64,000 nucleotides of DNA from Naegleria gruberi (lineage: Eukaryota): assembly GCA_000004985.1 (NCBI GenBank), contig GG738871.1, one strand, 5' to 3'. The notes beneath the pieces are model-generated. The model searched no databases, was not told the origin of the DNA, and was given only the letters and a program-made list of their open reading frames with translations. The position numbers and the translations under genes are program-made. Positions 1 through 64,000 of the stretch are shown piece by piece. Positions within the stretch are counted from its first letter, which is position 1; every line of letters begins with the position of its first letter.

Positions 1-529
1 TATCAAGAATGTTCTTTTCCAATTCTACTGATTTCTTATCACAATTACCACTTCCAGTCATTGCCTCCTTCAATTCAATACCTTTCTTGAAAGCATGAGC
101 AGATTCTAAATAATCCCCACAATGATACAATGCCACACCATAAACAAAATTCCACACATAGGTCGCATCCAAACTTTCATCCAAATGCAATGCAAGTTTG
201 ATATCCTCCAAAGCTCCCTCATATTTCATAGCAGCCAATCTCACCACAGCTCTCTGCACATGCAATCTGGCAACTTGTGGATCTTGTGTAGTGTCGGCCT
301 TGATCTTTCCTTCCAATTTACTCTCGGCAATTAATTGTTTTCGGAATAAAATCTTCTCCTTCAAGTCCTTTGAAATATGACTCACTCCACTCTCAATCTT
401 TTCATTATTCTTTCTGATGCTAACATCAATGGAATGAACCAAATTGATGACCCGAGAAACAGCTAAAATTCCCACTCCTAAAGGAAAGAAGAGAATGAGA
501 AGAGGTCCTGAAATTGGTGAGCCACACAT
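1..529 (-). CDS. 5' part of a gene running off the window start. It has an N-terminal TM anchor (MCGSPISGPLLILFFPLGVGILAV) followed by TPR-like repeats, and is possibly a TOM70/TOM20-like outer-membrane receptor.
   Basis: The minus-strand reading is open from ATG (rc of 527-529) to the window edge. The product has a hydrophobic N-terminus and helical repeat motifs (ALEDIKLALHLDESLDATYVWNFVYGVALYHCGDYLESAHAFKKGIEL) typical of TPR. It is not in the supplied ORF track because it is truncated. Confidence 0.45.
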   Translation of the reverse strand, partial: MCGSPISGPLLILFFPLGVGILAVSRVINLVHSIDVSIRKNNEKIESGVSHISKDLKEKILFRKQLIAESKLEGKIKADTTQDPQVARLHVQRAVVRLAAMKYEGALEDIKLALHLDESLDATYVWNFVYGVALYHCGDYLESAHAFKKGIELKEAMTGSGNCDKKSVELEKNILD

Positions 530-1001
530 GTTGTTTCTTGACTTTGGATAACGATGATGAATTTGGTGTTTATAATAAACAGGTGTGATAGATATCAAAA
601 TCCTGGTTTTCAACGTTTTTTTTTGAAGAAATACTGGAACTATGCATCACCAAGTTCATCACAGTAAAAATTCTGCAAATTAGCATCATATGTACTGTTG
701 TAAATCCAACGTATACATTCACATTACCTCTTTCTTAAATGACCAAAATGGAGAATGCTCAAGGTCTTTTCTTATTGATTGCACTCAAGTAAATCCCTAA
801 TACAATTCAGTTTTGAGAAAGGATATGAAGATGAAACATGAAGGATTGTATTGTGGTTGATTAATAAATTTTAATTGAGAGGTAGCTCAATATGAACTTT
901 ATCCTTAATAATGAAATATTGAGCAACTTGGAACTTGAGCATCTACTAAACCAAAGTGAGTCTGTTATCACCAGACATATGTGAACAATTTAGTTTAAAT
1001 C

Positions 1002-2580
1002 TCAAACAATGAAAGAAAATATTAATCCCATATTCGAACCTATACTAATACCAAAGAGCAAGAAAAAGGTCATCATTGTTCCAGCAATTTCCTTCTCGTT
1101 ATTCTCTACACACTGAGGAGCAAACATCATCAATAATGAGCACAAGTAACCATTCGAAATTGAGACAAGGAAAATTGAAAAGAGTGGGAAGGCGTCGTAA
1201 ACATAATCATTATAACCAAATAGGCTAGGTCTATAATAAAATAAAAAGAGTGGTACGAAAAATACTCTCAATAACACTGGAATGGCAATGGTCTTCTTGT
1301 TGAAAGCAATAATCCAGTTTGGCATGGTTCTGCCAACAAATTCAAAAATGTTATTACTAGCTGCCATCAAAATTGGAAGCCAATATCTCATTGGTGTAGA
1401 GGAATACCAAGTTCTAACTCCAAGAGCTAAACCAGGGAAGAGTGAAATGGTCACCACAAACAGGAGCATTACCAGCAAGCACAAATACCAAATCTTTTTG
1501 AAAACAGTCAAAATAGATGCACTATTAGCATTTGAATTGTTACCATCTTCTAATTGTTTCTTCTTTGATAAATTAATATAATATTTACAATATGGATGCC
1601 TCACAACATAGATAAAACTCAAAATGCACAACAGGATTATAATAGAGCACACAATAAAGTAACTAGCAGTACTGTGAGTCATTCTCATTAGAGAGACATG
1701 CACTCTGTTCTGTTCAATAGTCAACTTGGTAACAATTCTCAAAAAAGAACACAACAATCCAGCAAGACCAGCACCTACCATGACAGCTTGGACGTACATG
1801 GAGGGAAGCATAGAGGCCAATCCAAAAATTCCAGATTGTAAAAAGCAATTACACAACGCACAAAACACTATAAAAGTTATTGTAATTATAAATCCAGAAG
1901 TTGATTCAGCATTTGAATATCCAATTATAGGAATGCTCAATAAAATCAATAATGTCACAACGTAGGCAGGAAATACTCTAAAATTAAGTGGAATTTTGCC
2001 TCCAAATTTAGTAAATACCAACAATCCCAATAAATTAGGAACACTATAAGCCACACTAAAGTACATCATTGCACTTTCTCCATAAATTTTAGTGAAATAA
2101 TCAGGTGCAGAAATAAAACTATTCCAAGGAAACAATACTCCACATCCTTCAAATTTAATTTTGTATCCAATTATTCCAATTTCAATATCAATCCGAAATA
2201 TATGCGTGATATAATTCAATTAAAACAAAATAATACAAAATTAATATTAAAACCAATATTCTTATTTTGACAAACAACATACCCTGCAAAACAAATATGA
2301 AATACAACAATTTTCCATTCACTTGTGGTTCCGAATCCAAAATAATACTCTTAGCCTGTTCCTTCCTTCTCTCTTCATTCAAATGACCTTCATCATCCAT
2401 ATCCTCCGAATAAGCCATCGAATCCACACTCTGCCCACCATGATGTAATCCCATCATCTTGTTGTTACTCATCAAATGAGGAGCATTATGTTGTTGCTGG
2501 TGGTGTTGTATGAGATGATTACTCTCTTCCTCACCTCCTTTTGTATTTGGCGCGAAATTCACAGAGCCTTTGGAAAACAT
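1002..2580 (-). CDS. Equilibrative nucleoside transporter (ENT/SLC29 family). Two exons: 2283..2580 and 1002..2146, with a 136-nt intron 2147..2282 (GTATGT...AG).
   Basis: Splicing joins the 130-aa and 405-aa ORFs. This creates ...KLLYFIFVLQ-GCGVLFPWNSFISAPDYF, which matches the ENT TM1 signature (LG.G.LLPWN.F.TA..YF). The protein is about 480 aa with 11 predicted TM helices. The phase-1 junction was checked by hand. Confidence 0.8.
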
Positions 2581-3119
2581 TTTTTCTTCACAGATTCAAA
2601 AGAACACACTCTTATTGACCAAGAAGTTTGTTGTTTGTATGATGATGAGGTATTAGACTTCTTCTTTATCCGCTGCTCTTGCTCTTGGAAGAAAAGGATG
2701 AAGTTCTGTTTGTTAACGTTGTTGCTTGTTGGGGTTCATGTTTGAGGGAAGAAGTACATTAAAAAATTGGACCCTTTGCTTTTCTGGGATTTGGGTAGCA
2801 ATGGTGCTTATTTGGGTTACAGTAATTGGTTTATTTACAGTGAATATTTGAAAAGGTCAATTAAATAGTTAAGTGTTTTATGAGCTCTATTGTTGACAAT
2901 TTATTGTAATGCAGTGAGAGAATTATTCTTGCTTGAGAATACGAAGGAATTAGTGAGAGAAGAAATGAGAAGTACTCCAAATTGACTTCCTTTTTCCCAA
3001 TAAAACAATTGGGTAGGACATAATAATAGCTGTTAACCATCATCATTAACTTTATTCGAAACAAACTAAATGTTGTAATAAAACTAAAAAAAAAATTCAC
3101 ATCAACAACAAAATACACA

Positions 3120-4577
3120 ATGCAAACATCAAGCACACCTCTGATAGTCAGTAAAATCGCTTGTATTGGTGCCGGGTACGTCGGTGGACCAACAATGACA
3201 GTCATTGCCAACAAATGTCATGATATTCAAGTTGTCATCTATGACATGAATCAACACAGAATTGATGAATGGAATAGTGATCATTTGCCAATCTATGAAC
3301 CTGGCTTGGAAGAATTAGTATTCGAAAGAAGAGGTAAAAATCTTCATTTTACAACTGATTATGCTCAAGTTGTTGATGCTGACATTATTTTCCTTTCGGT
3401 TAACACACCAACTAAATATTATGGTGTTGGAAAGGGTAGAGCAGCTGATTTAAAGTATATTGAATCATGTGCTAGACAATTGAGAGATACTATTAAATCA
3501 GGAAGAAAGATTATTGTTGAAAAGTCAACTGTACCAATTAGAACATCAATTGCTGTAAAGAGAATTTTGGAGAGTGGTGACAGTCAAGCTCAATTTGATA
3601 TCTTGTCTAATCCAGAGTTTCTTGCTGAAGGAACTGCTATTTCCGATTTGAATGCTCCTGATAGAGTTTTAATTGGTGGTGAATCTGATTATGCTATTCA
3701 AGCATTGTCAAGTGTTTATGCCAGATGGGTTCCAAAGGAAAATATCATTACTACTAATTTGTGGTCTAGTGAATTGAGTAAATTGGTTGCTAATTGCATG
3801 CTTGCTCAAAGAATTTCATCAATGAATGCCATTTCTGCATTGTGTGAAAAGACTGGTGCTGATGTTCAACAAGTTTCATATGCAGTTGGTAAGGATACAA
3901 GAATTGGTGCTAAATTCTTGCAAGCTTCTGTTGGTTTTGGTGGAAGTTGTTTCCAAAAGGACATTTTGAATTTAGTTTACTTGGCAGAACATTACAATTT
4001 ACCAGAAGTTGCCAAATACTTTTATGGAATTATTGAAATTAACGATTATCAAAGAGATAGATTTGCCAAGAAGGTCATTCACAAGTTATTTAACACTGTT
4101 TCAAATAAGAAGATTTGTATCTTGGGTTTTGCCTTCAAGAAGAATACATCAGACACTAGAGAATCATCAACCATTTACATTTGTAAATCATTGTTGGAAG
4201 AAAGAGCTCAAATTTGTATCTATGATCCAAAAGTTACTGAAAATCAAATGAGATACGATTTGAAGAGTTTGATGAATGATTCCTATGGAGGTGATTTCAG
4301 TGCCATTTCTGAAACTTCACCAGAAAGTGAACTCGTCTCTAAGAATGTCAAAGTCTTCTCTGATCCATATGAAGCCATGGCTGATGCTCATGCTATTCTC
4401 GTTTTAACTGAATGGGATGAATTCAAGACTTATGATTATCAGCGTGTCTTTGATTCCATGAAGAAACCAGCTAATTTGTTTGATGGTAGAAATATTCTCG
4501 ATAGAGAACAATTGGAACAAATTGGATTTGAAGTTTATCAAATTGGTAAACAAGAAAAGAATCTTGCCGATTGGTAA
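3120..4577 (+). CDS. UGDH: UDP-glucose 6-dehydrogenase
   Basis: A 485-aa single-exon ORF. It has the N-terminal Rossmann motif [13 protein letters not shown], the catalytic region [10 protein letters not shown] and full-length collinearity with UGDH. Confidence 0.92.
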
Positions 4578-4655
4578 TTTCTCAATAAATTATAATTTTA
4601 TACTCAAGAATTATTTCAAAATTTTACAAAATTGGAAATTCCAGAATTGGCAAAA

Positions 4656-5072
4656 TTATTTACGCTTGTAAACGTCAACCTTTCTATTCTTTTTGTGATG
4701 TTTTCTATTCTTTCTATTCTTTCTGTTCTTTCTGTTCTTTCTATTCTTCTTTCCATAAGTATCAATTCTTCTCTTCTTGTTACTTCTCTTCTTCTTTCCA
4801 TAAACGTCAATCTTCTTTCTGATAATTCTCTTCTTTCCATGTCTCTTCAAACCTCTTCTCTTTCCATAGGTATCCAAATACTTGTTGAGTTTTCTGTGAT
4901 TTCTTCTCTTTTTGTGATTTTTAACTCGTTTGAGCTTTCTTTGCTTGTTATTGGTTTTGGCAATGTACAAGGACATGGTTTCTGCTTCCTCTGCTTGAAC
5001 ATTGGAAGTCATGGACAAGGCAATGATAGCCAAGGTTAAGGCAATTAATAGAATTGAAACGAATCTTTTCAT
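4656..5072 (-). CDS. Secreted, extremely basic repeat protein. Signal peptide, short acidic pro-region, then K/R-rich repeats of D(T/V)YGK(K/R)n and (KNR)n.
   Basis: A 138-aa ORF. The N-terminus MKRFVSILLIALTLAIIALSMTSNVQA is a classic signal peptide. The remainder is over 55% Lys/Arg with repeated DTYGK/DVYGK units and KNRKNRKNRKNRK. The DNA shows the matching (TTCTNTTC)n microsatellite at about 4683-4760. Confidence 0.55.
   Translation of the reverse strand: MKRFVSILLIALTLAIIALSMTSNVQAEEAETMSLYIAKTNNKQRKLKRVKNHKKRRNHRKLNKYLDTYGKRRGLKRHGKKRIIRKKIDVYGKKKRSNKKRRIDTYGKKNRKNRKNRKNRKNRKHHKKNRKVDVYKRK
4683..4760. repeat. Imperfect (TTCTATTC/TTCTGTTC)n microsatellite inside the basic-protein CDS. 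It encodes the KNRKNR tract on the minus strand.
   Basis: Direct reading shows ttctattctttctattctttctgttctttctgttctttctattcttc. Confidence 0.8.
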
Positions 5073-5307
5073 TTTTTGTTTTGAGAAGTTTGTTATTATT
5101 GATGTTTTGAATTTATACCTTTCGAATGGGTTTTTGAAATTAGTTCTTAATCTTTTTTGGAAAGAAAGCAGACGAGTGAATTAAACATTTTCAGAGTATG
5201 TATTGGTTAAAGATATGGATTTAAAAGAGCAATGCATAATATTGTATAAAATCAAGTTCAAAGAAAGAACTCTAAGATTTATCAAAAATTGCAAGTTGCA
5301 AAATTCC

Positions 5308-6555
5308 TTATTTCCCTTCTTCTATGTTTCTAAAAATGCAACATTTAACAATCATGGAATAGAGTGCTACTTTGTGTGCGTGTTTGATATCTGAATTTGT
5401 TGTTTCCACATAGAGTGCACCATCCATAATATCAAAGGCCACTTTCTGAGCTTGCTCCTTATTAACACGTCTTCCATTGATGAGATCTGTCTTATTTCCA
5501 ATAAGGACCACTTCACTATGGTGAGCGTCATAATTCTTTAATTCATTATACCACAATGGGATGTGTTCGAAACTAGTCTCATTGGTCAAATCGAATAATA
5601 GAAAGACAACATGAACATTTCGGTAATGCATCCTAGTTAGAGGAGTAAATCTCTCTGGACCATAAACATCCCATATCTGAAAGTCATATCTTTTATCCTG
5701 TGAAAATTGATAAGTCTTACTGAAGAAATTTGATCCAATCGTTGGAATATCCACATATTTTCCAAAAGTCTTATTGAAAATGATACAATTAATAAAAGAT
5801 GTCTTTCCTGAAAAACTGTCTCCACTCATGGAACATTTGAAAGAGTACTGATCATTTCCAAACTTTTGAGGCGTATAAGGATATAGACTTTTCGAAGGAT
5901 TTGAACTCTGTGTTGATTGACCACTCGGTGCTCCAAAATATGAACCCAAAAATTGAAATATTCCTTTAAAAACTGAATTTCCACATGTAGAGCTTGATTT
6001 CTCTTCCTTCTTTGTTTCAACATTCTCCTTCTTTTCATTCGAATGCTCGTCCTTCTTCTTCAAATCTGAAAAGTTTGAAAAGTATCGAGTGATCAATTCC
6101 AATTCACTCATCAATTGTTTTACAATTTTTTCATCCAAATCACCATTAACATTGGCCAAGTCAATAACTCCAGGAATATCCAACTTCTCTAAATTAGCTT
6201 CAATCCATCGATCAGCCACTTGATAAATGAATTTTCTCAACATTGTTTTTCTGAATTTTCTATTAGAATGGAGAAAATCATCATCATCATGATCGGAATT
6301 AATTTTCTCTACTATTTCATTATGATCTGATTTAGTGGATGATTTAAAGGGTGAGGAATTGGATGATTCATATGAATTGAAAGTAAATTCTAGTTCATAT
6401 TGTTTTGTAATAATTGGCAAGATTAACCTTCGCCAAGATTTACAAACATTTGAGTGGGAAAATATTAAATCTACAGATGGCAGATAGGAAAAAATTTCGT
6501 TATTAATTTCCTCTGGTAAAATTTCAAAGAGGTTATGTACTTTGTTAATGATCAT
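5308..6555 (-). CDS. F-box domain protein fused to a C-terminal Ras-superfamily (Rab/Ras-like) GTPase domain
   Basis: The N-terminal LPEEINNEIFSYLPSVDLIFSHSNVCKSWRRLI is an F-box. The C-terminus carries G1 GDSFSGKT, a G3-like WDVYGPE (canonical DTAGQE with Gln replaced by Pro) and G4 GNKTD. Confidence 0.65.
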   Translation of the reverse strand: MIINKVHNLFEILPEEINNEIFSYLPSVDLIFSHSNVCKSWRRLILPIITKQYELEFTFNSYESSNSSPFKSSTKSDHNEIVEKINSDHDDDDFLHSNRKFRKTMLRKFIYQVADRWIEANLEKLDIPGVIDLANVNGDLDEKIVKQLMSELELITRYFSNFSDLKKKDEHSNEKKENVETKKEEKSSSTCGNSVFKGIFQFLGSYFGAPSGQSTQSSNPSKSLYPYTPQKFGNDQYSFKCSMSGDSFSGKTSFINCIIFNKTFGKYVDIPTIGSNFFSKTYQFSQDKRYDFQIWDVYGPERFTPLTRMHYRNVHVVFLLFDLTNETSFEHIPLWYNELKNYDAHHSEVVLIGNKTDLINGRRVNKEQAQKVAFDIMDGALYVETTNSDIKHAHKVALYSMIVKCCIFRNIEEGK

Positions 6556-6623
6556 TTTTTTTGTAATGATAATATATTAATTAAATATATTTAATATTTA
6601 ATTGTAAATAATTTAAAAAAAAA

Positions 6624-7490
6624 ATGAATAGAGTCATCATTCGATTGTATGATTTTTTAGACTACTCCAACGAAACATCAAATCCATGCCACTACTATTA
6701 TACAATGCTAACTGATAAATTAAGGGAGAAAATTCCCTCCTACCACATTGTCCGCTCCCTGCAAGATATTAAACATGAATTAATTTCATATTCACCATCA
6801 ATGGGACAATTAATATACAATAATATTTTGGAACGTTATTTTAATAATAGAAGTAACATGGATCCACAGAAGAAATCGATGAGATTTTCCTCCATTCAAA
6901 GCCATGCATTTGGAATTTTATTTAATAATCGACATGTTGATATCATGAAGCATGATTTGATACTATTCTCGTTCAATGGAACGGGAAAGACGTGGCTTAC
7001 TTGTTTGTATTGTTTGCAACAAATATTGGCGGGAAAAGTTAGGAGAGTCATTGTAGTTTGTCCAATATTGGAATATTGTCATCAATATGAAGAAAACTTA
7101 AAGACAATGATTGGATCTACTACTGATTCACAAGATGTTTTCTCATTCAAAATATTGAATAGTGCAACAGAAACGAAGGAATCAACGAAACATGTTAATA
7201 TTATCATTAGTAGTTTATCGAGATTGTTGGGATTCATTAGAAGAGGAATTATTGATACAACAGATGTGGATTTAGTTATTGTGGATGATTTCGAATATTC
7301 AAAATCGTTGAATTCATTGCAAGATTTCAAATATTTCTTTTCAAGATTTAACAACGCAAGAGCGATTGTTTCAACTGAAGGTGATAAGAAGATAATTCCA
7401 CCAGTATTGAATAATCCTGCAATACTTTGTAGTATTCCTTTCAGTAATGAAAGTTATTACAATTACATCAATTTTGTTGGAAATCATTGA
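6624..7490 (+). CDS. Degenerate DEAD-box helicase N-domain-like protein (RecA-like domain 1 only)
   Basis: Motif I-like FNGTGKT, Ia-like VVCPILEY, a degenerate motif II VIVDDFEY and a SAT-like STEG. There is no helicase C-domain. The assignment is tentative. Confidence 0.35.
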   Translation: MNRVIIRLYDFLDYSNETSNPCHYYYTMLTDKLREKIPSYHIVRSLQDIKHELISYSPSMGQLIYNNILERYFNNRSNMDPQKKSMRFSSIQSHAFGILFNNRHVDIMKHDLILFSFNGTGKTWLTCLYCLQQILAGKVRRVIVVCPILEYCHQYEENLKTMIGSTTDSQDVFSFKILNSATETKESTKHVNIIISSLSRLLGFIRRGIIDTTDVDLVIVDDFEYSKSLNSLQDFKYFFSRFNNARAIVSTEGDKKIIPPVLNNPAILCSIPFSNESYYNYINFVGNH

Positions 7491-7549
7491 GCATATCAAT
7501 ATCACTAATCTTTTGATATCTCAAAAATTGGATTTGAAGAACCATTGAT

Positions 7550-8375
7550 TTGTACCTAAAACGAGTATTGGAGTATTGGCATACAGTTATTAGTTTGGTA
7601 AGTCTCTCCCTTGTATGCAAGGAGTGGAATCGGATAGCAAGTTGCAATGATTTGTGGGAATTTTACTTTCATTTACTTTCGAATAATCGGAAGGGAAAAA
7701 CAAAAGTTTCTTCCGATACTATTTCACAAGATGAAAATTTCTGGAAACACAAAATGAGAGATAATTTCACTCAATATGCTTGCAGAGTTTCTAACAAGAT
7801 TACACTTTATCAAAATTATTTACAAATTTGTGAATTGAAAGGAAATTTCCCTGACAAGTTTTCATCACAATTGACCAGAATGATTCTAGCAAGAATGATG
7901 ATCAATTCCATTCAATATACAGATGATTTAAACCTTAAACCATTCCAAAAATATTTGGGGTTTAAAGAGCACTTTCATGCAACTACATTTCAAGTTGACT
8001 GTGAAAATTAGTGGAATTGATGAGCCACTAATTGTAAGAACCAACTCGTATATTTACAAAGGAGATCTACCCTATTTTAGTTATCATTATTTAGACAATT
8101 ATTACTTGTACTTTGCTAAGGAAAGTGATGACAAATTAAGGAATGAAATATTTATGAATAATGGAAATTTTACACAAGTTTTGGAAAATAATTGTTCATT
8201 CCTTTACATTTTTAATGGAAAGGATAATGAGCCAACAGTTCATGGCCATAATTATCTTGTAGATTCATTTTTAGATTCATTGATTCCCTCTCTGAATCAA
8301 TTTCAAATTTCACCACTCAAAATAATTCCATTTTGGTGTTTTTTATTTGTCAAAATGATGAATAACCATTGCTGA
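7550..8375 (+). CDS. F-box-like protein. Two consecutive ORFs in different frames (7550..8011 and 7977..8375) are probably joined by a small intron or a frame error.
   Basis: LVSLSLVCKEWNRIASCNDLWEFYF is F-box-like. The downstream ORF has no start of its own and overlaps the end of the first ORF. Confidence 0.3.
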
Positions 8376-8439
8376 CGGAAAAGAGAAAACATTTAAGGAA
8401 TTTTACAAATTTTATCCTAATCTAATTTCAAATCCTATA

Positions 8440-8823
8440 TTGTACCACTATTTCTATAAGAAATACTTGGCAAGAGTTGAGTCTGTTCCCAAGCTTATTC
8501 TTGCTCGTTTTCGTAACTTTCTTCCAATAAGCAAAAGTGAGGCTAAAGCTGTTGAGATAATTAAATCCAACAATGTGGATTCTATGGTAGTATTGGATAA
8601 TGGCATGAAGAATGCAATCAAATCTCTCTTTGATTCTTTTAAAAATCTAAAACAGGACAAACCAATTCCAATACCACCACAGATAAATCGTGAAAGAATT
8701 GAAGATGAGCAATATTTGAGCATGGCAAGATATTTGGCTGAACTGCATAGAATGGGAAAGTCAAAGGAATATATGAATTGGTATTTGGCACGCAAGTTTA
8801 AATATCAAAATTCAGTTTATTGA
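8440..8823 (+). CDS. Hypothetical 127-aa protein
   Basis: ORF only, with no recognisable domain. It converges on the 3' end of the next gene. Confidence 0.25.
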   Translation: MYHYFYKKYLARVESVPKLILARFRNFLPISKSEAKAVEIIKSNNVDSMVVLDNGMKNAIKSLFDSFKNLKQDKPIPIPPQINRERIEDEQYLSMARYLAELHRMGKSKEYMNWYLARKFKYQNSVY

Positions 8824-10094
8824 ATGTAAACAAATTCGATTTGAGTTTTACCATTGTTGCTTGTAATCAATGCAAATCTTCCCAAAGTACCATAAACTTG
8901 AGTATCATGGGCAACATCAATGTGAATTTCTCTTCTTGGAACAAGAATGTTATCTTGATGGAAACCAATCAAACCAACATCACATGCCATACCATAAAAA
9001 GCAGTCTTTCCGTAGGCAGCAATTTGAGATGAACAAACTTTTGGTGGAATACCAAACAATGAATTGGCGTTAATTTCATAACCCAATGTAACTGTGGTAT
9101 TGGTTACATCGAATCTCAAAGCAGACAATGAACTATCAGCATTCATGCATGAAAGGAAGAATGAGTTAGTATCTCTTGAAATAAGATTTGAGCACTTATC
9201 TAATTGGAAATAAATACCATTTTTTCCAACCAATTTGACTGTTGCAATGATACCTCTTTGCAAATTACGTTTTTCAACAATAGAAACAGAATTTCCATAA
9301 CTCTTATCTGGAATGGCCAAGAAATCCTTTCCTACAGTCAAGAATGCATGTTGTGGAGCAAAGTTAATGTAAAAGTTACTTGGAGTGGCCAATAAAGTAG
9401 CACCAGTTTGAGGATGGATTGCAGTAATTCCACTACTGTACAAAATGTACAAAGTTGGTACAGATTGAGAAAGATCATACAAGAATTGACATCCACTTTG
9501 AATTCCTGAAAGGTTAATAATCCAATTACCAATACCACTCTTTCTATCAACATTGACAATGAAATTTCCAGAAGCAATAATCAAACCATAATCAGTAAGT
9601 ACCATTGCATGGATATTGTTATTGGTTTTAGTATCGAATAAAACTTGACTGTTTTGATCATTAGATAAAATAGAAGATCTCAAAACGAATGAAACTCCAT
9701 TAGTAGTGTTTCTTCTAACAGTATAGTATCCAAAGTTTTCATCCATCACTGGCAAGACATCCATCAATTCATATTCCTTTGGAATTTTAACCTTACTACT
9801 ACTCATTCCACCATCACGTTCAATACAAACAATAACTTGTCCACCACTTGCTTGATCAACACTCAAACCACAGAAATTCAAAGCATAGACAGGCATTACA
9901 ATAGAATTTGGGATTAACTTGAGACCATCATACATCTTGATTACATCTCTTTGTAAATCATAGGTTCCGAGATCAGAATTTCTCGATCTACCAGTATTAG
10001 CATTGGTTTGAATCCAGCCATCAATTCTACCGAAAACAAGAGCGCTATTCAATAAAACAAAGCAGCACAAGAGGAGTAACTTGGTTCTTATCAT
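8817..10094 (-). CDS. Secreted hypothetical protein of about 425 aa with an N-terminal signal peptide
   Basis: The internal Met at MIRTKLLLLCCFVLLNSALVFG is a textbook signal peptide. The 21 codons upstream in the track ORF are probably leader. No recognisable domain. Confidence 0.5.
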   Translation of the reverse strand: MIRTKLLLLCCFVLLNSALVFGRIDGWIQTNANTGRSRNSDLGTYDLQRDVIKMYDGLKLIPNSIVMPVYALNFCGLSVDQASGGQVIVCIERDGGMSSSKVKIPKEYELMDVLPVMDENFGYYTVRRNTTNGVSFVLRSSILSNDQNSQVLFDTKTNNNIHAMVLTDYGLIIASGNFIVNVDRKSGIGNWIINLSGIQSGCQFLYDLSQSVPTLYILYSSGITAIHPQTGATLLATPSNFYINFAPQHAFLTVGKDFLAIPDKSYGNSVSIVEKRNLQRGIIATVKLVGKNGIYFQLDKCSNLISRDTNSFFLSCMNADSSLSALRFDVTNTTVTLGYEINANSLFGIPPKVCSSQIAAYGKTAFYGMACDVGLIGFHQDNILVPRREIHIDVAHDTQVYGTLGRFALITSNNGKTQIEFVYIQ

Positions 10095-10430
10095 GTTCGT
10101 TGTGTCGCTTTTTTTTTGAAATTCAAGATTGAACTGGATAAAAGATAACTCACACAAATACTGGATTGTTGGCGCGTTATTTTTTAATTGAATGGTAACC
10201 TTCTAAATGAAGTTTGGTTTGTGTAACCGTCATTGTATTGTATTCTTCACCTAGGGTTACCGATATTCCCTCCAAATTACTCCTTCTGCATATTTAATCT
10301 TTAACTGTTCTTTAATTTGTAACCCTGAATCAATGTCATTTTTCTTTCTGCTTGTATTGAGTCCGTTTGGCACCATCAAAGGGGTAATTTTATTAAGGCT
10401 ATGTAAGGAATTAATTCATAATGAATGTGA

Positions 10431-10500
10431 TCGGGTGTGGTATAGTGGTAGCATTCCAGACTGTCACAGACTGGCGACCCGGGTTCAATTTGTTTTGTTA
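10431..10500 (+). pseudogene. Degenerate tRNA-Asp(GUC)-like sequence (tRNA pseudogene or tRNA-derived element)
   Basis: Box-A-like TATAGTGGTAG, an anticodon-loop-like CTGTCAC (GTC), box-B-like GGGTTCAATT, then a TTGTTTT T-run. The acceptor and T stems cannot be paired. The anticodon stem has one mismatch plus a CAGACTG direct repeat. Confidence 0.35.
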
Positions 10501-10769
10501 GTGTGTGTTAGTAATAGATGAATGATATCGGTCAATCCTTATTTGGAAATTTCATTCCCGGCATTCGAGATTAATTTTTGACTCTGTCACAATGTATCTG
10601 AGTTTTTCTTTTTTCATTACATAAAGATAGACACGTGGTCTACCTTTGATTCAAATTTCAAAGATTCATTTATTAAAACCATCGAGAAAATAATCTCGGA
10701 TTTTTTAAGATTAAAATTTTCGCAGCTTTATTTAGTGAGCTTAAATGATTATTGATCTAGAGAAGTGTT

Positions 10770-13700
10770 TCAATAAAAGACAACGCCAACAACCAACACG
10801 GTTGATATAAGAGCTACATTGCTAAACAGTGATATTGCTGAGGATAGACGTTCAGATCTGGAAGGTTCTGAAAGAGATTTGAGCACTGGAGGAGGTACAG
10901 AACTTGAACTTTTAGGGCTTGCAGATGGTTTGATTCTTTCCTTAATTGAGAGTGGATTCATTGTTTCGAAAGTGGTTGAAATTTGAGTGGAATTGTAATG
11001 CAAAGTTGTTTTGGCTGTTAGTGAACCCTTAGGAATTGAAGAAGGAATATTAAATATCATCTTGGAAAGCAATTCATATTGGAATATTTGGGAGGAAATT
11101 GATTGACCATTCAATAAGAAATCAACATTAATGTCAATTGTCTTATTCTTATAAAAATCAATGAATTGAGAGTCTTGAATGTTGATGGTTAAAGTTGTGG
11201 AGATTTCTCCTACGAAATCATTGGTACTATTGAATGAAATGGTCACGTCTGATTGATTAAAATATCTAAATTGACATTGATTACCAATATAATTTGTTCT
11301 GCATTGACAAGTGTCATAATTAACGCAATCTCCATGTGAATTACACACATTGGAATGATCTACAGATGATAAACCAAAGCAATAGGTCAAATTACATGCC
11401 AACCCATACCATCTACTCTCATCAAGACATTTGCAATTATCAAATGATTGACAAGTTCCATTTCTAAAATTGCAAACTTGTGAGCTAGCTTGTTCTATTC
11501 CAAAACATGATGTGAATTGGCAATCTGATCCATAATAACCATGAACACAATCGCAGCTGTTCACATCTGTGCAATTTCCTTTCCCGCTACATACAGAACT
11601 GTCATTTTGCAATATTCCACTACATTTGACAAGCTCACAATTGCTTCCACCATATCCATCACTGCAAGAACAATAATTTACCGCATCACAAGAACCATGT
11701 GAGCTACAAACTGTTGTAGAATTAAAAGCTACATGATTACATTTCCAATATTGACATTTCTCTCCAAAATAATTCGAATCACAAATACAATTATCAGTTG
11801 ACAAGCAAATTCCATTTCCAGAACATGATCTATTATTCATTTTCTCAATTCCAAAGCATAGTGGATTCTTTGGCTTGCAATCATTAGGTGCATAGCAAAA
11901 TTGGTCTGTATCATTGCATGCATTCGATTCATTGGCAAGAATTCCAAAACAAATTGGAAATTGACAAGTCGTGGCAGGTCCATATCCAGCAGAACAATTA
12001 CAATTATTATACGAAGGGCAAGATCCATGTCCAAAGCAAACATTTGCATTATCTGAAGCTATGGAATTGCAAGTGGTCTTTTCACAATTGGCTCCAAAAT
12101 AATCAGTTGAGCATTTACAATTATTTGGAGTCAAGCATTGACCTTTTGAAGAGCAGACTTGAGTATCATTCGAATATTTTCCATGGCAAATAGGAATTTC
12201 ACATTTAGAACCTATCCATCCAGGGTTACATTGACATGAATCTGGAGAAATACATGTTCCATTTCCATTATTACAAATGGCATTAGTTTGATTCGTAAAA
12301 ATTCCAAAACATTGAATGAGTTCACATTCTGCACCTCCATACCCATTATTGCAGTGACAGGTATCTACATTTGAACATGTACCTCTTCCTTTACATACTG
12401 AACTTGTTTCATTTTGAAGAATTCCAAAACATTTGACAAGTTCACAATTTGATCCTCCATAGTTAGCTTCACATTCACATAAATTCAATGATTTACAAAT
12501 ACCCCTTTTAGAACAAACATGTGTAGTGTTTGTTGACATAATTCCTGCACATTTGAAAATCTGACAATCATTTCCTCCATAACTATTCGAATCATAACAT
12601 TGACAAGTGTCAGGTGATAGACAGTCACCTCTTCCTAAACACTGGCTAGAATTACCGGCTAGAATACCATTACACTTTGGGATTGAACAAAATCTTCCTC
12701 CCCAATGAGTTTCATCATTACATTTGCAAATGTCATCTGCCAAACAATTTCCTCTTCCATTACAAACATTTTCCATGGTCGACAAAGTGCCATTACACTT
12801 CAAGATTTGACAGTCATTACCACCAAATGCATACGTATCGAAACATTGACATTGATTTGGGGAAATGCATTGACCTCTGGAATTGCAAACTGTTGGATCT
12901 GATGCTGATGTCAAATTACATTTTGGAACGTCACATTTCAATCCATTCCATTGAGATTGATCTCTACAGACACATGTATCATGAGATACACAATCACCTC
13001 TTCCTGAACAAACACTGCTTGTTTGATTTGCTATTATTCCAAAACATACTGGAATTTCACATTTCTCACCAACATATCTTGACGTGTTGAAGCATTGACA
13101 GGTATTAAGTGCAATACAAGAGCCATTTCCTGAACAAACTGTTTCATCATTTGCTAAAGTACCATTACATTTTGGAATTTCACAATTTTCACCTCCATAA
13201 TTAGAATTACATTTACAATAATTGTAACGTTCACAAATTCCATTACCATTACATGCAGTAGATGAGTTTGAAAACTTTCCAAAACATGTTGTTACTGTAC
13301 ACTCAGGTCCATAATAATTTTCATTACACATGCATGTATTCACATCAACACATGTTCCATTTCCATGACATGCTAAAAAAGGATATTTGCTTTCAGATGA
13401 TTTCCCATAACATTCAGGAAGACATGTTCTTCCATCACCACTCAACACATAACCAACACCATCACAATATGGATAAACCTTCTTAATCAATCCAGCAACA
13501 TCATCAGCAATATAAATCTCATTCTTATTCTCCCTCACAAAAACATTAAAAGGAGAATCCAAGTAACAATTCACTGGATCAGAATTGTCTGGACATCCAC
13601 TCGAGGAATTTGTACTTCCAGCAATGATTTCCACTTGTCTATTTTGAATCTTTTTAACCTGCTTCAATCCAGGATCAGCAACAAACAATTCATCATGTGC

Positions 13701-14504
13701 TGTGTAATATAATCCCATTGGATTATTCCATGGAGTGGCTGTGAAATTTGCATCATTGAATGGTGGATACTCTGGATAAGGATTCCAATCTGGAGTGCTA
13801 GCACTGAATATGGTGTATGTTTCAGGAAGAACTAATCTCATAATTTTCCCATAATAAATATAGTAAATGTCACCTGTTAGTGGTGATGCAACTATTCCAC
13901 CATCGGTAGGTGATAAACCACAATTAGTGAACCAGTTAAATGAATTATAATTTGCCAAACTATAGTAACCCACGCAATTGTTACCAACATCCATGAAAAG
14001 CAACCAATTGTGAAATTTATCGATGGAAAGCATCTTTCCAAAGTACATGACATCTAGAGGATCCCCTTGTAATAGTTGTTTTTCCATAGTTGAGTGCTCT
14101 TATTTTCATACTAAAATATTCAGATAGGTAGACTTTCTCTTGTGCTTCATCAACAGCAATAAAAGGTTGATCTATAAATCTTTCGTTTCGACTAGTTTAG
14201 AATAGTTTACTTACTGCCAAGAGGAGCCATAAAAACGCTCAAAGTTCCATTAAAAACAGTTCTAATTAATTTAAATAATTAGTAAACTGTGAAAAATCAC
14301 TTACAATATCCTATTTTTGTAATAGTTGTTTTCATTGTTGTGTTCTGCAATGAACATGTCTCCATTGGCCAACACATGTACTGCTCGTGGCATGTTCAAC
14401 GAGCTGACAGCTGTCGTGATTTTGAACTTGACATTTAATGCACTGCACATGCCCAACAAAAGCACGAGGACAAATGCAAATAAAAACGTAAGGTTATTAT
14501 GCAT
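10770..14504 (-). CDS. Large secreted, GPI-like anchored protein. Signal peptide, NHL-repeat beta-propeller region, about 25 tandem tenascin-type EGF modules, then a Ser-rich stalk and a hydrophobic C-terminal tail.
   Basis: Exon 1 (14305..14504) encodes MHNNLTFLFAFVLVLLLGMCSALN (signal peptide) plus an NHL-like GDMFIAEHNNENNYY, and ends at a GTAAGT donor. The main exon (1105-aa ORF 10770..14087) has NHL-like repeats, then 31-aa C.G.C....C.C...Y.G..C modules. The C-terminus ...PSRSERLSSAISLFSNVALISTVLVVGVVFY looks like a GPI signal. The exact exon-2 acceptor is not resolved. Confidence 0.7.
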
Positions 14505-14736
14505 TTTTTTGTGGAGTCATGAAGATGCAACAACTATTTCACAAGTGCAAAAAAGAATGACATCTGAATGAATACTATCAATTTTAGAGAGTGAAAGTAA
14601 TGAACTAACGGTTCAATGTTCCATTTCAGACAATATTACAATAATATCACATATTATTCTCATGATTATTGGTTATACAATAGATTATGATTCAGCTTTG
14701 GATGAACTTTAAATTATACAATTAGATTAGATCTAA

Positions 14737-15198
14737 TTGGTTTGTTCCATTTGGATTTTGCATATTTTTCTATACGTTTACCAATTGAAATGTTACAAAT
14801 ATCACATACAACAAAACTTTTATCAATTAATAGAACATTATCAACAACACTTTCTTGTTATTAGTCAACATGTTACCACAGTGGAAGGACAGAAGAAGTT
14901 TTATGGTTTAGTTTATGTGGATTTTAATAAAAGGTATGTGTTGTATGATAATTTTCTATTATACGATAAACAGTTTAAGGTACCAATCTGCATGTTCACA
15001 AATCCCCCATTCACAAACCATGGCTGGTCAGGAATGCCGCAATCATCTATGAACGAGGAAACCTACAACGAAGCATGTTTCCAGTTCGATATCATGCTCA
15101 AGATATGTGACTACAGAGTCTTCATCTTGGTTAACCTCAAAGGTCAGATTGACTCAAAAAAGTCGAGTTTATGTAGTCCTACAGAAAAGATCCTGTAG
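14737..15198 (+). CDS. Hypothetical 153-aa ORF containing an NPPF motif (possible fragment of an N6 amino-methyltransferase-like protein)
   Basis: ...KVPICMFTNPPFTNHGWSG... resembles motif IV (NPPF/NPPY) of HemK/N6AMT-type methyltransferases. No GxGxG motif is found, and the assignment is speculative. Confidence 0.25.
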   Translation: MVCSIWILHIFLYVYQLKCYKYHIQQNFYQLIEHYQQHFLVISQHVTTVEGQKKFYGLVYVDFNKRYVLYDNFLLYDKQFKVPICMFTNPPFTNHGWSGMPQSSMNEETYNEACFQFDIMLKICDYRVFILVNLKGQIDSKKSSLCSPTEKIL

Positions 15199-15566
15199 AA
15201 GTACAGTCAATGGTTTTATCCAATTTGTTAGAGTGAGGGGATGATATTGGCTTGGAAAGTGTGTCGGGTGGTGAGGGAAAGTTATGGTTCAATTTATGAA
15301 GGTGAGAAAAATAGAGAAAAACTAAATTCAAGAAAAAGTTTGAGGTTTGAAGAAGGAGAATTTTAAGATTGAAGAAGGTGTGGTATTAGCTAATATTTGC
15401 CATGCATGCTAAGTTACATATAGATAATAGATTACACACAAATTTTACAAATATTGGGTTTGTAACAATTTAAAAGAGTTTATATGTATGAATCAAACTG
15501 TGAAGCAGGGGCTTATCAGCCGAATGAAATATGATAAATTTAGTGTATTTTCATTATGAATGTGAA

Positions 15567-15647
15567 GCAGGGGTTCCCGAGTGGTCAAAGGGGGTAGACT
15601 CAAGTTCTACTGCGCAAGCTTCGTGGGTTCAAATCTCACCTTCTGCA
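15567..15647 (+). tRNA. tRNA-Leu (anticodon CAA), type II with a long variable arm
   Basis: Hand-folded. Acceptor GCAGGGG/CTTCTGC with 2 G-T pairs. Anticodon stem GTAGA/TCTAC with loop CTCAAGT. T-arm GTGGG-TTCAAAT-CTCAC. Discriminator A. Followed by GCTTTT (Pol III terminator). Confidence 0.9.
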
Positions 15648-15906
15648 GCTTTTATTTCTTTTTCTTTTGCCTTAATGACTTTTCCTTATTTTTAAATTGA
15701 AAGATATTTCCCAATATGTCAAGTTCTTGATCTGAAAAAATTGTTTTCTTATCTCTTCTATTTAAAAAGATAATCAACAATGATGACCACTACCAATATT
15801 TCCTTTAAAAAATATGTGCTAAAATTCCATTTCGCTTGAAGTCAATCCATGATTGTCATGCACAAGATTTGAGAAAAAGGCAATTTATTACTAAATGTTA
15901 AAACTC

Positions 15907-18471
15907 TTATTGTTTAGGCATTGTATCACAGTAATCTGTATAGAGTGGTATGTCTTCCTTGAGGCCCTTTCTCTTTCTGATAGATTTGATGAGCTTGTGA
16001 ACTTTAGATTGAGGATCATAAACATTGTCTTCCATAACTTTCCAATGACTGAAACTACATTGAGGGAAAGCTTGTCCTTGAGTCACACCTCTCAACTCTT
16101 CTGTTAAACCGAAACTTTCCAGCACAGGTAAAGAACCTGTAATACTAACGAGAGGAGTACCAATTACCATTTCAGTAGATTTGATAACACCTCTCCTATT
16201 AGAAATGACACTATAGACAGAACCCATTACTGATTGAGGACATTGAACTTCAACAAGATACATTGGTTCAACTAACTTTGGATCAGCTCTCAATTGACTA
16301 GCAGTCATGACACGTGATGTTGCTTGGAGAATTTGACCAGCTCCACGATGGATAGAATCTGCATGAAGATTACAATCATTAAATTTGAATAATACACCTC
16401 TCATTGCTTCATCACACAAACCTCCCGAAGAACTGCTTTGTTGGAAACTAGTGACAACATATTGTTGAATTTCATTAATATAGTCAACTGATTTGGTTGC
16501 ATTAACCAAAATGTTGCTACCCTTGTCAGCTTCAGGCCCAAAGCTCCAAATTCTCTTTGTTATGCTAGGATCCCATTCAAAGTCAATTTCTAAAATCTTG
16601 GCTCTCTTATTTTGATCATCCATTGGCAATTGACCTTCCTTAATCATTTCAATTAATTCCTCACTGATTGGTTCAGCTTGCATGTATAAACGATTGTGAC
16701 CGTTAGCACTTCTGGCCATGACCATATCACCATTCTTATTTGAAACTGTTTCGTGGAAAGTGACAACAGGAGGAGATTTTTTAATTTGAATTCCTCTGGC
16801 ATATTCTTCTTCTAAATTCTTTAAACAAATTTCCAAATGCAATTCACCTGCTGTTCCTAGAATATGTTGACCACTATCATTTTGCTTACATTCCAATAGA
16901 GGATCACTTTGAACGAGACGTTTCAAACCTTCAACAAATCGAGATAAATCAGCTGGATTGGCTGGTTCAACTCCCATTTGAACTACAGGACTCACAGAGT
17001 ATTTCATATTCTTAATTGGCATACATGCAACTTGTCCTTCTTCTGTCAATGTACATGATTTGATAATGTACTTGTCAAGACCAACAATACCGACGATGGC
17101 ACCACAAGAAGCTTGAGTTATGCTTTCAGTATTTTTACCAACCATTACTAACAATCTTTGAATGCTTGTATGGAAAACATCTTTCTTAGCAATTGGATCA
17201 TAGTTAGGACCTAGAATTCTCACCTTAGTTGATTGAGTCAAACTACCAGAGAAAATACGGGCTAAAGCAATAAAACGACCAACATTATTACTCATACTAG
17301 AGCTAGTATTAGAGTGCATAGGTACCATCTTACTGACATAAACAACTAGTGGTGCATTCGGATCACATTCCTTAATACCAGTAGCGTATGGATCTGTCAA
17401 ATCTTCACCGGTGTAGAGATTATCATACCTTACCTTTTGAGCTTCCTTAGGAGAAGGTAAATGGTTGATAATCATTTGAACTAGAGGTTTGTGAGCTGGG
17501 AGGAACTTTCTCATGATTGATTTAGCTAAAAGTTTCGGCTCTTTTCTCTTTTCTTCTTTCGTCAGAGGTATAGACAATGCGCTGATGATATTTTCCAAAT
17601 CTGTTGACAAAATACCTTCACTAGAAATTTCATGTTCTCTAACCAACTTGAAAATCTTGAAAATAGGTTCTAAAATGAATTCACAGAAAGTGTGCTTCAA
17701 TTGTTCACCACTTGTCGATGAATAAGGTTCAGTGGTAAACTTCTTAGTTGAGTGATCATAATAATTTTCACCCCATAATTTGTTAATAACCTTCTCAACA
17801 GGAAGTTTAAACTTCTTGCTATATAATTGAGCGAATTGCTCCAAAGTGAAAGCCCAACCCATCTTACCTGATCCAAAAGCAATGTTACAGTCAACTGGAT
17901 CAACAGAAACTGACTCATCAGAGTAAGTTGATAATAGAGCATTCACAGACTCGATAATTCTTAAAAAGTTTTGATAACTTTCTTCTTCAGTAAATTGCAT
18001 TTCTTCAATCAAACGGTCAACCTTGTTAATGAAGAGAACAGGACGAATTCTTTCTTGAAGAGATTGTCTAATTACTGTTTCAGTTTGACCTCTACAACCT
18101 TCAGCAGCGTCAACAATCAACACTGCACCATCAGTAATTCTCAAAGCTGTACTAACTTCAGATGAGAAATCAATATGACCTGGACAATCGATCAAATTAA
18201 CCAAGTGGTGATCATTCTCCTTGTCTGGATTTTCTAATACCATACTCAAACTTGTTGATTTAATGGTAATACCCTTTTCAATTTCATTCTTATCTACGTC
18301 GCAAACTCTCTTCTCACCTGCAGCATCTTCATCCACTAAACCAGCTGCTAAAGCCAATTGATCAGTGAGTGTTGATTTACCATGATCAACGTGAGCAATA
18401 ATACTAATGTTACGAATCTTGTTACTGTCGAGTAAGAGCCTTTCGAGTATTTCTTTACTGAACTTGACCAT
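15907..18471 (-). CDS. Elongation factor 2 family GTPase. An eEF2 paralog with the diphthamide site conserved.
   Basis: 854 aa. G1 AHVDHGKST, DCPGH, NKVD. The diphthamide region is LHADSIHRGAGQ. It is collinear over its full length with eEF2, but by eye the identity to canonical eEF2 is only moderate. Confidence 0.88.
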   Translation of the reverse strand: MVKFSKEILERLLLDSNKIRNISIIAHVDHGKSTLTDQLALAAGLVDEDAAGEKRVCDVDKNEIEKGITIKSTSLSMVLENPDKENDHHLVNLIDCPGHIDFSSEVSTALRITDGAVLIVDAAEGCRGQTETVIRQSLQERIRPVLFINKVDRLIEEMQFTEEESYQNFLRIIESVNALLSTYSDESVSVDPVDCNIAFGSGKMGWAFTLEQFAQLYSKKFKLPVEKVINKLWGENYYDHSTKKFTTEPYSSTSGEQLKHTFCEFILEPIFKIFKLVREHEISSEGILSTDLENIISALSIPLTKEEKRKEPKLLAKSIMRKFLPAHKPLVQMIINHLPSPKEAQKVRYDNLYTGEDLTDPYATGIKECDPNAPLVVYVSKMVPMHSNTSSSMSNNVGRFIALARIFSGSLTQSTKVRILGPNYDPIAKKDVFHTSIQRLLVMVGKNTESITQASCGAIVGIVGLDKYIIKSCTLTEEGQVACMPIKNMKYSVSPVVQMGVEPANPADLSRFVEGLKRLVQSDPLLECKQNDSGQHILGTAGELHLEICLKNLEEEYARGIQIKKSPPVVTFHETVSNKNGDMVMARSANGHNRLYMQAEPISEELIEMIKEGQLPMDDQNKRAKILEIDFEWDPSITKRIWSFGPEADKGSNILVNATKSVDYINEIQQYVVTSFQQSSSSGGLCDEAMRGVLFKFNDCNLHADSIHRGAGQILQATSRVMTASQLRADPKLVEPMYLVEVQCPQSVMGSVYSVISNRRGVIKSTEMVIGTPLVSITGSLPVLESFGLTEELRGVTQGQAFPQCSFSHWKVMEDNVYDPQSKVHKLIKSIRKRKGLKEDIPLYTDYCDTMPKQ

Positions 18472-19058
18472 ATTTTAAATCTGTATTTGAATATTGTGCT
18501 GAATGAGCTGTTTGTTAATTTGTTTTTTTTGTTTGGTTTGATGGAGTGAGAATACCTTGAGAGCTGTTTAAATAGCTAAATTTGCTTGTTTTCAATTTGA
18601 ACCTCCACCACAGCTTCACTTTCAGACTTGTGTGTGTTTGAATTTGAACCTGATTCACTTACGAAAATGAACCTCTTCTTCAATTTCAAATATGCACATT
18701 CATTTTCATATTCTTGTGTGCTGTTGCTTTGTATAATTTAAAAATAGAGTGGTTCAAATTCGCAAATTCAAGTTAAAATTGATCATGATTGCAATATTAA
18801 TATTCTTCTTTTTTACAATTAATTAAATATTATTTAATTCTCCTCCGAATCAGAGCCAGAAAACGTTGCAATTTTTTAGTTTATTAATTTTTTCTCGAGA
18901 AGCGTGGTGGAAATTAAGCTTTGATCGGAATGACAACAAACTAACACCTTCATCAAAGCATGAATATTTATGATATTATTATTCGCAGTTAACTGCAATT
19001 TCAAAATCTCTGAGAATAAGAATCTCATCCACACCAATGAAACTAACGATTTAAAAAA

Positions 19059-19553
19059 ATGTCAAACTTTGTTGATCTGCCATCCGAGTTGCAAATTGAA
19101 ATATTTTCCATTCTCTCTGTTAAACATTTGAGAAATATTCTTTCAATTAACAAATCAATTCATGAGCAATTGATTCAATCAGAAACATTTTGGAGAACCT
19201 TGATCAAGAATTATTCGAAAGTGATCGGAGAAAGTGCTTATGGAGTTGAACAAGCATCACAAGAATTATTCGAAATTGAAAATGTCAAGAAACAGTTAAT
19301 TGAAATGATAGAAATAAAAAAGAGAAAAACTAAACAATTCCAACAGATGTCTATGGAATTAGAATACATGTTAAGAGAATTAGAAATGGTTCAGAGAGAA
19401 ATGAATGCACGAAATGAAAGTACTTTGCTATTGGGAGGAAACATCAGTGATCAATTCAAAAATCGAATTGAAAGTTTGAAGCAAAAAGGTGAAAGTGTGA
19501 AAAAGGAAAAGGAAGAAATTGCAGAAAAGTTAAAGAAAACGATTATTGATTAA
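19059..19553 (+). CDS. F-box protein with a C-terminal coiled coil
   Basis: LPSELQIEIFSILSVKHLRNILSINKSIHEQL is an F-box. The C-terminal half is K/E-rich heptad-like. Confidence 0.5.
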   Translation: MSNFVDLPSELQIEIFSILSVKHLRNILSINKSIHEQLIQSETFWRTLIKNYSKVIGESAYGVEQASQELFEIENVKKQLIEMIEIKKRKTKQFQQMSMELEYMLRELEMVQREMNARNESTLLLGGNISDQFKNRIESLKQKGESVKKEKEEIAEKLKKTIID

Positions 19554-19607
19554 ATCCAAGCTCTGCAAATAAAGAAATCTGTGAATAATATGGCAAACAA
19601 AACTATC

Positions 19608-19679
19608 CTCCCATGCCGGGAATTGAACCCGGACCTCCTGGGTGAAAGCCAGGTATCCTAGCCATTGGACTACACGGGA
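19608..19679 (-). tRNA. tRNA-Glu (anticodon TTC)
   Basis: The reverse complement reads TCCCGTG TA GTCC AATGGCTA GGAT A CCTGG CTTTCAC CCAGG AGGT CCGGG TTCAATT CCCGG CATGGGA G. All stems pair. It closely resembles eukaryotic tRNA-Glu. A T-run lies downstream on the minus strand. Confidence 0.9.
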
Positions 19680-20159
19680 ATATATTCAACAGGTAAATGT
19701 ACCCTTAATGGACTAAAAGGAAAATGCTGTGAGCAAAAAGATTGCTGCTCTACTTAGTTTTTTTTTCACTTAATGATTTAGACGGGAAGCCTGCCGGGAA
19801 TATGGCGACTGTCCCGCTACAGTCTTTGACTGTATGAACTGTGAGGTACGTCGTCTTTCGAGTCAGTAAGAGAGAGTGATTGGAGGAAGAGGCACTGAGT
19901 AAGTTTATTCATTGATTTTTAAATTGATCACCTAGATAAAAAGTATTTTGGTTAAAAAAATTCATAATTGCTTTGATCTCTATGTTTAACAAGTATTACA
20001 ATCGAATCTAAAGTTACAAGGAAAAGTTTCAGCCACGTTAAAACTCAACTGTTAAATTGATGAACATTGTCTAAACTTTATGAGATAGTCAACAATGAAA
20101 ATAAGCAATATTGGAATTCCACTGAAATGAAGATTATTTACATGTTAGTTTTTTAATAT

Positions 20160-20696
20160 TTACAATTTGTTGGATAACCAATCCAATCCCTCGAATAAAC
20201 CAGAACCATTCAAAGCACTACATGGCTGTATGTACCAATCTTGCTTGATTGAATTTAATTGTAGATTCTTTGCAATATCTGTGACATTAGCAGCTCTCGG
20301 TAAATCTTGCTTATTAGCCCACACCAATAACTTGGCATTTGACAATGATGGATCCTCCATCACTTTATGCAATGTTTCTGACACTTCTTCAAATCTCTCT
20401 CTATCATTCGAATCTACAATGAAAATCACAGCATCTGTTCCATTGTAATAGTGTCTCCACAAGGTTCTAATCATATCCTGACCACCAATGTCAAAAACTC
20501 TGAATTGAACTCTCTTGTATTGAATCACTTCGGCATTGAAACCAATGGTAGGTATAGTACTGACATTCTCATCTAATTGTATCTTGTACAGAGTTGAGGT
20601 TTTACCAGCTGCATCCAAACCTAGGAAGAGAATTTTGGCTTCCTTTTGTTCGAATAAGGACAAGCCCTTGATCATGTTAGAAAGTAATTGACCCAT
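20160..20696 (-). CDS. ARF/ARL-family small GTPase (ADP-ribosylation factor-like)
   Basis: 178 aa. MGQ (myristoylation Gly2), G1 [19 protein letters not shown] and the ARF interswitch. Single exon. Confidence 0.85.
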
Positions 20697-21671
20697 TTTT
20701 GAATTAATTATTGAAGAATGATATAATTGAAGTTTTGTTGTTTTTTTTCAAATTGTTGTTGAGTAATTTTCAGTAATATTCTGCAGTTTTAAAGTGAAAT
20801 CCACGCAATTCTGTCGTCATCATTTTTTTGTAAACTTGAAAAATGTCGTCAGCAGCAGATAAATATAGATTGTCTTGTAAATTTACCATAGTAGTGTTTG
20901 GTGTAGTGACAAAGCTCAAAAAGCTATTGACTCGACAATCACGTGATTATGTGTTAATGTTTCAATTGAAAACATGAAAGAATAAAAGCAAAAGTTAATT
21001 TTGTAAAAAGACTACAGCACCACAGGTTCCCAAGTTGTCTCCAACCTCAGTACTGATGTGGCTCGACGATGTTTAACTTCTCAAATCGGACGGGATGAGG
21101 TGCATTCATCGTGATATGGCCGTAGCCATCAACAACCATAATTTCTGAAATATAAATCTACTACTAAAAGAAGCTCTACTGTGAATCACAAACATCAATT
21201 CCAATAGCTAATATATAAGGTGACTACCAAGAGTTTTTTGGAGTGTATCAATTTATTTCTCACTCCATTTAGACAAGTACTACAAGTCTTCATTGCATAA
21301 TTTAACTTTAATCAAATTATCATTCAATATCCTTTAGGCTTTAACCAATCTCCGGAGGTTCAATTCATTCAAATCTTCATCAATGTATTTGGTACCAATG
21401 ATGACAACAACTCAGTAATCATTATCTATGTCCGCAGAAAATAAATGGCTTACATCAGCCATGACTCTTATGTTGCGTTCTTGTTGTTCGCTCCTTCTTG
21501 CTGCGGTTCTCTTCCTGTGTGACTCAACAACGATAAATTGTAAATCGAAAAAGACTTTAAAAAAAAATCAAGCCTAGGAGAAGCTACTCACTTTCTATCA
21601 ACATAGCTTGTAAATTCACACACCCTCTGCTTGTCTGTTCAAACTAGTAATTTTCGTGCGATCAAATCGAA

Positions 21672-22977
21672 ATGCTGATTTATTTGATACTTCCTGTAGC
21701 CTTGGCTGCGGTTGTCTTTTTCTACTTGAATTCCAACTCTAAACGTATGTTTTTAATCTCATCGTAGAAGAGAAAAATTAATCTTTTTGTCATCAATAGA
21801 TCAAAATGTTGTTATCAAGTCTGATTTATTAACAACAAAACCTGTTGCTCCAAAGAAGAAGGATGATAAGAAAAAGGTTGCCAAAGTTGTTCTTGCTGAG
21901 GATGATATTGTTGAAGCATCAAATGCCGAAATGACTGAAATTGATGTTGCCGAAATGTATGGATTAAACAAGAAGAAGAAGAAGCCTGTTGTTGAAGTTA
22001 CCAAGAAGAAGCCTGCTGCCAAGAAGGATACCAAGAAGCAACAACAACAACAAGCTCAACCTGAAACCACTGAAGGTGCTGAAGGTTTTCTCCTTGTTAA
22101 AAAGCCAGAATTAACTGGTCGTAAGAAGGAAGACAAGCCAAAGAAGGTTGAAAAGCCAAAGAAGAAGGATGAAAACAAGTCCATCTTTAGAAAGCTTGTT
22201 ACTGACGATTCTGCTAAACCTGCTGGTGAAAAGAAGGAAGAAGTCGAAGCTGAACCACAAGAAGAAAAGAAGACTGAAAAGAAGGATAAGAAGTCTGAAA
22301 AGGTTGAAAAATCTGAAGATAAGAAATCCGAAAAGAAGTCAAAGGAAGAAAAGAGTGGTAAGGACAAGAAGAAGGCTGAAACAAGTGCATCAGTCGATGA
22401 AACTGAAAGCCCAGTCACTCCTGTTGTTGTTGAAGAAAAGAAACCAGAAAGAAAGCCAGTCACTGTTGTCAAGGATCCATATGAAACTGTTGATGATTTC
22501 TGGGGTGATAATGTTAAACAAGTTCAACCAAAGCCTCCAAGAGAACCAAGAGAAAATAAGGAAAAGAAGGAACCAAGAGAACCAAGAGAACCAAAAGAAA
22601 ATAAGGAACCAAGAGAACAAAAGGAACCAAAGGAAAAGAAGGCTAGAGAACCAAGAGAACAAAAGGAACAAAGAGAACCAAAGAAGAAGGATATTGTTTT
22701 GACAAAGGAAAAGAAGGAACCAAAGGAACAAAAGGCCTCAGTTAAGATCTTTAACCAAGTTGAATCTTCTGCCACATGGAACATTGCCTCTTCTGAATCT
22801 CCAGTTTCTGCACCAGAATCTGGAAATTCTGACTTCCCAAAGTTTGGTGAAAAGGTTAAGAAGGTTAAGCCTGCTAAACAACCTGTTGCTTCATCATCAA
22901 CTGATGTTGCCACTCCAACTGAAGTTGTTGAATCAACTCCAACTGAGGAAGTTAAATCAGAAGAAGAACAACAATAA
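21672..22977 (+). CDS. Lys/Glu/Pro-rich low-complexity protein with an N-terminal hydrophobic signal-anchor exon. Exons 21672..21744 and 21800..22977.
   Basis: Exon 1 reads MLIYLILPVALAAVVFFYLNSNSK, followed by a GTATGT...AG 55-nt intron in phase 1. The frame continues into the 396-aa ORF, which contains (EPREPKENK)-type repeats and KKxEK tracts. Confidence 0.5.
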
Positions 22978-23139
22978 GGAATTTTAGTTTAAAACTAAGC
23001 AATTTTTAATTTTTCACACCACATGTAAATTTATAAATTATATAAATAATTTTGTTAAATATTAAATAATAATAATTATTCAATTTATTTTAATATTTAC
23101 ACAACTGATTGATTGGCTATTAATAAATTGTAAGAAAAA

Positions 23140-24787
23140 ATGAATTCAAATAGTAATACACAATTAATTTCTTCATCGGTTAGAGATCGGGAAATCTACA
23201 TCAACAATGGTATGCAAATAGCAACTCCAACAGCTATACAACAATTTTCATCATCAGTTCCGAATGATTACTATTTTGAAAAACGATCCTTCTACTCACA
23301 AAACAATTCCTCTTCTTCAACACCAACATCGTTAAAAACTGGAGAATTTATTTCAAATGCAGAAGTATTCATTAGTGATTGTCCTCTCATCAATCAAGTA
23401 GTCTTTGAAAAGTGGCTTCAGGGAGCTTCTATTGAACAAACATCAAATTTCCTCTTTGAAAAACAACGAGCATCTAGACAAGAATATTTTGCTAAATATT
23501 CATTCTTTATTGAAAATTATTTCAAATTAATTATTCATGAAGTTACCTATCAGTACAGAATATTTACAGATTTTCAACCTTATTTACAAAATCCTTCCCT
23601 TTTTATGAGTTGTAATACAATTTTACAAGTTGCTCCGAGTGTCAAACAATCACTCATTCAACAATATTTTGATTTTGATGAAAGAGTTTATAGAGAATTG
23701 ATGGGAAAGAAATTAACTTCAAAACTCAGAAGAGATTTGGAAGAAATTAGTGAAAGATGTAATATTGAAATTATTTCAGTGAGGAGACAATTTGACAATT
23801 TGAAAACAATATTTAAATTTATCAAAGCAGCTGCTTCCTCTTCATTGAGTGAATTTATTACTCTTCACAAACACGACAATGGTCAATCAATAATTGCAAG
23901 AATCATTCAGGAAAAATTCATGCTTTCTGAAAAGTTAGCAGAGTATGTATTATTAACTTTAAACATTTCAAATATTCACGTTATCTATTCGATAATTTAT
24001 AACAATAGGAAATATGCAACATTAGTTTTCATGATTTATCAAAGATTTGAACTCAATAAGAAGGTGATGAAGGATTTCAAATTCCAAGATATTTACTTTT
24101 TATGTTCACAAATTTTCAAACATTGGACCTATCATACTAAGGGAACTTCTGTCTCCTCTTCTATACCCAATGCCATTCTCAACCATACAAACACATCAAG
24201 TGTTGAAGTTTCTACAAGTCCAATAACAATAACTACAAGTATGAATGCTACAGGTGAGGAAGTACAAATTACAATATTCGATTCTCATCAAATAGCAATT
24301 GATTTTATGAAATTTAGAGATATCAAGACAATAATATTTTCAGATAAAATCAGACTGAATGAATATATTAAGAGTATAAAGAAGGAATTAGCAGATGATA
24401 AGGCATTTACTACTGATGTATTAGAAAGAATTGTAAGTCATTTCAATTTAACCATCTTGTAATCAATATAATAATTATTATAATTGTCTTTATAAATAGG
24501 ATGAAATTATAATCAACTCTTTAAAATCACTACTACAAATTGGCCAAGGATTAACAAAAGAAATGAGAGACATTTTCACAGATCTGTACGATAAATTCAT
24601 TGAACCTATTGAGGAGATTAATCTATCAGGTCACCAATTATTCCAATTGTTGGAAGCTGCACGTGAAAGTTTCTTAAAGATCTCAACAGCTAAACCACAG
24701 CATATTCAAAAGTATTACCCAACTTTCTCTTTGTACATGATGGTCATTAGGGATATCGTTGTGTACATGTACAAAAAGTTGCATTGA
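23140..24787 (+). CDS. Hypothetical protein of about 527 aa. Exons 23140..24432 and 24500..24787.
   Basis: A GTAAGT donor follows ...ERI and a TAG acceptor precedes DEIIINSLKS..., in phase 0. This joins the 440-aa and 74-aa ORFs. No recognisable domain. Confidence 0.45.
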
Positions 24788-24867
24788 AAACTTTGACAAG
24801 TCACAAGTCAACACAAGCTCAGAAAGGTATGAATAACTGGTAAATGTCACCATCACACAACAAAAAA

Positions 24868-27800
24868 ATGCTTGGAAGGCATTTGTTCAGCAAACGCAGT
24901 GGCAGTTTTGGAAGAGAGGATGGTGTCATTCTTTCGGGATATCTAGTAAGTTGTCAAATGCCACTTTAAAACCAATAAATTTCTTTAGCACAAGGTAACG
25001 TTCAATATTATTATTAAACTTCATCATCCCAACACACTCAACAACATTCTAGACTGGAAATGTGAATAAAATATGGAAAAAGGTATGTGTCCACAACAAT
25101 ATTTATTCACCAATTTTCGAATTCATATTCGAATGTGAACCAATCATGAACAGAGGTATTTTGAACTCAATAACGATCATACACTCTCCTACTACAAGAA
25201 CAAGGTAACAGGAGGTTCACCCAATAAGAAGGAGGAATTAAAACTTGGCACTTTAACTTTGGATCCAACCAACACGATTGTGGAAATATTTCATGAAAAG
25301 GAAAATTCGGAGGAGGTTTCATCACCTTCCACTTCTTCCTCTTTTAATAATTATTCATCATCACCATCGAATGGTTCAATGATGCTTGGAAATGGTTCAT
25401 TCTTTAGTTCAGCATCATCATCTTCTAGTTCATTGGCAACTTCACAAAATGGAAAGTCGAGTGAAATTGTCGTTTCTCCACAAATTTACGATGTGAAAAA
25501 GTTGAAAGAGGAGAAGGAATACATGCTAAACTCTAAAATGATTCAATGTATTTATAGGGAAAGGCAGAGGAAGCAGAGATCATTCAGGAAGGACAGAAAA
25601 CAAAGTGCATTTTCTAGAATTTCAACGAGATATCAACAAACACCAATTTCAAACTCACAAAATGAAATTCCAGGATCTGTTTCTTATTTAACATCTTCCC
25701 AATTGACTACAATGACAACCACTTCATCTACATCTTATTTCTTTTTGAAAAAAGTGAAAAAGTACAAATTTTCAATTACAGTAGGTAATAGTCAGAGTGG
25801 AGGAAAGGTCTATAAGGACAGGAAGTATACATTCTATTGTGAAACTGAAGAGGAAAGGGATATGTGGATTAAAGGAATTATTTCATCGATTGAGAAACAA
25901 GTTAAAGCTCAAATTAGAAAACCATATACATTCGAATCGATAAGACTTTATTCCAATTTCTTGGCATTTATTGGAGATGAGTCACAGGAAATGATTATTC
26001 ATGCCTTGAATAATATCAGATCACCAGTTCAAGAATCATTTTTGGTTGCTTGGATGGTTGTTATGGATTGCTTTTCATTTCACAAGGTTTGTACATTAGT
26101 TTTGATGATTACAATGATTTGTAATTTACAATAGTCATGTATTGGACTAGTTAAAGCAGCAATTAAGGTCGAACTGGAGCTGACAAAGCATCCAGAAACT
26201 CTTTTCAGAAGGTTTGTGTTGTTGGAAATATTAGCATTTCACTAATTGATCAATTAGAAATTCTATATCTACCAAATTAGTTCAATTGTTTTTCAAAATA
26301 CATGGTCAAGCTTTCCTAAAATCAACACTTCAACAACTCATTGCCAAAATTTGCATTGCCGATGAGTATTTGGAAATAGAGGAGAGTCGTCTGAGAGAAT
26401 TTTTAAAAAAGGAACTCGATGACATTGATCATCCAGAGAAACCAAATGGAGAAATTATTAATCAAATCATTTCATCGAGACAACAACGTAACAAGACAAG
26501 AATTGTTGACATTTCAAAACAATTTTTGAATAGAATCATTTCGAATACAATTAATGAGGGACCATTTGAAATTTGTGAAATATTGGAATTTACCTACGAG
26601 GAGAGTAAGAGATTATTCCCAGAGAGTGCAGAAATCGCAGTTGGTGGTTTATTCTTTTTGAGATTTGTCTGTCCTGCAATTATTTCACCCCATTTACAGG
26701 GAATTCTCTCATTCCAACCTCAAAGCAACTCCCAGAGAACTCTCACACTCATTACTAAAATCATTCAAAATATTGCCAATCAAGTTTATGAGAATAATAC
26801 CAAGGAAGAGTACATGGCACTGGTTTCAGAGTTTATTACTCAACACATTGAAAGTACGAAGGAATTTATCAGAGATATCAGTAGCTTGGATCAAGATGCT
26901 AAAAAGTTTGAAAAGAATAAGAGACTTACAATGAGGTTTGGTCAGTCCAATTCTGATTTGGAGTTGAATTGTTATCATGTCATTCACGAGTTTTTCAGAA
27001 CCACTGAGGATGGAAAGAAATTCAACACTCAAAATCCAGAACTTTTCAAATTTTACACCCGAATGTTGGACTCACTCAATGAGGATGTGAAGAGTGAGCT
27101 CAATGTAAACAAACCTCAAGAAAAACAACCTCCATCTACACCTCCACCAGAAGTCAAACCTAAAATTCCAAAAGAAACTTCACCTATCGATGCCAGTAAG
27201 AGAAGAAGAGGCGCTACCAAGCTGAATCAGGAACCTGCAATGATACCAAGTGAACCAAATATTCCTCGTGTGTTACCAACAACAGCTCCAATAGTTATCA
27301 ATTTTGATAGAATGAGCATTTCAGAGTCAAGATCGCCAATCGATACACGTAAGAGTGTTTCGAGCAGCTCAGAAGCACTTTCAACCTCTCGAAGAAGAAG
27401 AGGCGTTGTACACAATGTGAATGTCTTGAGTCCAGCAGATGATCATTCCAGTAGTCATAGAGAGAGTTTCAGTGTGACAATCGCTCATGAAATTGAAAGT
27501 GCAATCTCTCAACAAATTGATTCACCAAGAAAGGTTGACTCACCAAGAAAAGATACTCCAGTAATAACTCAAACGGAGAAAGAACCTACTCAAGAAACTA
27601 TTGCACAGGAATCACCAAAGAGTGAATCAGAATCAGACGATGATTTCAGTAACACTGGAGATGTTTCACTCCTTCAACAAATGAATAATTCAACCAGGTT
27701 GACCACTACTAAAACACAAGATGATGAACTAGAAAAGATTGTAATTCTAACCTCTTTGAATGGAGAAAATACTCCAATGAATGAAAGTGATGAAGCATTC

Positions 27801-28619
27801 ACGGCTGACACTCCAAACGATGCAGATGATAGAGAACTACTTGAACAAATTGTAAACACAACACGAATTACAACAAGTTCAATAGATATCGATTACATTA
27901 TTAATATGGAAGAAAAGAAGGAATCGGACTCTATTTCAGAATCGTCCAGTGATGATGAAGAGGAAGAAGTTTCTTACAACTTGTTAGAAATATTTGGAAA
28001 GGGAGAGGAATTATCTGAGGAAGAGTTTGTCAATCTCATCATTAAATATATTGACGAAAGTGGAAAGGAAATTATGTCTGAATGCCAAAGGGGCTCAGAT
28101 AGAATTCAATACCTCATTAAGAACAAGTTCATTATTGCCTTAATTGCCTTATTTTCACTTAGATTGAAAACTGATAAGGGTGTTTGGCAATTAGCTTCTA
28201 ACTTGTGTTCACTTTCTGAAAATGAGAGTTTAATTGAAGTTTCTAATGAATTAATTGGCTCATTTGAACTATTCAAGCAAAGACACTCTGAATTGGATCC
28301 TCACCAACAAGAGTACATTTGCTTCTGCTCATTCATTTGTAGAATTATCAATAAGGGAACACTATTCGAAACTCTGACCTATCTACTCAACGTTCAAGAA
28401 TTGGATTTGATTCTCTCCGAATATTATTCACACGAAAGCGATTACGATAGTGATGGTTATGAATTGGATAATATCGATTTACTTTCATTCCCAATTATTC
28501 ATACAAAAACTTCACTAATTTCCATTTGTGAACAATTATCATCCTGTTTACAAAAGACAATTTCACACAATTTTGAATTGGACTCTTCATTTGAATCGTG
28601 TAATCTTTCTTTCATGTAA
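24868..28619 (+). CDS. PH-domain plus RasGAP-domain protein. Multi-exon (at least 6 exons) with a long Ser/Asp/Glu-rich C-terminal region.
   Basis: Spliced N-terminus: MLGRHLFSKRSGSFGREDGVILSGYL | (HK) | TGNVNKIWKK | RYFELNNDHTLSYYKNK..., a canonical PH beta1-4. Downstream FLRFVCPAIISP matches the RasGAP signature FLR.I.PAI.SP. Introns have GTAAGT/GTATGT/GTTTGT donors. Exact exon boundaries are only partly resolved. Confidence 0.75.
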
Positions 28620-28651
28620 AATAAAAAACAAAAATTTATTTGAGAAGCAAG

Positions 28652-29200
28652 TTAACTTTCGTCTGGTTTAGCCTCAGATCCTGTTAAATATCTTCTGAAG
28701 AGAGTGAAAATTCCACATTCCACTCCAACTGCCAACACAACGAAAAGAATCGACCAAAGAAGAAACCTTTCCAGTTGATCCCTTATTTCATTATGCATAC
28801 AATAAAGACCCATATAGAGAGCTAGCGAATAAAACACAATAAATGAAATATGAAACGTGAGCGCAACAATATTCGAATTCAACAAACTCAACAATTTCTT
28901 TCCGTACGGATTTGAAATTCTGCACTCATCCAAGAAGGACATTTGTGCTATTAGAAACTTCATCACACCATGAATTGTAAAGAAGGAGAAGGAGAATAAT
29001 CGAACCGAATGTATGATTATCCAACTGAGGAGGACCATTAAATTGAATTCTTCGTATTTTCCATTTTTACAATCCAATTTTTTAGTGCACTTTCCACAAT
29101 CTCTAAATTTGGTTATGCTAATCCATCCCGAAAAATGCATTAATGAAAGAAGAAACAGAAACCAGACTAATCTTTGGAAATGCTCATAGAGTAGAGTCAT
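28652..29200 (-). CDS. Hypothetical 182-aa multi-pass membrane protein
   Basis: An ORF with four hydrophobic segments. No recognisable domain. Confidence 0.35.
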   Translation of the reverse strand: MTLLYEHFQRLVWFLFLLSLMHFSGWISITKFRDCGKCTKKLDCKNGKYEEFNLMVLLSWIIIHSVRLFSFSFFTIHGVMKFLIAQMSFLDECRISNPYGKKLLSLLNSNIVALTFHISFIVFYSLALYMGLYCMHNEIRDQLERFLLWSILFVVLAVGVECGIFTLFRRYLTGSEAKPDES

Positions 29201-29764
29201 TTTTTATATTTTGTTTATTTTCATTTTGGAGGAGTTTTGTTAAATTTCCATTTTTGGAGGATTACTTTTTTTGATTGCATTTTCATTCTGCTTTCTCTTT
29301 GAGAATAAAAATCAACACCAAATGATACTTTTCAGATTTATTCCTCACAATCTGAATCCAATCTATTGCTTTTATCCTAAACTCAGTTGAAAGTTTAAAA
29401 AAAGTTGAAGGGGAAAGTGGCTTCGATCCACTGCCTCAGCATCATCATTGTAGGTGAAGAAACATCGTCCACATGCATGCGTTCTCCCATCTGAACTATT
29501 CACCTCCAACCATGAGTACAACCTTCCCAATACTTTGAACTCTGTCTTCTAAATGACCATGGTTTCAGATTGTGGTTTTAGAATTTTCAAAAAAAACTTC
29601 CATGTTCACACAACGTCATACCTAATGAATCAAAATCAAGAGCTCAAGAATAAAGAACATTCTTAGGATGAATAAATAGAACCCTATTTGAATGATATGA
29701 TTAGCAACCAATCAATTGAACTAACAGGATTTATGTACATGGTTGAGATTTCCACAATTTCTTC

Positions 29765-30883
29765 TTAATATCTATCCATCAAAAAATACTTTCCCTTGAT
29801 ATTAGAAACTCTCTTCTTGACCTCTTTTTTAATATTGGGATCTTTTATCAATGAAAACGATTCTGGATTGCTGCAAACAGCATAGGTCATTAGTTCAACA
29901 TTGGATAGAAATGATTCGTTCAAAAATTCTAAAACCATTCCATCTTTCTTAATAGCCATTGTTACAATTTCAATATTGTTCTTAATCTTGTCAGATGCAT
30001 ACTGTATAGAAAGTGGTGTATTCGAAATGGCTTCACTCACAACAAGTGGATTTCTTCTGAGCTGTTTCTTCATCTTCTCTAACATGTATCCATCGTGTTT
30101 TACAGTTACGAGGGCTATATCAATATCCTTCTTTAAACTGTCGTCAATGTAGATGTAACAACTTGGACTGATGGACATGGCTTGCAACACAAATTGCTTA
30201 TCCTTTCTAAACTCTTGGTAGGAGTTTTCAAAATGAAATGTATCTCCTTTTTTCATCATTTCTAATATTTGTGATTTTGAGTACATTCTAAACACCATTA
30301 ATCGGGAATAGAGTTTAGGCAAATGTGTAGATGTGTACAATGCAAGAAGGTATAGACCATCTACTGTTAAATAATCAATTCTACTGGTTGATTCATCTTC
30401 GGATTCTTCATCATCACTCAACTCTTCAGCACCAAAGATGGAAACTACAAATTGAACCATATAATCGTTCAATCCAGTAGTCTTTGGAGCAATAAAGTCA
30501 TTCAGATATGGTTCAAACACTTTATAGTTATGGTTGTTCAAATTATCAAAAATCCATCTGAATTGTTCACTTATTAATTGGTTTTTCTCTTTCAAAAGTT
30601 CGGATCCACAATTTCTGTCCAACAGACAAACAACCCCTCCATCACGATCATCAATATTAGCATCAGTAGATTTTCTTTTTAACAAGCTAGTTGGTGATTT
30701 GCAAAAGAAAGAAAAAAAGCAACCGGAAAAATCCTGGCTCTGGTTGAGCATTGAAAGATTAGTGTCGGCATTAGAACGTCCATGATCTGTAGAATTTTGT
30801 GAAGATTCTACGTTGGATTGGCGCTCTGATTGTTTTATCCTCTTGTTGCAACACACAGGTTCCTCCTTCCCTTGTCTTTTCAT
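29765..30883 (-). CDS. Hypothetical 372-aa protein with C-terminal repeats of about 30 aa (DUF4116-like)
   Basis: Repeated ...AL...G..L......L.......A...N motifs in the last 150 aa. The N-terminus is basic and Ser-rich. The assignment is tentative. Confidence 0.35.
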   Translation of the reverse strand: MKRQGKEEPVCCNKRIKQSERQSNVESSQNSTDHGRSNADTNLSMLNQSQDFSGCFFSFFCKSPTSLLKRKSTDANIDDRDGGVVCLLDRNCGSELLKEKNQLISEQFRWIFDNLNNHNYKVFEPYLNDFIAPKTTGLNDYMVQFVVSIFGAEELSDDEESEDESTSRIDYLTVDGLYLLALYTSTHLPKLYSRLMVFRMYSKSQILEMMKKGDTFHFENSYQEFRKDKQFVLQAMSISPSCYIYIDDSLKKDIDIALVTVKHDGYMLEKMKKQLRRNPLVVSEAISNTPLSIQYASDKIKNNIEIVTMAIKKDGMVLEFLNESFLSNVELMTYAVCSNPESFSLIKDPNIKKEVKKRVSNIKGKYFLMDRY

Positions 30884-31996
30884 ATTTTTTTCAAATCAAT
30901 TGCAAACAATAAAACATGTCATTTTTCAACTTCTTTTCACCAAGAAACCAAAAAAATTTGTTCCTATTATTGAATAACACAAAACCAGTAGCAACACCAC
31001 ACCAATGATAAATCAGCTTCTAACTTTTGAGATGTTAATTGCTTCATTTCACTGATGAATTTGATTCCTTCATCACTAATTTGATTGTCAGCAATATCAA
31101 GTAATGTTAATTGTTTCATTTCTCTTATTAATTTGGCTCATTTTTTTACAAATTCGAAATGGGGACTATCAATAATGATTTCGGAAACAATTTTACAAAT
31201 CAAACTTGTGCTTTACAGCCACAAAACCTATCAAGCCATTGATGATGTTTGTATTGATGGCTTCCAATCTTGCTTTGGGCCGTTTCGAAGGACCTTGTGC
31301 AGTTGATTTTTTTATTTTTTCAAAAGTAAAAAAAGCGCGCCACTGCTTCCCTCAAAGGCTTCCATTCTCTCAACAACATGTTATTGTTGTGATGCTTATG
31401 TTGTGGCAATAAGCCTTCTCGGAACTGTAAAGTGGTATTTTAAATAATCGTTGGACGAATGAAAAACTGTAATGGATGGAAGTGAACAGATCAAATCACA
31501 ATCACACAATGAAGAGTTTATCTGTGAAAGAGGGATGGAAAAAGACAAATAGGGTTTGTTGCCTTTTCGCCTCGGTGCACTTTTTCATATGTGACATAGC
31601 CTATCTGCCTTGTAGTACGATGATATTAAAATCACATATGAAGCTTTATTGATTCTCGAGTCACTGCGTAGAGCACTTTATTCAATATATTTACAAGGCA
31701 AGTGGATGATTCATGTTTGATACCAATTGGTTAAGAGCTTGACAATTAGCTAACCACCTTTGAAAAACGTTCAACAATCATCTAAAAGCCTGACACCCTT
31801 AGAGTTTACCAGCTCGGTAATTTGGCTATTTCGGTTAATGCTTATACAAAATTGAAAGTGCCAAAATTAATATGTGAAAAATAATTGGATACCGCTTGCC
31901 AGTTGATTGTGATATGCCAAGTTTGAAGTTTGATTGTTGTCTTGACCCTCCACATTGAAAAAAACAAAACACATAGCACCTTGGTAGTAGATAACA

Positions 31997-34900
31997 ATGA
32001 TGCCAAGATTTTCGGGTTGCACGCTATTAACATTGTTTTTCATTCAAAGTATTGTGTTAATAATACTTTTAACACAAACAACACCAGTTCTCTCATGGTC
32101 CTATAGTATGAGAACTGTAGCTTCAGCACCAGATACTATTACTCAAATTGTTGGTGGTAATCAATTTATTTATGCTGCCTTTGGTTCTGATAATATTGTT
32201 TATTATAACAGAAGTGATTCAACTCAAATTGATGTCGCTACCATGTTGGCTGCTACTAATACTAATGCTGGTTCTACTTTTAAATATGTCGCTTACCATG
32301 GTCAAACTTCTGGAGGAAATGATATCATTTCTGCTGGTACTGTTAGTGGCATCTTTGATAGTGTTGGATTGTATTCATGCGCTATTGATTCACAGAACCT
32401 TCCTGCCTCTTTGACGGCCTTTACTGGCACTTCTCCAACAAAATTATTTGGTGTGAGAGGAAAATCATCTAATTCTCCATCAGATCCTCAATTTTATCTC
32501 ATGACAGATCAAGGAATTATTGAAGCTGATTCATCTAGTTCTTCGCCTGTTGGCTCTGCTTCATTTAGTACTCAAGTTGACTTGGATTTTAATTCTTCCA
32601 TGGTAAGTTTATTTCTTCTAAAAACGTTGTGATAATCTAATACTTTGATAGATATTTTATTTGGATTCTTCTAGTAATCTTTGGTCGGGTTTGACTAGCA
32701 GTACTAAAGTTATTGGCAGCGGACTTAATTTACCAAGATCTTTGAGCTTTGTTGATACTTTTAATCAAGTAAGTGATGAAATAGTACTCATTTCTCTAAT
32801 TAAATTAGATTTTTATCTCTGATACTGGTAATGGTCGTGTTAAAGTTTTGGATCTATCCTCAAATCAAGTTACCACCATTGCCGGAGGTTCTTCAACTCT
32901 TCCACCAAATGACTTTACACTTGTTAGCTCACCAACTAACTATCAAATTACTCCTACTGGTATTTGGGTTGACAAGTCAAATGGATACGTATACATTGCC
33001 GATGGAGCATACATAAGAGTTCTCACACCAACTTGTAACACCATTTCTGAGGATGCCTCTTCTTCATATCCTTTCTGTGTCTGCAAATCAGGCTATATTC
33101 TCCAAGATGGGGTTTGTGTTGTTAACAACTGTTTGACATGTAACTCAAATCAAACTTGCGTATCAAATGCCTGTGTCTGTAAAAATGGTTATTCTGGAGC
33201 TTTATGTTCTGAATACAAGTGTTTTGGTACCCCTAAAGATAATGTTGGAGTATGTAGTAGTAGAGGTTATTGTACTGCACCAGATAATTGTATCTGTACT
33301 GACTCTATGAAATACTCAGGCGCTTCATGTAATGTTACTACCTGTAATTCCATCCCATCCTATCAATCTAATGTTTGTTCTGGAAAAGGTCAATGTACTG
33401 ATTATAACTTGTGTGTATGTACCAACACAACTGAATACGGAGGAGTAAATTGTGAATATTTCAAATGTAATGGACTCAATTCAAATGATGGAAACGTATG
33501 CAGTAAGAACGGCACTTGTGTTGGAATTAATTCATGTTCATGCAATTCAAATTATGCTGGTAACAACTGCCAGTACCCTAAGTGTAACGGAATCCCATCA
33601 ACTGATACTAATAATGTTTGTAATAAGAATGGTACCTGTGTTGCTGTTGATACCTGCAACTGTAATGTTAATTACACTGGTCAATTCTGTCAATATCCAA
33701 AATGTAATGGTACAGCTTCAAACGATGCAAGTGTTTGTAACTCCAATGGTGTTTGTAGTGGTGTTAATAATTGTGTCTGTAATTCAAATTATACTGGCCA
33801 ATACTGTCAATTCCCTAAGTGTAACGGAATTGGCTCAAATGATATTAATGTTTGCTCAAAGAACGGTACCTGTGTTGCTGTTAATACTTGTAATTGTAAT
33901 GTTAATTATACTGGACCATATTGTCAGTATCCAAAATGTAATGGCACGGCTTCAAATGATATTAATGTGTGCAGTAAGAATGGTAATTGTATCGCTCCAA
34001 ATGTTTGTTCATGTAATTCAAGCTTTTCTGGCCAATTCTGTCAATATCCAAAATGTAATGGAATCCCATCAACTGATACTAATAATGTTTGTAATAAGAA
34101 TGGTACCTGTGTTGCTGTTGATACCTGCAACTGTAATGTTAATTACACAGGTCAATTCTGTCAATATCCAAAGTGTAATGGTACAGCTTCAAATGATATT
34201 AATGTGTGCAGTAAGAATGGTAATTGTATCGCTCCAAATGTTTGTTCATGTAATTCAAGCTACACTGGTCAATTCTGTCAATATCCAAAATGTAATGGCA
34301 TTCCATCAAACGATGCTAGTGTTTGTAATTCAAATGGTACCTGTATTGGTGTTAATACTTGTAATTGTAATGCTAATTATACTGGTCAATTCTGTCAATA
34401 TCCAAAATGTAATGGTACTAGCTTCTAATGATACTAATGTTTGCAGTAAGAAGGTGGTAATTGTATTGCACCAAATGTTTGTTCATGTAATTCAAGCTAC
34501 ACTGGACAATTCTGTCAATTCCCAAAGTGTAATGGTATTGGATCCAATGATGGAAGTGTTTGTAATGCAAATGGTACTTGTATTGGAATTAACATTTGTT
34601 CTTGCAATTCGAATTATGCTGGACAATTCTGTCAATATCCAAAATGTAATAGTATTGCTTCGAATAGTGGCAGTGTTTGTAATTCACAAGGATCATGTGT
34701 TGCACCAAATGTTTGTGTCTGTAATTCAAATTATACTGGCACTTATTGTGACAAACCAAGATGTGGCATCTATTATAAGGGTGATGCTTCTGCTTGTAAT
34801 TCGAGAGGTAGTTGTGATGCTGTTGATAGTTGTACTTGTAGTGATACATCTTCTTGGGGTGGCAATTTGTGTCAATATCCAAAATGTAATGCTGTTCTTT

Positions 34901-37017
34901 CAAATGTTGGAACTGTTTGTAGCAGTAGAGGAACTTGTCAATCTCCAAACAATTGTTCATGCACTGATCCAAGTTCATATGGTGGTTCATATTGTGAAAA
35001 AGCAAAATGTTATGGAATTCTTCAAGGAGATTCAAATGTTTGCAGTGGGCATGGTACTTGCAGTGGTGTGAATCAATGTTCATGCAGTGCTGGATATGGA
35101 GGTGAACAATGTCAATATCCAAAATGTTTCACTATTTTGAGTAATGAAACAACAGTTTGTAACAATAGAAACGGTACATGTACTGCACCTGATACTTGTT
35201 CATGTAACAACGGATGGACTGGAAGCAAGTGTGATGTTGCCATTTGTTTTTCAATTCTCTCCAATTCAACAAAGGTTTGTTCAAACAAGAGAGGTAGTTG
35301 TGTCACACCAGATAATTGTGTTTGTAAAAGTCAATATTCAGGTTCTCAATGTGAATATACCACTTGTTCTGGAATAAGATCAGATCAAACATCGACAGTA
35401 TGTTATGGAAATGGTCAATGTATTGATTATAATACTTGTAATTGTACAACTGGTTATGGACCATCCAATGTATGTCAATATCCAATTTGTGGTGGCTATT
35501 TGGCAAATGATACAAGAGTTTGTAACAATTCAAGAGGTGTATGTTTGAGACCAAATGAATGTAGACCATTAGATCCCGTATGTTATGGTAAAGCTCAGAA
35601 TAATTCAATGGTTTGTAGTGGACATGGTTCATGTATCGATTGGGATTATTGTGAATGTAAAACTGGTTTCAATGGAAATGAATGTCAAAATTGGGAATGT
35701 TATGGAAAGAATTATACCAACTCAAATGTTTGTAACAATGGAAATGGTACCTGCTCATCTGTGAATAATTGTGTTTGTAACAGTGGATGGTATGGAAATG
35801 AATGTACAGTTCCAATGTGTAATGGAATTCTTGCAAATTCATCCCTAGTTTGTAACAATGGAAATGGTACCTGCTCCAAACCAGGTGCATGCCAATGTAA
35901 TACTGGATACACAGGATCTGACTGTTCCATTCCAATTTGTTATGGCAAATTAGGCACTGATACAAGTAATGTTTGTTCAGGAAGAGCAGACTGTATTGGT
36001 TATAACAAGTGTAATTGTGACACTTCCAAGTATAGTGGTTCACAATGTGAATATTTCAAATGTTTTGGTATTCCGTCAAATGATGCTTCAGTTTGCAGCA
36101 GAAACGGAACATGTTCAGGTGTGAATCAATGTTCTTGTAATTATGGTTATGGTTCTTCAAATTGTGACATTTTCACATGTTCAAATGTTCTTGCCACCAA
36201 TTCAAGTGTTTGCAGTGGAAAGGGTGTATGTTATGGAATTGACAAGTGTTCATGTGATTCAGGATATTTTGGATCAAATTGTGAAATTATCTCCTGTTAT
36301 GGAATTCCAAAGTCCAACAATACTGTATGTGGTGGAGTTGGTGAATGTTCACAACTTGATACATGTGTTTGTGGAAGCGGTTATAGAGGCTCAATGTGTG
36401 AATTATCTTACACCTCTTCATCTCAAGCAACACTTCAATTCAACAATACGAATGAATATGTGAATGAACAATTCACAAGCATGGTCACTTTGACAATTAA
36501 TAATCCACTCTTCGGCCAATATTATTTGAGAAGAAGTGTTCAAGTTGTTGTTTCATTTGAAATTAATTCACAATTCAGTTATTCTGAAACACTTTATATT
36601 GAAAATGGAGTTTCATCTGTTTCATTAATGGTGAAATCGTTGAGTCAAACTGGTACATTGAAAGCATCTGCTCAATTAATTGATAATAGCACATTGATTT
36701 CCATTTCAGATAGTATTCAATCTTCAAATAGCATTACAATTCAAAATAGACCTATTGTTGTTCCATCTACAAAGACATCCACAACCAAACCAACAACCTC
36801 TGCACAAACAAGTAGAGCTGTTATCGATACAGGAAGTAATGCAGGAGCCATTGCAGCTGGTGTTATTGTTCCAGTGGCAGTTATTGGAATTGGAGGTGGT
36901 GTCACTGCAGCCATTGTCACAGCAGTTGTTTTATTAAAGAAGAAGGCTGCTGCAGCTGCTGCCGCAGAAATTTCCCATGCTCAACACGTCAATGTTGAAC
37001 TTGTTGAAGGTTTCTAA
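31997..37017 (+). CDS. Large type-I membrane protein. Signal peptide, NHL-repeat region, about 38 tandem tenascin-type EGF modules, stalk, TM helix and a short poly-Ala/Lys tail. Exons 31997..32602, 32652..32768 and 32809..37017. There is an internal +1/+2 compensated frameshift at about 34420-34460.
   Basis: Signal peptide MMPRFSGCTLLTLFFIQSIVLIILLTQT. NHL-like ISDTGNGRVKVLD. The introns are GTAAGT..AG and were verified by hand. The EGF module is C.G..C....C.C...Y.G..C repeated. The C-terminus reads AGVIVPVAVIGIGGGVTAAIVTAVVLLKKKAAAAAAA. This is a paralog of the minus-strand gene at 10770..14504. Confidence 0.75.
33480..34560. repeat. Array of near-identical 93-nt EGF-module coding repeats. 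Stretches of about 89 nt are 100% identical, for example 33590-33678 and 34062-34150.
   Basis: Read directly. Long exact DNA repeats lie inside the CDS, consistent with recent duplication or gene conversion. This is a likely hotspot for assembly collapse. Confidence 0.8.
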
Positions 37018-37398
37018 TAAATCAAACTTTTCATCAGCTCTCTCAATAATTTATTTCTACCTTGCTCAATTCTTTCCACTATGTGCAACAATGGCAAATT
37101 GCCACAATAGAACATTGTAAAGAGATATGAAGATTCATATCTTCCACTAATCAACAACCAACAAACAAACTTAAAGACAATTTTACAATGCAAATCAAAT
37201 ACATACCCAAATCGAACCTTCTAGTAACTTTTCGCTTAACGAACTGTAACATGCATTAGCAAATTACTTCCACACTAGATATCGGCCAAACCAAATCGAC
37301 ATTTACCAAGTTGATAATTGACAAGATCATCTTCTACTCTGGGATCTGTTAAATACATGCTCTCTTGTGGAACATACATTACTTCATAACATAAAAAA

Positions 37399-39037
37399 AT
37401 GGTTTCGTCTACTAAGCAATTAACTATTGTTCTGACATTATTGTTTGCTTTTGCAATCATTAACATTTCACATGCTGCTGTTTATCAAGTGAAAGATGCT
37501 GTTACTTTGTGGAGTACTTTTGGTAAGCTCCAAGCTGGTAAGTTTCTAATAACAATGTTTGAATCAAATTAACAACCTCTTTGCATGTAATCGTGTCCGT
37601 TGGCATGTCAAAAACCTATTCGAAACTTGAATAGGTGACGAAATGATCATTAGACAAGGAACCTATTCCACATCCACAGGTGGATCTTACTATAGACAAT
37701 TCACATTGAGAGGTACATCCGCATTACCAATCAAAGTTTATGCTTGGAAAAACGAAACTGTCGAAATTAAGGGAGACGCAGCTGCCAGTCAAAATATTCT
37801 AAACTTTGATGTTGAATATTTTGTCATGGATAATCTTGGTTTCTCTCAAGGAAGTCGTGGTTTAAGATTTTTAAATTCGAAACATTCAGTTTATTCGAAT
37901 CTGAGAGTTAAAAACACTGGTGATGTTGGTATCTCCATGAATGATGGAAATGCGCTTTATCAAAACAATACATTCAGATATAATGAAGTTTCGTATACTA
38001 GAGGAACTGGTGAATGTTTCTATTTGGGTTGTAATAATGCTGGATGCAAGTTTATTTTCAATTTATTGGAAAATAACTATTGTCATCACACAAGCACTGC
38101 AGCCCAAGGAGATGGTATTGAAATCAAGACTGGAAGTTATGGAAATGTTGTTCGAAACAATGTCATTCATGATGGAAACTATCCTGGTATTACCTTATAT
38201 AGTACTTATTACAATGGTGTAGATAAGGATATTGGCATTGCTAATCCAAATATTATTGAAGGAAATATCATTTGGACTGTCAAAGACAATGGCATACAAG
38301 TGACAGGTAATGCCATTATAAGAAATAACATTATTTACAATGCAGGTGCAAGTGGAATTGCCATTCAAACCAATCAAGGAATTGTCGAAAATGTCAAAGT
38401 ATTGCACAATACAGTTGTCAAAGCAGGTGCTGCTTGTATTAGAGTGACAAATTCAGGTCCAGGAATTTTGATTGCAAATAATGCTGCCTATTGTGAAACA
38501 ACAAGTTCCGTTTATATTGCCTCAGCATTGCCTGCTGATGGAATTATCTCAAGAAATGTCATTCAGGGCTCGACTAATGTTCAAGTTGTGAATGGAACTC
38601 TCAATATTGGTAAATTCACAACTGATTTCCAAGGGAGTAGCGCCTTGCCATATAATGTGTTCCCAGTTGTTTCCAGTAATGTGCTTGGAAAGGCAGATTC
38701 AAAGTATGCTACCACTTATGATTTCAATTTTAATACTAGAAATGGGCCAACTTATGATTGTGGTGCTTATCAAGCTAATGGAGCTACTTCAAATCCTGGT
38801 TGGATTCCAACAACTGGTTTTAAGAATACTAATGCTCCAACTCCAGTCAATCCTGTAACTCCTGGTGCTTCAAAGACTCCAACTCCAGTCAATCCAGGCA
38901 CTTCAAAGACAACACCAACCAATCCAGCAAATAGTCCAACTGCAGTTAATTCAAACAAGAGAGTTAACAATGCGAATGTTTTGATGCAAAGTATTGCTGC
39001 CATGATTGTTGGTTTGCTTGTATTCATTGCTATTTAA
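37399..39037 (+). CDS. Secreted right-handed parallel beta-helix (PbH1/pectin-lyase-fold) repeat protein with a Pro/Thr-rich linker and a GPI-like C-terminus. Exons 37399..37537 and 37635..39037.
   Basis: Exon 1 reads MVSSTKQLTIVLTLLFAFAIINISHA (signal peptide). The intron has a GTAAGT donor and ATAG acceptor. The body has repeated NN.I.D.G..GI / GN.I.NN.I.N motifs. The end reads ...NVLMQSIAAMIVGLLVFIAI. Confidence 0.65.
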
Positions 39038-39228
39038 ATAAATTTAGTATTATTTAAAAGTCCTCATCCTCACTTCGTTAATGAAAAAGATGATTCACTA
39101 TTAAATATTAATATTTAATTATCCTAAAATCGTTACATCTATTGATGTTATTGAATAATAATTAATGATGGCAATTTTAATACATTTTCAATTTTATTAG
39201 AATAAACCTTAATAAGTTTTAGTCAAGT

Positions 39229-40956
39229 TTAAAAATCTCTTTCAACAAAATCCAAATTTCTCAACAATAACAATTCTTCTCTCTTCAACTCTGGAATGTT
39301 CAATTTGCTGACTGCTGATGAATATTCAGCCAACTTTTCGTGATTAATCTTTTGTTCCTTGCAATAATTAACCAAGAGATCATAGAAAAGAGGTAAATAT
39401 CTACCACTAGCTCCGTATTGTTCAGTGTGTAATTCAATGGCATTATCCAACAATGAAATAACTTCTTCTGTAGAGGCCTTTTCACCCAAAATTAAAACTT
39501 CAGCTTCTCTTCTTAACAGAGATGAATATGAAGGTGAGAAGTAACCATTATTGAATTGAAGCTCCTTAGATTGAGTAATATAATTCAAAGCAGCATCTAA
39601 TTGACCTCTAGAAATGAAAAGATCAACAAGATAATTGTTAACGAATTGTTTGACTTGAGGTGTTGTTTCTGGATTATCAATCTTGATCATCTTCATGTAT
39701 GAGTGTATATCTTGAGCAGCATTACGCTTCTTGGTGGCATAAAGAGTGTGATTGAGTAAGATGGTAGAAATTTGTTGAAGGTCCTTTGAGACAGTTGGGA
39801 AGTTTCTGGCAATTTGTTGTAAAGATTCAACATAGAGCTTACTGGCTTCATCTAATTGTTTACCTTGAACAGTCAAAATGGAAGCCTTGGAAAGCTTGTA
39901 CATGACACTGGAAAGAGAACCCAATAATTTAGCATCACGAAGTCTACTATCCAACCAAGAAACCATAGAATCAGCTGAACCTTCATTCTTGATAGAAATA
40001 TTGTATAAAACTTGAACAAGTGTAAGTTGAGTTTCAACTTCTAATCTATCCAATTGGTTTTCAATCTTCTTATTGATTGGTTCAACACCGAAATATTTAT
40101 CAAATTCTGGGACTTTTCTTCCAACAACTGGTACTCTAATATCTTGTTCTTGTTCCAATTCATAAATCTTATTAACAACTTCTTCAATAGTATCTTTAGA
40201 TTTCAGCTTCTTTTGATTTTCCTTGTATTCTTCCAAAGAAATACCAATAGTAGCAGCTTCCTTTTCCTCTCGATCGACTTCTTGTTGTCTCTTTTCGTAG
40301 AAAACTTTCATTTCAGAAATCTTGTTCAATAATTCTTCACAAGCAACTTTAGCAACTTCATAATCACCCAAACCAATAGCAGCTCTGATTTTAGATTTGT
40401 GAACAGCAAGTGAATAATACAATGGGAAGTTGTGGCTCTTTCCGAAATGTTCCTCTCCTACTAAAACATTGAAAAAGTTGTCGGCCTTTTCACCAATGAG
40501 TAATGGTTGGACCAACTTGAACAAACCATTATCAAGAGTAAGTTGTTGAATAGCAAGAACCCATTTTAAGAAGAGGGAGAAACGGGAGTTTAACTTGCTG
40601 ATATACTCTGCATCATAGGTGATGTTTGTTTCGGTGGTAATTTGTTCAATTTGTTGTTGGAAGGCAGCAATTTCGTTTTGAACGTGAGTTTGAATAGAGT
40701 AAAGATAGTAGAGTTGTTCTCTAGTTTTATCGGTGGTTCTCTTTTCCAAAGGTTCAACTTTCATTGCACTTAATTCATTAATTAAATCACCCAAGGACTT
40801 GCTACTAAAATCCAAATTTTGTTTAGCGTCCAAACAACGGAATTGTTGATGGAATGGACGAACATCAAGAGCGGAAACAACAAGTCTATTGAAAGCAACT
40901 TGTTGAGAACGCGACTTGGATAAGCATCGTGGGGTAGCGAAAAAGAGTTTTTTCAT
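39229..40956 (-). CDS. Hypothetical 575-aa helical protein, possibly mitochondrially targeted (Arg/Ser-rich N-terminus)
   Basis: ORF only, with no recognisable catalytic motif. Confidence 0.4.
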   Translation of the reverse strand: MKKLFFATPRCLSKSRSQQVAFNRLVVSALDVRPFHQQFRCLDAKQNLDFSSKSLGDLINELSAMKVEPLEKRTTDKTREQLYYLYSIQTHVQNEIAAFQQQIEQITTETNITYDAEYISKLNSRFSLFLKWVLAIQQLTLDNGLFKLVQPLLIGEKADNFFNVLVGEEHFGKSHNFPLYYSLAVHKSKIRAAIGLGDYEVAKVACEELLNKISEMKVFYEKRQQEVDREEKEAATIGISLEEYKENQKKLKSKDTIEEVVNKIYELEQEQDIRVPVVGRKVPEFDKYFGVEPINKKIENQLDRLEVETQLTLVQVLYNISIKNEGSADSMVSWLDSRLRDAKLLGSLSSVMYKLSKASILTVQGKQLDEASKLYVESLQQIARNFPTVSKDLQQISTILLNHTLYATKKRNAAQDIHSYMKMIKIDNPETTPQVKQFVNNYLVDLFISRGQLDAALNYITQSKELQFNNGYFSPSYSSLLRREAEVLILGEKASTEEVISLLDNAIELHTEQYGASGRYLPLFYDLLVNYCKEQKINHEKLAEYSSAVSKLNIPELKREELLLLRNLDFVERDF

Positions 40957-41132
40957 TTTTTTTAATTACAAAGAATTTTTATTTTTTTTTTTTAAAATTC
41001 TTTGTTAGTCCTGTTGCTATTCAGTTGTTGGGATTTATTTTCCAATCTAGCTATTTCGATAATTATTTTCCAACTCAATTGATGACAAAAATTTAAAACG
41101 TTTAATTTAAATATTTTTGTTTTCGGAAAGAT

Positions 41133-41567
41133 TTATTGTTTAACGGTTTCTTCAGTGAATTTACCCTTGTTGGCTTGGGTGGTTGTGGATCTAGCTTCAG
41201 CCTTTCTCTTCAACAAGTTCTTTCTATCCTTATCGAGATGGAGCTTAGTGATTTGTACAGTAGATGGCTTGACTGGGACATCGAAAGTCTTTCCACCGAG
41301 CTTATCACCTTGGACACCTTCAACGTAGACAGACCACTTCAATCTGACGACCTTCTTGACCTTACCGACAACACCTCTGAATTTACCCTTCAAGATCTTG
41401 ACTTCATCACCCTTTCTGATTGGGACGGCACGAACGTTATGTTCATCTCTCAACTTCTTGGTGAGAGGAGCACTCATGATGACTCTTCTAACAGAAGATG
41501 GGGCAGTGAAGTGTTGCTTTCTGGCCTTGCTTCTCTTGCTGGAGACAGCGGTGTTAACTTTAACCAT
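41133..41567 (-). CDS. RPL26: 60S ribosomal protein L26 (uL24)
   Basis: 144 aa. SKARKQHFTAPSSVRRVIMSAPLTKKLR...VPIRKGDEV (KOW motif)...DKDRK, collinear with eukaryotic L26. Confidence 0.9.
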   Translation of the reverse strand: MVKVNTAVSSKRSKARKQHFTAPSSVRRVIMSAPLTKKLRDEHNVRAVPIRKGDEVKILKGKFRGVVGKVKKVVRLKWSVYVEGVQGDKLGGKTFDVPVKPSTVQITKLHLDKDRKNLLKRKAEARSTTTQANKGKFTEETVKQ

Positions 41568-41750
41568 TGTGATGTATTTTTTTTTCGAACAAATTTTCAG
41601 GTTTACCTTCAGTATGTAATTTTACAATGAAAGCTGCGTCTGCTTGGAAGTGGCAGGAAAAAATTTAAACACCTTCATCAAAAGAATAAACACACAATCC
41701 TTGAACGAACCAAATAACATTTTGTTTTCTTCTTTGGGAAATCTTTTAAT

Positions 41751-42854
41751 TTATTTACTATCGCTCGATGATAATTGTTGTTGTTGGTCCAATGAACACT
41801 TTGGCTTCATAGTAAAATAGATACCATAGTGATCACTGCAAAACAAGTAATCTTTGGTGATGAAAGATAACCTCTGACTTTCCTCCTCCGAGAACAATAG
41901 CTTATTCTTCAATAACTTCTTGATGGAATTAGTTGCAAATAATCGTATAGCAGTGCAGGAGAGCTTAGATTCTGATGTTTTCCATTGTACTACTCGATCC
42001 AAACGTAATTGTTTATCAGCATCGGCAGCACTCATCTTTCCTAACATTGGATTTGTCTTACCATCCATTGTGTATCCCTTGTCTCCATTTGCTGTATGAA
42101 TATCAATCCACAAATCAGAAAATTCCTTAATGTGAGTAATGAAATTGGTCTCAAATGGCATATTCAAGTTAAAATCTCCCAGATAGATCAGCTCATTACA
42201 TGTATTCTTAGTGAGTTGCTTGGCTAGTTCATATAATTCTGCAACTTGCTTCTTTCTCACTTCAAAACATTCCTTCTTGGCTTTCAAGTGAACTGATCCG
42301 AAACAAATTCTAACACATTCTTCTTCTGATGTCTTGTAATCAGCAATTGAAAGAATGACCCTTCTGGAAAAGTTACTTGGGTAAGCAAACTTGTATTTGA
42401 GAAATCTGACATTGGTAAATTTGTGTTTCGATAACATGATCAAATTACCATAGGGAAAGACTGTAGAATGGCCAGAATCCTTCTTCTCACCCACTTCAAT
42501 TTCCGATAAGTAATAGTGATCTCTGACCCATTTCTCACTCATTAGTTTTGCAAGATATTGTGGAGTCATTTCACACAGAGTCAAGACATCCAATTGAAGT
42601 TTTTCCAACATTCTGATTTGAACACTGTATCGAATATCACTATACACAATATTATTCTGATAAATATCAAACAAGACATTAAAAGCAGCACACTTTAGCT
42701 CCTCGGAATTATATGTTACACTAGTATTGCTCCAATCCTTCTTTTCGTCCCATGTACTTGTCAATTCGTCATAGAAATACGCTGGTATAAATCTGAGATC
42801 GGTCTTTTCTGGTAATGTTATTTCATCCACCTTCTTATTATTTTCAGTAGACAT
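41751..42854 (-). CDS. Endonuclease/exonuclease/phosphatase (EEP) family protein, TDP2-like 5'-tyrosyl-DNA phosphodiesterase
   Basis: 367 aa. QLDVLTLCEM, LGDFNLN and a C-terminal FCSDHYGIYF (SDH catalytic triad) in the EEP order. Confidence 0.6.
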   Translation of the reverse strand: MSTENNKKVDEITLPEKTDLRFIPAYFYDELTSTWDEKKDWSNTSVTYNSEELKCAAFNVLFDIYQNNIVYSDIRYSVQIRMLEKLQLDVLTLCEMTPQYLAKLMSEKWVRDHYYLSEIEVGEKKDSGHSTVFPYGNLIMLSKHKFTNVRFLKYKFAYPSNFSRRVILSIADYKTSEEECVRICFGSVHLKAKKECFEVRKKQVAELYELAKQLTKNTCNELIYLGDFNLNMPFETNFITHIKEFSDLWIDIHTANGDKGYTMDGKTNPMLGKMSAADADKQLRLDRVVQWKTSESKLSCTAIRLFATNSIKKLLKNKLLFSEEESQRLSFITKDYLFCSDHYGIYFTMKPKCSLDQQQQLSSSDSK

Positions 42855-43364
42855 CTTTTTCCAATCCTCTCACTAAAATAATGACTATTATTGATACACA
42901 ATTAAAAGTACTATTGAACTTTGATGTAATTTTTTGTGTTATTTTTATATTTGTTGTTCTTGGGTGAGATGAATTTTGAATGTTGTTTTTAAATTCAAAT
43001 TCAAATTTGATTTTCTTTCTTCTTGGTGCAACCTGTTATCTTTCTAAAGGAACTGCTGATTAATTATTATATTGAATTTTTGTACTTGTCTATAATATTT
43101 CATCATAATATTAGGAATATTATTTGTAGTCTTTTAAATAAAGGCTTGGCTGATGATTCTTGTTTGGTTTATTCTTCATTCTATTTTCTTCCAAACGATC
43201 CTTGATTAATATAAAGCCAATAACCACTCCGAAAAGGAGAGTACCCCTCATCCAACGATTGTGAGTAGAAATTTCATTACGCAAATCAGTCATTTTTTAA
43301 TAATTTGAATTTTAATTGTTTTTTAATATTTTACATGTGAATTGTTGATTTATAAATTTCAAGA

Positions 43365-46300
43365 CTAATTGGAAACTGAGAGTAATTGTTGACGAGAAGT
43401 GTTCATTTGGGAAAGAGTGCTAGAATTGAGCGAATGGGATTGATTGAGGAGTGATTCAATACTGAACATGCTCTTTCTCTTTTCTGCATTGTTTCGATTG
43501 AGAGATTCGTTTGTTTGATTCCAATTCTTATTGATTGGTTGTGTTGAAGCATTGATTGGACTCATGTGCTCCCAGTGGTTAATGAATTTCTTAGAAAATT
43601 GATTAAATTCATCAGAGTTTGCATTTTGAGAGAGACCCTTCATGAGCGATTCAACATTCTTATTAGAAAGATCATTAAATTGCAACATTTCTATTGATTC
43701 CTTTTCCACTCTCAAAGACTCTACTCTATGTTCAGTAAATATAAATTTTACGAGTTGCTTTCTAACTCCTTCATACAGAGCCGATAAGTAAACCAAAGCA
43801 AATACTATATTCTCCAATGAATTATTCAACTCTTGAATCTTGGAGAGATTTTTCTTCTTTTCTCCTTTCAATAATCTTCTTTCATCAATAAGATCCACAA
43901 CCTTGCTCTTTACAATTGGTATCAACTTATTCTCCATTGCAATAGCAATGACATCCTTATATCTTTTCGAAAGTATCATCTTCTTCAATGAGGAAATGGT
44001 GCTAGCTGGCTCACTTCTCAACTTTTCATAAATTTTACTCAAAGATCTCAGACACTGACAGCAATAATAGGCAGATCTGAATTCAATCTGTGAAATCCAA
44101 ATTTTGATCAACTCGGTTAAATGTTTTTGATTATACGAAAAGAATGGAATGACATTCTGCATCAAAGTTACAAAATCATTCACTCTCATCGAGTTCTTAT
44201 CAAAGTTTTGAATAATATGAATTAAATCTGTTGTAATCTTGTTGTAAAAATCTGGATTCAAAAGGAGAGAAATATTGTTATTCTTAATATTGTGAACAAT
44301 AGTCTTGGTAATGGTTGTAATCTTGGAGCTGGAAACAATTTCACTTGTTTGGAATTTCAGAAATTGATAACTATATGGATCTGAAATCATGGTTGAAAGA
44401 ATTTCCATATAAGTATTTGTGAAAATTTCTGTAATATTCTTCATATCGACTGATGAATTTGTTTCAATTAATTCATCTAATTGTCTAATTTGACGAACCA
44501 AACATTTGAAAAAGTTCCAAAAGTATTCTTCGTGTGAAAGATAGCCACAAGCTTGCTTATCCTTCTTTACACATGTCAATATTGTCATGAGAGCCAATTG
44601 TTCTAATTCGATCATGTCAGCATTTCTTAAATCCTTCAAATTGACTTCCTTTCCTTGTCTTTCTGAATGAATTCTTACCATCATTTCACACAACATGTTC
44701 AGCAAACCTTCTTCTCTTATAATTTTCACAATTTCTTCTTTTTGTCTCGAGTAGACACATGTGAAATTCAACATCTTTACCGATTCAAGAATGATTAGAA
44801 TTGGATCGATTGGTTTTCCATTTCTTTCCAATACGAAAGAGAGAACATTCTTTTCATCTTTTAAAAATGTGAACCAATAATCAGCAATGAATGAAACTAA
44901 ATCTTTGATTTGCTTTCCTCTCACCTCTAGAACATGTCTGTTGTTGTAATCTGAAATTTGCTCTGATAAACTTTGGAATAATCTCTTCAATGTTGGATTG
45001 GAAATAATTTCTCTTGATTTGGAGAATGTGGAAAAATCAGGTTTCAAATTTTCCAAATTAAGGAAGTTAACAACTTTAATTTGTTTCTTGCTCATCAACT
45101 TCTTCGAGAAACTACTATCATTCTTATTGTTTTTATCTCTATAATCAATTGAATCATGATCCTTATCAAATGAAAAGTTAGTTGAGCAATCAGAGCTTCT
45201 ATATTTGGTTAAATATTCTCTTGTGCTCATAAATGAATCTTCCACGAGCCTGTACTGTTTCACAGAGATTGGATCCATCATTTTCGAATTTACATGTGCG
45301 AAAGAACTCAATCCATAACAAGCTGCATGATAAAGCATCTCACGAGGGGGAATTTCGAATGTGAAATCTTCATCCTCCATGTTATCAACATTGATATCCA
45401 TTTCGAGAATGTTAATGGATGGATCAGAGAAGATATCTTCATCAAGGGTGGGGTTGTTGAGGTAATCGAATTCTTCATCCATTGAGGAATCTTGAAGTTT
45501 AGTTGCATCAATGGAAGCAGAAATGATATCAAACATGGAAACAACTCTATTCGAAAAGACATCTTCGAAAGTGTCAGTAACAAAGTGAAGCTTTCTATTG
45601 AATTCATTCCTTTCGTGGGCGTTCAACGTGGTCAAAATCTGCAGAATTGTTTCGTCTGTCAAATAGACGAAATTGTCTCCCTTTACAATATCCCAAATAT
45701 CACAACCATTCTTTTGTAATTCTTGTTGATCTTCTATTTTCATCTTGTAACCATACTTATCATCTCCAGTGTAAAGATTAATCAACATTGGAAAACCAGT
45801 TTGTTTCAATTGACTCAAACATTGATTGAAAACTGTGTTTGAAGTTTTCTTTTCAATGCCAAATGTCATGCAGTGGATAAAGTATGATCTAGAAATGTAG
45901 CGAGATGTTAATTGTTCAAAGAGAGTGTCTTCAAAGCTTTCTAATGCATTAGGTAAATAATCTTCACCGAATTGTTGGACGAAATCTCCCAAAAGTAAAG
46001 TAAGGACTTTTGAGGTCGTTTTCATCATATCACAAGTGGAGGAAACCATTTCAAGGGGAGTCGAAACAAACATTGAATCGTCATATGTTTTGAAAGCGTT
46101 AACACTTTCGTATACTTTCATCACTTGTTCCACCATTTGAACTTGATCCAAACTCAACAAATCCTTAATGAGAATCATTTCATTCTGAGCATTAGATTGG
46201 ATAGCAATCATATTAAACAACTCTACAAATTGATCTGAAAGATTGTCAGCCTCTGTTTGAGTTGGAAGATCAAAAACAACAATTTCCTTAATTTGGGAAC

Positions 46301-47982
46301 TGGTGTTTTCACATCTTCTTCTCCAGTTGAGTAAAATTGTTTGGATTTGAAGATTGATTCTCTCTTCAATGAATGAAATAACGGATCCATACAGTAAATC
46401 AAAGATAAAGTGAACTTGTTGTTGGGAATAGAACAGCGATCTACACTGGTCAACTGGTAAATCTAAAAGGTACGATACAATTTCAAGGTATGATCGTTAT
46501 CTTCGGATAGGATATCTGTAAAATCAAAGTTATAAATCCACATGCATGCAGATAGAACTCTATAAATGGAATCAGATTCTTGGGATGAAATCCCAAATTT
46601 GGAAAAGTAATCTTTCATTTTCTTAACATCCATTTTCAAAAAATTCAAGTCTTTATAGTTGACTTGATGTTTCTGAAACATTTTGTAAGTTTTCAAATCA
46701 TCCGAAATGAAATGATTCTCCTTTCCATATTCAGATTCACCAGCATTAATCATGAGAAGAAAGATGTGATACAAGGGTGGGTTTCTCTCTATCTGTAACC
46801 CCTCTCCACACAGAGTTCCCTCTCTAAATATGGATTTAATAGAGAGTGAGTGAATTCTATTATCCTGATCACATTTCATTGTAACAGTTCTCATGTGAGT
46901 TTGTGTGAGAGCTTTCTGATAGAGAATATTCGAAAATATGAGTAAAATGTTGAGAGCTGGACCGACTGTAGATATAATACTGTCCATATATTGCTCTTGT
47001 TGACTTCCTTGATTGGAAGAGTGATAGGGAAGTAGTTTCTTATTTAACAATGTCATGACTACTTGTTGTAATGTTACTTGTTTTTCCTTTGAACCTTCAC
47101 CCAATAATACTATACATTGTTGGTTAATACCATTACTTAATTGAGTATGAAGATAATTTACAACATCTTGACCGTTATTTACAATAGCTGAGGCTTGTTT
47201 CTTGTTGATGAATGTCACATCTGGATTTTTGAGAAGGATATTTCTCTTACCAAAATGCATCTAATGTTGATGTGAAATGTATTGTTATTGTGTTATTCTA
47301 ATGATAGGAGTGATAAAATACTTACTGTGAAAATTTGTGAAGATCTCAATTGATCCATGAATGACTTATTTACAAAATTTGTCCAATTGGCTACAACTTG
47401 CGCCAGGGAATGACAGCCAGGACTGGCCCACATGAGATTCTCCCTCTCCAGGTTGTTCAAGGCTGGAGCATCGACTGGATAACACTTGGATGGATCGACT
47501 TGAATCTCCTGTCCCCCAAGAATTTCATTACTTGAAATGTTTCTCTCGTTGATAATGACCTGGACGTTCTTGACCTGTCTAACCACTTGTGCCAAGTACA
47601 GTTTATCCTTGATTTCAACCCAAACCAATTCGTCTTTCTTGAACATTTTTCTGGTAGGTTCTTTATAAGTTATCTGAGGTGCAGAGCTTGTGCTTGATAC
47701 TGGAAAGTTTGGTATCAGAGCTGTGATTGGAAGAAAGCTTGGCGAGAAGAGGAAATCATCATTGAATGCAGCAGTGGTTGGAGCTACTTGTTCACCACTT
47801 GATGTTGAACTTGTAGTGGAGTGAAGCGATGATGTATCATCTGATTGATTATCATCTTCATATCTATTCTCTAGGAGAGTGATAAATTTTGGAGTGCTCG
47901 GTGGAGAAGGAACTTTAGATGAATGATGCATGTTCTTCATTGGGTCTCTCAACTCAATGATTGATTCTTGATTCGATAACAT
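43365..47982 (-). CDS. Divergent myosin-like protein of about 1500 aa. N-terminal SH3-like region, a motor-domain homolog with degenerate P-loop and switch II, and a long tail. At least 2 introns and one unresolved frame switch near 46470-46500.
   Basis: A GTAAGT intron joins the 47293..47982 ORF to the 46463..47260 ORF (...SSQIFT|MHFGKRNILL...). Motifs align with myosin: NQQCIVLLGEGSKEKQ versus N.S.LI.GESGAGKT; ERNPPLYHIFLLMINAG versus ERNYHIFYQLLAG; FGISSQESDSIYRVLSACMWIYNFDF versus GF..EE..IF..L...LHLGN..F; IVVFDLPTQTEADNLSDQFVELFNMIAIQSNAQNEMI versus IGVLDIAGFE.F..NSFEQLCIN..NE.LQ. The motor frame then continues as the 951-aa ORF 43365..46220. Confidence 0.55.
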
Positions 47983-49607
47983 TCAAGAATATACTAGTAT
48001 TCTATTTTGCAACGTTTTTTGAAATGTTCAATGAGAAAAATCGTTAGGTCAAATTTGATATGGAGACTTTCAGTTGTTTTTTTAAAGAAAACTTTCATGA
48101 GACTGAACCAGATTGGTGTAAGTTATGGAAAAAACGTTACGGATTGAAAACAATAACGGTTAGAATCTGAATTTGCAATTGCGATGAATAAGGGAGTTAG
48201 GAGGAGTGAAGTTGCTAGAGTCGCAAAGAAAAGAGAATCATTTTGATGTCCCTGCCAAGCTGTCTGGCATGTCCTTAATAAAGGAATTTCCTAAATAAAA
48301 TTTCTGTTAGTGGCTTAACGAATTAAAATTCTATCTATAAGGAATCGTAGACACTGGGATAATTGTGAGAAGTTGCGAAAGTGAGCATAATTAAGATTAT
48401 TTTGTAAGGTATCAGTACGATTTCCCTTATGAATACCTTGGACAATGCTCACAAATCTAGTTAAGCCATCTCAAAACAATTAAATTGGTATCTTCTGCCT
48501 TTGTGAATTTAATAACTGATAGATTCTTCTCTCCACTTTGGTTTGACTGTAAAGTAGTATTTATATAGATGTATGTACAATAGGATAGACCTATTATATC
48601 TTACAAGGTGATCACTATTCGGTTTAAATAATGTCATTCTGTTGTCGTGTTATTTATTTAAACATAGACGCCTGTCCATAACAATGTGAAAAAGAGGCCA
48701 AGTCCTAAAATGATCGAAGAGGAGGCAGCCAATGTAATTTCCTTGAAGAAACTTCTGTGTTGCTTTGTTGTAGTTGTTTCATAACTGTTATTTGTGATGG
48801 AAATTCCAAAATCATCATAATCAGCATTATCCAATAGTAATTCATCATCAACAATTATTTTAACACGTAAATTTGATAATCAATAATTTCCACACCAGAT
48901 AATTCCACAATGTGTGATGATTAAATACAAATCCAAATTTCGCAAATAGTTATACAAGCAAAATTAATAATTTGTCGAATTAATTTATATTGAATTGTAT
49001 CCACAAAGTGATCATCGTCAATTTTTCATCATCAAAACAAAATATAATTAATAATTTTATATACCTCCGGAATCTAGATCCCTCATCAACTTACACCAAA
49101 AATAAAGCCATCAATACAAAACCAATAGATGAGAGAACAACAGCCAAGGTTGGGTAGCTGTTTGGATCAACAGGGCTGTGATATTGAAGATTGGAGGACA
49201 TTTTATTCTTGTTGTTGGATCAAGCAACAATTCCTCTGCTGAAAAAAACTCGCAAAGATTCTTCCCGCTCTTTGGTAGTTTTAATAAGTATTCTTCAGGC
49301 TTTGATTTAAGCTTGTGGAGTTGAGAGAGATTTTGGCTTACGTTCAAACGAATAATGAAACTAAGAATTCAATAGATATCAAGGAGAATTGATGAAAGGA
49401 AATAGGAGTTGTGTTTCATTATTAATTGAAATAGGAATCTAAATGGAATGTTCAAAAGAAGGAACTGAATTGGATTGTTTTAATAATGGTCAATTTTAAG
49501 TTAATGACAACCCCAGCAAATCAATAATCTAATATCACTCAATTCAGCATGCTGGTTTCTAATTTGAAATTATTAAACTATTTATTGAAATTTAAATTGA
49601 ACTATTT

Positions 49608-51038
49608 CTAAAGTGAAGGCATTTGTTGACTGATACAGTGCATTCCTCCTCCACCCATGTTAATAGCTTCAGTTGAAATTGCAACAATTACATGATTTGG
49701 ATATACTCGCTTAAATATTTGAAGAGCTTCTTCATCAGAATCTTTAACGTGTTGGGGAAGACCTTCACGATAATATTTGGAGATGAGAACAGTATTATTA
49801 CTCACTAAGAAATTCAAATAACTCGAGGCAATAATGTACTTGTAAGTTTGGTCATCATGCATAACAAGTCCATCTTCAAATTCCAATTCCTGTAATGTAT
49901 CGAAACAGGAGTCACCCTTCTTGAGATCCATAACAATGTGTGGTCCAACTGGAACTTTGATAATTTCGAATGGTTCTCCTTTGAGATTGGTTTGCTTTTT
50001 GAGGAGTTCATAGTTTTGCTCGAGTCTCTTTCTATTCTCAACAGAGATACAATCATTCAAGTGAACTGGTACATAGGCAAGGAGAATGGTATTCTCAGTG
50101 GCAAATCTAGCCCACTCGTCAATGTGTCCTCCAGTACCATAAGATGCCAATAATTCAGTGCCTGGAATGAGTCCTCGATATGAGCATTGATCTTCAACAA
50201 GACCCTCAGTTTCCAACCAGATGATCTTTTCAGCACTTTTACCAAAAACTCTCTTCATTTCATGCTCGATTTGTTCTCTATTTTCAATATTGTTATCCTT
50301 ATTTCTTTGCATTTCAACATGTTCGACCATCATCATGACACCATTTCCATTGTACTCTCTGTCACCACCTTCACTGATGAGGTGAGAACGTACAACTGGA
50401 ATATTTAACTTGTTAGCAACCTTCTATCAANNNNNNNNNNNNNNNNNNNNNNNNNNNNNNNNNNNNNNNNNNNNNNNNNNACGAAATTGGACCATTATCT
50501 CTCATCCACACATCCAAATGTTCGATAATATGATATCTCATTCTCTTTTCAATCAATTCAACAGAAATATTATTTCTTTGTTTTAAAAACTTTTCCACAT
50601 TCATCTTATCTTCCTCTTCATGAATAATCAAATCAATATAAAACTCTGATCCATTCACATTATTATTCAAGAGCAAAGCTTCCATCATTGGAAGTCTATC
50701 ATTCATTAATTCACAAAGAATTCACAACATGATCACTTACTGCACTTGATGGAAAGGACTATATCTGATTGGTTCTTCTGGACAAACCTTGAATGCAAAT
50801 TCATAATTATTCTCCTTTGTGGTTGGGCCTAATTAAAGTGTAAAGTTAGTGTCATTCGGAAGTTGATGATCACTTACCAAGAGCCATCCAAATACTTTCG
50901 TGATGTTCAAATTCACCTATTTTCATAATAGAATTCATTTGTTTCATCATGGAATGTCCACCAAACAGAAAAAAACAATTAAATCTATCGACACATTGAA
51001 AATGTTTGTGGAAACGTACCTGGGAAAACGAAGGACAT
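49608..51038 (-). CDS. Agmatine deiminase (porphyranase-type PAD family). Multi-exon, and interrupted by a 50-N assembly gap.
   Basis: Spliced N-terminus MSFVFPG|EFEHHESIWMALG..., matching EWE.H...W..WP. The middle exon has HLDVWMRDNGPI (W.RD.GP). The C-terminal exon has ...MGGGGMHCISQQMP (catalytic Cys) and YLNFLVSNNTVLI. Donors are GTACGT and GTAAGT. Confidence 0.75.
50431..50480. other. Assembly gap (50 N) inside the agmatine deiminase gene
   Basis: A run of n characters in the sequence. Confidence 1.
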
Positions 51039-51502
51039 TTTTTTGAAATTGTTTAAACTCCTGTTGTGAATCCTTGGGAGGATAACACTCCGTTAATGTA
51101 TGCACTCTCAGAGTTGATATAATTTAATAAATACTTATTGCCAATTTTGTTTTGAGTAAACAATTCAAAATGTTACAATTTCTCTTAACATTAGACTAAT
51201 CTGTTCTACTGATTCTAATCAGGTGAAGAACCTTTATGTTTCAGGTGCAGAACTTTCTCAATACAATCAACTATTTCGAATACCATCGAATGTATGTCAA
51301 TATCGAATGTGAAAAATGCAAAATGATCTCAAACAAACACCTCCAGCCTGATTATTCCATTAGTTTTTCTTTCCACTTACACAAAGGATCACCAAGGGTT
51401 GATCTATTAGTTTTCTTCTTTTAAAGGTTGTTATCAATTTCCAAAGTCCGTCCGTTCTCCATTCTGTGTGGCGAGGTTTTTTAAGATTTTGCCTTAAAAA
51501 AA

Positions 51503-53008
51503 ATGAACAATTCAAAATCTTCAATGATTTCATTCGGGGCAGCAATTGTCTCGATGATAGCAGTCACATTGATGATGCTATCAATAGCCTCTGCCTTCTC
51601 GGTAAAGAGTGATATCGATTATCGTACAGTATTGTCTGATTATGTGAAGGGAAATAATCAATACTTTAAATATCAATTGAAGGGTACTTATGATAATGAT
51701 TATGGAAAATTCATAATCTTCAACATGACCAGTGTAAAGTGGTTGGATGAGAAGGAGCTTGGGAATAGCTGCTATTGGTTCCACTTGGTCGAAATTGCCA
51801 TTCCAAAGAAGATTAAGCAACAATCAAATGTGTTGATGTTGGTTGCTGGTGGATCTCAAAAGGAGATTGCACCAACAAGTGATAATGAATTAATGAAAAT
51901 GGCTGCCAGTACTCAATCTATTGTTGCATCTATTCATCAAATTCCAAATCAACCTTTGGTTTTCAATTCTGATCCAACAAGACAACAAAGAATTGAAGAT
52001 GAAATTCTTGCCTATGCTTGGGCAAAATTCATGCAAAACACAACTCAAACTGGGTGGATTCCAAGATTACCTATGGTTAAGGCAACCATGTTGGCAATGG
52101 ATGTTGTTCAAGAATATTTGAGAACTACCTTATCAATTAATGTAATGAATTTCCATGTTGCAGGAGCAAGTAAGAGAGGTTGGACCACTAATTTGGTAGG
52201 TGTTGTTGATAAGAGAGTTAGAAGTATCATGCCAATCGTTATTCCAGTAATGAAAACTAGAGATATTCTTGGTAAGTTAACAAAACTATATTAGTTAATG
52301 ACCCTATTGTAAAATATAGAACATTCTTACAATTCGCTTTGCACATGGCCAGAAGCAATGGGTGATTATGTTAAAGAAGGTATCACTACAAAATTAAACT
52401 CTAAAGAATTCCATCAACTGACAACAGTTATAGATCCTTTCGAATATAATGATATTTTGGCAACAATCAACAAGTATTTCATTTATGCCACTGGTGATCA
52501 ATTCTTCCTTTGCGATCTTAGTCAATTCTCTTATCCATACCTTAAGGGAGGTGACCAACTCAAACATTTAAGATATGTTCCAAATACTGATCACTCTTTG
52601 GATGGATCTGATGCCCAAGTTTCTGCTTTAGCTTATTACTTTAGTTTGGCCAACAAGCTTCCACTTCCAGTTTACAATTTTACAGCAGTTTCTGATAGGA
52701 CTGGCGTTTCTGTTGGTGTCAAGGTAATGAGCCCGATTCCACCATCTGCTGTCCTGTTGTGGGAAGCTCGTGCTCCACAAAGAGATTTCAGACTTCAAAC
52801 CATTGGAAAAGCATGGAAACCAAGACCACTCCAATTGTCTAAAGATGGTAGTGTTTCAGTTCACCTGGATAATCCAGCCACTGGCTATTATGCTGCCTTT
52901 GTTGAATTAACATTTGATTATTTAGGAACACAAATTCCTCTCAAGTTTACAACATCAGTTTATGTTCTTCCTGATATTTTGCCATGTAAATACCATAATA
53001 AAGTTTAA
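51503..53008 (+). CDS. PhoPQ-activated pathogenicity-related protein (PqaA) family secreted protein. Exons 51503..52270 and 52353..53008.
   Basis: Signal peptide MNNSKSSMISFGAAIVSMIAVTLMMLSIASA. The intron is GTAAGT...CAG in phase 1 and joins ...VMKTRDIL-E-AMGDYVKEGITT. GASKRGW is a serine-hydrolase-like motif. The overall length and order resemble the bacterial/dictyostelid PhoPQ-related family. This is from memory and unverified. Confidence 0.55.
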
Positions 53009-53195
53009 GATGTGAATAAGTTTGATGTAAATCTAGCAATCTGCTGATCGGCCAGTAAGAAAATGATGACAGATTTCAAATAGGAATATATTACAATTCT
53101 TCCAGTATTATAATCTCACAATTATAATCTCAACGACAAAAACATTCTCCATTAAATGTCAAAAATCATTAACAGAAAACTCACTTATTAAAAAA

Positions 53196-53726
53196 ATGCA
53201 TAGCTCCAAACTCATTATTGCTGTCTTATTGATGGTTATTGCCTCATGTGTTGTCGTTTCTTCTAGATCTCTCCCATACAGAGGACAAAGCATTGTTGAC
53301 TTTATTAACTCTCTCCAACTCGATGAGGAAAATGAAGAACTCGCTGACACCTTCTCTTTTGATTCAGGTGATGATATTGCTAGTGAAGCTATTAGAAGAT
53401 ATGGACGTGTTGCTACTGCAGGTGGTCATTGTGCTCGTGCTGTTAGAGAATCTATTGAAGGTGCTTTGGACATTTCCTTGCAAAGAACTGAAAGTGCTAA
53501 GAATTATGGACCTTCCTTGTTGGCTGCTGGTTTCCAAGTTGTTTCTGGACCTGCTCAAGATGGTGATGTTGCCATTTTCCAAGCTATCCCAAACCATCCT
53601 CATGGCCACATTCAAATCAAAACACCAATTGGTTGGGTTTCTGATTTCAAGCAAAGAGATCAATATCCAGGTCCAAGCTACAGAAGTATCAGTGCTCCAT
53701 TCAAATTGTACAGATATACTGATTAA
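53196..53726 (+). CDS. Secreted CHAP-domain (Cys/His amidohydrolase/peptidase)-like protein, a candidate bacteriolytic enzyme
   Basis: 176 aa. Signal peptide MHSSKLIIAVLLMVIASCVVVSS. A candidate catalytic Cys in ATAGGHCARAVRESI and His in NHPHGHIQIKT, with the spacing and flanking Gly/hydrophobic pattern of CHAP/NlpC-like amidases. Confidence 0.5.
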   Translation: MHSSKLIIAVLLMVIASCVVVSSRSLPYRGQSIVDFINSLQLDEENEELADTFSFDSGDDIASEAIRRYGRVATAGGHCARAVRESIEGALDISLQRTESAKNYGPSLLAAGFQVVSGPAQDGDVAIFQAIPNHPHGHIQIKTPIGWVSDFKQRDQYPGPSYRSISAPFKLYRYTD

Positions 53727-53866
53727 TTGGCCACTTATCACTTGCAACTTGTAGTGTGCTGAATAAACACATTCTCAGTGTTTTTTAACATGCAAGAAAG
53801 ACTTTCAAACATTTATTTATTTACACAAAGATATCACATTGGCCTAGACATTATATTTTACAATAA

Positions 53867-54725
53867 CTATTCATCATCATCTGACAAGTCGACAGCAGCA
53901 CTCTCAGTCTTTTTTCTCTTTTCTTCTTCTTGTCTCTTAATTTCCTTTCTGATTTTGAAAGTAAGGGATGGGCTTTCCACAAGGTCTGCTTCAGTAATTC
54001 TTGATTCCCTACAACCAATAATAGGACATTCGAAAAATCCCCCTCCAGTTCTCAATTTTTGGAAAGCCACTGTCTTTTCGTATACGTGTTTACATTTCTT
54101 TGATTGAATAGGTTCTTGTAAATTAGAACCAGTCCATGGACATGTTGTTTTAATAGTAACTTGTGACAATTGAATATCATCATCATCGTCACCTTCCTGG
54201 TTCCAATCCAATTCTGCTGTTGGGTCGTGCACTTGCATGATAGAGAGTTTGAAATTTTGGTATTCCTCCACTTTCTTGATTGACTGATCATCATATTCCT
54301 TCTCAGTATTTGTTTTGATATTATTATCATAAAATTGTGACACTGTTCTTAAATCCTATTCAATTAATAATAATTTAGATAATAAATATTGTTGTTAATT
54401 ATTGATTAAATTGTTATTAAATTCTACTACGTACAATTCCAGGAGATTCCAATATTTGTTGAAGTGTAGCCGTATGACCTTTTGTCATTCGGAGTAAATC
54501 CAAATAATCCCTAACAATAGAATCAATTTGTTCAACTTGTATTTTGTTACGTTCATATTCGGGATCGTCAGGCAAAGATGATCCTTCAATATCTTTTGCC
54601 AGCGTTGTCAATAATTCTATATTTTCCAGCATGGTTGTAGTATTTTCATTGTGTGCTTTTTGCAAGGGTTTAATTTCCAACTGCACAAGCCTAAATGCGC
54701 CTCCTTGATGTTGACTTGAAGACAT
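53867..54725 (-). CDS. NSMCE2: NSE2/MMS21-type SUMO ligase (SP-RING). Exons 54434..54725 and 53867..54354.
   Basis: The C-terminal exon has CPWTGSNLQEPIQSKKCKHVYEKTVAF...CPIIGC (SP-RING C-x-H-x-C). The N-terminal exon is coiled coil. A GTACGT...ATAG intron of 79 nt joins in phase 0. Confidence 0.65.
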
Positions 54726-54898
54726 TTTTTGTGTGATGGAAATTAATTCTTCTTTAATTTTTAGGAAAAATTTTTGAAAATTTAGCGCCAAAACTTTTAA
54801 AAAAACACAAAACTTTGCTTTATCACGAATGAGAATGTTTAATTACGAACATTAATTGTCTATCGGAATCAAGAGATGGAATGGCTTTGATAGTTTGC

Positions 54899-55491
54899 TT
54901 ATTGTGCAATGGAAGTATCCGTAATGGTAACTCTATTATGCTCTTCAGCAATAGGTTCTTTGATACCTAATCCTGCCTTAATATATGAAGTGATGAGAGC
55001 CATCATTGATCCTTGTTTGACGTCCCAATATTCTATATTCATATGAAATTAATTGTTAATTAATCGAAATAATAGAAATGATACAAACCTGCATGATGAA
55101 TATCACAAACTAGAAGAGTTAAATTAGGATCGTTCAATCCCTTTGGGAAGTAAATCTCACAATATTGATTCCATAACTCTCTCATAAGCTCCTTATTGGT
55201 TTCATCTGATTTGCAATTACAACTCAATGAAACATAGGTATGATTGCTTGGATCAGAGAAACTCAAATTGACTTGATGGTCAGTATTGATTTCCTTACAC
55301 TTCCAAGAGTCTTTACCACTGAAAAAGTACAAACGTTGTCTCTTGAAATCATCCTCTCTAATGATAGCATTCATTGGACGAGAGTGAATGTAATTATGAC
55401 CCATATTATCTTTGGTACATGTTGATAACATGCAAAATTGAATATCCTTGATAAGAGTTCTCAATTTTTCAATACCTTGTTGTTCAGACAT
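54899..55491 (-). CDS. Pyridoxamine 5'-phosphate oxidase-like FMN-binding protein (general-stress-protein-26 type). Exons 55089..55491 and 54899..55032.
   Basis: A GTTTGT...ATAG 56-nt intron in phase 1 gives ...VCDIHHA-E-YWDVKQGSMMALITSYIKAGLGIKEPIAEEHNRVTI..., a PNPOx-like C-terminal motif. Confidence 0.55.
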
Positions 55492-55660
55492 TTGTTTTTT
55501 TAAATTGTATATATCCTGATTGGTTTGTCCATCTTCTTAATCGAATTTGGAGTATTTATCGATTTGTGCATTTTCCAAAATTGTTAAATGGTTTTATTAA
55601 TCTCAATCCAAAATTCTCAATAATATTTACAATATGAAGAAAGTATGAAGGAAGAAGTAT

Positions 55661-56950
55661 TTACACATTTCTTGCATTTTCGAGAGAGGAAAATAATTGT
55701 TCCAAATCATCAGGATTTGGTAATGAATAAGAATCCAACATTTCAGAAATTTGAGCACTCCTAGAAGATGAAGGGAAAATTCTACTAGTATACGTTGACT
55801 GATTATCGGCTTCCAAATAATTATTATCATTATTATTTACAGAAGATGATGGAGGTGGTGTTTGGTGTCTATTTTCATGTAATCCAATTGAGTGAATATT
55901 TGGATACACGTTTTGGTGAACTACTGGAGTTGTGAAAAAAGAGGGTTGAGGTGGCAAGACTGGTTGAAATTCTGGTGAATTGAAACTCAATCCAAATGGT
56001 GTTGACTGAGTTGGAAACTTGTTTCCACTGTTGTGTGAATTGAATGGAGCGACAGCATTAAGCGGGATGTATGGTGAAGTGTTTCTCATGGCCACTATCT
56101 GTTGCATAAATGGATTATGAAAAGATGGATTTGGTTGAGTAGAGGAATTATTTTCACCGCTAACCTTTGTAAAGGTAGTTTGAGGGGAACAGTTTTGAAA
56201 GGATATTTGTGAAGAGGGAATGGTTTGACCAAATGAGATGAGTTGTGAATTGTTCAAACCTGGTGATTTCACTTGTTGAAACATTAAATAACCAGAGTTG
56301 ACAGTGGATTGTGAGGAATTTGAGGAAGTAGAGTTGTGACTCATTTCACTGTTTGTTGAAGAGGTAGAACTTTGAGAGCAGGCTGAGGAAATTGAAGGAG
56401 AGGAAACATTGTTGAAAGGATTGTTACCCGAATACAATTGTGAAGGAGTGGATGGTGAAATTCGTGTGTGAGGAGATGTGCTAGTGGATGATGAACAAGT
56501 TGACTGATTGGTATTTGTGTTGGAATTACATGTTCGAGGAAGAATTTTCATGTTGAGTGAGTTTTTTCTTTGCTCTTGCAATGTTTTCAATCTTTCTTCT
56601 CTTGTGGTCTTTCGTTTAATTTGTTCAACACATTGAATTCCATTCTTGATGCATCTAGAGCAAGACCTTTGTTCACCACAAGATCTATCACATCTTGCAT
56701 GTGCTTTATGACAAGCAACACAAGCCACTGTACAATGATGATGACAATAATTTCAGTTCATGAGGATTAAAAAGGAATTAGCAAAAATCTTACCTTTTTT
56801 ACTCTTCTTTTTTTTAATACCATTGTGGTCTGTGTTTGTATGAGGAGATGAGTCATTAGATTCACTACTATTTGATTTATCATCACGACGATTTGCAACA
56901 CCCTTATGATCAACACCTTGAGAGTGATTGGTGTGGATATTAGAGTGCAT
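55661..56950 (-). CDS. Zn(II)2Cys6 binuclear-cluster DNA-binding protein with a Ser/Thr/Asn/Pro-rich tail. Exons 56803..56950 and 55661..56726.
   Basis: The exon-2 start reads CVACHKAHARCDRSCGEQRSCSRCIKNGIQC, which is C-x2-C-x6-C-x9-C-x2-C-x6-C. Exon 1 is basic (KKKSKK) and ends at a GTAAGA donor in phase 1. The intron is 76 nt. Confidence 0.65.
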
Positions 56951-57847
56951 TCTTTTTTTTCTGGTTATTGAAAGAAATTCAACCTCTTTCACAGGATTGA
57001 CTAATCATTTTCTTCTCGTTAGTGTGGGAATTTTCTAATAATAAAATTATGATATGCAGGAGTTTGACTGACACGATGATATCGGAGGGTATTTGCTCTT
57101 ATCACAGTGGCTTATTTTCGATACGAAACATGACGATTTTGATGAAAGCAAAGGAGATTGTTGCCAGAAAGAATAGACACTAACCATAAGGAATTAAAAC
57201 CAATAGTTTCTCCAAGCCAACTTCTAATTGCGAAGGAGAAACGTTTCGATTGTGTTGAGAGATAAGTTGCTCTAGATCCTTCCGCAAATACTTCTAATTT
57301 ACTGTCTCCGGAAGCAAGGTGTCATTGTTTGTAATTACTTTTTGTGGATAGAATTAACCTGTTTTTCGTATCGTGATTTAGTAAAGAGAGAAAGTATCAT
57401 GGAGTTCTCATGTTGTTGAAAAATTATTCGAAAGACTATTCGAGAAATGTTTCGTCACCACCTGCCTTTAAGAAGATGAATATTATTTTCCAATAATATG
57501 ATAAATACCGTATGAGAGTTTTTTAAGGTTCACTTAGGTCAAAATCATTTCGTTGTGATATGCTCATGTTGAGAGTGAACACATCTCATTCAAGTCGTCA
57601 ATCATGTTGTATTTGTGTAAATCGTAGTGTTCTTTTACAACTTTTATTTACACCAAACTACAGTTTTCATCTGGTCAATACTTTTGAAAATGTTGATTAT
57701 CCTTGTTTGGTGTTTAGCCCTAGTTCGTATTTATTACAATAAAATACCACTAGAAATATGCTTATGTGCTTATCCACTTGTTCAAAGTCATGTGATGTAG
57801 TAATTCATATTCGAATAAGATTGGCAGACTGGACTACAAACAAAAAA

Positions 57848-59277
57848 ATGTTCGCCTCAAGGAGAATAGCTGTTGTTGGTGTTGGTGAGGAAAAATCAAG
57901 TTTGATGACCTTAATCGAACAAGAACACGGAACGGTTACTTCAAGTGTTTCTAGCACTACTCACATGTTAATCACAATGAACAAGAAATTGGTAGCAGCA
58001 AAGAATGCGTTGAAGTATAACATTCCGATATTCAGTGTTGATGAATTTAAACAAAAGTACTTCAAAAACATGTGATTGTTAATACGTTTGATTTATTTTA
58101 CCTTCATTATAGTGAAGAGGAAATCCCAAATAAGAACAAGAGAAAAGCTGACCCAAGTGTAACGGATATAGCAGAAGACTTGACAATGCGTACCCCAAAT
58201 AAACAACTTTCAGAGTCTACTACTATTGTTCAAAGATTCGAAACTCCAACCAAATTTTTTAGTTCTTTGGGCCTTAGTCCCCAACCGATTTGATTCGTCC
58301 AAACAGATAGCTCAAGCACTCTTAGAACAGAAAACCTACCCAAAGGGAATGCTTCCAGTTTTGAGTCAACATTTTGGAAGTGGCAAAACAGCACTTGTTG
58401 CAAACTTCCGTGGTGTTTTGGAACAACAAGAATACATCAATGATGATACTTATTTTGATAAATTGATGAAAGCAGCTTTGGTGAGACTTGACATGACTAC
58501 TATTGATCAATTTGTACCTTTAACAACAAACCTTACTACTGGAATAATTCGTACTCATTTAGTGGCGAGCATTTCTGAAGCACTGGCTAAATTGAGAGAG
58601 AACAATCCTAATACTCTTAATCTTGAAAAAAGCTATAGTACAATATTAGAACTATCATCCACTCAACAAAATTCCCTTGTTGCAAAACAACTCGAAGATT
58701 CGCCTAGTATTTTTTCATTTCTCCAAGCATGGTCTCTCAACAACATCTATTCCTTACTTGTATTTTTTGATGAATTGGGATCTCTTGAAAATCCACGGAT
58801 CCACTCATGCAATTTTGGAATGATATTGCAAATTTAATCGGCCAAGAAAAAAATATTCACAATATATTCATAATTGTGGCCGGAAAATCTGCCACCTTAG
58901 CTCAATTAGGTAGGCAAGAACATGGAAGACTCGTATCGCCTACACCAGCTACACATATTGTTCTTGATATGCTTTCTATTGAGTTTGTTATCGAATTAAT
59001 AGAAAAGTTTAACCCTGACATATCTCTCATAAGGAAATCTCCGAACAAAATTAAGGAGTTTGCACAGATTACAAAATCAAGAATTTTTGTTCCTAAAAGA
59101 ATTGAAGCTATTATACTGGGAAAGGAAGCATTTGATACATTCTTTACAATAGAGGACAAGAACATGTTGGACAGATTATCTTCAAATGAGCTGCCCAATA
59201 TTGATTACTTGAAAAATTTCTCCCAATCAATCAGTTGCATTCAGAGGCACCATTGGAATGGCGTTAATTTAAATTGA
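57848..59277 (+). CDS. BRCT-like domain plus P-loop NTPase (AAA+/RFC1-like architecture). It is fragmented over 4 ORFs in alternating frames, and its introns or frameshifts are unresolved.
   Basis: The N-terminal region MFASRRIAVVGVGEEKSSLMTLIEQEHGTVTSSVSSTTHMLITMNKK...YNIPIFSVDEF is a BRCT-like pattern. Walker A is VLSQHFGSGKTALV. Walker B is LLVFFDELGS. The C-terminal helical region is in the 58807..59277 ORF. Confidence 0.4.
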
Positions 59278-60141
59278 TTTATTGTAATGTTACTTGGAGT
59301 ATTCGATGAGTTTAGTAATACACAAGTTATGAGAATTTGACAACTGTTAGAACAATTGCAATTTTTGGGAGAACACTTCGTTACTGATTGTGGTGGTTCT
59401 TCAAATCGAATATAATTCTTGTGAAACGTTTCAAAATTGTGTTGTCCTTTGGCTGAGATTGCTTGATTGTTGATTATTTTCTAATGAATTCTCTGACACC
59501 ATTGAAAGCGTGGAAAGTTACGAAATTATTGCTTGTCGACAAAATAGTAAAGAACTGTTATGCATGTGAAAAACACATTTCAAGTCGCGAACCATGTTGT
59601 TGTTTTGCAAAATAAATGTTCTATTACAATTTCGATGATCATCAAACTACTGTTTGTATCTTCTTAGTATGCCTTATCAAATGGAGTTGACCAATTGAGA
59701 TCCAACCAAATTACTTCTCTCATTACAACATTGTACAAAAAAAATTACAACAACATTCATACCACCATCACTAGCAAAAAAGGGTAGTTTGAATTTTCAG
59801 TCTTCTGACCCACACGCACTTTTTGATTCTTGCAAGACATCATCTTCCACAAAATTAGCGCCTAATTTTTTTGGTAAAGCTGAAAAAAATATTTTTGTCA
59901 AGATTTGGATTTAATTTTTGTTGTATTCAATAAGCATCATCACCAGCAATAGACTGAACATCAAGAGTTTTTTGTCAACACTAAACTTTTGTCCATCATT
60001 GATATTGTTTAAATAGGATTGTAGATAATCAACTGTTTTAAAGATCCGATATTGTGATTGAGAAACAAATTCACACAATCAGCATCAACATCAATTAATT
60101 TATTATTTAAATAATTATTATTGGAGTACTAGTAACACAAT

Positions 60142-63100
60142 ATGCCATTATTTGGAATACCTAAAAAGCCACTACAAAAAAGAGGATTAGGTCAGGCCCA
60201 AGATAAACAATGGCCATCCAATAAGCCTGTTTTTCATATTCCAATCACCGATGAGGTTTTTGATGATTATGAGTAAGTAGTGATGATCACATAGACTTGA
60301 CCATATTTACAACTTACAATAGGGATTATGTCAATAGGCAAATAATGTATAAACTTCAAATTTGGAGTTGTCAATACACAGGAAGAGAAAACATGACATA
60401 TGAACAAGCATTGGAATCAGAAAAAGAACACAAACAACAAGATTTGTTTAAATATTATCCTAGATATATTCTTCGTCATATTTGTTATATGGTACATAAT
60501 TGTAGAAAGGGTGAAACTTTCCAAGAATTAGCACATAGAATGGCCAAGTTTTTTGAGTATAACTTCATAGAGGGTGAGGAACTTTACTGTGAGTTGGACA
60601 CAACGTAAGTATTTTCAATTATTCACTCCGAATCAAATATTGTTATTGTTGATAGTATTTCTGTTGTTTTAAAAAGAATACTTCTCAAGAAACTTCACTA
60701 TTATTTGAATGATCCAAATTTTCCTCCTTTTTCTGCACCTTTGTATATAACAGATGCTGATAGTCATCAAATTGAAGTTTTTCATCAAACAAAACCACAG
60801 GAACATCATTATGATTACGATTTACTGAACATGGGATATGGTACACAAGGAAAACTTTACGAAGTTGAAGTTGTTTCAAATAATTCTACTTTTGAAAACA
60901 AAATCATTGTTGTGTACTACACTGTATTACTCAGAAAACAGAGCTCTCTAATCGAATCTGTTGATAAGATTATGAGATGGTTACATGAATATACCTTTTT
61001 GGATGAGGATGGAATGATTTTATTGAAACCTGAATTATTGGAATATTTCAAACTTGAACCAAGAGCTGCAGCACAATGCGAAGTTAAATCAAAATATCAA
61101 AAGAAAATTGATGAAGAAATGTATGATATTGAGAGATTTAAGCATGGAAGAATCAAGTCTTTGTATGATTTAAAGTATCATCATGTTGATAAGTTCGGAA
61201 GGCTTATGTCTGATATCAAGGAAATCGAATCATCGCTCAAAGGCATTCCTGTTGCAGAGCCATCACATTCTTCATCAACAAATGGTAGTAATATTCAAAA
61301 CAGTCATTCAACAAATGGTATTGTTGTTGAACATTATGAACAGCCAAGTGCCCCTGTTGTACAACAAATTAATCCATTACTATTACCAAAGAAGGATGGA
61401 ACCATACTAGATGAATATATTGCGGATAGAGAACCTCAAAAATCTGATGAAAACTTTCCAAAGTTCCATTATGATTTCATTATCAAAACTCCAGAATGTA
61501 TTCCTGATGCTTTAAACATATTTAATTTCCTTTTTTCTTTTAGAGGACCTCTCAAATTGGATCCATTTACTTTTGACGAATTCCAAAATGCTTTAGAATG
61601 TAAAGATGAAAACAATCCACTATTAAGATCAACTTTACAACATGGTAAGAAACAAGGATCAAAGAATGATTAATCTCCCTTCAAGAAAATTAGTCATCAA
61701 TAGAGATGCAACTGTATACATTGCTCAAACCATTCCAGTTATTCCTCTCCGTGAATATTGGAAAGTGTTCATGCCTCACGAAATAATTAATATTAAAAAG
61801 GAAGAAGTTATCAAACAAGTACCTGAAGTTAAGCAAGAACAAGAAGAAGTTAAACAAGAAGAGCCTAAATCTGAATCAAATGGAAATAGTGCTGCAGAGC
61901 CAACTATTATTGAAGATGACAAGGATGTTGAAATGAAAGAAAGTGTAAAGGTAGAAACAACACCATCATCTGAACCAACAACAGCAACAACAACAGATGA
62001 GCAACAACAACCTGCTGAACCTGCTGAGGTCAATCAAGTCAAGGAAGAAAATAATGAAACAACTAACCAAGAAGTGAAAACTGAAGAAATTAAGGAGGAG
62101 GAACCAACTGCACAAAGTAATAATAATATGGTAGATGAAGATGTAAAGCAGGTAAAGAGTGTTGTTGAAAGAGCAATGGAATTCATCAAGAGTGATGCCT
62201 ATGATGATAATGAAATTGACTTTTTCAAACACTTGGATTCCGATGTTAAAGTATATATTTTAAGCAAGCTAACAGAACAATGCATTTTGACAGCCACTAT
62301 CAGAGAATTTACAGATGAAAATATTGAACACATGAAAAAGTTGAAGAGACAAAAGAATTTGGAAAATACTGAAGATATTGAAAAATCAAAAGAAGAAACT
62401 GAAGAGGCAAAGAAACTAACTGCTGAAGAATTGAAATCAAGAAGGAATAAGAGAGAGAAAGTCTATCAAGATTTACTTTCCCTTCATGCAATTAGAGCCA
62501 AACCTCTAGGATATGACAGACGGTTCAATCGTTATTGGTTCTTCCCAACTTTTGTTGGTGTACTTTTTGTTGAACCATGTTCTCCATTCAGACTTGTTGT
62601 AAACAACGGTGTTGCTGATCCAGTGGAAACAAGACATTGGGGATATTTATGTACAAAGAAAGAGATTGAAACTTTAATTTCCACCTTAGATCCAAGGGGA
62701 TTCCGCGAAAAGAAACTTCTCTCAAATTTAAATAAGTATAGAAGAGAAATAATAGATCAAATCACTCTGAGAAATTCTGCCATTAATCCAGAAATGGTAG
62801 CCGAAGATGTACCATTAAGCACAGCTCAAACGACTGAATCTGTCCCATCATCAAATGGAGGAGAATCAAAGACAGAAGTAGCCTCGTCCTCCTCAACTAC
62901 AGACAATGAAATGAAAGATGAAGCACCAATTACTAAACCTGAACAAACTCCTGAAACATCCAATGTACCTTCAATTGTTATTGATGATGTTTCTACAGAT
63001 TCTCCATCAAAGAAGAGAAAACATACAGATGACAATGTATCTGACATTAGTGAAGTGTCATCTAGTTCACAACAACCTAAGAGAACTAAATTAGATACAA

Positions 63101-63258
63101 CCCTCGAAGAAATTGCAACTAAGTATCCTACGAAATTCAAACCAAGCATAGAGTCTTTCCAACCAACTTCATTCCTCAAATATCGAAATAGTCAGGAAGA
63201 AGTTATTCCTGCAGACTCTGAATGTTTCCTTCCAGACGAAGATGAGGAAGAAGATTAA
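60142..63258 (+). CDS. ACF1/BAZ1/Itc1-like ISWI-complex subunit with WAC and DDT domains. Exons 60142..60272, 60323..60604, 60677..61644 and 61739..63258.
   Basis: The spliced N-terminus MPLFGIPKKPLQK...KPVFHIPITDEVFDDYE|DYVNRQIMYKLQIWSCQYTGRENMTYEQALESEKE aligns with the BAZ1A/ACF1 WAC motif (…EVFYCKVTNEIF..YDD…LVWSCAVTGRPGLTYQEALESEK). The DDT motif is DALNIFNFLFSFRGPLKLDPFTFDEFQNAL. All four junctions are GTAAGT/GTAAGA..AG and in frame. Confidence 0.75.
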
Positions 63259-63265
63259 ATAAAAA

Positions 63266-64000
63266 ATGAAAACTTTAGTGTTGCTCGGAATTTGTTTGTG
63301 CTTTTTAATGATAATAGCACCATCATCATTAAATGCTCAACAAGGACCAATTGATAAATATCGAGTTGAATTTTCAGTGGATCAGGGAAATACTTGGAAG
63401 GAACGTGGATTTATTGTATATGATGCTAGTAGTAGAAATCGTTTACAATTTCGTCCAACACTTACCAATGATGCCAAATGGTCAGGTGATGTTATTAAAA
63501 CCATCTCCGATAGAATTTTAAAGAAGAAGACAGAATCTTTAATTTATCAAATTCGTGTTACTACTTTAAAGGATGATTCACAAATTGTGGCCTCAATTTC
63601 AATGGTTGGTATTAATAATAATAATTTAATAATGATGATTACCATGATGATGAATAATATAATAATAATTATAACAATATTTGATGATGAACAATAATAT
63701 ACAACAATAATAATTTGGAAATAGTGTGATTTTATTAATTCAAAATTCAAGGAAGTGTGGCATTTAGTTTTTGATTCAAAGGAAAATTTAGTTTCAATTA
63801 CCATTAATGCTGATACACATACTGCTCCAACACCATATCACTCCCAATCATGTACTTCCGATGTTATTGCTTCTCTTGAAAAATTGAAGAATGGACTTCA
63901 AAATGGTGTCAGAGAATCAGTCAAAATTATTAGTCACAATCCTCCAAAAACAGGAGAAAAGATTAGTTTTACTGGTGTCAAATCACCTGAAGAAAAGAAG
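63266..64000 (+). CDS. Secreted hypothetical protein, 5' part. It has a signal peptide, and exon 2 begins near 63752 and runs off the window.
   Basis: MKTLVLLGICLCFLMIIAPSSLNA is a signal peptide. The read-through between 63605 and 63751 is pure A/T low-complexity sequence (…MMITMMMNNIIIIITIFDDEQ*) and is probably an intron. The same frame reopens at 63752 (EVWHLVFDSKENL…). Confidence 0.4.

What the first reader, a model, noticed from the sequence alone, without database searches (positions are those of the whole stretch)
57848..59277. BRCT plus P-loop NTPase gene split across alternating reading frames
Four consecutive ORFs in frames 2,1,2,1 encode in turn a BRCT-like fold, an acidic/basic linker, a Walker A/Walker B NTPase core (HFGSGKTAL ... 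LLVFFDELG) and a helical C-terminal domain. The order resembles the N-terminal half of RFC1, but the motifs are non-canonical; RFC1 has GPPGxGKT. I could not place clean GT..AG introns at two of the three frame changes. The locus may be a recently decayed gene or a divergent STAND/AAA+ regulator with unusual splicing.
Basis: partly seen in the sequence, partly recalled or inferred. Interest (0 to 1): 0.5.

Follow-up and report, generated by a model that had tools for sequence, protein, structure and literature searches.

The report
Decayed BRCT–AAA+ pseudogene in Naegleria
The four out-of-frame reading frames are the wreck of a single Naegleria gruberi gene (BRCT domain plus an Orc/Cdc6-like AAA+ ATPase), broken by small deletions and one large internal deletion; it is an ordinary pseudogene, not a case of unusual splicing.

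Summary
ORFs at 57848-58075, 58072-58293, 58226-58837 and 58807-59277 lie in frames 2,1,2,1, and codon usage follows those frames. ORF1 passes Pfam's BRCT threshold. ORF3 and ORF4 carry Walker A and Walker B motifs.

The window is Naegleria gruberi NEG-M. The locus belongs to a very small, uncharacterised family. Its intact paralogs in the same genome are D2VCJ1, D2VVY1 and D2VYU3, 749-837 aa. A model of D2VCJ1 is closest to archaeal Cdc6/Orc1 AAA+ proteins, not specifically to RFC.

Only the first frame change is an intron: 58072-58112, 41 nt, with a GTGAGT donor in a related strain. The second is a 2-nt deletion at 58271/58272. The third is a 10-nt deletion at 58788/58789. About 370 codons are also missing at about 59005.

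The same locus on a metagenome contig is 93-97% identical. It carries different lesions: a TAA stop, deletions of 16, 8 and 1 nt, and a large deletion with other end-points. Merging the two copies restores one uninterrupted 485-codon ORF.

pN/pS is about 0.5, and coding divergence is at least that of the non-coding flank.

Verdict: a recently decayed, unprocessed pseudogene. Interest is low. The parent family is mildly interesting.

The parts
57848..58071 (+). Exon 1 with the BRCT domain (MFASRR...KYFKN), intact reading frame 2.
   Evidence: Pfam PF00533 scores 25.0 bits against a gathering score of 21.3. There are 3 substitutions in 182 aligned nt versus L001. It aligns in one BLASTP match, together with the linker and the P-loop, to the N-terminus of P0006 (E 2e-21).
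58072..58112 (+). Intron 1, 41 nt, GTGATT...TATAG. It accounts for the first frame change (frame 2 to 1).
   Evidence: Splicing joins ...KYFKN|IEEEIPNK without a stop. In L001 the donor is the consensus GTGAGT, while the alternative donor at 58057 reads GC there. A canonical 50-nt intron, 60273-60322, lies in the neighbouring gene. The minimum intron length used for N. fowleri was 30 bp (PMC8296547).
58113..58271 (+). Exon 2, first part. It encodes an acidic/basic linker with an NLS-like KNKRK and the family's TPxK motif (RTPNKQ), in frame 1.
   Evidence: It aligns to the disordered N-terminal regions of the paralogs, which carry TPKK/TPQK about 30 residues before the PFVNRE motif. Coding potential is positive in frame 1.
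58271..58272 (+). Site of a 2-nt deletion (GGGAACC to GGGCC). This is the second frame change (frame 1 to 2).
   Evidence: In alignment A1, L001 keeps the two bases and reads linker and ATPase in a single frame...TKF*SSLGTLVPKIVNRFDSSKQ.
58282..58283 (+). Site of a 9-nt in-frame deletion that removes KIV from the family motif P-(F/K)-(V/I)-V-N-R.
   Evidence: L001 reads VPKIVNRFD and the paralogs read IPFVNRE/IPFINRE, while the window reads VPNRFD.
58272..58788 (+). N-terminal two thirds of the AAA+ core, in frame 2. Walker A (GSGKT) is at 58376-58390 and Walker B (LLVFFDE) at 58754-58774.
   Evidence: tblastn of P0002 residues 115-291 gives 37% identity. phmmer gives E 1.8e-45 to P0002. The weak Pfam hit is AAA_16, E 0.03-0.06.
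58788..58789 (+). Site of a 10-nt deletion (GAAGAAAATTACAAATCC to GAAAATCC). This is the third frame change (frame 2 to 1).
   Evidence: L001 and P0001 read DELGSLEENYKSTDPLMQFW in one frame. P0003 reads DEVSYLEYLYKSTEGVTQLW. No GT/GC..AG intron can join the frames while keeping both Walker B and the next strand.
58789..59005 (+). Rest of the AAA+ core, in frame 1: the strand IFIIVAGKS, a candidate arginine finger in LGRQ, SPTPATHIVLDML, and the start of the lid helix (EFVIELIEK).
   Evidence: It aligns to P0002 residues 296-391 and to the family consensus VAGKSxxLxKLGR...SPTPxxHIxLDML.
59005..59006 (+). Junction of a large internal deletion of about 370 codons (P0002 residues 392-761). It is in frame in this copy. 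It removes the lid/GGIPRL helical region, the middle domain and the core of the C-terminal domain.
   Evidence: tblastn finds only P0002 residues 115-391 and 762-831 in the window, and no other copy anywhere in the 64 kb. L001 still has residues 392-472 but lacks 473-794.
59006..59277 (+). Remnant of the family's C-terminal tail (SLIRKSPNKIKEF...RIEAIILGKEAFDTFFTIEDKNMLDRLSSNELPNIDYLKNF) and the TGA stop at 59275-59277.
   Evidence: It aligns to P0002 residues 762-831 (E 3e-10) and P0007 residues 260-347 (E 3e-13).

Best explanation
The locus is an unprocessed, intron-retaining pseudogene in Naegleria gruberi NEG-M. Its parent is a member of a small lineage-specific family. The family's domain order is an optional N-terminal BRCT, a disordered TPxK linker, an Orc1/Cdc6-like AAA+ ATPase with lid, a helical middle region, and a C-terminal domain that may have a restriction-endonuclease-like fold.

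Shown:
- The four ORFs are one former gene.
- The first frame change is a normal 41-nt intron.
- The second and third are 2-nt and 10-nt deletions.
- About 370 codons are deleted internally.
- The same locus in a closely related strain is broken by a different set of lesions.

Inferred:
- The gene was still intact, over at least its first 485 codons, in the common ancestor of the two copies, and decayed independently afterwards under relaxed selection.
- It makes no functional ATPase now. At most, a transcript could yield a 134-residue BRCT-plus-linker peptide ending at the TGA at 58291-58293.
- The intact paralogs probably act as ATP-dependent switches on DNA or chromatin. This part is speculative.
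For: Organism. Seven window ORFs are exact matches to NAEGRDRAFT proteins on one 417,575-nt scaffold.

Family.
- A whole-library phmmer search finds only 9 proteins. They include N. gruberi D2VCJ1 (E 1.8e-45), D2VVY1 and D2VYU3, 749-837 aa.
- The family alignment places the window copy on the N-terminal 390 or so residues and the C-terminal 70 or so residues only.

Lesions.
- L001 is 92.7% identical over the gene and 96.8% identical over 565 nt of downstream non-coding DNA, so it is the same locus.
- Alignment A1 gives the indels. The window lacks 2, 9, 10 and about 180 nt. L001 lacks 16 and 8 nt, plus 1 nt in the intron, and has TAA where the window has TTT. A further 1-nt loss in L001 (GAATTAATG to GAATAATG) comes from reading A1 and the frame translations by eye.
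- At each indel the undeleted state agrees with the intact paralogs.
- Taking the undeleted state at every indel gives one open 485-codon frame, from the ATG at 57848 through the spliced intron.

Selection.
- There are 12 synonymous and 23 non-synonymous differences, so pN/pS is 0.51. An omega of 0.2 or less is rejected (p 0.006).
- Differences by codon position are 8/11/16, not different from uniform (p 0.25).
- Coding divergence is 1.6-5.7%, against 2.0% in the non-coding flank.

Fold. The AlphaFold model of D2VCJ1 has pLDDT 60-90 over residues 100-450. Its best Foldseek matches are Cdc6/Orc1: 1fnn at E 5.8e-7, then 1w5t, 1w5s and 2qby.

Annotation. No product matching simple gene models of the locus is in the protein collection.
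Against: - Every lesion is seen in only one assembly, so none is cross-validated. I could not inspect reads.
- pN/pS of 0.5 differs from 1 only marginally (p 0.048), so some constraint acted for part of the divergence time, or still acts on parts such as the BRCT exon.
- The BRCT exon and the intron splice sites are intact, so a truncated BRCT-linker product is not excluded.
- There are no expression data.
- L001 could be a very recent paralog or a divergent haplotype rather than an ortholog. That would not change the pseudogene call.
Confidence: 0.88

Rival explanations
1. A functional gene whose frames are joined by unusual means: non-canonical or very short introns, programmed ribosomal frameshifting, or RNA editing.
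For: Four ORFs in the right domain order carry coding-like codon usage. Weak GT..AG pairs exist at the second junction, for example 58262-58310, 49 nt, GTTCTT..ATAG.
Against: - The 58262-58310 candidate would excise the conserved PFVNR motif, and in L001 it would not remove the TAA stop.
- At the third junction no GT/GC..AG pair keeps both Walker B and the following strand.
- The frame changes are not conserved. L001 reads straight through both sites and is broken elsewhere. A recoding signal would be conserved.
- About 370 codons of the family are missing in any case.
Confidence: 0.03
2. Assembly or sequencing errors in an intact, though shortened, gene.
For: Each lesion is private to one assembly. 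One junction lies next to short A and T runs.
Against: - The indels are 2, 9 and 10 nt, plus a deletion of about 1.1 kb. They are not single-base homopolymer slips.
- Other genes in the window have uninterrupted ORFs of 850-1100 codons that match the annotated proteins exactly.
- An independent Illumina metagenome assembly of the same locus is also riddled with lesions.
- From my own knowledge, NEG-M was Sanger-sequenced.
Confidence: 0.05
3. Independent short genes. A small BRCT-only protein (exon 1 plus exon 2, 134 aa) is still made and used, while the ATPase part is dead.
For: The BRCT exon, the start codon and the intron are intact. The exon is the least diverged part, at 1.6% with pN 0.014 and pS 0.029.
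Against: - Only 3 substitutions are involved, which has no statistical weight. The non-coding flank is just as conserved at 2.0%.
- In L001 the same product would be cut by a 16-nt deletion in exon 2.
- No such product is on record.
Confidence: 0.06

Closest known systems
Naegleria gruberi paralogs NAEGRDRAFT_66589 (D2VCJ1, 837 aa), NAEGRDRAFT_52686 (D2VVY1, 749 aa) and NAEGRDRAFT_74243 (D2VYU3, 765 aa), all annotated 'predicted protein'
   Same: They share the TPxK linker, the PFVNRE motif, Walker A SQH(F/Y)GSGKT, Walker B LL(F/I)(F/I)DE, VAGKSxxLxKLGR, SPTPxxHIxLDML, and the C-terminal tail EVIxLGxxxFxSFFxxxDxxxL. Identity is 33-42%.
   Different: The window copy has two frameshifts, lacks about 370 internal codons, and has a clear N-terminal BRCT exon. 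The three annotated paralogs do not show a BRCT. D2VCJ1 has only a possible vestige, EEYIPFDNDEF. I could not read their upstream DNA.
Archaeal Orc1/Cdc6 and the PF01637 'ATPase_2' group of AAA+ proteins (PDB 1fnn, 1w5s, 2qby, 2fna)
   Same: These are the best structural neighbours of the modelled paralog, with Foldseek E 5.8e-7 to 4e-4. Weak sequence hits go to AAA_16, AAA_22 and ATPase_2. A P-loop, hhhhDE, a following strand and a helical lid are all present.
   Different: No Pfam family reaches its threshold. The first Walker A position is Q instead of G/A. The BRCT in front and the roughly 400-residue extension behind have no counterpart in Orc1/Cdc6. There is no evidence for a role in replication.
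RFC1 (large subunit of replication factor C)
   Same: The domain order is the same: a BRCT domain N-terminal to an AAA+-type ATPase.
   Different: RFC box III (GPPGxGKT) and the SRC arginine-finger motif are absent. No RFC, AAA or Rep_fac_C Pfam hit appears. RFC small subunits rank below Cdc6/Orc1 in the fold search, at E 1.4e-4. All sequence relatives are Naegleria-type orphans.
Prokaryote-type 'AAA-ATPase_like + PDDEXK_9' proteins (PF09820 and PF08011). This is recalled from memory and is a lead only.
   Different: Neither Pfam family is hit at E up to 0.1. Foldseek finds nothing significant for the C-terminal model, with a best E of 0.047. The putative motif reads D...AxK, not D...ExK. The window copy has lost this region altogether.

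Membership tests
Unprocessed pseudogene | Clear homology to an intact protein-coding family | tested here: met
   E 1.8e-45 to D2VCJ1. Five further relatives have E values between 1e-13 and 1e-21.
Unprocessed pseudogene | Disabling lesions relative to intact relatives | tested here: met
   A 2-nt deletion at 58271/58272, a 10-nt deletion at 58788/58789, and loss of P0002 residues 392-761.
Unprocessed pseudogene | Relaxed selective constraint | tested here: met
   pN/pS is 0.51 from 12 synonymous and 23 non-synonymous differences. Omega of 0.2 or less is rejected (p 0.006). Coding divergence is at least that of the non-coding flank. Lesions are lineage-specific in both copies. The counts are small.
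Unprocessed pseudogene | Retains an intron and its genomic context, so it is not a retrocopy | tested here: met
   The 41-nt intron at 58072-58112 is present in both copies, and there is no poly(A) tract.
Unprocessed pseudogene | No functional full-length transcript or protein | not testable with these tools
   No RNA-seq or proteome data were available. No matching product is in the protein collection for five simple gene models.
BRCT domain (PF00533) | Score above Pfam's gathering threshold | tested here: met
   25.0 bits against 21.3, covering residues 13-68 of ORF1.
AAA+ ATPase superfamily (parent family of the locus) | Walker A GxxxxGK[ST] | tested here: inconclusive
   The motif is QHFGSGKT. 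GxGKT is present, but the first position is Q rather than G/A in all members.
AAA+ ATPase superfamily (parent family of the locus) | Walker B hhhhDE | tested here: met
   LLVFFDE at 58754-58774. The paralogs have LLLFFDE or LILIDE.
AAA+ ATPase superfamily (parent family of the locus) | AAA+ fold: an alpha-beta-alpha core plus a helical lid | tested here: met
   The model of paralog D2VCJ1 gives 60 PDB matches at E up to 1e-3. All 50 that are listed are AAA+/STAND-type ATPases, headed by Cdc6/Orc1 at 5.8e-7. This was tested on the paralog, not on the window copy.
AAA+ ATPase superfamily (parent family of the locus) | A Pfam AAA-clan model above its threshold | tested here: not met
   Best hits are AAA_16 at E 0.03 (15 bits against 32.6), AAA_22 at E 0.005, and ATPase_2 at E 0.015.
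RFC1 / clamp-loader clade | RFC box III GPPGxGKT and the SRC motif | tested here: not met
   Walker A is SQHFGSGKT. There is no SRC in the window ORFs or the paralogs.
RFC1 / clamp-loader clade | RFC proteins as the closest sequence or fold relatives | tested here: not met
   There are no RFC Pfam hits. RFC small subunits rank 23rd and 29th in the fold search, at E 1.4e-4 to 2.3e-4, behind Cdc6/Orc1, HslU and Vps4.
PD-(D/E)xK nuclease fold (C-terminal domain of the parent family) | Restriction-endonuclease-like alpha-beta-beta-beta-alpha-beta core with D...(D/E)xK | tested here: inconclusive

The most novel reading that the evidence does not exclude
The locus is a snapshot of rapid birth-and-death turnover in an undescribed family. 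The family is restricted to Naegleria and combines a BRCT domain, an Orc/Cdc6-like AAA+ ATPase and a nuclease-like domain.

The intact members (D2VCJ1, D2VVY1, D2VYU3) would act as ATP-dependent, nuclease-armed sensors, for example in genome defence against viruses or mobile DNA, or in a lineage-specific DNA-damage response. Several independently truncated copies fit such turnover: the window, L001 and L002.
Probability: 0.15. Interest if true: 0.5.

Novelty: new member of a known kind. Interest (0 to 1): 0.22.

Why it matters
For the finding itself, very little. It is a dead gene. It should be annotated as a pseudogene, not as a split or exotically spliced gene.

Two points have modest value.
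- It gives a clean, dated example of gene decay in N. gruberi. Two copies are about 3% apart, each carries its own lesions, and together they restore an intact frame.
- It draws attention to a tiny orphan family with no Pfam domain assignment: only 9 detectable relatives among 1.84 billion representative proteins. The family joins a BRCT module to an Orc/Cdc6-like AAA+ ATPase and a possible nuclease-like domain, and several of its copies are truncated.

Tried and rejected
- The word-indexed homology search with the 454-aa concatenation gave nothing. This was a false negative, because the same tool later returned P0001.
- Exact gene look-ups of window proteins and of P0002 in the contig index failed. 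As a result I could not inspect the DNA upstream of the intact N. gruberi paralogs for a BRCT exon.
- I enumerated all GT/GC..AG introns that keep an open frame. It produced many weak candidates. None at the second or third junction is compatible with the conserved motifs or with L001.
- A profile of the family against PDB sequences gave only noise, at E 0.3 or worse.
- NCBIfam and PADLOC gave no hits for five family members.
- The Foldseek afdb50 library was unavailable.
- Foldseek of the C-terminal domain model against the PDB gave nothing significant.
- A literature search on Naegleria pseudogenes found nothing relevant to this family.
- The idea of a minus-strand gene downstream (59278-60140) was dropped, because the minus-strand frame I translated there (one of the three) is full of stops.
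- The RFC1 reading was considered and rejected; see the membership test.

Full report
**Observation.** The four ORFs exist as described. They are 57758/57848-58075 (frame 2), 58072-58293 (frame 1), 58226-58837 (frame 2) and 58807-59277 (frame 1). I trained a codon-usage log-odds profile on 13 long ORFs of the same window. It is positive in these frames, in this order, and negative in the other frames and on the other strand. ORF1 passes Pfam's threshold for BRCT, at 25.0 bits against 21.3. The ATPase part gives only sub-threshold hits, with AAA_16 at E 0.03-0.06. HFGSGKTAL is at 58370-58396 and LLVFFDE at 58754-58774.

**Organism and context.** The window has 32-36% G+C and short GTAAGT..AG introns, for example 60273-60322 in the neighbouring gene. 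Seven of eight single-ORF proteins from the window are exact matches to Naegleria gruberi NEG-M proteins on one 417,575-nt scaffold. They include UDP-glucose dehydrogenase EFC43802, EF2 EFC43897 and a Rab GTPase EFC43894. The window is therefore N. gruberi NEG-M. The locus lies between a Zn2Cys6 gene (55661-56728, minus strand) and a WAC/DDT/WSD gene (60142-63258, plus strand).

**Relatives.**
- A first word-indexed search with the concatenated protein found nothing. This was later shown to be a false negative.
- A full phmmer scan of 1.84 billion representative proteins with ORF3+ORF4 found only nine proteins.
- Three are N. gruberi 'predicted proteins': D2VCJ1 (837 aa, E 1.8e-45, 42% identity), D2VVY1 (749 aa) and D2VYU3 (765 aa).
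- The others come from metagenomes and read archives.
- None has a Pfam, NCBIfam or PADLOC assignment.
- Full-length members share this order of features:
  - a disordered N-terminus with a TPxK motif, followed by PFVNRE;
  - the ATPase motifs SQH(F/Y)GSGKT, LLFFDE, VAGKSxxLxKLGR and SPTPxxHIxLDML;
  - a helical region with GGIPRL;
  - about 300 further residues that include HPAPKSRSSDFxI...AFAVKN;
  - a tail reading EVIxLGxxxFxSFF.

**What the window copy lacks.** tblastn with D2VCJ1 finds only its residues 115-391 and 762-831 in the window, and no second copy anywhere in the 64 kb. About 370 codons are missing, with the junction near 59005/59006. One is the end of the AAA+ core. The other is the last 70 or so residues of the family.

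**The frame changes.** The 93%-identical hit P0001 lies on a 2,107-nt metagenome contig, L001 (ERZ929261). L001 matches the window at 92.7% over the gene and at 96.8% over 565 nt of downstream non-coding DNA. It is therefore the same locus in a closely related strain. The pairwise alignment and the indel list settle all three junctions.
1. *Frame 2 to 1.* This is a 41-nt intron at 58072-58112. Its donor is GTGATT in the window and the consensus GTGAGT in L001. The alternative donor at 58057 reads GC in L001. Splicing gives ...KYFKN|IEEEIPNK.
2. *Frame 1 to 2.* The window lacks 2 nt (GGGAACC to GGGCC, at 58271/58272). Eleven bases further on it lacks 9 nt. With these bases present, L001 reads linker and ATPase in one frame, and it carries VPKIVNRFD, the family's PFVNRE motif.
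3. *Frame 2 to 1.* The window lacks 10 nt at 58788/58789. L001 reads DELGSLEENYKSTDPLMQFW in one frame, like P0003's DEVSYLEYLYKSTEGVTQLW.

No GT/GC..AG intron at junctions 2 or 3 fits the conserved motifs.

**The related copy is also dead, but differently.** L001 carries these lesions:
- a TAA stop where the window has TTT;
- a 16-nt deletion in exon 2;
- an 8-nt deletion after AGKSAT;
- a 1-nt deletion in GAATTAATG;
- a large deletion with other end-points. It keeps D2VCJ1 residues 392-472, which the window lost, and lacks 762-794, which the window kept.

I merged the two copies by taking the undeleted state at every indel and TTT in place of TAA. The result is one uninterrupted 485-codon frame, running from the ATG at 57848 through the spliced intron to L001's deletion point. 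Every lesion is therefore private to one lineage. The common ancestor probably had an open frame over at least that length.

**Selection.** Between the two copies there are 35 substitutions in about 1,200 aligned coding positions: 12 synonymous and 23 non-synonymous. This gives pN/pS of 0.51. Differences by codon position are 8/11/16, which is not different from uniform (p 0.25). An omega of 0.2 or less is rejected (p 0.006), and omega of 1 is only marginally disfavoured (p 0.048). Coding divergence of 1.6-5.7% is not lower than that of the non-coding flank at 2.0%. This fits loss of constraint during the short time since the two copies split.

**What the parent family is.**
- An AlphaFold model of D2VCJ1 built on an 11-sequence alignment has an overall pLDDT of only 59. 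Residues 100-450 reach 60-90.
- Foldseek against the PDB gives 60 matches at E up to 1e-3. All 50 that are listed are AAA+/STAND-type ATPases.
- The list is headed by archaeal Cdc6/Orc1 (1fnn at 5.8e-7, then 1w5t, 1w5s and 2qby), followed by ORC subunits, HslU and Vps4.
- RFC small subunits appear only at 1.4e-4 and SSO1545 (2fna, Pfam ATPase_2) at 4e-4.
- The ATPase is therefore an AAA+ fold, closest to the initiator/ATPase_2 group. It is not a clamp-loader subunit.
- The RFC-specific GPPGxGKT and SRC motifs are absent.
- Foldseek finds nothing significant for that model, with a best E of 0.047. The candidate motif reads D...AxK. A nuclease-like fold is only a tentative suggestion.
- The BRCT module is not peculiar to this locus. 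P0006/P0010 encode BRCT, linker and P-loop in a single ORF, with BLASTP E 2e-21 across all three parts. That copy, on L002, is itself truncated.
- The three annotated N. gruberi paralogs show no clear BRCT. I could not read their upstream DNA.

**Mechanism and verdict.** The locus does nothing as an ATPase. The P-loop and Walker B segments lie in a frame that cannot be reached from the start codon. The lid, the middle region and the core of the C-terminal domain are gone. The only product that could still be made is a 134-residue BRCT-plus-linker peptide ending at the TGA at 58291-58293. There is no evidence for it, and it would be truncated in L001. No protein corresponding to simple models of the locus is in the protein collection.

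I put the probability of an unprocessed pseudogene at about 0.88. The rivals are recoding or unusual splicing (0.03), assembly error (0.05), and a surviving BRCT-only gene (0.06).

Its 'unusual splicing' and its RFC1 analogy are not. The finding is ordinary. The orphan BRCT-AAA+ family behind it is the only mildly interesting part.

**Background figures.** N. gruberi NEG-M has 41 Mb, 33% G+C, 1.7 exons per gene and a mean intron length of 203 bp. A minimum intron length of 30 bp was used for N. fowleri (PMC8296547). A 41-nt intron is therefore short but within range.

Noticed in passing
window 14982-15210 (-), 21009-21127 (-), 15567-15647 (+), 19607-19680 (-): Non-coding RNA genes sit among the protein genes: a U3 snoRNA (77 bits), a dispersed 5S rRNA gene (104 bits), tRNA-Leu(CAA) and tRNA-Glu(TTC).
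   Followed up: no
window 60142-63258 (+): The downstream neighbour is a chromatin-remodelling-type protein with DDT and WSD domains (a WAC-like N-terminus by eye) and at least two short introns. One is a canonical 50-nt GTAAGT..TAG intron at 60273-60322, which I used as a reference for intron size in this genome.
   Followed up: partly
window 51503-52294 and 52358-53008 (+): A homolog of bacterial PhoPQ-activated pathogenicity-related protein (PF10142) is split over two adjacent ORFs covering profile positions 1-220 and 228-367. A single short intron probably separates them.
   Followed up: no
window 10770-14087 (-) and 32848-37017 (+): Very large, cysteine-rich genes carry EGF-like repeats. 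The repeat periodicity produces a spurious 539-aa ORF in an alternative frame at 33452-35071.
   Followed up: no
L001 1-211: The first 106 nt of the metagenome contig are the reverse complement of nt 106-211. This is probably a hairpin artefact at the contig end, so the start of the BRCT exon cannot be compared there.
   Followed up: partly
L002 1716-3239: A third, more distant copy of the family has BRCT, linker and P-loop in one ORF. It is also truncated: a stop follows IFSMVAG, then a 60-aa remnant ORF, then nothing. It lies next to a 1,864-aa gene that I did not characterise. Truncated copies seem common in this family.
   Followed up: partly
tool behaviour: The word-indexed protein search returned no hit for the 454-aa concatenation, although a 93%-identical 188-aa protein (P0001) is in that collection. 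The pre-filter limit of 8000 candidates can hide close relatives of low-complexity-rich queries.
   Followed up: yes
window 15907-18471 (-): The EF2 gene in the window belongs to a 90%-identity cluster with three other full-length N. gruberi EF2 proteins on other scaffolds. This points to several near-identical EF2 copies or haplotypes in the assembly.
   Followed up: no
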